DNA from: Methanosphaera stadtmanae DSM 3091
GTDB taxonomy: Archaea > Methanobacteriota > Methanobacteria > Methanobacteriales > Methanobacteriaceae
Direction of reading: 5' to 3'
DNA length: 32,000 nucleotides
Assembly: GCF_000012545.1 (NCBI RefSeq)
Contig: NC_007681.1
Span: 1,230,001 to 1,262,000, forward strand
The position numbers were made by a program, and so were the translations under genes. The first letter of the stretch is position 1. The number at the start of each line of letters is the position of its first letter. Shown one piece after another: positions 1 through 32,000 of this stretch. Below the pieces are notes generated by a model. It saw only the letters and a list, made by a program, of their open reading frames with translations. It did not search any database and had not been told where the DNA came from.

Positions 1-240
1 GTATTTAATTGTTATATTATTCATTGTTTTTTCTGTGGATTCTATAGTTTTAGTATTTTGTGGTGTGTTTTTAATATATCCTTTTTCATAGAGTAATTGT
101 GGTGTGTTATCTGTAGAATTATTATCTACAATGTATATTGCATTGATTTTATGTGTTTGATTTAAAAGTGAATCAATACATTTTAATAGGAGTTGTTTTC
201 TGTTAAAGGTCACAACTACTGCGCATACTGTATCTTTCAT
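1..240 (-). CDS. Glycosyltransferase family 2, N-terminal part (gene continues beyond the window start)
   Basis: Not in the ORF track because it is open at the window edge. Minus-strand ATG at 240..238. Hand translation gives MKDTVCAVVVTFNRKQLLLKCIDSLLNQTHKINAIYIVDNNSTDNT, a typical GT2 N-terminus (VVxTxNR...L.SL..QT...vDNxSTD). It starts 3 nt after the galE stop, so it is co-transcribed with galE. Confidence 0.7.
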   Translation of the reverse strand, partial: MKDTVCAVVVTFNRKQLLLKCIDSLLNQTHKINAIYIVDNNSTDNTPQLLYEKGYIKNTPQNTKTIESTEKTMNNITIKY

Positions 241-243
241 AGT

Positions 244-1218
244 TTATTCCTTGTTTAATTTTTGATGCCAATTCCATGCTGTTTCTATTATTTTATCAAT
301 ATTTACATATTGAGGATCCCATCCAAGTGTGTCTTTTGCTTTTTTGGAACTTCCTATTAGAATTGCTGGATCTCCTTCTCTTCTTTGTGTTTGTGTAACG
401 TTAAAATTCCTTCCTGTTACACGTTTAACAGATTCTATTACTTCTCTTACTGAAAATCCTTGTCCATTACCAAGATTAAATTGATTACTTTGATTGTTTT
501 TATTTAAATATTCAAGAGACAAAATATGTGCATCTGCTAGATCTGTTACATGTATATAATCCCTAATACATGTTCCATCTGGAGTATCATAATCTGTTCC
601 AAAAATTTTTATATCTTCACGTTTTCCCATAGCTGCATCAAGTATTAATGGAATTAAATGTGTTTCTGGATTGTGCCATTCACCAATTATTCCAGATTCA
701 TCTGCTCCTGATGCATTGAAATATCTGAGAATAACTGATTTTAGTCCATATGCTGTATCATAATCCTTAAGAATTCTCTCAACCATTAATTTTGTCCAAC
801 CATATGGATTTATTGGATTTTGTGGATGATTCTCTGTTAATGGTATTTTTTGAGGTATACCATATGTTGCACATGTTGATGAGAATATGAATTTTTTAAC
901 ATCATGTTTTAACATTACATTAAGTAGATTCATTGTATTTACCACGTTGTTGTTGTAGTATTTTTCTGGATTTCGTACTGATTCACCTACATCTATAAAT
1001 GATGAAAAATGCATCACTGCATTAATATCATATTTAGTAAATATGTCATCTACTTCATTGATATTTGCAAGATCACACTTACATAACGTTCCCCATTTAA
1101 CTGATTCTTCATGTCCATAACTTAAATTATCTAAAATTATTGTTTCATATCCCCTTTCATTTAAAACTTTATTTACATGGGACCCTATGTAACCTGCTCC
1201 ACCTACAATTAATATCAT
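244..1218 (-). CDS. galE: UDP-glucose 4-epimerase (NAD-dependent SDR epimerase)
   Basis: 324 aa. N-terminal Rossmann motif MILIVGGAGYIGSH, catalytic YxxxK (YGWTK), and GalE-typical length and motifs (RYFNASGA, IRDYIHVTDLA). Confidence 0.93.
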   Translation of the reverse strand: MILIVGGAGYIGSHVNKVLNERGYETIILDNLSYGHEESVKWGTLCKCDLANINEVDDIFTKYDINAVMHFSSFIDVGESVRNPEKYYNNNVVNTMNLLNVMLKHDVKKFIFSSTCATYGIPQKIPLTENHPQNPINPYGWTKLMVERILKDYDTAYGLKSVILRYFNASGADESGIIGEWHNPETHLIPLILDAAMGKREDIKIFGTDYDTPDGTCIRDYIHVTDLADAHILSLEYLNKNNQSNQFNLGNGQGFSVREVIESVKRVTGRNFNVTQTQRREGDPAILIGSSKKAKDTLGWDPQYVNIDKIIETAWNWHQKLNKE

Positions 1219-1402
1219 ATTATTACTCCTATTTGATTTAAAAAAAAAACATTAAATATATTATATATTACTTTATATAAAATATAATTATAGTATTTTA
1301 TCATTCTAAGTCTAAAAATACACCAAGCCAATATATTGGGGATTGATTAGACAAGTAATATGCGATATAATTGAAATATTAAATTCATAAAATATGTTAA
1401 AA

Positions 1403-1497
1403 CCCACGGGCCGTGGGGGATAGCTCGATTAATCTAAACTACAAAAATAGTTTATTGCCCGAGAAACACAACCATAATAGTTGGGTAGGTCAAGAAA
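1403..1497 (+). repeat. Copy A of a conserved intergenic element (possible structured RNA, leader or regulatory module) directly upstream of the SNase gene
   Basis: Aligns with the reverse complement of 15643..15747. The core GATAGCTCgATTAATCTAAACTAC (1419..1442) is near-identical in both copies. Hairpin TAAACTA(1435-1441)/TAGTTTA(1448-1454). Locally GC-rich start CCCACGGGCCGTGGGGG in a strongly AT-rich genome. The 3' end supplies the GTGAT Shine-Dalgarno site of the downstream gene. Confidence 0.7.
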
Positions 1498-1506
1498 GTG
1501 ATAAAG

Positions 1507-1944
1507 ATGAAAAAAATAATACCTATATTGATAATTGTAGGATTATTCTTATGTAGTTCCATGGTATATGCTTCTAATAACATGAAAGACATGCCACGAC
1601 CAGAATTAGATGGTAGTAATGTTACTGGAGAATGTTATAAAGTTATTGATGGAGATACAATCTATGTTTCAGGTCTAGGTAAAGTTAGATTTGTTGGAGT
1701 TAATACTCCTGAACGTGGAGAAGAAGGATACTACGAAGCAAAAAACTATGTAAAAGAAAGATGTTTAGGAAAAATGGTTACTATTGATGTGGATGATGCA
1801 AAACACTTTGATAAATACAATAGAACATTAGGTGTTGTGTATGTTGATGATAGTAACTTAAATCAAGAATTATTAGAAAAAAATCTTGCAGAAATAATGT
1901 ACATACCACCATCTGAATTTAATCCATACAGTTGGGCTGTATAA
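1507..1944 (+). CDS. Secreted or membrane-anchored thermonuclease (staphylococcal nuclease, SNase-like)
   Basis: N-terminal signal peptide MKKIIPILIIVGLFLCSSMVYASN. SNase motifs VIDGDTIYV and VRFVGVNTPERGE. The track starts at GTG 1498, but GTGAT (1498-1502) reads better as the SD for ATG 1507. Confidence 0.88.
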   Translation: MKKIIPILIIVGLFLCSSMVYASNNMKDMPRPELDGSNVTGECYKVIDGDTIYVSGLGKVRFVGVNTPERGEEGYYEAKNYVKERCLGKMVTIDVDDAKHFDKYNRTLGVVYVDDSNLNQELLEKNLAEIMYIPPSEFNPYSWAV

Positions 1945-1981
1945 CCTTATTTCTTTACTTATTATTTTTTTATAAAAGAGT

Positions 1982-2452
1982 TTATATAGTATAATATTCA
2001 CCATCAGCTCGTTTTACTTTTTTAAGTAAGTTTTTATTTTCTAGGGAAACAGTTATGTTGTATGTTCTTTTAGGTGATAATTCTAATTCACCATAGAGAA
2101 GAGCACCCTCTAATACATATCTTGGAGCATAACCATTATATTTGGAGATTACATTTTGAATTATTACATATGCATCTTCTTCTGTTTTATTTAGCATGTA
2201 ACTCTTTAGTGCTGATTTATCTTCAACAACCTTTGTTTCCAAATACAGGTCAATATAATGCACTTCTTTAGCATCTGAATCTAGTTTTATGAAATTTTTT
2301 TCTTGAAGAGCTTCTAATAGATCTATTAAACTTGTTTCTGACAGTTCTAATATATCCTTTATCTTATTGTAAGGTATCTTTTCAGGATATTTATCTAAGT
2401 TATTTTTAATTAATAAAAGAATTTTATTTTCATTTTTAGTAATTACTTGCAA
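1982..2452 (-). CDS. Hypothetical protein, possibly two tandem winged-helix DNA-binding domains
   Basis: 156 aa. The N-terminal segment ENKILLLIKNNLDKYPEKIPYNKIKDILELSETSLIDLLEALQEKNFIKLD resembles a wHTH, and the C-terminal half has a second helix-rich/beta-wing-like segment ending RADGEYYTI. No catalytic motif was recognised. The fold call comes from sequence pattern only. Confidence 0.5.
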   Translation of the reverse strand: MQVITKNENKILLLIKNNLDKYPEKIPYNKIKDILELSETSLIDLLEALQEKNFIKLDSDAKEVHYIDLYLETKVVEDKSALKSYMLNKTEEDAYVIIQNVISKYNGYAPRYVLEGALLYGELELSPKRTYNITVSLENKNLLKKVKRADGEYYTI

Positions 2453-2520
2453 TTACTTTACCCCATATTATTTTTGTTTATATAAAATATAGTTTCTATT
2501 TAATAATTATATAATATTTT

Positions 2521-2680
2521 AGCTCCTTTGATAAGTCATTGTTGACTTAACTATTGTAATGCCGTTTTTGTATTTTCTGTTGTGTTTATTATTTGTTTTA
2601 TTAATAATACGCCTGGAGGTATGTCTTTTATGAATGATTCTGGTGTATATTTGTGGATTTTTATGTATATTGAATGTTTG
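2521..2680 (-). mobile_element. Truncated 3'-terminal fragment of an IS5-like transposase gene (solo remnant)
   Basis: By eye about 75-80% identical over roughly 160 nt to 5511..5672, which is the C-terminal coding end of the transposase pseudogene at 5518..6168. It is frameshifted relative to that copy and has lost the stop codon. No similarity continues beyond about 2680. Confidence 0.6.
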
Positions 2681-3116
2681 CTAAAATACATATAATGTTT
2701 CATGTAATTCACTAATATTCTACATGTATGTTATTGTATTTGGATAGTACTATATAATAACTATTTTTATATGAAATAAAGACTAGATAATAATGTATTA
2801 TTATAAAAAACTAGTTTTAAGATAAATATTAAGAAATAAAATGAGTATGGTTCTGGATTATAATAAAAATAAATCAAAGGGGCTAAATAATAATTCAAAA
2901 CTACCAAAAACAATGAAATGTTTTAGATAAATCTAAAAATTAAAATAAAATTAATTTTAAATAAAATAATTTTTAAATAATATTAATTAAGTAATACTTT
3001 AAACTATTAATTAATAATTTTCAAGTATATTTTATTAATAATATTATTTTGGGATAGTTGTACTATCAATTAAAGAATTACTTATAATAATACAAAGCCA
3101 GTAAGAGGTTAGTATA

Positions 3117-5324
3117 ATGTTTAAAAAGTATAGTAAAGAAGTATTTTTACTTATACTAGTATCATTACTTCTTATTAGTATTTCAGCAATAAGTGCAGGT
3201 GATGTGTCAAACTCGACAACCACATCACCAACAGTTACTGTTGAAAAACAAGTAAGTATGAGTAATGTTATAAAAGAAGATACTACTGATAATAAGGTAT
3301 TATCTAAAAATAGTGAAAATATTCAAACAAAAGAAAAAACAGATAATAAAAAAACAATAAAAAAAGAAACCAGTAATGTAGACTATTATGTCTGTGATAA
3401 TAGTGGAAGTGATAGTAATACTGGAAGTCAAGATAATCCCTTTAAAACCATAGGATATGCAGTTGGAAAGGTAAATTCCAATGATAATTACAACATCCAC
3501 ATTAAAAATGGTACATATAAAGGTACAGGAAATACAAATCTAACAATAGATAATAACACCCCAAGTACTCCTTTAACACCAACAAAATTAAAAACAAAAA
3601 GTATTAAAACAGAAACAATCACCAATGACAACTACAATCAATACTTCGATGAAAATGGAGTAATAAAACCATCAATAACAGAAATTACATTAGGATCTGA
3701 CTTATACAATAAAAATATGACTATAAGTCATCAAGTAAACAGTTTTGCAAATCCTAATAATTACACATTATATAATTCAACAATTATTCTCAATAATAAT
3801 GAAGGAAGTGAATCAAATTATATGGGTTTGGATGATATTAAGATTATCAATACTGATGAGCGAGAATCAGCAATTACAATAACAGGTTCTGGTGTTAATG
3901 TAGCACTTACAGGTTTATATATTTATCAAAAAAATAATGGTAAAAGCTGTGCTATTAATTGTAGCTCTGAAAGGGGACTAGACATACTCAATAGTACTAT
4001 TGATATGGATTGTAATGAAGCTATAGCTATAAATGTGAATAATAAGGTGTCTGCTTCTATTATGTCAAATACTATAACTATTAAAACTAAAATAGCTACT
4101 CCCGTAATTATAGGAAATAATTCATACGTTGGTATTGGTGCATGTTTCATTGAGGTAAATGAATCTTCTAATAAACCAATCATATCTTTAGAAAATTATA
4201 ATCCTGAAGATGAAGAGGCAGTAACAATGGTTATTTACAATTATTTAGAAACTCCTTTTGCAAAGGGAGATGATACAGTAAACATAGTAAATTCTACTAG
4301 CACCTTTGTTACAGGTAATATACCTTCTGAAGAAAACAGTATGATTCCTGTTAACATAGCATTTTCTAATAAATTGTATAAAGGTGTTGATAATTATATT
4401 AATATAACTGTTGTTGATTTATTTGGTAATAAAATTAATGAAGGAATTGTATCTGTAAAAATTAATGATACTGAAATAGGCACTGCAACTGTAAAAGATG
4501 GTCTTGCATCAATAAAATACAAACCAACTGAATCAGGAAATTACACTATAAACGTAAATTATACTTGTGATAGTGGAAAATACGCCCACTTAAAATGGAT
4601 TATAGATTACGAAGCTGAAGATCCTTCAGAGATGTTTTCCTTAGAACAAGTAAATACAACTGGTATCCTCGAGTATGCTGATGCTGTTGCTAGTATTACC
4701 ATGAATCCTATAGTTTCATGTCTTAATAATGTAATTAATGTGTCCTCTTCCATTACATTTAATGGTAATAATGTTAATGATGGACGTGTTGTATTTAAAG
4801 TTAATGGTAAAACATTAAAAGATGCAGATGGAAACATACAATATGTTAAAGTAGTTGATGGTAAAGCTGTAATTGAAAATGTTATAGTGAATTCTAACTG
4901 GTTAAGACAAAACCCTACTATAACCACAGTTTATAGTGGTAATGGTATTATACTTGGTTCTACCTATACTGATGTTATGAATATTACTAAGGCAAAAGCA
5001 CATATTGAATTAGAACCACAGACAGCAGAAGAAAAATCACAAATAACAATAACAGCAAAAATTACAAATGAAATAATCAATGAAAATTCTCAAACAAACA
5101 ACAAGGTAACTGGTGGACGAGTAATTTTTAAAATTAATGGTAGAACTTTAAAAGATAGTAATAATAATGTAATTTATGCAACAGTAGAAAATGGTGTGGC
5201 TTCAATAACATATACCCTACCTTCAACATTAAAATCCAAGGAATATACTTTATCATGTGTATATGGACATAAATTATATGAAAGAAGTGAAGGAAACACA
5301 ACACTTACTATTGTAAAATCATGA
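3117..5324 (+). CDS. Adhesin-like surface protein (signal peptide, Asn/Thr-rich region, beta-helix-type segment, three C-terminal Ig-like modules)
   Basis: 735 aa. SD GAGGT lies 7 nt upstream. Signal peptide MFKKYSKEVFLLILVSLLLISISAISA. Beta-helix cap motif DNPFKTIGYAVGKV...IKNGTYKG. Three modules of about 95 aa share the motif G(R)V(V/I)FK(I/V)NG(K/R)TLKD...NG(V/K)A...Y, which also occurs in the adhesin-like genes at 21550 and 24566. Confidence 0.85.
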   Translation: MFKKYSKEVFLLILVSLLLISISAISAGDVSNSTTTSPTVTVEKQVSMSNVIKEDTTDNKVLSKNSENIQTKEKTDNKKTIKKETSNVDYYVCDNSGSDSNTGSQDNPFKTIGYAVGKVNSNDNYNIHIKNGTYKGTGNTNLTIDNNTPSTPLTPTKLKTKSIKTETITNDNYNQYFDENGVIKPSITEITLGSDLYNKNMTISHQVNSFANPNNYTLYNSTIILNNNEGSESNYMGLDDIKIINTDERESAITITGSGVNVALTGLYIYQKNNGKSCAINCSSERGLDILNSTIDMDCNEAIAINVNNKVSASIMSNTITIKTKIATPVIIGNNSYVGIGACFIEVNESSNKPIISLENYNPEDEEAVTMVIYNYLETPFAKGDDTVNIVNSTSTFVTGNIPSEENSMIPVNIAFSNKLYKGVDNYINITVVDLFGNKINEGIVSVKINDTEIGTATVKDGLASIKYKPTESGNYTINVNYTCDSGKYAHLKWIIDYEAEDPSEMFSLEQVNTTGILEYADAVASITMNPIVSCLNNVINVSSSITFNGNNVNDGRVVFKVNGKTLKDADGNIQYVKVVDGKAVIENVIVNSNWLRQNPTITTVYSGNGIILGSTYTDVMNITKAKAHIELEPQTAEEKSQITITAKITNEIINENSQTNNKVTGGRVIFKINGRTLKDSNNNVIYATVENGVASITYTLPSTLKSKEYTLSCVYGHKLYERSEGNTTLTIVKS

Positions 5325-5517
5325 GGAGTTTTTTACTCTTCATTCATTTTTTTTGTTTCTTTAAAAAATAAAATAGAATAAGATTTGAGAATAAAGGTAA
5401 GAATAATCCAATTAAAGTCCTCTTTTTCTATTATAATAATAGCTTTGTAAAAAAAGGCTAATATTCATAACATAATTTTTGAAATTTTAATTACTATAAA
5501 ATCAGATTATAGTCTCC

Positions 5518-6168
5518 TTAATAGATCATTGTTGGCTTAACTATTGTAATGCTATTTTTGTTTTCTGCTGTATTTAGTACTAGTTTTATTATTAATACGT
5601 ATAGAAATCTGTCTTTTATGAATGATTCTGGTGTATGTTTGTGTATTTTATGCATATTGAATTCTTGTTTACATACTTTGAAAAAATATTCAATATAACC
5701 TCTTATTGGTTTATATTTTTTCCATTCTTTTAGTTTTTAATAATAATGTTATTGCTAATTTTATTTCTCTTCTTATTTTCAGATTTTCTTTTTTATTTTT
5801 AAAATAGCCAAGTGGACATATTATTGGATTTAAAAGCTTATTTTTATTGTAATTTTCGTGTGGAAATATTAAAGGAATGATTCTATATTCAATTATACCT
5901 ATCCTGTAGTTTTCATAACTAAAATATCCTTTATCAAAGAGTAATATATCTAATAGATGTATTATTCTAGATTGTTTTATATTTTCCTGTATTTTTGTAT
6001 ACTTTTGTGTTATGTGGTACTTCGTTATGGATTAAAATAAGAGTAGGAGTTAATGAGTTTTTCCATGACTATTGTAACTTTATAATCAATGTAATGACCT
6101 TTGGATGAAGAATATGACTATTTTAGATTCATTTTTGAGAGATATTTTTTGGTATAATGTTTTCTCAT
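5518..6168 (-). pseudogene. Degraded IS5-like (IS4/IS5-superfamily DDE) transposase
   Basis: Hand translation of the minus strand gives four pieces in different frames: MRKHYTKKYLSKMNLK*; ..KGHYIDYKVTIVMEKLINSYSYFNP*; ..LLDILLFDKGYFSYENYRIGIIEYRIIPLIF..LLLKTKRMEKI* (DKGY around the second catalytic Asp); and KLKEWKKYKPIRGYIEYFFKVCKQEFNMHKIHKHTPESFIKDRFLYVLIIKLVLNTAENKN..MIY* (R-x3-E-x6-K signature). There are at least three frame disruptions. Confidence 0.7.
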
Positions 6169-6397
6169 AATTATTATAATGAAATTAAATCAAAGAAGCA
6201 TATAATATTTATTCAGTAAAAACATGATTTATAAAAAAATAAAATATTTAAAATAATAGTATAATAATGTTAAATACTGTATATTTTTAATCTATTTTCA
6301 AAACAAAACAATAAATATTTAAAAACATATGATAAACATACTATTATAAACTAAAAATATGTTTTAAAAATAATTACTAGAGGAGGTTGTAAAGGAA

Positions 6398-7540
6398 ATG
6401 TTAGATTTATTATATGAAAAAACCATAACAAAAAAAAAGCATGTGAAGCATTTTTTCAAGGATATTAAAAGTAACATAGATTATAAGCAAGTAGAAAAAT
6501 CATTTACAAAATATGAATTTAGTAAAGAAAAACAAGATAAAATTCTAGCTGCTGTAGATGGTAGTTTTAATAAGAAAAAATACATGGCCTGTTTTGTGTA
6601 TGCAATTAGTAGTCAGACCATAATTTCAAAACCTGGAGAAAAAATTATCAAAGAATCAAGTGCTGGTGATATAACTACAAAGACGCATAGTAATGTAAAA
6701 TCTATTGATAGTATTTTATCAATGTATATGAACATTCTTGAATTAAAAAGTACTCTTGATACACTTGAGAGATATCCTGAAATTGATTATATGCTAATGG
6801 ATGGTAGTATTAGAGGAACCTTGATGCATTTTCCAACATATACTATTGATTCATACATAACTAACAAATTAAAACCTGTGGCTAAAAAGATTGAAAGTAA
6901 ATTAAAAGAGGGTAATTTTCCATTAGAAGTATGTGCTGTTTCTAATAGAGATGAAATTTTATCTTATTTAAAAAAGGATATGAATAAATATAACTTAGAA
7001 ATAGAATATGATGAGGATACAACACTTCGCTATATTGAAAGTTTAGAGCAATTAACATGTATTAAAGTTCTACTTGAGAATTTTAAAGAGAAATTGGTAT
7101 GTGTTTCTAAAACAAGTGGTACAAATTCCCTTTATAAAAATAACATACCTGATGCTGCAGTAATAGAATATACTATTAATGAATCTGGTTATACTAATCC
7201 AGATACATCTGAACATAACAGCCTACTTAGAAAAATAAATGGTGAAATTAAGAAAATCAACTATCCCTTATATAATGATGAATTAAAATCATATAATTAC
7301 ACGTTGTTTTTTACTAAATTAACTAAAGAGGGTAATGTTTTAAAAATAGAGTTACCTCAACCTAACTTAGATAGAAAAAAAATAGAAGGAATTCTTGAGG
7401 ATTTATATAGTGCTAGTATTAATGGATATCCCTATATTCTTAAAAAAGCCCATGATGAAGTTGTAATCAAAGAAAAAAACATGAAACATATCATAGAATA
7501 CATGGATATCTTTGAAAAAACAGGACGTGACATGTTATAA
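6398..7540 (+). CDS. nurA: NurA 5'-3' nuclease (DNA double-strand-break end resection)
   Basis: 380 aa. NurA-type acidic motifs AAVDGS and YMLMDGS, and C-terminal GYPYILKKAHDEVVI. SD GGAGGT upstream. First gene of the herA/mre11/rad50 operon. Confidence 0.85.
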   Translation: MLDLLYEKTITKKKHVKHFFKDIKSNIDYKQVEKSFTKYEFSKEKQDKILAAVDGSFNKKKYMACFVYAISSQTIISKPGEKIIKESSAGDITTKTHSNVKSIDSILSMYMNILELKSTLDTLERYPEIDYMLMDGSIRGTLMHFPTYTIDSYITNKLKPVAKKIESKLKEGNFPLEVCAVSNRDEILSYLKKDMNKYNLEIEYDEDTTLRYIESLEQLTCIKVLLENFKEKLVCVSKTSGTNSLYKNNIPDAAVIEYTINESGYTNPDTSEHNSLLRKINGEIKKINYPLYNDELKSYNYTLFFTKLTKEGNVLKIELPQPNLDRKKIEGILEDLYSASINGYPYILKKAHDEVVIKEKNMKHIIEYMDIFEKTGRDML

Positions 7541-7565
7541 GTAATAACTTTTAACTAATAGGAAG

Positions 7566-9116
7566 ATGATGAATATGGAAAATAATGAAAAAAATAATAT
7601 AATTGGATATTGTACTGGTGAAACAAGCATGATGAAGGTATCTTTTGTATCTAAAAAACCAATAACAGTTGGTGAATATGTATACTTAGAATATAACAAT
7701 CAAATAATTATTGGAATGATAGAATCACTATTTAGAGGAACTAAATCATTAGATGAAGAAATTCTAAATCCAGATGCAATAGAAAAAATACTTACAATAA
7801 ATGGAGATATTGATGAATACATACGTGGAAATATAACAATACTTGGTGATGAAGATAATCTTGAAATACCAAAAACACCAGCAAAACCAGGAACAGAAGT
7901 TAAAAAAGCAGGTAAAGAAATACTAAAAAAAGTATTTGAAAAGGAAAATGCTATTAGAATTGGAACACTTGTATCAGAACCAGAAGTTCCTCTAAAACTT
8001 GATGTTAATAAAATGGTATCAAGACACCTTGCAATTCTTGCAATGACTGGAGCAGGTAAATCCAATGCAACATCAATTATTATTGACAGATTACTTGAAG
8101 TAAATGGTTCCATACTTATATTTGATATGCATGGAGAATATGAAAAAACAAAGTTTACAAATGGAGAAAGTCATATTATAGAACCTCTTATCAACCCAAG
8201 GGACTTATCAATTCATGAATATAAAAAATTATCAAAAATTGGTGAAAATGCAACAAATCAAGAAAGATATCTAAGAGAAGCATATGATTTCGCTGATGAA
8301 AAGATAAAAGAGGGCGAATGTACAGATTTTATTACAACTATGAGACATGAGATAAAAAACTTAATTGAGGATGCTGAATCTGATGATAGTAACATGAAAA
8401 AATATATTGATGCAATGTATCAGGTGGATTTTAAATTAGATGATCTTAGAAAAAAATATGGAAAAATATTAGAATCTACAGATGTATGTGATATAGTATC
8501 GAATATTGAACCTGGAAAGGTAAATATCATTAATTTAAGTAGTGTGGATGAAATTGGAACAGACATCATAGTACATCATACCCTAAAAAATGTATTAAAT
8601 AGACGAAAACTGGTTTTAAATGGAAAAGAAGAAAAAAAATCCAAAAGATTAGATTTTCCCCTATTTTGTATAATAGAAGAAGCACACATGCTAGTTTCAC
8701 AAAAACTACCTACTAAATCAAAGAGTATTATTGGACAAATTGCAAGGGAAGGTCGTAAATTTGGTGTAGGATTATGTCTTATAAGTCAAAGTCCAAAATC
8801 ATTAGATGTTGATGCTCTCTCACAAATAAATAACAGGATAATTCTAAGACTTGTGGAACCTGGAGACCAAAAGCATGTGCAAAAAAGTAGTGAAAATTTA
8901 AGTGAAGATCTACTAAAACAACTTCCTTCATTAAATATTGGGGAAGCTATTGTTTTAGGACAAATGACTAAGATTCCAACAATGGTAAAAATAGATAAAT
9001 TTGAGGGTAAAACTGTTGGTGAAGACCTAGATATATTATCATTATGGAAGAAAAGTAAAGAAGAAAAAGAAGAAAAAATTAAAAGAGATTTAGCTCAAAT
9101 GGATGAATTCCTTTAA
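7566..9116 (+). CDS. herA: HerA bipolar DNA helicase/translocase (FtsK-HerA superfamily ATPase)
   Basis: 516 aa. Walker A AMTGAGKSNA, Walker B LFCIIEEAH, and SQSPKSLD..INNRIILRL typical of HerA. Three ATGs lie at 7566, 7569 and 7575, so the true start may be 7575. Confidence 0.9.
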   Translation: MMNMENNEKNNIIGYCTGETSMMKVSFVSKKPITVGEYVYLEYNNQIIIGMIESLFRGTKSLDEEILNPDAIEKILTINGDIDEYIRGNITILGDEDNLEIPKTPAKPGTEVKKAGKEILKKVFEKENAIRIGTLVSEPEVPLKLDVNKMVSRHLAILAMTGAGKSNATSIIIDRLLEVNGSILIFDMHGEYEKTKFTNGESHIIEPLINPRDLSIHEYKKLSKIGENATNQERYLREAYDFADEKIKEGECTDFITTMRHEIKNLIEDAESDDSNMKKYIDAMYQVDFKLDDLRKKYGKILESTDVCDIVSNIEPGKVNIINLSSVDEIGTDIIVHHTLKNVLNRRKLVLNGKEEKKSKRLDFPLFCIIEEAHMLVSQKLPTKSKSIIGQIAREGRKFGVGLCLISQSPKSLDVDALSQINNRIILRLVEPGDQKHVQKSSENLSEDLLKQLPSLNIGEAIVLGQMTKIPTMVKIDKFEGKTVGEDLDILSLWKKSKEEKEEKIKRDLAQMDEFL

Positions 9117-9124
9117 AAAAATAG

Positions 9125-10312
9125 ATGAATATGACAATTAAAATAGCACACATGGCAGATACACATTTAGGTTACAAACAATACGGCTTAAATGAACGAG
9201 AAAATGATTTTTATAAAACATTTGAAAAAATTATTGATGATATAATTAGTAAAGATGTGGATTATGTTCTACATGCAGGAGATTTATTTGAACATCCAAA
9301 ACCTCCAATTAAAGCATTACTTGTTGCCCAAAAAGGATTTGAGAAGTTATTAGAAAATAATATTCCCATATTTGTTATTGCAGGAAATCATGATTCTATA
9401 CAAAGAAAAAACACATCCATTCCCCAGGAATTATATAAAAATGAAAACTTCCATATTATTAATCATAAAAATTATAATTTCACATTAGATGAGGATATAT
9501 TTTTAGTAGGACTTGAATACTTTAATAGAAGTTATGAGGGAGTAGAACCTTTTCTTAAAAATACATTAGATGAAGCTAAAAAACATAGAATAAAGTTATT
9601 GATGTTACATGGTTCTGTTAGTAAATATTTTGATTTTGAACCAGAATTTGAATTAAAAACTATTCCTGAAGGATATGATTACTATGCAATGGGACATCTA
9701 CATGGACGTATAAATGATAAATTTAAGGGTGGAATATTATCATATCCAGGGTCTACTGAAATTAGAACTAAATCTGAGATACCGAATTACCAAAAAAATG
9801 GTAAAGGATACAATCTTGTTACAATAGGTGATGATAATAAAATAGATGTTGAATTTATTAACATACCACTTGAGAGGAAATTTATTATTAAAAGTATAGA
9901 ATATCCTAAGTTAGATGAAACACTCAATAAATTAAGTGAAAAATTAGAAAGTATGGATAGTTCTAAAAAACCAGTAGTTTATTTAACTATTAAAAATGGT
10001 AACTTTGAAAGAAGTGAAGTTGCACAACAAATCTATGATAAATTAGAAGAAAAAGTTCTAACTCTCAGAATAAAATATGAACCTACCCAAGTAATAGAAA
10101 ACCTACCTGAAACTATTGATAAAGAGAATATAACACCAGAAAATATTATAAAAGAAAAAATAGAAGACCAATTTAATGAAGATGTTGCATCACTAGCAGT
10201 AGAATTATATAAAAACTTATCTGAAAAAAATATTCCAGAAGCTCAAAATGTTGCTGATAAATATTATAATAAATTCTATAATAACATAGGAGAAGAACAT
10301 GATAATAAATAA
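9125..10312 (+). CDS. mre11: Mre11 DNA double-strand-break repair nuclease (calcineurin-like phosphoesterase)
   Basis: 395 aa. Phosphoesterase motifs I-V: AHMADTHLG, HAGDLF, AGNHD, MLHG, GHLH. The start may be the second ATG at 9131. The 3' end overlaps rad50 by 14 nt. Confidence 0.93.
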   Translation: MNMTIKIAHMADTHLGYKQYGLNERENDFYKTFEKIIDDIISKDVDYVLHAGDLFEHPKPPIKALLVAQKGFEKLLENNIPIFVIAGNHDSIQRKNTSIPQELYKNENFHIINHKNYNFTLDEDIFLVGLEYFNRSYEGVEPFLKNTLDEAKKHRIKLLMLHGSVSKYFDFEPEFELKTIPEGYDYYAMGHLHGRINDKFKGGILSYPGSTEIRTKSEIPNYQKNGKGYNLVTIGDDNKIDVEFINIPLERKFIIKSIEYPKLDETLNKLSEKLESMDSSKKPVVYLTIKNGNFERSEVAQQIYDKLEEKVLTLRIKYEPTQVIENLPETIDKENITPENIIKEKIEDQFNEDVASLAVELYKNLSEKNIPEAQNVADKYYNKFYNNIGEEHDNK

Positions 10313-13007
10313 CATAGAATTAACAAATTTTAAGTCACATAAATCCACAAAAATAGAATTTAAGAAGGGAATTTCATTAATACTCGGAGAAAATGGTGCT
10401 GGAAAATCAAGTATTCTTGAAGCAATAAGTTATGCTTTTTTCAAACAAGTAAATGGTAAACTTGAAGAAAATATTCGTAAACCTCAAAATAGAAAAGATA
10501 TTGTAGATAAAATGGAGGTGTGTGTTCAATTTCAACATAATGGTCGTCTATATAAGATAGCTCGTGGAAGAAACAAGAGTAAGAGTGTTGCTAAATTAGA
10601 ATTATTAGATAAAAATGGAATACATCTCCTAAGTAAAGGAGATAGAAATGTTACAAATGATATTGAAAGTATTCTAGAAATGGATTCAAAATCATTCTTA
10701 AATGCAATCTATATAAGACAAGGGGAAATAACAAACTTAATTGAAAAAACTGCTGCAGAGAGAAAGGAACTTATTACAAAACTATTGAATATTGATTCAT
10801 TAGAAGTAGCATGGGATGAAATAAAAAATATTATAAATATTTATGAAACACAAAAAAATGTTAATGAAGGAAAACTTGCTAATATCAATGAAATAAGAGA
10901 AAAAAATACTGAATTACTTCAAAATATTAGTGAAAAAGAAAGACAAATCAAAGAATATGAAACTGAAATTAACACAAAAAAATCCCAGTTAACCATTATT
11001 GAGGAAGATATTAAAAAAGAGGATATTATCAAGAACAAACATGAAAAATTAACTAATGATTATCAATTTAAGAAAGAAGAATCAAATCATTTGGAAGACC
11101 TTGAAAATAAATACACATATGAACTTAATGAAATTAACAAAAACAAAGAAAAAATAAGAATATTAGAAAAAGAAATTAGTCCACTTAATAAATTAAGAGA
11201 AATAAAAGATCTTAAAACAAAAATAAATTCTTATAAGAAAGATTCATTGAATAAAGAAAATATTATTCGTGAAATAAATGAAAATAAAGGAATTATTATA
11301 GATAATAAAGAAAATTATGAGAAATATATTCAGTTAAAGAAAGAAAAAGAGGATATTTCCAAAGAATTAGAGAAATTAACAGAAAAAAAATTGAAAGAAA
11401 TGGAAGTTGAAAGTGAAATAAAACACTTAACAGACCAAGTTAATATATTATATTATAAAATCAATCAAATTTCAGAGAAAGCCCGTAAACTATTTAAAAA
11501 GAATATTAATAATCCTATAGATATTCAAAAAATTACTATTAGAGAAAAAACAAAAACTGGAGAATTAATAAAAATATTAGAAAAGAAGATTCTTAAGAAA
11601 AAAAAAGAAATCAGTGTCTGTGAAACTGAACTTAATAGTACTAAAAAATCCCTCGAAGATCTTGAAAAAACTGAGGATATTTGTCCAATTTGTCAATCAG
11701 AAATTAGTCATGATAAACATGCAGAACTTTCTGATAAATATAAAAATACTATTGTGACTTATGAATTAAGAATAGAAGAACTTAGCAAAGCAAATAACAA
11801 TCAGGAAATAGAACTTCAAGAATTAAAGGAATATGAACAAAATATAAATGATATTAATATTCAAAAATTAAAAGAAGAACATGCTGAATATACACAACTT
11901 TGTGATACCATACATGAGAAAAAGAAATTAAAACCTATTATTGAAGAAACAAAAGCTAAGATAGAAGAAATTAAAAATAAAGAAAATGATTGTAATCAGT
12001 CAATTGAATCTCTTGAAGAAGATTATAATAAATATAACTTTGCAAAAATTAGATTAAATCAACTGCCACAAGTAGATGAAGCTAATAAAGAAAAAGAGAT
12101 TATTGATAATAAAATCAGTGAAAATACCCTGAAAATTAAGAAAATTTCACAAACAGTACGTATTGGTGATGATATTGAAAGAAAAATAAAATATCTTGAA
12201 AAAAAACAGAATGACTATAATCAATTAATTGGTACTGTTTTAAATGAAGAGAAAATAATTCAGGAAAAAGAAGAAACTACAACTAAAATACATAAAGTTA
12301 AATTGGAACTTTCAAATATTAAAAGTCAAATTAATGAATTATCATTTGACTATGAAAAATATGAAAAAATAAATAATAAATACACACTATGTCAAGAAAA
12401 TATTGAAAGTATTAGTAGAAATTATATTGTCAAAAAAACAGAACTTAAAAAAGACAAACAACAACAAGAAAAATATGTTGAAGAAATAAAAAATCTTAAA
12501 GAAATAGAAAAACAACAAGTTCATATTGGAGATTATATTCAACTACTAAATGAGATTAGAAGTACATATAGTAAAGATGGAGTTCAAAAAGATCTAAGAA
12601 ATATAGTACGTCCAGAAATTGAAAAAAATACCATGGATATATTTAGTGAATTTGGATTTGATTATTCAGCTATAAATCTAGATGAAGACTATAATTTAAT
12701 AGTACAAACAAGACAAGAACAAATAGATTTAAATATGCTTAGTGGTGGAGAAAAAATAGTTATTGCACTGGCATTAAGACTTGGAATTGCAAAGGCCATA
12801 TCTAAAAATAAGATGGAATTACTAGTTTTAGATGAACCTACAATTCATCTGGATAGTGAACGTAGAACAGAATTAATTGATATTATTCGTAAAATTAATG
12901 TTGTTCCTCAAATGATTGTTGTTAGTCATGATGAAGAAATGGAAGCATTATCTACAAATATTATAAAAATCTCAAAAAATAATGGAATATCAACATGTAA
13001 CAGTTAA
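10299..13007 (+). CDS. rad50: Rad50 SMC-like ATPase
   Basis: 902 aa. Walker A GENGAGKSS, long K/E-rich coiled coil, central zinc hook CPICQ, signature LSGGE, Walker B LLVLDEPT, and VVSHD. Confidence 0.95.
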   Translation: MIINNIELTNFKSHKSTKIEFKKGISLILGENGAGKSSILEAISYAFFKQVNGKLEENIRKPQNRKDIVDKMEVCVQFQHNGRLYKIARGRNKSKSVAKLELLDKNGIHLLSKGDRNVTNDIESILEMDSKSFLNAIYIRQGEITNLIEKTAAERKELITKLLNIDSLEVAWDEIKNIINIYETQKNVNEGKLANINEIREKNTELLQNISEKERQIKEYETEINTKKSQLTIIEEDIKKEDIIKNKHEKLTNDYQFKKEESNHLEDLENKYTYELNEINKNKEKIRILEKEISPLNKLREIKDLKTKINSYKKDSLNKENIIREINENKGIIIDNKENYEKYIQLKKEKEDISKELEKLTEKKLKEMEVESEIKHLTDQVNILYYKINQISEKARKLFKKNINNPIDIQKITIREKTKTGELIKILEKKILKKKKEISVCETELNSTKKSLEDLEKTEDICPICQSEISHDKHAELSDKYKNTIVTYELRIEELSKANNNQEIELQELKEYEQNINDINIQKLKEEHAEYTQLCDTIHEKKKLKPIIEETKAKIEEIKNKENDCNQSIESLEEDYNKYNFAKIRLNQLPQVDEANKEKEIIDNKISENTLKIKKISQTVRIGDDIERKIKYLEKKQNDYNQLIGTVLNEEKIIQEKEETTTKIHKVKLELSNIKSQINELSFDYEKYEKINNKYTLCQENIESISRNYIVKKTELKKDKQQQEKYVEEIKNLKEIEKQQVHIGDYIQLLNEIRSTYSKDGVQKDLRNIVRPEIEKNTMDIFSEFGFDYSAINLDEDYNLIVQTRQEQIDLNMLSGGEKIVIALALRLGIAKAISKNKMELLVLDEPTIHLDSERRTELIDIIRKINVVPQMIVVSHDEEMEALSTNIIKISKNNGISTCNS

Positions 13008-13024
13008 GAAAATATTTTTCTTAA
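13004..13024 (+). terminator. AT-rich hairpin overlapping the rad50 stop codon, followed by T-rich sequence (weak terminator candidate)
   Basis: TTAAGAAAA-TAT-TTTTCTTAA forms a perfect 9-bp stem with a 3-nt loop. It contains only one G:C pair, so it is thermodynamically weak. Archaeal termination usually relies on oligo-T tracts, which follow. Confidence 0.25.
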
Positions 13025-13201
13025 TTTAGATATTTCATATAATATCTCTTTTTAAAAATAGAATTTTAATAAAAAAAGTAATAGATTTGTTTCAAAAAAA
13101 TGAAACAAATATGGTAAAAGTAATAAATACCCTTTATTTATCATTTATCCCTTACCATATTCTCATACCTTACTAAAAAAAGAAGGAGAATACGAAACAA
13201 C

Positions 13202-14854
13202 TTACATTATGTCGTATTTTTGAAGTAATAAGAATTCATCTGTGGTTAATTTTTTACCATCTTTGAATTTTTGGAAGATTTCTTCAGCTTCTTCTTTTTC
13301 TTTTAAGTCATTATCAGCTTTATCTTCAGATTTTCTTCCTCTAGATTGAGATTTAGCTTGATCCATGAATTTGTTAACTTTTCTAATTTCAGATAATTTT
13401 GCTTTAACTTCTTCATGTTTTGCTGTTGCTGCATTTCTAGAGTTAATGAAATCTTGGTGTTTACCATCAGCTTCTTCTCTTATACCATCGATTTTGTTGA
13501 AGTATTCTATCATTTCTTCGTGAACTGCTTGTGCTTTATCAGATAATTCTACTACTTTTTGGTGGTATAATTCTGATTTTTCTTTTAGTTGTGTTGCAGT
13601 TTTTTCTTCTTCTTCATCACTTTGGATTTTCTTAAGCTGTTTGGTTAGGTCTGATACTCTTTTTACGAGTTCATTTTCTTTTCTAATATCTAATACTTTT
13701 GTTTGTATTGTTTTATCGATTTTATTGATTTCAGCTTGTATATTTGAAATTTCTTTTTTACCAGAATTCCATTCTACTTTTTTAAGTTCTTCATTACATT
13801 GGTTTCTGAGTTCTTTGTTTTCATGAACTTCTTTGTTGATTTCATCTCTGGTATTTCTTTTATCTAAAGCAATTTTTAAAGTGTCTTTGAGTTTTTGGTT
13901 AAGTTCATCTCTTTCTTTTCTGAATGCTTTAGTTTCTTCATTCATTTTATCTCTTACATTTTTAAGATCTGTAAGCTCAGATTCTAATGTTCTTTTACAT
14001 TGAAGTAATTGTTGGAAGTTGAGTATTGAATAATCAATTGTTTCTTCTTCAGCTTCATCATTTTCTACTACTTCTTCTTCATTTACTTCTTCTGTTTCTT
14101 TTACTTCTTCTTCAGTAGTGATTGTTTCTGGTTCTTGTGTTGTTTCTTCTACTACTTCTTCTTTAGTAATTTTTTCTTCATCTGCCATTATATCAAGTAC
14201 CTTCCTTAGGTCTTTTTCATTAATTTGAACATCAGCGTTTTCTTTTAAAATTGGTTTTGCATTGTATGCTATTCCTATTTTAGCATTTTTTATCATTTCA
14301 AGATCATTTGCCCCATCACCAATAGTAGCACATTCATCTAAAGTTATGCCTATTTCATCAACTAATTGTCTTAGAACATCAACTTTATTCTGTGTTATAA
14401 GAGGCCCAGATACTTCTCCAGTGAGTTTACCATCGTCAACTTCAAGTGTATTATAAAATGCATAATCTGCATTTATTAATTCTTTAACTTTTAAAGCTAT
14501 GACATCAAAACTACCAGTGATTATTGCAATTTTATATCCTTGTTTTTTAAGTTCTGTAGCTGTTTCTACAGCTCCAGGATTTAAGGATATTTTATCCATA
14601 GCTTCATCAATATCAGATGTGCTTATACCTTCTAGTTTTTTTACTCTTTGCCGTATTGATGTTTCAAAAGGAATTTTTCCTTGCATTGCTTGTAGTGTTA
14701 TGTCACTTATTTCTTCTTCAATACCTTTTATTTTTGCTATTTCATCTATTGTTTCTGTGTCTATTAAGACATTATCTAGATCAAATACTACCAATTTAAT
14801 CAAAAGATCACCGATATTTTTAATAAAATAACCAAGAATGATTATGTCGTTCAA
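13202..14854 (-). CDS. serB: Phosphoserine phosphatase-like HAD hydrolase fused to an acidic linker and a roughly 265-aa coiled-coil domain
   Basis: HAD motifs: I VVFDLDNVL, II IAIITGSF, III K...GDGANDLEMIKNA. These are followed by an E/T/V-rich linker (aa ~226-285) and a heptad-rich K/E/Q/N region to the C-terminus (..EEAEEIFQKFKDGKKLTTDEFLLLQKYDIM). The track start is TTG 14854. TTG at 14803, preceded by GGTGAT, would put motif I at the very N-terminus and may be the real start. Confidence 0.85.
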   Translation of the reverse strand: MNDIIILGYFIKNIGDLLIKLVVFDLDNVLIDTETIDEIAKIKGIEEEISDITLQAMQGKIPFETSIRQRVKKLEGISTSDIDEAMDKISLNPGAVETATELKKQGYKIAIITGSFDVIALKVKELINADYAFYNTLEVDDGKLTGEVSGPLITQNKVDVLRQLVDEIGITLDECATIGDGANDLEMIKNAKIGIAYNAKPILKENADVQINEKDLRKVLDIMADEEKITKEEVVEETTQEPETITTEEEVKETEEVNEEEVVENDEAEEETIDYSILNFQQLLQCKRTLESELTDLKNVRDKMNEETKAFRKERDELNQKLKDTLKIALDKRNTRDEINKEVHENKELRNQCNEELKKVEWNSGKKEISNIQAEINKIDKTIQTKVLDIRKENELVKRVSDLTKQLKKIQSDEEEEKTATQLKEKSELYHQKVVELSDKAQAVHEEMIEYFNKIDGIREEADGKHQDFINSRNAATAKHEEVKAKLSEIRKVNKFMDQAKSQSRGRKSEDKADNDLKEKEEAEEIFQKFKDGKKLTTDEFLLLQKYDIM

Positions 14855-15020
14855 GAATTTTTTTATTCTCAGTTAATATATTTATTCTTTATAATAATTC
14901 TATTTTGCCCTTTTTTTCATTCTGGAATTTTATTAATGTTAAGGGAGTTTAGGAGTGGTGGTTATTATTTGGAGTATAAATAAATTATCTCATTTAATAT
15001 TGGATTCATTTATAGTAAAT

Positions 15021-15572
15021 TTACTCTTCAATTAAATATAATTCAATTAAGCGTTCTTTAGTTTTTTGAACACCCAATAATGCTTGATCTGCTGTTTTTG
15101 CTCCAGTACATACTACTTTACCTGAACCAAATAATAACAGTACAACTTTTGGATCTGAAAGTCTGTATACTAAACCAGGGAATTGTTCTGGTTCATATTC
15201 AGTATTTTCTAAATCTAATGCTACTGCTTCTAGATTTAGAACTTTACCTAAGTTTGCTGATGCAACTATATTTTGAATTTTAATTTCAAATTCTTCAGGT
15301 ATTTCTGTATCCAATTCTCGAATTTTATCAACTGTCATGTGAATTGCTTTTATTGAATCTTCTATGCACTTTGCCCCAGTACATACTAATTTACCAGAAC
15401 CAAATATTAAAGCTGCAGTTTTAGGGTCTTTAAGTTTAAATACCAATCCAGGGAATTGTTCTAAGTTGTATTCAACATTTTCTAAAGCTGGTGCAATTTT
15501 TGGTAATTCTAATGATTTACCTAATGTTGCTGATGCTACAATGTTTTCAACTTTTATTTCTACATCTGACAT
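15021..15572 (-). CDS. tbp: TATA-box binding protein
   Basis: 183 aa. Two internal repeats (NIVASATLGK...LIFGSGKLVCTGAK and NIVASANLGK...LLFGSGKVVCTGAK) and an acidic C-terminal tail. SD GGAGGAG lies 5 nt upstream of the ATG. Confidence 0.97.
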   Translation of the reverse strand: MSDVEIKVENIVASATLGKSLELPKIAPALENVEYNLEQFPGLVFKLKDPKTAALIFGSGKLVCTGAKCIEDSIKAIHMTVDKIRELDTEIPEEFEIKIQNIVASANLGKVLNLEAVALDLENTEYEPEQFPGLVYRLSDPKVVLLLFGSGKVVCTGAKTADQALLGVQKTKERLIELYLIEE

Positions 15573-15642
15573 TATTTCTCCTCCATTTTATAGTGATAAA
15601 AAAAATTTAGCATTAATCTAAATAATTAAATAAAGAAAGATT

Positions 15643-15747
15643 AGTCTACTTTGACTTACTCCCCAACCTGTAGAAGTCTGAGATTTTCAGGTAATAAACT
15701 ACTAATGTAGTTTAGATTAATTGAGCTATCTCCCAAAGTCCATGGAT
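15643..15747 (-). repeat. Copy B of the conserved intergenic element, on the minus strand upstream of tbp
   Basis: The reverse complement reads ..CCATGGACTTTGGGAGATAGCTCAATTAATCTAAACTACATTAGTAGTTTATTACCTGAAAATCTCAGACTTCTACAGGTTGGGGAGTAAGTCAAAGTAGACTAA and aligns with 1403..1497. It has the same hairpin (TAAACTAC/GTAGTTTA, 8 bp) with a different loop sequence. It ends about 70 nt before the tbp ATG. Confidence 0.7.
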
Positions 15748-16153
15748 TTATTTTTAACAATAATCCACTTTTTCAGGCCTTGATTATTTTTTAAATCACA
15801 TTGAGTGTTACAAATGATTTATTCTAAGTAATTATTTCTTTTGTCTAATTCATTCATGACCTATTGGAAACTAGAGTATTCTTAGATTAGAAAGATAAAT
15901 ATGTAATTATCAACAATAACATAAATATTTATATAAAAATTATTTCTTAGAATTATAATCCATTTTTTGGGGTTTAAGAAACTATTCAACAATCACTCTT
16001 CTAAATTTTTTTATTAGTACCAATATTTAAAAAAATACTAAATAACATATTATGTATTTATATATGTTTCCTTTTAGTTTATAAATATACCTATTAAAAT
16101 CTATAAAAAAAATAAAAAAGATAATATCATAAAGTAATAATTATAGTGATAGT

Positions 16154-16696
16154 ATGATTGAAGTAGAAATGAAAGCTAAAATAAATAATAATAAAGAAGC
16201 TTTTGAAAAAATTAAAGAAATTGGTGGAGAATACTCCCATACCGAAAAACAACATGACATATATTTTAATGCTCCAAATAAGGATTATAAAGAAACTGAT
16301 GAAGCTTTACGTATAAGAGAAATCCCTCGTGATGATGACTTTGAACGTATATTAACATATAAAGGACCAAAACTAGATTCAAAAAGTAAAACTAGAAAAG
16401 AAGTAGAAGTTAATATAGATGATACTGATAATATGGTTGAAATTCTTAAAAGTCTTGGATTTAAACCATCCGCAGTTGTAAATAAAATAAGAAGAATATT
16501 CAACTATGATAAATACACAATCACTATTGATAAATTAAATAGACTTGGATATTATATGGAAATTGAATATGTTGCAAATAAGGATGAAGATATTGAAGAA
16601 ATTAGAAATAACATTATAAAAGTATTTGAAAAACTAGAAATAACTTCAGGCTTTGAACGTACATCATATCTAGAATTACTTGAACAAAAAGAATAA
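16154..16696 (+). CDS. CYTH-domain protein (class IV adenylyl cyclase CyaB / triphosphate tunnel metalloenzyme family)
   Basis: 180 aa. N-terminal EVExK signature (MIEVEMKAKI), later basic/acidic tunnel residues (LRIRE, KTRKEVEV, YMEIEY), and a size typical of CYTH. Confidence 0.85.
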   Translation: MIEVEMKAKINNNKEAFEKIKEIGGEYSHTEKQHDIYFNAPNKDYKETDEALRIREIPRDDDFERILTYKGPKLDSKSKTRKEVEVNIDDTDNMVEILKSLGFKPSAVVNKIRRIFNYDKYTITIDKLNRLGYYMEIEYVANKDEDIEEIRNNIIKVFEKLEITSGFERTSYLELLEQKE

Positions 16697-16848
16697 AAAA
16701 TATTAATAAAAAAATAAATATAAGACTATATAACTTAGATAAATAAATAAAGTAAATGTTTTTTTTGAATACTAAAATAAATAATCTTTAGTAATAAATA
16801 CCAAAATCCCAAATTATGGATATTTATAGATAAAAAGGGGGAGATTAT

Positions 16849-18021
16849 ATCACCGACAGATTTGTTAGTATATATAATAAAGAAATAGACTATAATTTAC
16901 CTGATAAAATAAATATATATGATACTACACTAAGAGATGGTGAACAAACACCAGGAGTATGTTTTTCACTTGAAGAAAAACTTGAAATAGCACATAAATT
17001 AGATGAACTTGGAATACCACAAATAGAAGCAGGTTTTCCAATAGTTTCAGAAAATGAAAAACAAACAGTAAAAACAATTGCTAATGAAGGACTAGATGCT
17101 CAAATAATCTGTTTAACAAGAACTAAAAAGGAAGACATTGATGCGGCATTAGATGCTGATGTAGATGGAATAATAACATTTATGGGATTATCAGACCTAC
17201 ATCTAGAAGTTAAAATAAACAAACCACGAGATGTAGTAAATCAAATATGTATGGATGCAATAGATTATGGTAAGGATCATGGACTATTTGTAGCATTCTC
17301 TGCTGAAGATGCAACAAGAACAGAACTTCCAAAACTTCTTGATGTATATAAACAAGCACAAGATCATGGAGCAGACAGAATTCATATAGCAGATACAACA
17401 GGTTCAATAAATCCATATGCAACACAGTACTTAGTAAAAAATATTAAAAAAGAAATAGATACAGAAATAGCACTACACTGTCATAATGACTTTGGATTTG
17501 CAGTTGCAAATTCCATTGCAGGATTATTTGAAGGCGCAACTGCAATATCTACAACAGTAAATGGTATAGGTGAAAGAGCAGGAAATGCCTCTCTAGAAGA
17601 ATTAATAATGTCATTAAAACTATTATATAATAAGGATTTAGGATTTAAAACAGAAGTAATCTATGAACTATCACAACTTGTATCAAAATATAGTAAAATT
17701 CCAATATCAGATAGTAAAGCTATAGTTGGAAACAATGTATTTAGACATGAATCAGGAATACATGTAGATGCAATAGTAAAAAATCCATTAGCATATGAAC
17801 CATTCATTCCAGAAATGATTGGAACAAAAAGACAAATAGTTCTAGGAAAACATTCAGGTAAATCAGCAGTAATAGAAAAATTAGACACATTAAATATAAA
17901 AGTAGATGACACACAATTATCACAAATAGTTTCCCTAGTAAAACAAGAACGTGAAAGAGGAGAAGAAATAACAAATAATAAATTCGATGAAATACTAGAA
18001 AAAGTTAATATTAAAAGATGA
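16849..18021 (+). CDS. Short-form 2-oxoacid:acetyl-CoA condensing enzyme, homocitrate synthase AksA-like (isopropylmalate/citramalate synthase family without the C-terminal regulatory domain), with proposed non-canonical ATC start
   Basis: The track ORF (17182..18021) lacks the catalytic N-terminus. The same frame is open back to TAA 16831-16833 and encodes ..DRFVSIYNKEIDYNLPDKINIYDTTLRDGEQTPGV..QIEAGFP.., followed by HCHNDFG and NGIGERAGNASLEE. There is no ATG/GTG/TTG in this frame before 17182. SD GGGGGAG (16837-16843) lies 5 nt before ATC 16849. At 390 aa the protein has no LeuA-type regulatory domain. Confidence 0.8.
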   Translation: MTDRFVSIYNKEIDYNLPDKINIYDTTLRDGEQTPGVCFSLEEKLEIAHKLDELGIPQIEAGFPIVSENEKQTVKTIANEGLDAQIICLTRTKKEDIDAALDADVDGIITFMGLSDLHLEVKINKPRDVVNQICMDAIDYGKDHGLFVAFSAEDATRTELPKLLDVYKQAQDHGADRIHIADTTGSINPYATQYLVKNIKKEIDTEIALHCHNDFGFAVANSIAGLFEGATAISTTVNGIGERAGNASLEELIMSLKLLYNKDLGFKTEVIYELSQLVSKYSKIPISDSKAIVGNNVFRHESGIHVDAIVKNPLAYEPFIPEMIGTKRQIVLGKHSGKSAVIEKLDTLNIKVDDTQLSQIVSLVKQERERGEEITNNKFDEILEKVNIKR

Positions 18022-18030
18022 GGATTAATA

Positions 18031-19278
18031 ATGAATATAAGTGAAAAAATACTTGCAAAAGCATCAAATAAGGAAGAAGTAAGTCCTGGAGATACAATTA
18101 CTGCAAATATAGATGTTGCAATGAGTCATGATGGAACAAGTCCTCCTACAATAAAAGTATTTGAAAAAATAGCTGATAAAGTATGGGATCCAGAAAAAAT
18201 AGTTCTTGTATTCGATCATGTGATTCCTGCAAACACAATCGGATCTGCTGAATTTCAACAGGTAGTAAGAGAATTTGGTAAAAAACAAAAGATTCCAAAC
18301 ATGTATATTCAAGGAGAAGGAGTTTGTCATGAAGTACTTCCAGACTATGGTCATGTAAAACCTTCAACAGTAATAGTTGGAGCAGATTCACATACATGTA
18401 CATATGGTGCTTTTGGTGCATTCTCAACAGGACTTGGAGCTACAGATCTTGCAATGGTATATGCAACTGGACAAACATGGTTTAATGTTCCAGAATCCTT
18501 AAAAATAAATGTTAATGGTACATTAAATGAAAATGTATACTCTAAAGATGTAATTCTAAAAATAATTAAGGAATTAGGTGCCTATGGTGCTACTTATAAA
18601 AGTCTTGAATTCCATGGTGATACAATTGATAATATGTCTGTAGCTAGTAGATTAACAATGACAAATATGGCAATTGAATGTGGAGCTAAAAATGGTATAA
18701 TGGTACCTAATAAACAGACAAAGGAATATCTCTCACAAAGAGGAATAACTGATTATACTATTACTACTGCTAGTAAAGATGCAGAATATGAGAAAATTTA
18801 TGACTTTGATGTTGATGATCTTCAACCACAAATTGCATGTCCACATAATGTAGATAATGTTGAAGATATAGATAAAGTAGCAGGTACTCATATAGATCAA
18901 GCAGTACTTGGTTCATGTACCAATGGACGTTATGAAGATTTACTTCAAGCAGCTGAAGTTATTGAAGGACATAAAATACATGAAGATGTTGAATTACTAG
19001 TATTCCCAGCATCAAGACATGTGTATGAAAAAGCAATAGAAACAGGTGTTATTCAAACATTACTTAAATCAAATGCAATTATATGTAATCCTGGATGTGG
19101 ACCATGTCTTGGAGCACATATGGGTGTAATGACAGACGATATGACTTGTATTTCCACTACTAATAGAAATTTCCTTGGTAGAATGGGTAGTGCTAAGTCA
19201 TATGTATATCTATCAAATCCAGCAGTTGTTGCAGCTTCAGCAATAAAAGGTGAAATTACAAATCCAAGTGAGATATAA
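18031..19278 (+). CDS. Aconitase-family dehydratase large subunit (homoaconitase AksD-like or 3-isopropylmalate dehydratase LeuC-like)
   Basis: 415 aa. Motifs GADSHTCTYGAFGAF, LGSCTNGR and PGCGPCLGAHMG (Fe-S cluster Cys ligands). SD GAGGA upstream. The gene starts 9 nt after the synthase stop. No small-subunit gene is adjacent. Confidence 0.9.
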   Translation: MNISEKILAKASNKEEVSPGDTITANIDVAMSHDGTSPPTIKVFEKIADKVWDPEKIVLVFDHVIPANTIGSAEFQQVVREFGKKQKIPNMYIQGEGVCHEVLPDYGHVKPSTVIVGADSHTCTYGAFGAFSTGLGATDLAMVYATGQTWFNVPESLKINVNGTLNENVYSKDVILKIIKELGAYGATYKSLEFHGDTIDNMSVASRLTMTNMAIECGAKNGIMVPNKQTKEYLSQRGITDYTITTASKDAEYEKIYDFDVDDLQPQIACPHNVDNVEDIDKVAGTHIDQAVLGSCTNGRYEDLLQAAEVIEGHKIHEDVELLVFPASRHVYEKAIETGVIQTLLKSNAIICNPGCGPCLGAHMGVMTDDMTCISTTNRNFLGRMGSAKSYVYLSNPAVVAASAIKGEITNPSEI

Positions 19279-19371
19279 TTTCATTTTTTCCAATTCTTTT
19301 TTTGTTATATTAATTAAAAAATAGTATTTTCCAAAAAAAAAACTTATTTTATAAAAAAAATAGATGAAAGA

Positions 19372-20223
19372 TTAGTATTGATTAATCTTTTGTTTCATGT
19401 GTTGTAACAGTTCTAAACGTACATCTTCATGTGTTAGAGCCATATCTATTGAACTTTTTAACCATTCCATAGTATTTCCTATATCATAGATTGTACCTTC
19501 AAATGTTGTTGCATAAACATCATCTTGTTCATTTATTGCATCTGTTAACTGAATTTCTCCACCAACACCAGCTTCAATAGTTCTTAATTTATCAAAAATA
19601 TCTGATGTTAATATATATCTACCAGTTATACCAAGATTTGATGGAGCTTCTTCTAATTTAGGTTTTTCAACAAGACTATCTACCTTATATATATTATCAC
19701 TTAAATGATGACCATCAACAATTCCATATCTTTCAATTTTACTCTCTGGTAATTCTTCAATTGCTATTGTAGAACCACCATATTTTTCATATACATCTAA
19801 TAATTGTTTTGTACATGGAGTTTGAGAGTAGGTTATTGTATCTCCAAGAAGTACTGCAAATGCATCACCACCTATATGTTTTTCTGCACAAGAAATTGCA
19901 TCACCTAAACCATTCTGTTTTTTCTGTCTAACATAATATATATCAGCCATGTCTGTAATTTCTTGAACTTCCTGTAAATAATCATATTTTCCCTTTTCAT
20001 TTAAACTATATTCTAATTCAAATGATCTATCAAAATGGTCTTCAATTGTACGTTTCCCTTTACCTGTTATAATTAGAATATCATCAATTCCAGAATTTAC
20101 TGCTTCTTCTACAACATACTGTATTGTTGGTTTATTAAATACAGGTAACATTTCTTTTGGCTGAGCTTTTGTTGCTGGTAAAAACCTTGTTCCTAAACCT
20201 GCTGCTGGTATTATTGCCTTCAT
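19372..20223 (-). CDS. galU: UTP--glucose-1-phosphate uridylyltransferase
   Basis: 283 aa. N-terminus MKAIIPAAGLGTRFLPATKAQPKEMLPV, and VEKP motif (LVEKPKLEEAPSNLGITGRYIL). Confidence 0.92.
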   Translation of the reverse strand: MKAIIPAAGLGTRFLPATKAQPKEMLPVFNKPTIQYVVEEAVNSGIDDILIITGKGKRTIEDHFDRSFELEYSLNEKGKYDYLQEVQEITDMADIYYVRQKKQNGLGDAISCAEKHIGGDAFAVLLGDTITYSQTPCTKQLLDVYEKYGGSTIAIEELPESKIERYGIVDGHHLSDNIYKVDSLVEKPKLEEAPSNLGITGRYILTSDIFDKLRTIEAGVGGEIQLTDAINEQDDVYATTFEGTIYDIGNTMEWLKSSIDMALTHEDVRLELLQHMKQKINQY

Positions 20224-20233
20224 TTTATTTACC

Positions 20234-21307
20234 TCATAATTTTACTATTGAATTTTCCCCTATTACAAAACTACGTCCTTTAGGATATGTTACTTTATCA
20301 GAAATTATCTTGGAATTTTGACCTAAAAGACTGTCAGTTATTCTTTTATCTGATTGTATTACTGATTCACCAATAATAATAGATGAATCAATTTCAGATT
20401 CTATTATTTTAGTATTGTTACCTATGGAGGTATATGGGCCAACATACCCCTTAATTTCACAATTGTTTCCAATTATTGCAGGTCCTTTAATTACAGATCC
20501 AGATTTAACTACTGTATTTTCACCTATAATTACTCTACCCTTGATTTTAACATTTTCTTCAATAGTTGCTCCACTACTAATATCTTTTTCAATTGTTTCA
20601 AGTATTAATTGATTAGCATCAAGAACATCCTCTGGTTTTCCAGTGTCTTTCCACCAACCTTCAACTACAAATGAATCTACATCAAAGCCATCATCAATAA
20701 GTCTTTGAATAGCATCAGTTATTTCTAATTCATTTCTCCATGAAGGTTCAATTTTATTAATTGCATCGAATATATTATTTTTAAATAGATATATTCCAAC
20801 CAATGCAAGATTGTTTTTTGGATGTTTTGGTTTTTCAACTAGATGAATTATTTTACCTTCATCATTTAATTCTGCAACACCAAATTGTCTTGGATCTTCT
20901 ACTTCTTGTAATAATAATCTTGATGAAAATTCAGATTCATCAAATCCTTCTACAAATTCTTCTATACCTGATTTTAATATATTATCTCCAAGATACATTA
21001 CAAATGAATCTCCATCAACAAAATCTTTTGCTGTTGCTGCTGCATGTGCAAGTCCTTTTGGTTCTCCCTGCATAATATAGGTAATATTTACTCCAAATTT
21101 AGTTCCATCACCTAATGCATCTTTTATTTTATTTGGCATATTTGTACCAAGTATTATTCCAATATCTGTTATTCCTGCATCACGTAAATCTTCTATAGCA
21201 TATTCTATCACAGGTTTATTTGCTATAGGAATTAATTGTTTTGGTCCTGTATGTGTTAATGGTCTTAATCTTGTTCCATGTCCACCAGATAAAATAACTC
21301 CTTTCAT
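20234..21307 (-). CDS. Sugar-1-phosphate nucleotidylyltransferase, long-form RmlA-like (glucose-1-phosphate thymidylyltransferase with a C-terminal left-handed beta-helix)
   Basis: 357 aa. N-terminus MKGVILSGGHGTRLRPLTHTGPKQLIPIANKP, and LVEKPK. The C-terminal hexapeptide-like repeats are rich in I/V-G-x-N. It lies 10 nt upstream of galU on the same strand, so the two form an operon. Confidence 0.85.
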   Translation of the reverse strand: MKGVILSGGHGTRLRPLTHTGPKQLIPIANKPVIEYAIEDLRDAGITDIGIILGTNMPNKIKDALGDGTKFGVNITYIMQGEPKGLAHAAATAKDFVDGDSFVMYLGDNILKSGIEEFVEGFDESEFSSRLLLQEVEDPRQFGVAELNDEGKIIHLVEKPKHPKNNLALVGIYLFKNNIFDAINKIEPSWRNELEITDAIQRLIDDGFDVDSFVVEGWWKDTGKPEDVLDANQLILETIEKDISSGATIEENVKIKGRVIIGENTVVKSGSVIKGPAIIGNNCEIKGYVGPYTSIGNNTKIIESEIDSSIIIGESVIQSDKRITDSLLGQNSKIISDKVTYPKGRSFVIGENSIVKL

Positions 21308-21549
21308 CTAAAATTTCTCCTAAAATAGTTAATATAAATAACTAAGTTTTATAATTATACAAGTTATATATAAAATACTTTTTTTATTTTATAGTTATTA
21401 TATCTTTTTAAGAGTTAAATTCCATTTTAGTAAAAAAAATATAATACTATAACTATTAAAAAATAATTTAAATAAAATAAAATCTAATATAATATATACT
21501 TACAACTAAGACATGTTGTAAAATAAAAATAAAGGAGGTAAAAAATTAT

Positions 21550-24123
21550 ATGAAAAAGATATATCTAATGATATTTTGTTTAATAACCATTTTATTATCA
21601 GTAACTGCAATATCTGCAACAAATGACACGAAGATACAAACTAATACAGAAAGTACACAAACTCCCCAAATTACAAATGAAAATCCAATCAATAATATGG
21701 AAAATAGTAAAGCAGATAATAATAAATTTAATATTGAATCTGCCACATCACCCACAATAAAAACATCCAATACACAACAATATGAATATACAAATACTAA
21801 AAACTTAAAAACAGAAAGTAATTCAAAAAATGTTATTAATTTAACACCAACTACATTCAATCAAAGTAGTATTAACGATGCAAAAAATAATTCTGATATA
21901 TACTTCTCAAAAGGAAAATATTATCTTAATTCCATGATAATAGATAAGAATATTAGAATTATTGGTGAAAATAAAACTAACACAATACTTATAGCAAATT
22001 CTACATCAAGTATTTTTACAATAAATAAAAACATAAAAATTTCATTAATAAACATAACATTACAAGATTATAATACAGACTCTAACAACACAGCAATAAT
22101 AAACAATGGAATATTAGAAATAGATAATTGTAAATTTCAGAATAATACAGGTTTAAATAAATCATTAAAAGGTGGAAGTATCTATAATACTGGAACATTA
22201 ACTGTTTCTAATTCCGAATTTATGAATAATTATGCTTCATGGGGTGCATCTATCTATAATAACAATGGAACAGTTGTTCTTAATAAATCAGAATTTAGTA
22301 AAGAAAGTACCCTTAATGTTGGTGGAAGTACATATAATATTCATGGAATTATGAATATATATGACTGTTTATATCTTGAAAATAATGGTGTAAGTGGTGC
22401 TGCTATATATAATGCATTTGGACTATTGAATGTTAATAATTCAAAATTCATAAAAAACAATGCTATATCATTTTATGGTGGAGCAATATATAATACAGGA
22501 ATTACTAATGTAAATAATTCCCAATTCTTATATAATCATGCTACTTATGATGGTGGTGCTATAACAAATACTAATAACTTCACAGCAACCAATTGTTCCT
22601 TTGAAGTAAATACTGCTGGTGGAAGTGGAGGATGTATTGAAAATATTGCATGGACAGAAAATGAAAATGGTAATTTAACACTACTTTATTGTAACTTCAC
22701 AGAAAATTCTGCAGGAGTTAATGGTGGGGCTATTGTAAATCTTAATACAACACCAGTAGCTGGAAATTATGGTACTGTTACTGCAAGAAATTGTATTTTT
22801 GAAGCAAATAGTGCTGGTGAAGTTGGTGGAGCAATATGTAACAATCAATATATTAATCTTGAATATAATGTATTTGTAGACAATGATGCTTCAACATCAA
22901 ATACTATTTATTCACTAGAATCTACAATAAAATCAGTGGAAAATAATTGGTGGGCATCTAATAATCCTAAATGGGATAGAATTGGAGTTACTCCTAAAAC
23001 ATGGGTTATTATGACATTTACAAACACCACAACATTACTTGAAAGTCTTGATACTAAACTTATTGTTACATTAAATAGTTTAAATAACAATAAAAAATTA
23101 GAAGGTACACTTCCACTAAGAAGTGTTGTGTATTTATCTGAAAATTCAACTTTCCAGGAAAACTTCCAGGAAATTAATGCTACAACAACAAATAAATGTA
23201 GTCCTGGTATGGGAAATATTAGTGCAAAGATAGATAATCAGAAAATATCACTACAACCAGTATATGCTAACATATCATATATACTAATAAACAATAATCA
23301 GACAATAAAAGTAATTTATAATTTACCCAAAACAATAGATGCTAAAAGTATTCTTAAAATCAATGGAAAGACTGCAACAGAGATTTTTAGAATAACAAAT
23401 GGTAAAAAAGAAGTAATAATGGATATTCCTGGTTATTGGAATAATAAAAATTATATGCTTCGTGTTATTTTAGTAACTAGAACAGGTGAATCACTTATAA
23501 AAGATATTAATTTAACAATACCTAAAAGAGATGTAACTACCAATGTATCAATAATAAGTAATAAAACTATTAAAGTTGGAGATACAATTCAAATAGTTGC
23601 TCATGTCATGACAGGAAATAAAAATGTTACTGGTGGAAAGGTTGTATTTAAAATAAATGGTAAGACTATTAAAACTAATGTAAAAGTTAAAAATGGTGTA
23701 GCTATTATTAATTATACTATTCCCTATTCATTTAATCCTAAAAATTATAATTTAACAGTACAATACTCTGGTAGTGATAATAAAAATGTAGCAAAAACAA
23801 GTATTCCACTAGTTGTTTCTAAACAGGATGTTCATCCAGATGTTGTTAAACCTATGCAATTACTAGGTGGCACAACAATTAGTTCAATTATTGGTCTGTT
23901 AGATACACATAATAACTATGTGTCTAATGGTAAAGTTTGTTATAAAATAAATAATAAAACAATAAAAACCAATATTTCATTAACTGATGGAGTATTTACA
24001 TTTGATTATACAACACCAGAAGTACCACCTGGTAAAAAAATACATGAAACTCTTACAATTATAATGGGTGAAAATAAAAAATATAATGCTATGAGAGTAG
24101 ATATACCTCTTATTATATATTAA
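21550..24123 (+). CDS. Adhesin-like surface protein: signal peptide, Pmp-type (GGAI) right-handed beta-helix repeats, then three Ig-like modules
   Basis: 857 aa. SD GGAGGT upstream. Signal peptide MKKIYLMIFCLITILLSVTAISA. At least 8 GG(A/S)I(Y/T/V)N repeats. The helix ends at ENNWWASNNPKW. The C-terminal modules carry GGKVVFKINGKTIKTNVKVKNGVAIINYTIP. Confidence 0.88.
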   Translation: MKKIYLMIFCLITILLSVTAISATNDTKIQTNTESTQTPQITNENPINNMENSKADNNKFNIESATSPTIKTSNTQQYEYTNTKNLKTESNSKNVINLTPTTFNQSSINDAKNNSDIYFSKGKYYLNSMIIDKNIRIIGENKTNTILIANSTSSIFTINKNIKISLINITLQDYNTDSNNTAIINNGILEIDNCKFQNNTGLNKSLKGGSIYNTGTLTVSNSEFMNNYASWGASIYNNNGTVVLNKSEFSKESTLNVGGSTYNIHGIMNIYDCLYLENNGVSGAAIYNAFGLLNVNNSKFIKNNAISFYGGAIYNTGITNVNNSQFLYNHATYDGGAITNTNNFTATNCSFEVNTAGGSGGCIENIAWTENENGNLTLLYCNFTENSAGVNGGAIVNLNTTPVAGNYGTVTARNCIFEANSAGEVGGAICNNQYINLEYNVFVDNDASTSNTIYSLESTIKSVENNWWASNNPKWDRIGVTPKTWVIMTFTNTTTLLESLDTKLIVTLNSLNNNKKLEGTLPLRSVVYLSENSTFQENFQEINATTTNKCSPGMGNISAKIDNQKISLQPVYANISYILINNNQTIKVIYNLPKTIDAKSILKINGKTATEIFRITNGKKEVIMDIPGYWNNKNYMLRVILVTRTGESLIKDINLTIPKRDVTTNVSIISNKTIKVGDTIQIVAHVMTGNKNVTGGKVVFKINGKTIKTNVKVKNGVAIINYTIPYSFNPKNYNLTVQYSGSDNKNVAKTSIPLVVSKQDVHPDVVKPMQLLGGTTISSIIGLLDTHNNYVSNGKVCYKINNKTIKTNISLTDGVFTFDYTTPEVPPGKKIHETLTIIMGENKKYNAMRVDIPLIIY

Positions 24124-24565
24124 TCACCCATTTTCTACTCTTTTTTAAAAAAAAATATTAAAAAAGCTATTTTTATACTCAAATATGTGACTCATACAAA
24201 CTATATTACTATAGATATTTAGAAAATATAAATCAATACTTTCAAAAATTGAGGTAAGTAAATTAAAAAATAAAATAAGTAAACAGGTCTCATTTTTTAG
24301 AAGAACATTTACATAGATTTCTTATTGTCTAAGATTATACATTACTAATATAAATGTTATAATTAAATTGAGTAAAAACTTGATATTAGATAATAAACCA
24401 TGAAAACGAACTTTTAGAATAAAAAAATAATCATTTTTATGAAATAATACAAGGAAATATCAATAATATGATAAATCACATGTTATTCTTTACAAAAAAT
24501 CTTAAATATACTTTGAAACTATTATAAAAAAAAGAAAAGACTAGGAATACTTAATTAAAAGTATT

Positions 24566-27500
24566 CTAGTGTGAAATTTTAGTTTTTGATATGTATGAAG
24601 GTTTTGATAAACCTCTTAGTAGGGTACTCCATTTAGGAGTAGATCCACCCCAATAATTTCCATTAATGCTATTGTGTGAATTGGATGTTGCAGTAATTGC
24701 ATTTCCAATATTTGATGCTTTATTGGATATTAAATTTGTTTTAGTTACTGTTAATTTATTTAAGTTTGCAATAGCTCCTCCACCAACTATTTTACCAGTT
24801 GCTTTATTTGATAAAAAGTCAGAATCTTTAACAGTTACATTTGCAGATATATATAATGCTCCACCAATAGATACATTCTTAGATGTTGCTGTGTTTGAAG
24901 CTAATTCACATTTATCTAGTGTTAAATTACCACTTTCATAGTAGATTGCTCCACCTGATGCTGATGATTGTGTTGCTTCAACATAGTTTTCTGATATTTT
25001 TGTATTTTGAACAGTTGCATATGTATGATATGCTTCTATTGCTCCACCTAATGCTGATTTAGATTTAGCACTATTTGATTTCAATACACTGTTATTTAAT
25101 ATCATAGCAGCATATTGTGAATAGATTGCTCCTGCTCCTGCAAAGAGTGTGTCTGTTGCTTTGTTAGATTGTAATATTGTATTGTTAATATACAAACCAG
25201 TTCCTAAACTACTTATTGCTCCACCAAGTGCATAGTTACTACCACTTACATGGTTGTTAGTAAATGAAGAGGATAATATTACAATATTTCCAAATGAAGA
25301 TTTAATTGCTCCACCAAGAATTGTTTTACCTGTAGCTTTATTTCCATTAAATTTACAGTTTTTAATTACCATTTCTCCATCTTTAAAGTAGATTGCTCCA
25401 CCACCAGTAGAGTTAGATCCTACAGCTTGGTTATTATTAAATTCAACATTATCCATTGAAGTTGTGTTGTTTATTAAACGTACAGCTCCACCTTCTGCAT
25501 TGATGTTTTTTACAGTGTTGTTAATGAATTTTACAGTAGTTAAATTCATGATACCATTTGAATAAATAGCACCAGCAGATAATAATCCAGTAGCTTTATT
25601 GTTTACAAAGTTAACTCCTTTAATAGTTAATTTTCCAATAGACGATATTGCTCCTGCACTATTTTTCTCAATACTGTAACCATTCTTAATTGTTAAGAAT
25701 TTAATTGTAACGTGTGTAATTGATGATGTTAATTTAAATATTGGTTTATATGTATCTCCACCAGTTATGATAGTTTTAGAAATACTTGAACCAACAATTG
25801 TTATTGAATTATTTAATAATATTCCAGATGCTGAATATGTTCCATCTAATAGAGTTACACATCCAAAGGTACTTACATGACCTACAGCATATGCTAATGT
25901 TTTGTATGGATGTGCTTTATCACCTAGGTTGTTATCATTACCTTTTGTACTTACATATACATTTTTTAATGATGATATTGTTAAGTTTTGAACAGTAGAT
26001 GTTGAGTTATAGTATTGGTTAGCAAGTAAAGTTGCTGAGTATTTTAAGCTTAAACCACTGAAATTATTTGGTGGTCTGTAGCTTAAGGAAGCTACTCCTT
26101 TTGTAACATTAGCTCTACCAATGAAAGTACCATTTACTTTATATTCTACAACTCCTTTTTCAACATAGTGATTAGTTTCATCTAAAACATTAACTTTTAA
26201 AACAACACTTTCTCCAACTTTAACATTGTATGGATTACCAACTACTCTTACAGATAATTGACTTACATTAAGAGTATTTAAGTTGTAACTTGAATAATAG
26301 GAATCACTACCTAAATATGTTGCATTTAATCTGTATACACCTTTAGGTATTAATTTTAAAGTATATGTGAAGTTAGCATCACCATTTTTAACTAATGCTT
26401 TACCAACTACTGTGTTATTTACTTTAAATTCCACATATCCACCATTAACTCTTTGTTGGTTTTTATCTCTTACAACTGCAGATAGAACTACAGAACTACC
26501 TGTTTTTGTTTCAGCAGCTCTTGTTGTTGTAATTGTTCCAATTTTATCCACATTTATTCTTCCACCACTAAAACTTGAAGCATATTTCCAGTAACCAGTA
26601 TATAATGCTATAATATCGAATTTTGTAGCAACATTAGTTGTTGGTTTAAAGGAATATAATGCATAACCATTTGATACATTGACTGTTTTTAGAACTTTAC
26701 CATTTAATTTAAATGTTACTTCTCCTTTCCAAACATTGTTGTTATTTTCATCAATAACAGTTGCACTTAATGAAACAGTGTCATTAATTTTAGTATTCAC
26801 AACTGGAACAACTACTTTTGTTTTAAGTTGATGTAAATATAATGTAGCATTTTTCTTTGCTCCATAAACTCTTTTATTTTCTGTACTAAATACATTGATT
26901 ATAAAAGATTTAGAGTTAAGTGTTGATGGTAATGTGTAGTTATATACTGCATAACCTGTAGCATTTGTATAACATCTACCAAATGTTTCACCATTTAATT
27001 TAAATACAACAAGTGAATTGTTAATTGGTCTGTTTAATTCATCAACAGCTTGTGCTTTAAATGATACCTTAGATCCAGCTTTTGACATAACATTACTTGT
27101 ATATATTCTTGAATTTAATTTTGTTATTGTTAAATATGATCTTACTGTAGCATTGGTATATTTTGCATTACCACTATATACAGCAGTTAATCTATATTTT
27201 CCAGGAACAAATGTTTTATTATAGTAAAATGTTGCTACACCATTAACTACTTTTATTTTATCAGAAATTGTGGTTCCTTTTATTTTAAAAACAACATTTC
27301 CTGTTGCATCAGATGCTAATTTTACTTTAATTGGTATTACTTTTAAGTATTTACCAGTAACATTATTTAATTGCATGTTAGGATTTTTACCTGATTCAAT
27401 ATCTAATTCCACTATGGTACTTACAGATTTTTTTAGATATTTTGAATCACCTGAATAAACAAAAGTTAAGTTATATGTTTTTGAATGGAATGATGTTGGA

Positions 27501-28039
27501 ACATGATAGTTATATTTAACCATAGAACCATTGATGTTTATTTTGTTTGAAATTGTTTTACCATTTATTTTAAATACACTATTACCTGTTGCATCTGCAG
27601 GAACAATTGCTACAAATGTTGTGTTAGTTCCAGGACGTAGAGGTTGGTTATTTAATCTGATATTTGGATTGATTTTGGTTGTATTATTCTTTGTAGTAGA
27701 TACTTTAGAATTATCTTCTGTTTCTACCGTGTTATTAGAAGTAGTTGTTGTACTTTTAGATTTTATTGTTTTATCTGTAGATTCTATGTTATTTTCACAT
27801 TTAATGTTGTTGTTTTTAGATGTGTCAGTTTTAACTGATTTACCCTTAGAGGATACTTCTTTTAAATCATCAGTTACTTTTTTAGTTTCAACATTAGATG
27901 ATATTTGATCTTGAATATCATGATTTACACTAACAACTGTTGAATTGTCTGTATTACTTGCAGTTACACTGCTTATTGATATTAACATAAATATTACTAA
28001 TAAAGAAGCTAAAAAAATATGACTTCTTCTAGTACTAAT
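24566..28039 (-). CDS. Giant adhesin-like surface protein: signal peptide, Ser/Thr/Asn-rich spacer, six tandem Ig-like modules, C-terminal Pmp-type beta-helix. Start extended to ATT 28039.
   Basis: The track ORF starts at ATG 27988 (MLISISSVTASN), which leaves only a partial signal peptide. The frame is open upstream to TAA 28069-28067 and adds (I)STRRSHIFLASLLVIF, giving a complete n-region and h-region. SD GGAGGT (28051-28046) lies 6 nt before ATT 28039 and 3 nt before ATC 28042. Six modules of about 95 aa carry (V/E)FK(I/L/V)NG. About 11 GGAI repeats end at NGNYWGGSTPKW. Confidence 0.88.
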   Translation of the reverse strand: MSTRRSHIFLASLLVIFMLISISSVTASNTDNSTVVSVNHDIQDQISSNVETKKVTDDLKEVSSKGKSVKTDTSKNNNIKCENNIESTDKTIKSKSTTTTSNNTVETEDNSKVSTTKNNTTKINPNIRLNNQPLRPGTNTTFVAIVPADATGNSVFKINGKTISNKININGSMVKYNYHVPTSFHSKTYNLTFVYSGDSKYLKKSVSTIVELDIESGKNPNMQLNNVTGKYLKVIPIKVKLASDATGNVVFKIKGTTISDKIKVVNGVATFYYNKTFVPGKYRLTAVYSGNAKYTNATVRSYLTITKLNSRIYTSNVMSKAGSKVSFKAQAVDELNRPINNSLVVFKLNGETFGRCYTNATGYAVYNYTLPSTLNSKSFIINVFSTENKRVYGAKKNATLYLHQLKTKVVVPVVNTKINDTVSLSATVIDENNNNVWKGEVTFKLNGKVLKTVNVSNGYALYSFKPTTNVATKFDIIALYTGYWKYASSFSGGRINVDKIGTITTTRAAETKTGSSVVLSAVVRDKNQQRVNGGYVEFKVNNTVVGKALVKNGDANFTYTLKLIPKGVYRLNATYLGSDSYYSSYNLNTLNVSQLSVRVVGNPYNVKVGESVVLKVNVLDETNHYVEKGVVEYKVNGTFIGRANVTKGVASLSYRPPNNFSGLSLKYSATLLANQYYNSTSTVQNLTISSLKNVYVSTKGNDNNLGDKAHPYKTLAYAVGHVSTFGCVTLLDGTYSASGILLNNSITIVGSSISKTIITGGDTYKPIFKLTSSITHVTIKFLTIKNGYSIEKNSAGAISSIGKLTIKGVNFVNNKATGLLSAGAIYSNGIMNLTTVKFINNTVKNINAEGGAVRLINNTTSMDNVEFNNNQAVGSNSTGGGAIYFKDGEMVIKNCKFNGNKATGKTILGGAIKSSFGNIVILSSSFTNNHVSGSNYALGGAISSLGTGLYINNTILQSNKATDTLFAGAGAIYSQYAAMILNNSVLKSNSAKSKSALGGAIEAYHTYATVQNTKISENYVEATQSSASGGAIYYESGNLTLDKCELASNTATSKNVSIGGALYISANVTVKDSDFLSNKATGKIVGGGAIANLNKLTVTKTNLISNKASNIGNAITATSNSHNSINGNYWGGSTPKWSTLLRGLSKPSYISKTKISH

Positions 28040-28409
28040 GATTTTACCTCCTTTTAAATTAATAATTTAATTGAAGAATTCAATCTATAATAAATTTAAA
28101 TATAAAAAAATTAATCATTCTTCATAATAGTTATTTTAGTCAAGCAAATATATATAATATTTGAAATAAAATCTATTAAATTAGAATAATTTATAATATC
28201 AATGATATAATTAGATAAAATTAGATAGCTAATAGAAAAATTAAGTTATATTTAATTATTTTAAAAAAAATAGAATAGTATTAATAAGAAGTAATTAATA
28301 AATATATCCGTATATAATTTCGAAATAATGTATGAAAAGATTATAATTTACTTGATAAAAATTCATACAATTTTGTTTATATAAATAAAAAAAATAAGGA
28401 GGATATAAC

Positions 28410-29111
28410 ATGTTAGAACAATTTTGGCAATATGGTATATTGGCTGCTGTTTTAATATTTGGTCTCAAAATTGGACTAGCTTTAGGATTTTCAGGTATTG
28501 AAAAGAAAAAAGTTCTTTTAATATTAGTTGGTTATGGCGTAGCTTTAACTATATTTTCATATGTATTAACACCATATACACAACAAGTATATACCTTTGT
28601 ATACCAATACACATCGGGAATTTTCGCTTGTATTGCAATTGTAATTCTTATTACTGGATTTAAAACAATATATGATTGGAAAGTAACTGGAAAAGATGTT
28701 GGTTCAGGTACTTGTATGGCTGTAGTTGCACCATGTCCTTGCTGTTTTGGAGCTATTTTAGCTTCCATCATGTTAGTAGCACCAATAGCTGGAGTTTCAT
28801 CAATAACATTAGGTGTATTCTCTTCAGTAGCATTAGTGCTTGTTATGGGAATAACTTATTTCTTATCTATGCAAATTGTAAAAAGAATGAAACAACCATA
28901 CCCTATAGTTTTAGGTAATTTCATGATATTTATAGGATTATACTTTGTTTTATGTCTTATTATATTACCAAACATGGCTTATATAACAACAGGAACATCA
29001 ATTGAAATACAATCAATAGAAAATGTATCTTTAATGATTGTCAGTGTTTTATGTTTACTTATTGCAGGTGGAATATTTGCTAGAAACAAAAGTTATTTCT
29101 TAGAAAAATAA
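28410..29111 (+). CDS. Polytopic membrane protein with an intramembrane CPCC motif (from memory resembles the archaeal 'predicted transporter' DUF2162 family)
   Basis: 233 aa and almost entirely hydrophobic (about 6-7 TM segments by eye). CPCC at aa 109-112 (nt 28734-28745) lies within VVAPCPCCFGAILASIML. SD GGAGG upstream. First gene of a tightly packed three-gene unit. Confidence 0.6.
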   Translation: MLEQFWQYGILAAVLIFGLKIGLALGFSGIEKKKVLLILVGYGVALTIFSYVLTPYTQQVYTFVYQYTSGIFACIAIVILITGFKTIYDWKVTGKDVGSGTCMAVVAPCPCCFGAILASIMLVAPIAGVSSITLGVFSSVALVLVMGITYFLSMQIVKRMKQPYPIVLGNFMIFIGLYFVLCLIILPNMAYITTGTSIEIQSIENVSLMIVSVLCLLIAGGIFARNKSYFLEK

Positions 29112-29139
29112 AACAAGAGACAAAGTAGGAGGAAAAGAA

Positions 29140-29784
29140 ATGTCAACAGCCATTCCTGGTGGAGAAATGTTATCAGGAGCATTAAATGTTATTGCACAAA
29201 GTTTATTACTTCCAGTAATGATTTTACTTGTAATATTTGTTATATTTGCTATTATAGAATTAGGAGCAATTATTGCAGAATATACTGGGCGTAAGAAAAT
29301 CACTGCAAAGGATAAAAGTATAATAATAAAAAATATTGCTTCTTGTAAAACACAAGATGAAATCTGTCAAGTACTCAATGACAGTAAATTAAAAAAATAT
29401 GATAAAGAAATATTAACATCAATAGCAAAACTTGATAAAGAATTATATGATAAACAAACACGTGAAGTTTTAGCTAGAAATCTTCTTGAAGATCAAGAAT
29501 TTAAAGTTGAAAAATCTCTAGAAAAAGCTGATATTGTAGCAAAAGTAGGATCTGGTTGTGGATTATTAGGTACAATTATTCCAATGGGCCCAGGACTAGC
29601 TGCACTAGGAAATGGAGATATGGTTACCTTAACTTCAAATCTAACAGTTGCTTTTAACACAACAACAGCTGGACTAGCTGCAGGTAGTTTATGTTTTGTA
29701 ATATCAAAAATACGCAGTAGATGGTATGAAGAAGATTTAGCCATGCTATATGATTTATCAGAAACTATTCTTGAGGTGATGTAA
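29140..29784 (+). CDS. MotA/TolQ/ExbB-family proton channel protein
   Basis: 214 aa. One N-terminal TM plus a C-terminal TM pair carrying family motifs GCGLLGTIIPMGPG and AFNTTTAGLAAGSLCFVISKI. SD GGAGG upstream. Its stop overlaps the next start (TAATG). Confidence 0.85.
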   Translation: MSTAIPGGEMLSGALNVIAQSLLLPVMILLVIFVIFAIIELGAIIAEYTGRKKITAKDKSIIIKNIASCKTQDEICQVLNDSKLKKYDKEILTSIAKLDKELYDKQTREVLARNLLEDQEFKVEKSLEKADIVAKVGSGCGLLGTIIPMGPGLAALGNGDMVTLTSNLTVAFNTTTAGLAAGSLCFVISKIRSRWYEEDLAMLYDLSETILEVM

Positions 29785-30125
29785 TGACACTAAAAAGAAG
29801 AAGACTATCTAAAAGGAATCATGATATTGATCCTATGTCTTCTGCAGTTAATATGACTGATGTAATGTTAGTTTTAGCTGTGGGCTTTCTAATATTTGCA
29901 GTTATGGCAACAGGTGCTCAGAATATTATAAATAGTGACATGTCTCCCCAAGAAAAACAGTCAGCAATGCAAGCTGCACAACAAACAACAGAACTTGATG
30001 AAGAAACCACACCATTAGATACCAAACCTGAAGAGATTCAAAGTAGTGGTTCTGGATACCAGGAAAGAGGTAAAGTATACCAAGACCCAAGTACTGGAAA
30101 ACTAGTTCTGGTTAAATCATCATGA
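29784..30125 (+). CDS. ExbD/TolR-like single-pass membrane protein with a short acidic/polar extracytoplasmic tail (possibly the DUF2149 family)
   Basis: 113 aa. Basic N-terminus, then the TM NMTDVMLVLAVGFLIFAVM, which resembles the ExbD/TolR consensus (..DV.lvLLiFF..) and includes Asp26 at the position of the protonatable Asp. It lacks a full ExbD periplasmic domain. It is translationally coupled to the ExbB-like gene. Confidence 0.65.
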   Translation: MTLKRRRLSKRNHDIDPMSSAVNMTDVMLVLAVGFLIFAVMATGAQNIINSDMSPQEKQSAMQAAQQTTELDEETTPLDTKPEEIQSSGSGYQERGKVYQDPSTGKLVLVKSS

Positions 30126-30150
30126 AAAGAAAATACTATTTTTTGGATAT

Positions 30151-30178
30151 GAATAGGACTTTCCTATTCAATATTTTT
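30151..30178 (+). terminator. Hairpin plus T-run downstream of the ExbD-like gene
   Basis: GAATAGGA-CTT-TCCTATTC (30151-30169) is a perfect 8-bp stem. It is followed by AATATTTTTAT containing a T5 run, and lies 26 nt after the stop codon. Confidence 0.35.
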
Positions 30179-30257
30179 ATATTATAAATAGATGATGAAA
30201 TATTAAGTGTATATGTTATTTTTAAGAATAAATTTATTTTATAGAGGATTGATTAAA

Positions 30258-30422
30258 ATGAAAGAGAGTAAATTAAGAACTTCAAAGAAAATTAATAGAA
30301 ATTCTAATTATTTTACTAAAGAAAAACAAATAATAAGTATCATACTAAAATTATTGATAATATTTGTTTTAATTACAATTACAATAAATCTTATTAATTA
30401 TATAAATATTTTACTAAACTAG
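30258..30422 (+). CDS. Possible small (54 aa) basic protein with a C-terminal TM segment
   Basis: The internal ATG 30258 of track ORF 30207..30422 is preceded by AGAGGA about 9 nt upstream. Sequence MKESKLRTSKKINRNSNYFTKEKQIISIILKLLIIFVLITITINLINYINILLN. AT-rich sequence makes chance ORFs likely. Confidence 0.25.
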   Translation: MKESKLRTSKKINRNSNYFTKEKQIISIILKLLIIFVLITITINLINYINILLN

Positions 30423-30947
30423 AAAAATACTGTAATTTGTATAATAACATATATATTAAATAGTTACTTTTTCAAAAAATAATAAAACTTAGTTTAATAA
30501 TGAACAATGACTTAAATAATCTCCAAAAACTTAAAATAAATATACTTATTTTATAATATTTTTATTAATTATTTAAAGTAAATGATACTTTAATACAAAG
30601 TATCATACAACCTTCAAGATATTTTTCAAATATTGACTTATCCTTATATAAACCACCAAAATAAACAATAAAATTAGAAAAATAGGTTTTTTTAACAAAC
30701 ACCTGACATAAACTAAAGAAAATAAAAAATAGTTTTAAAAAATATACAACACTCATAATAAATAGAATTTATTCTTATTTTTTTAAAAATAACAAAGTAA
30801 AACAATAAAATAAAGTAAAATTTATATTAAATTTATAAAAGTTAAATAGTTTAGTGAATAAATATATCAATTATCATGAATTATCTTGATATGAAAAAAT
30901 TATCTTAAATTAAGATATTTGTGAAAAGTAACAATAAAGGTGAAAAA

Positions 30948-32000
30948 ATGAAGACCATAAATAAATTTCTATTGGCAACAATAGTTTTATTAATGGTTGG
31001 CTTAGGTTGTGCAGCTGCTGCAGATAGTTCAAGTAATTCAACTATAGCAACTGTACATGAAACTTCAAGCCTAAGTGGTGATATCCAAAGTAGTTCAATA
31101 GAACCTACTTTAACAAAGGATATTCAAACAACTAATAAAGATAATATAAAAGAAAAAACTTCAGATAGTAGTACCAAAAGTATTCAAACAAAGGATACGC
31201 AAAAGAAAACTACATCTAACAGTTTTTCAAAAGATGTAACAAATAAAAATACACAAGTATCTAAAAATGTAGAAAAAGATACTAAAATCATAGAAACAAC
31301 GAAAAAAGAATCTAATACACAACCAACAAAAACAGTGAAAAAAGCAACAGTTACAACAATAACTCCCGATGACTATGATTTATATTTCAGATATAATCCT
31401 AAAACTAATAAAACAGAATCTACAACACTTGTATCTGCAGGAGATGTGTTAGATTTACAGGGAACATTTAAAAATGTTAACTTCACAATAGATAAATCTA
31501 AAATAACAATAACAAGTATTGGTAAAACTGCAAAGTTATACAACTGTACAGTAAATGTTTTAGGACTTCAAAGTGCAGGTTCATCTGTACATAACCTAAC
31601 AATTACTAATAACAACTATTATGGTAGTGGAATCTACTTAAATGTTACAAAAAATATTCTTGTAGCTAACAACACCATACATGTATGGGGACCATTTGCA
31701 TTTGCTCTACCATGTGATAGAGTAAATAATAGTTTAGTTATTGATAATTATCTTGAAACATCATGCCGTGAAGATACAAATCGTACACACACAGCAACAC
31801 CATGGGGATTATCCTACTATAACAACATAGTAAACAACACCGTAGTAAGTGACCAAGCAAATGGTATTTACTTCAGTTTATGGGGATCAGGATTATTCCA
31901 AGGAGGATACTGTGATTACAACAATGTAACAGGTAATGATGTTACAGGAGGAGATACTTCCTGGAGTTACACCATACAAATTATGGGTACAGGTAACATC
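30948..32000 (+). CDS. Adhesin-like surface protein, N-terminal 351 aa (continues past the window end)
   Basis: Absent from the ORF track because no stop falls in the window. ATG 30948 is preceded by AAGGTGA. Hand translation is open to 32000: signal peptide MKTINKFLLATIVLLMVGLGCAAAA, a Ser/Thr/Lys-rich spacer, then beta-helix-type repeats (VHNLTITNNNYYGSGIYLNVTKNILVANNTIHV...NNIVNNTVVSDQANGIYF). Confidence 0.8.
   Translation, partial: MKTINKFLLATIVLLMVGLGCAAAADSSSNSTIATVHETSSLSGDIQSSSIEPTLTKDIQTTNKDNIKEKTSDSSTKSIQTKDTQKKTTSNSFSKDVTNKNTQVSKNVEKDTKIIETTKKESNTQPTKTVKKATVTTITPDDYDLYFRYNPKTNKTESTTLVSAGDVLDLQGTFKNVNFTIDKSKITITSIGKTAKLYNCTVNVLGLQSAGSSVHNLTITNNNYYGSGIYLNVTKNILVANNTIHVWGPFAFALPCDRVNNSLVIDNYLETSCREDTNRTHTATPWGLSYYNNIVNNTVVSDQANGIYFSLWGSGLFQGGYCDYNNVTGNDVTGGDTSWSYTIQIMGTGNI

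What the first reader, a model, noticed from the sequence alone, without database searches (positions are those of the whole stretch)
28410..30125. Ton/Tol-type ExbB-ExbD-like proton motor coupled to a CPCC-motif membrane protein in an archaeon
Three tightly packed co-directional genes: 28-nt and -1-nt spacings, the last junction being TAATG, with strong SDs on the first two and a hairpin/T-run after the third. Gene 2 has the MotA/TolQ/ExbB motifs GLLGT...G and (A/N)TTxxGL in its C-terminal TM pair. Gene 3 has an ExbD/TolR-like TM helix with Asp26 where E. coli ExbD D25 and TolR D23 sit, but only a short acidic tail instead of the periplasmic domain. Gene 1 is a polytopic protein with C-P-C-C inside a TM helix. 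CPC/CPx is the intramembrane metal-binding signature of P1B heavy-metal ATPases. In bacteria ExbBD/TolQR/MotAB stators transmit proton-motive force to an outer-membrane, peptidoglycan or rotor partner, and a pseudomurein methanogen has no outer membrane, no TonB and no flagellar rotor. The unit may therefore be a pmf-driven motor with a different output. One inference is thiophilic-metal (Ni/Co/Cu/Zn) uptake or gating of the CPCC protein. Another is mechanical coupling to the wall or S-layer. To my knowledge its function has not been experimentally defined.
Basis: partly seen in the sequence, partly recalled or inferred. Interest (0 to 1): 0.75.

Follow-up and report, generated by a model that had tools for sequence, protein, structure and literature searches.

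The report
Proton-motor genes serving an outside-the-cell chelatase
These three Methanosphaera stadtmanae genes are the archaeal counterpart of the uncharacterised HmuT/U/V membrane proteins of gut Bacteroidota, and their conserved partner is a cell-surface CobN-type metal chelatase or dechelatase, so they probably use the proton gradient to serve that enzyme where no ATP is available.

Summary
Three co-directional genes lie at 28410-30125. They match DUF2162 (E 7e-68), MotA/TolQ/ExbB (above Pfam's threshold) and DUF2149 (E 5e-18).

DUF2149 resembles ExbD/TolR only in one transmembrane helix, which carries an invariant Asp26. The organism is Methanosphaera stadtmanae.

Gene order is kept in 73-77 of 80 Methanobacteriaceae loci and in 6 distant loci. 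In about half of the 80, and in 5 of the 6, a large CobN/Mg-chelatase homologue is directly adjacent. These homologues carry a signal peptide and a C-terminal membrane anchor, so they sit outside the cell.

In M. stadtmanae the CobN-like gene lies about 9 kb downstream, beyond the window, behind two adhesin-like genes.

This is the hmuS-T-U-V arrangement of Bacteroidota. There HmuS is a proven heme dechelatase and HmuT/U/V are undefined.

A bacterial locus that carries both this trio and a separate ExbB-ExbD-TonB set argues against a TonB-type role.

Most likely the trio is a proton-driven membrane module serving an extracytoplasmic class I chelatase or dechelatase. The DUF2162 PCPxC site may be the metal path. 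That mechanism is inferred, not shown.

The parts
28396..28402 (+). Shine-Dalgarno sequence AAGGAGG, 7 nt before the gene 1 start codon
   Evidence: Read directly from the sequence.
28410..29111 (+). Gene 1: a DUF2162 polytopic membrane protein of 233 aa with 7 predicted helices. It occupies the position that HmuT holds in Bacteroidota operons.
   Evidence: Pfam PF09930, E 7.3e-68. It is 100% identical to NCBI 'DUF2162 domain-containing protein [Methanosphaera]'. The AF2 model has pLDDT 87 and pTM 0.78. There is no PDB fold match: best Foldseek E 0.13, TM 0.37 or less. hhalign against 48 Bacteroidota HmuT sequences gives probability 86% and E 5e-6 over 220 collinear columns.
28731..28745 (+). 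Codons for P108-C109-P110-C111-C112, the family PCPxC motif at a helix break in the fourth membrane segment
   Evidence: Column counts in 72 family representatives: P 53, C 45, P 50, C 23, C 53.
29127..29132 (+). Shine-Dalgarno sequence AGGAGG before gene 2
   Evidence: Read directly from the sequence.
29140..29784 (+). Gene 2: a MotA/TolQ/ExbB-family protein of 214 aa. It has three membrane segments with a cytoplasmic domain of about 95 aa between segments 1 and 2. It is the HmuU equivalent.
   Evidence: PF01618 at 36.2 bits against a cut-off of 22.9. A family profile finds TolQ (E 5.6e-4), MotA (0.011) and ExbB (0.088) among solved structures. hhalign against a canonical ExbB gives probability 83% and E 8.9e-6.
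29560..29574 (+). Codons for G141-L-L-G-T145. G141, L142, G144 and T145 are invariant in 46 family members. T145 aligns with the channel Thr of TolQ/ExbB.
29784..30125 (+). Gene 3: a DUF2149 protein of 113 aa, with its start overlapping the gene 2 stop by one base (TAATG). It has a basic N-terminus, one membrane helix and an outside region of about 65 aa. It is the HmuV equivalent.
   Evidence: PF09919 at 65.7 bits against 27.1. ExbD scores only 17.7 against 25.4, and TolR TIGR02801 scores 15.8 against 127. It aligns with Aureibacter HmuV.
29859..29861 (+). Codon for Asp26, invariant in the family. It aligns with the membrane Asp of TolR and ExbD.
   Evidence: Invariant in 38 sequences. The best PDB hits are the TolR and ExbD membrane-helix peptides, with the Asp aligned, but at E 0.4 and 2.9. 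hhalign against a canonical ExbD gives E 0.055.
30054..30116 (+). Conserved C-terminal motif of gene 3 (residues 91-111: GSGYQERGKVYQDPSTGKLVL). It is a candidate contact surface for the partner protein.
   Evidence: G96 and Y99 are invariant and G105 nearly so, from archaea through Firmicutes to Bacteroidota. The contact role is inference.
30150..30180 (+). Hairpin (9 bp, 3 G-C pairs) followed by a T-run, the likely end of the transcription unit
30948..32000 (+). Start of a 1722-aa adhesin-like beta-helix protein that runs off the window. It is the first of two genes inserted between the trio and the CobN-like gene. Given as context, not part of the module.
   Evidence: It has no C-terminal membrane anchor. 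The CobN-like gene would start near window-equivalent position 39160, outside the window.

Best explanation
The three genes encode the membrane sub-complex of an extracytoplasmic class I (CobN/ChlH/HmuS-type) chelatase or dechelatase system. This is the archaeal equivalent of HmuT-HmuU-HmuV.

Gene 2 is an ExbB/TolQ-like protein. Gene 3 is a minimal ExbD/TolR-like protein: one helix carrying the protonatable Asp26, plus a short conserved outside motif. Together they form a proton-conducting, stator-type unit. A 5:2 stoichiometry is assumed by analogy and was not tested.

Its working partner is not an outer-membrane receptor. It is a large CobN-like protein displayed on the outer face of the cytoplasmic membrane. 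That protein has a signal peptide, a C-terminal anchor and a conserved juxtamembrane 'x-E-V/I' motif.

No ATP is available outside the cell. The Pfam-annotated linked loci carry no ChlI/ChlD- or CobS/CobT-type AAA+ genes. So the proton-motive force probably supplies the conformational work or turnover for inserting metal into a tetrapyrrole or extracting it.

Gene 1 (DUF2162, 7 helices, PCPxC at a mid-membrane helix break) is most likely the conduit for the thiophilic metal ion, or for the tetrapyrrole, across the membrane.

Shown: family assignments, gene order, the linkage to CobN-like genes, and the topology of the partners.
Inferred: proton flow, the physical coupling, the direction of the reaction, and the metal (Fe, Co or Ni).
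For: Family assignments.

Co-conservation. The trio keeps the same order and strand in 73-77 of 80 Methanobacteriaceae loci. The exceptions are contig ends.

Linkage to CobN.
- A CobN-Mg_chel protein of 1206-2207 aa lies directly upstream and co-directional in about 40 of those loci.
- The order trio-then-CobN occurs in Desulfotomaculum.
- It occurs in Methanogenium organophilum, inside a cbi/CbiMNQO cobalamin cluster.
- It occurs in ANME-2 with two CobN genes.
- It occurs in two further metagenome loci.
- In M. stadtmanae a 1911-aa protein starts 9 kb downstream on the same strand. Its first 322 residues are 96.6% identical to a 1895-aa Methanosphaera protein annotated CobN, with PF13620 and PF02514.
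- Methanosphaera sp. rholeuAM6 has the order trio, adhesin-like gene, CobN.

Topology of the partners. 125 of 127 linked CobN-like proteins have a C-terminal membrane helix with a basic tail. 115 of 127 have an N-terminal signal. B. thetaiotaomicron HmuS is predicted to have the same topology (PMC12583661).

Juxtamembrane motif. [YHIVMFL]-E-[VIML] lies 15-28 residues before the anchor (73 of 75 within 15-23) in 75 of 77 proteins. A control window gave 0 of 77. The same tail occurs on 8 non-CobN surface proteins in trio loci.

Comparison with Bacteroidota. A complete operon, hmuR-Y-S-T-U-V, shows the same U/V families in the same order.

Against a TonB role. Locus L172 carries the trio with CobN and also a separate canonical ExbB-ExbD-TonB set.

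Literature. HmuS dechelation needs no ATP, and recombinant HmuS stalls after 1-2 turnovers (PMC12583661).

Metal-related neighbours. CbiM with PDGLE, or a P-type ATPase, lies next to the module in several Methanobacterium loci.
Against: - No experiment here or in the literature shows proton flow, complex formation, or any effect of HmuT/U/V on HmuS.
- Gene 3 fails the ExbD/TolR family thresholds.
- In M. stadtmanae the CobN-like gene is not adjacent. It lies outside the window, and a terminator-like hairpin follows gene 3.
- A whole Methanobrevibacter clade of trios (about 14 loci in the tree), further loci in Methanobacterium-type clades, and locus L170 have no nearby CobN. The partner is therefore not always a chelatase.
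- The Cys pair of DUF2162 is present in only about 63-74% of family representatives and is absent from Bacteroidota HmuT.
- The homology of HmuT to DUF2162 is only probable.
- The archaeal CobN-like proteins are equidistant from HmuS, CobN and ChlH: 239, 234 and 231 bits. Substrate and direction are therefore unknown.
Confidence: 0.5

Rival explanations
1. The trio is a self-contained, proton-driven importer. DUF2162 is the permease for a metal ion or a tetrapyrrole such as heme or a corrinoid. The ExbB/ExbD-like pair energises or gates it. The CobN-like protein merely processes or hands over the substrate outside the cell. This matches the current literature guess that HmuTUV transport heme or iron across the inner membrane.
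For: - Pfam describes DUF2162 as a 'predicted transporter'.
- The protein has 7 helices with a PCPxC at a helix break, typical of ion sites in transporters.
- Locus L170 pairs the trio with a Peripla_BP_2 binding protein of the siderophore/heme/B12 type and has no CobN.
- CbiM/PDGLE and cbi genes lie nearby in other loci.
- Literature models take this view (PMC12094164, PMC13227078).
Against: - No known transporter uses an ExbB/ExbD-type unit to drive a permease in the same membrane.
- There is no fold match to any solved transporter.
- Cys is not conserved in Bacteroidota HmuT.
- The conserved juxtamembrane motif on the partner proteins suggests direct mechanical coupling rather than simple hand-over.
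Confidence: 0.25
2. DUF2162 is a transmembrane thiol-disulfide or electron conduit. Its CPxC pair passes reducing equivalents to the outside, to reduce Fe(III)-heme, Co(III)-corrinoid or a similar centre before the metal is removed or inserted by the CobN-like protein.
For: - HmuS needs a reductant, and the physiological periplasmic donor is unknown (PMC12583661, PMC13227078).
- CPxC is a classic redox motif, and here it sits at the N-terminus of a helix.
- Locus L170 has a thioredoxin gene and a DsbD_TM gene next to the trio.
Against: - The Cys pair is missing in a quarter to a third of the family and in Bacteroidota HmuT.
- The motif lies about 10 residues from the cytoplasmic end of its helix, not at the outer surface. 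This placement is inferred from the positive-inside rule.
- No member matches DsbD, CcdA or VKOR models.
- The idea does not explain the ExbB/ExbD-like pair.
Confidence: 0.1
3. One reading: the motor is mechanically coupled to the pseudomurein wall, the S-layer or the flanking adhesin-like proteins, with no link to metal or tetrapyrrole chemistry.
For: - In Methanosphaera the trio is flanked on both sides by adhesin-like beta-helix proteins.
- Some linked CobN-like proteins carry surface-type domains: DUF3344, CARDB and CarboxypepD_reg.
- Trio loci without CobN have other C-terminally anchored surface proteins next to them.
Against: - Having adhesin-like genes as the immediate flanks in place of CobN is confined to Methanosphaera.
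- The Methanosphaera flanking proteins have no membrane anchor and no juxtamembrane motif.
- M. stadtmanae encodes many such proteins. Three more lie elsewhere in this window.
- The cross-domain conserved neighbour is CobN.
Confidence: 0.07
4. The pair acts as an ordinary ExbB-ExbD that energises a TonB-dependent outer-membrane receptor, as drawn for HmuU/HmuV in the Bacteroides literature.
For: - In Bacteroidota the genes sit in one operon with the TonB-dependent receptor HmuR (PMC12583661).
- Locus L172 has a TonB-dependent receptor directly upstream.
Against: - The module is conserved in organisms taken to have a single membrane: Methanobacteriaceae, Methanogenium, ANME-2 and Desulfotomaculum. 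None of their loci shows a receptor or TonB.
- DUF2149 lacks the ExbD periplasmic domain that contacts TonB.
- L172 carries its own separate ExbB-ExbD-TonB set next to the module.
Confidence: 0.03

Closest known systems
HmuS-HmuT-HmuU-HmuV part of the hmuYRSTUV operon of Bacteroidota (Porphyromonas gingivalis, Bacteroides thetaiotaomicron)
   Same: [quoted passage not shown] The gene order T-U-V and the tight packing are the same.
- The partner is a CobN-like protein anchored by terminal helices and facing outward.
- HmuT has the same size and position as DUF2162 and is probably a distant homologue: hhalign 86%, E 5e-6.
   Different: - There is no HmuY hemophore and no HmuR receptor, because there is no outer membrane.
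- Gene 1 is a recognisable DUF2162 with PCPxC. Bacteroidota HmuT matches no Pfam family and lacks the Cys pair.
- In M. stadtmanae the CobN-like gene is 9 kb away, behind two adhesin-like genes.
- The archaeal CobN-like proteins are no closer to HmuS than to CobN or ChlH, so heme may not be the substrate.
ExbB-ExbD and TolQ-TolR proton-driven stator units of Gram-negative bacteria
   Same: - Gene 2 belongs to the family. It has three membrane segments, a long cytoplasmic loop, and the conserved G-T in segment 2 and T in segment 3.
- Gene 3 follows with translational coupling. It has one helix with an Asp at the position of ExbD D25 and TolR D23.
   Different: - Gene 3 has no ExbD/TolR periplasmic domain and fails the family thresholds.
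- No TonB or TolA was seen in the window or the linked loci, and there is no outer membrane.
- A third polytopic protein, DUF2162, is always present.
- The inferred output is an enzyme on the same membrane.
Class I chelatases CobNST and ChlHID (ATP-driven cobalt and magnesium chelatases)
   Same: The partner protein belongs to the same CobN/ChlH superfamily, with phmmer E-values from 1e-65 to 1e-147 against solved CobN and ChlH.
   Different: - Canonical enzymes are cytoplasmic and driven by AAA+ partners (CobS/T or ChlI/D).
- Here the large subunit is outside the cell.
- No AAA+ partner gene is seen in the Pfam-annotated loci.
- An ExbB/ExbD-like module stands in that genomic position.
cobN-exbB-exbD-tonB cluster of Geobacter lovleyi plasmid pSZ77
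   Same: It is a CobN homologue without CobS/T, clustered with ExbB/ExbD-type genes near cobalamin genes. Its role is unknown (PMC3403914).
   Different: That cluster is described with ExbB, ExbD and TonB matches plus TonB-dependent receptors, in a two-membrane bacterium. I did not examine its sequences.
CPC/CPx intramembrane metal site of P1B heavy-metal ATPases
   Same: It is a Cys-Pro-Cys type motif at a proline-induced helix break inside the membrane.
   Different: There is no ATPase domain and no sequence or fold relationship. This is a motif analogy only.

Membership tests
MotA/TolQ/ExbB (PF01618), gene 2 | Profile match above the curated threshold | tested here: met
   36.2 bits against a cut-off of 22.9, E 6e-9. 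The family profile hits solved TolQ, MotA and ExbB. hhalign against a canonical ExbB gives probability 83%.
MotA/TolQ/ExbB (PF01618), gene 2 | ExbB/TolQ architecture: membrane segment 1, a long cytoplasmic domain, then a hairpin of segments 2 and 3 with a conserved Thr in each | tested here: met
   Hydropathy gives segments at 21-39 and 170-188, with a weaker one at 137-158. G141, L142, G144 and T145 are invariant, and T175 aligns with the segment-3 Thr of TolQ. The equivalence to ExbB T148/T181 is from my own knowledge.
MotA/TolQ/ExbB (PF01618), gene 2 | Pentamer enclosing a dimer of the partner helix, with proton conduction | not testable with these tools
   Only single chains can be modelled. 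A single-sequence AF2 model of gene 2 was unusable, with pLDDT 46.
ExbD/TolR (PF02472, TIGR02801), gene 3 | Profile match above the curated threshold | tested here: not met
   ExbD 17.7 bits against 25.4. TolR 15.8 against 127.3. hhalign against a canonical ExbD gives E 0.055 and probability 1%.
ExbD/TolR (PF02472, TIGR02801), gene 3 | Single N-terminal membrane helix with an essential Asp near its cytoplasmic end | tested here: met
   D26 is invariant in 38 sequences. It aligns with the Asp of the TolR and ExbD membrane peptides.
ExbD/TolR (PF02472, TIGR02801), gene 3 | Folded periplasmic domain of about 80-90 residues | tested here: not met
   Only about 65 outside residues are present, and the match to the ExbD profile stops at profile position 57 of 128. 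A different conserved C-terminal motif takes its place.
DUF2149 (PF09919), gene 3 | Profile match above the curated threshold | tested here: met
   65.7 bits against 27.1.
DUF2162 (PF09930), gene 1 | Profile match above the curated threshold | tested here: met
   228.8 bits against 34.4 over the full length. All 72 aligned relatives match the family.
HmuSTUV-type module (Bacteroidota hmu operon) | HmuU (MotA/ExbB family) followed by HmuV (DUF2149) | tested here: met
   The Aureibacter hmu operon gives HmuU PF01618 at E 1.2e-11 and HmuV PF09919 at E 8.9e-35. Gene 3 aligns with HmuV and shares its invariant residues.
HmuSTUV-type module (Bacteroidota hmu operon) | HmuT-type polytopic protein directly upstream of HmuU | tested here: inconclusive
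   The position and size are the same, 225-250 aa. Profile-profile comparison gives probability 86% and E 5e-6 over 220 columns. A single-sequence comparison gives nothing. HmuT has no Pfam match, and PCPxC is not conserved in it.
HmuSTUV-type module (Bacteroidota hmu operon) | Linked CobN-like protein (HmuS) with terminal membrane helices and an outward-facing body | tested here: met
   It is linked but not adjacent in M. stadtmanae: 9 kb downstream on the same strand. It is adjacent in about 40 of 80 relatives and in 5 of 6 distant loci.
HmuSTUV-type module (Bacteroidota hmu operon) | HmuY hemophore and HmuR TonB-dependent receptor in the operon | tested here: not met
   Neither is present in the window or within 10 kb on either side in M. 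stadtmanae. Neither is present in the archaeal or Desulfotomaculum loci.
P1B-type heavy-metal ATPase | E1-E2 ATPase and HAD domains around a CPC-bearing helix | tested here: not met
   Gene 1 is 233 aa of membrane helices only. It has no ATPase match and no fold match.

The most novel reading that the evidence does not exclude
ExbB/ExbD-type proton motors have a second, ancient output besides TonB, TolA and flagellar rotors. Together with DUF2162/HmuT they directly power or gate extracytoplasmic enzymes tethered to the same membrane. The main example is CobN/HmuS-type chelatases or dechelatases, where the motor replaces the AAA+ ATPase of the cytoplasmic enzymes. The partners are recognised through a conserved juxtamembrane 'x-E-V/I' handle placed about 17 residues before their C-terminal anchor. 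This handle would be the functional analogue of a TonB box. The system would be shared by archaea, Firmicutes and Bacteroidota.
Probability: 0.3. Interest if true: 0.85.

Novelty: new variant of a known kind. Interest (0 to 1): 0.66.

Why it matters
HmuS was shown only in 2025 to be the enzyme by which abundant gut anaerobes strip iron from heme. What HmuT/U/V do is an acknowledged gap, and so is why recombinant HmuS stalls after 1-2 turnovers.

The same U/V pair, with a T-like partner, accompanies outward-facing CobN-like proteins in archaea and in a Firmicute taken to have a single membrane. That removes the TonB or outer-membrane explanation. It points to a proton-driven partner of the enzyme itself.

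This gives a concrete answer to test for a second puzzle: how a chelatase superfamily that normally needs ATP can work outside the cell.

It also gives the many unexplained CobN paralogues of methanogens a context. They may scavenge Fe, Co or Ni from environmental tetrapyrroles, which matters for organisms whose metabolism depends on corrinoids and F430.

For M. stadtmanae, a human gut archaeon, it suggests competition with Bacteroides for heme or corrinoid metals.

Tried and rejected
- Locus scan with broad DUF2162 alignments (72 and 22 sequences): no stretch was conserved enough. A 6-sequence alignment worked, but it restricted the survey to Methanobacteriaceae.
- Protein search with Aureibacter HmuT: it found only itself. 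HmuT sequences were instead taken from 80 metagenome loci found through HmuV.
The single-sequence model was unusable, with pLDDT 46.
It was identified through its first 322 residues instead.
- Riboswitches or other RNA families around the cluster: none.
- Upstream-region alignment across Methanosphaera: it shows only an AT-rich promoter-like block and no recognisable metal-regulator site.
- Anti-phage defence relation (Zorya-type MotAB): no PADLOC match.
- Relation of DUF2162 to LysE, DsbD, NicO or other transporter families: no consistent secondary Pfam hits.
- Sigma-70 promoter scan: uninformative, 27 sites found against 27 expected, and the wrong promoter type for an archaeon.


Full report
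**What is in the window**

The finding's coordinates are exact. Three + strand ORFs lie at 28410-29111 (233 aa), 29140-29784 (214 aa) and 29784-30125 (113 aa). They are separated by 28 nt and by a one-base overlap (TAATG). Shine-Dalgarno sequences are at 28396-28402 and 29127-29132. A hairpin with a T-run lies at 30150-30180.

Pfam assigns gene 1 to DUF2162 (E 7e-68). It assigns gene 2 to MotA_ExbB (36.2 bits, cut-off 22.9) and gene 3 to DUF2149 (65.7 bits, cut-off 27.1). ExbD scores only 17.7 bits against a cut-off of 25.4, and NCBIfam TolR scores 15.8 against 127.

The window has 26.7% G+C. Gene 1 is 100% identical to a Methanosphaera protein found on a 1.77-Mb contig, so the organism is Methanosphaera stadtmanae.

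**The three proteins**

*Gene 2.* It has the ExbB/TolQ layout: one membrane segment, a cytoplasmic stretch of about 95 residues, then a helical hairpin. In an alignment of 46 family members from archaea, Firmicutes and Bacteroidota, G141, L142, G144, T145, P148, G150, P151, A171, F172 and G178 are invariant. The family profile finds solved TolQ (E 5.6e-4), MotA (0.011) and ExbB (0.088). It also matches a canonical ExbB at 83% probability.

*Gene 3.* It has a basic N-terminus, one membrane helix and about 65 outside residues. Across 38 sequences P17, N23, D26, V30, G96 and Y99 are invariant. Its best solved-structure hits are the TolR and ExbD membrane-helix peptides with the Asp aligned. The statistics are weak: E 0.4 and 2.9, and E 0.055 against a canonical ExbD. 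It therefore works like a minimal ExbD/TolR, but it is not a member of that family by the family's own thresholds. Its tail is not merely acidic, because it ends in a conserved G-x-G-Y...V-Y-x-D-x-x-T-G-K-L-I-x-V motif.

*Gene 1.* The AF2 model is confident (pLDDT 87, pTM 0.78) and shows seven helices with a break at A107-P108 just before Cys109. No solved structure resembles it. The family is small: 118 clusters at 50% identity among 1.84 billion proteins. Its conserved motif is P-C-P-x-C, with the two outer Cys present in 63-74% of representatives and the middle Cys in 32%.

**The conserved partner**

A scan of one genome per species returned 80 Methanobacteriaceae loci. The trio occurs in the same order and strand in 73-77 of them, and the rest are cut by contig ends.

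Clustering of the neighbouring genes showed one dominant neighbour family. It contains two kinds of protein. One kind is a set of CobN/Mg-chelatase homologues of 1206-2207 aa, lying directly upstream and co-directional in about 40 loci (all Methanobacterium-type and many Methanobrevibacter). The other kind is the adhesin-like beta-helix proteins that flank the Methanosphaera trios.

Look-ups of six distant DUF2162 members gave:
- DUF2162-MotA_ExbB-DUF2149-CobN in Desulfotomaculum.
- The same four genes in Methanogenium organophilum, embedded among cbi genes and next to CbiMNQO.
- The trio followed by two CobN genes in ANME-2.
- Trio followed by CobN in another metagenome contig.
- A two-membrane bacterium with a TonB-dependent receptor, the trio, CobN, and then a separate canonical ExbB-ExbD-TonB set.
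- One locus with a Peripla_BP_2 binding protein, a thioredoxin and a DsbD-type protein instead of CobN.

**The situation in M. stadtmanae**

Ten kilobases around the trio show this order: a 54-aa ORF, a 1722-aa adhesin-like protein (starting at window 30948), an 853-aa protein, then a 1911-aa protein, all on the same strand.

The first 322 residues of the 1911-aa protein are 96.6% identical to a 1895-aa Methanosphaera protein. NCBI names that protein cobaltochelatase subunit CobN, and it carries PF13620 and PF02514.

The partner is therefore present about 9 kb downstream, outside the window, behind an insertion of adhesin-like genes. Another Methanosphaera species has the order trio, adhesin-like gene, CobN.

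In a tree of the concatenated trio, Methanosphaera forms its own clade next to a locus with CobN 3 kb upstream. A separate Methanobrevibacter clade lacks adjacent CobN.

**Where the partners sit**

Of 127 CobN-like proteins from trio-linked loci, 125 end in a hydrophobic helix followed by basic residues. 115 begin with a signal-like segment. The body is therefore outside the cell, tethered by its C-terminus. B. thetaiotaomicron HmuS is predicted to have this topology (PMC12583661).

I also noticed a conserved tripeptide, [YHIVMFL]-E-[VIML] (AYEVS, AHEIS, SIEINP, VYEVVKK). It lies 15-28 residues before the anchor, most often 17 and within 15-23 in 73 of 75 proteins. It occurs in 75 of 77 archaeal, Firmicute and other proteins. 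A control window further upstream gave 0 of 77.

The same tail appears on eight non-CobN surface proteins encoded in trio loci. A similar one (AQELF) appears on the large surface protein directly upstream of the trio in the CobN-less locus. The Methanosphaera adhesin-like neighbours have neither the anchor nor the motif.

**Comparison with what is known**

The literature search for DUF2149 led to the hmuYRSTUV operon of Bacteroidota. There HmuS is CobN-like, HmuT is hypothetical, HmuU is MotA/TolQ/ExbB and HmuV is DUF2149 (PMC11681262, PMC10434189).

HmuS is now a demonstrated heme dechelatase. It is membrane-bound, independent of ATP, dependent on a reductant, and limited to 1-2 turnovers in vitro (PMC12583661). 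The roles of HmuT/U/V are stated to be unclear. They are drawn either as the motor for the HmuR receptor or as an inner-membrane transporter (PMC12583661, PMC12094164, PMC13227078). The same paper remarks that archaea have many HmuS/CobN homologues of unknown use and lack complete hmu operons.

A complete operon on an Aureibacter plasmid let me compare directly. HmuV aligns with gene 3 and keeps the invariant residues. HmuT has no Pfam match and no pairwise similarity to DUF2162. However, a profile of 48 HmuT sequences, taken from gut-metagenome loci found through HmuV, aligns with the DUF2162 profile over 220 collinear columns at 86% probability. This suggests distant homology but does not prove it. 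The Cys motif is not kept in HmuT.

The archaeal CobN-like proteins are equally distant from solved HmuS, CobN and ChlH.

**Most likely mechanism**

The conserved unit is the trio plus an outward-facing, C-terminally tethered protein, usually a class I chelatase homologue. It occurs in organisms taken to have a single membrane. In one bacterium it sits beside a complete ExbB-ExbD-TonB set. A TonB-type role is therefore excluded for the archaeon and unlikely in general.

Cytoplasmic CobN and ChlH depend on AAA+ ATPase partners. None is encoded in the Pfam-annotated linked loci, and ATP is not available outside the cell.

I therefore propose that the ExbB-like and DUF2149 proteins form a proton-driven unit. 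It would do conformational work on the tethered enzyme, perhaps through the DUF2149 C-terminal motif and the partner's juxtamembrane handle. DUF2162 would provide the path for the metal through its PCPxC site.

Neighbouring CbiM/PDGLE genes, a P-type ATPase and cbi genes point to cobalt or nickel as much as to iron.

Every step beyond family membership, linkage and topology is inference. I put about 0.5 on this reading, 0.25 on a self-contained importer, and less on the redox-conduit and wall-coupling alternatives.

**Verdict**

The locus is a new variant of a known but uncharacterised kind. Its value lies in what the archaeal and single-membrane versions say about HmuT/U/V and about how extracytoplasmic chelatases are energised.

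Noticed in passing
Outside the window: CobN-like proteins of loci L016-L085 and P0267-P0293, for example P0281 residues about 1845-1895: A conserved juxtamembrane tripeptide [YHIVMFL]-E-[VIML] lies 15-28 residues (mode 17; 73 of 75 within 15-23) before the C-terminal membrane anchor. It occurs in 75 of 77 trio-linked CobN-like proteins and in 0 of 77 control windows. The same tail is found on 8 non-CobN surface proteins in trio loci. It may be a docking handle for the motor, or a sorting signal.
   Followed up: partly
Loci L037, L045, L058, L062, L069, L075, L078-L080 (Methanobrevibacter): A second clade of trios has no adjacent CobN. Its neighbours are a PaaK-like ligase, an ACT-domain protein, a TFS-like zinc-ribbon protein and small membrane proteins of about 141 aa. 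There are also secreted, C-terminally anchored proteins of 600-900 aa with no Pfam match, one of them with a His-rich stretch (KYHKYHPHHHNHGYK).
   Followed up: partly
L172:5824-16646: A bacterial metagenome locus has a TonB-dependent receptor, a 450-aa DUF2162 with an N-terminal extension, MotA_ExbB, DUF2149 and CobN. These are followed by a separate canonical ExbB-ExbD-TonB set, so two motor sets sit side by side.
   Followed up: partly
L170:2086-12260: This trio is preceded by a 1887-aa PKD/PQQ-repeat surface protein with a C-terminal anchor. It is followed by a Peripla_BP_2 binding protein, a thioredoxin and a DsbD-type membrane protein. There is no CobN.
   Followed up: no
window 30258-30422 (+): A 54-aa ORF encodes a small hydrophobic protein just after the terminator-like hairpin. 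It is called as a gene in metagenome assemblies. Among the Methanosphaera-type loci searched (L001-L015, L030, L087) it was found only in the M. stadtmanae locus L087.
   Followed up: partly
window 16880-18021 (+): A homocitrate/isopropylmalate-synthase-like gene (HMGL-like plus HCS_D2). Its conserved N-terminal region, including the RDGEQ motif, is in frame but lies upstream of the first ATG/GTG/TTG at 17182. No canonical start codon precedes it after the previous stop. This could be a non-canonical start or a sequence quirk.
   Followed up: no
window 6398-13007 (+): A NurA - HerA - Mre11-like phosphoesterase - Rad50-like ATPase operon (archaeal DNA end-resection genes), confirmed by Pfam.
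   Followed up: yes
window 3117-5324 (+), 21550-24123 (+), 24566-27988 (-), 30948-32000 (+): Four large Asn/Thr-rich adhesin-like proteins with signal peptides; Pfam records (L087) show Ig-like Big_3_5 repeats in three of them and beta-helix (Beta_helix, NosD) matches in the one at 30948. Two of them flank the trio. Those checked have no C-terminal membrane anchor.
   Followed up: partly
window 13202-14854 (-): A 550-aa fusion of a HAD-type phosphatase domain with a long charged coiled-coil region (DUF7121).
   Followed up: no
window 28280-28330 and the equivalent regions of L003-L013: A conserved AT-rich block (AATATTAATAA...TAATAAA...TATATAA) lies about 90-130 nt upstream of the gene 1 start across Methanosphaera species. 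It is probably the promoter, which would imply a 5' leader of some tens of nucleotides.
   Followed up: partly
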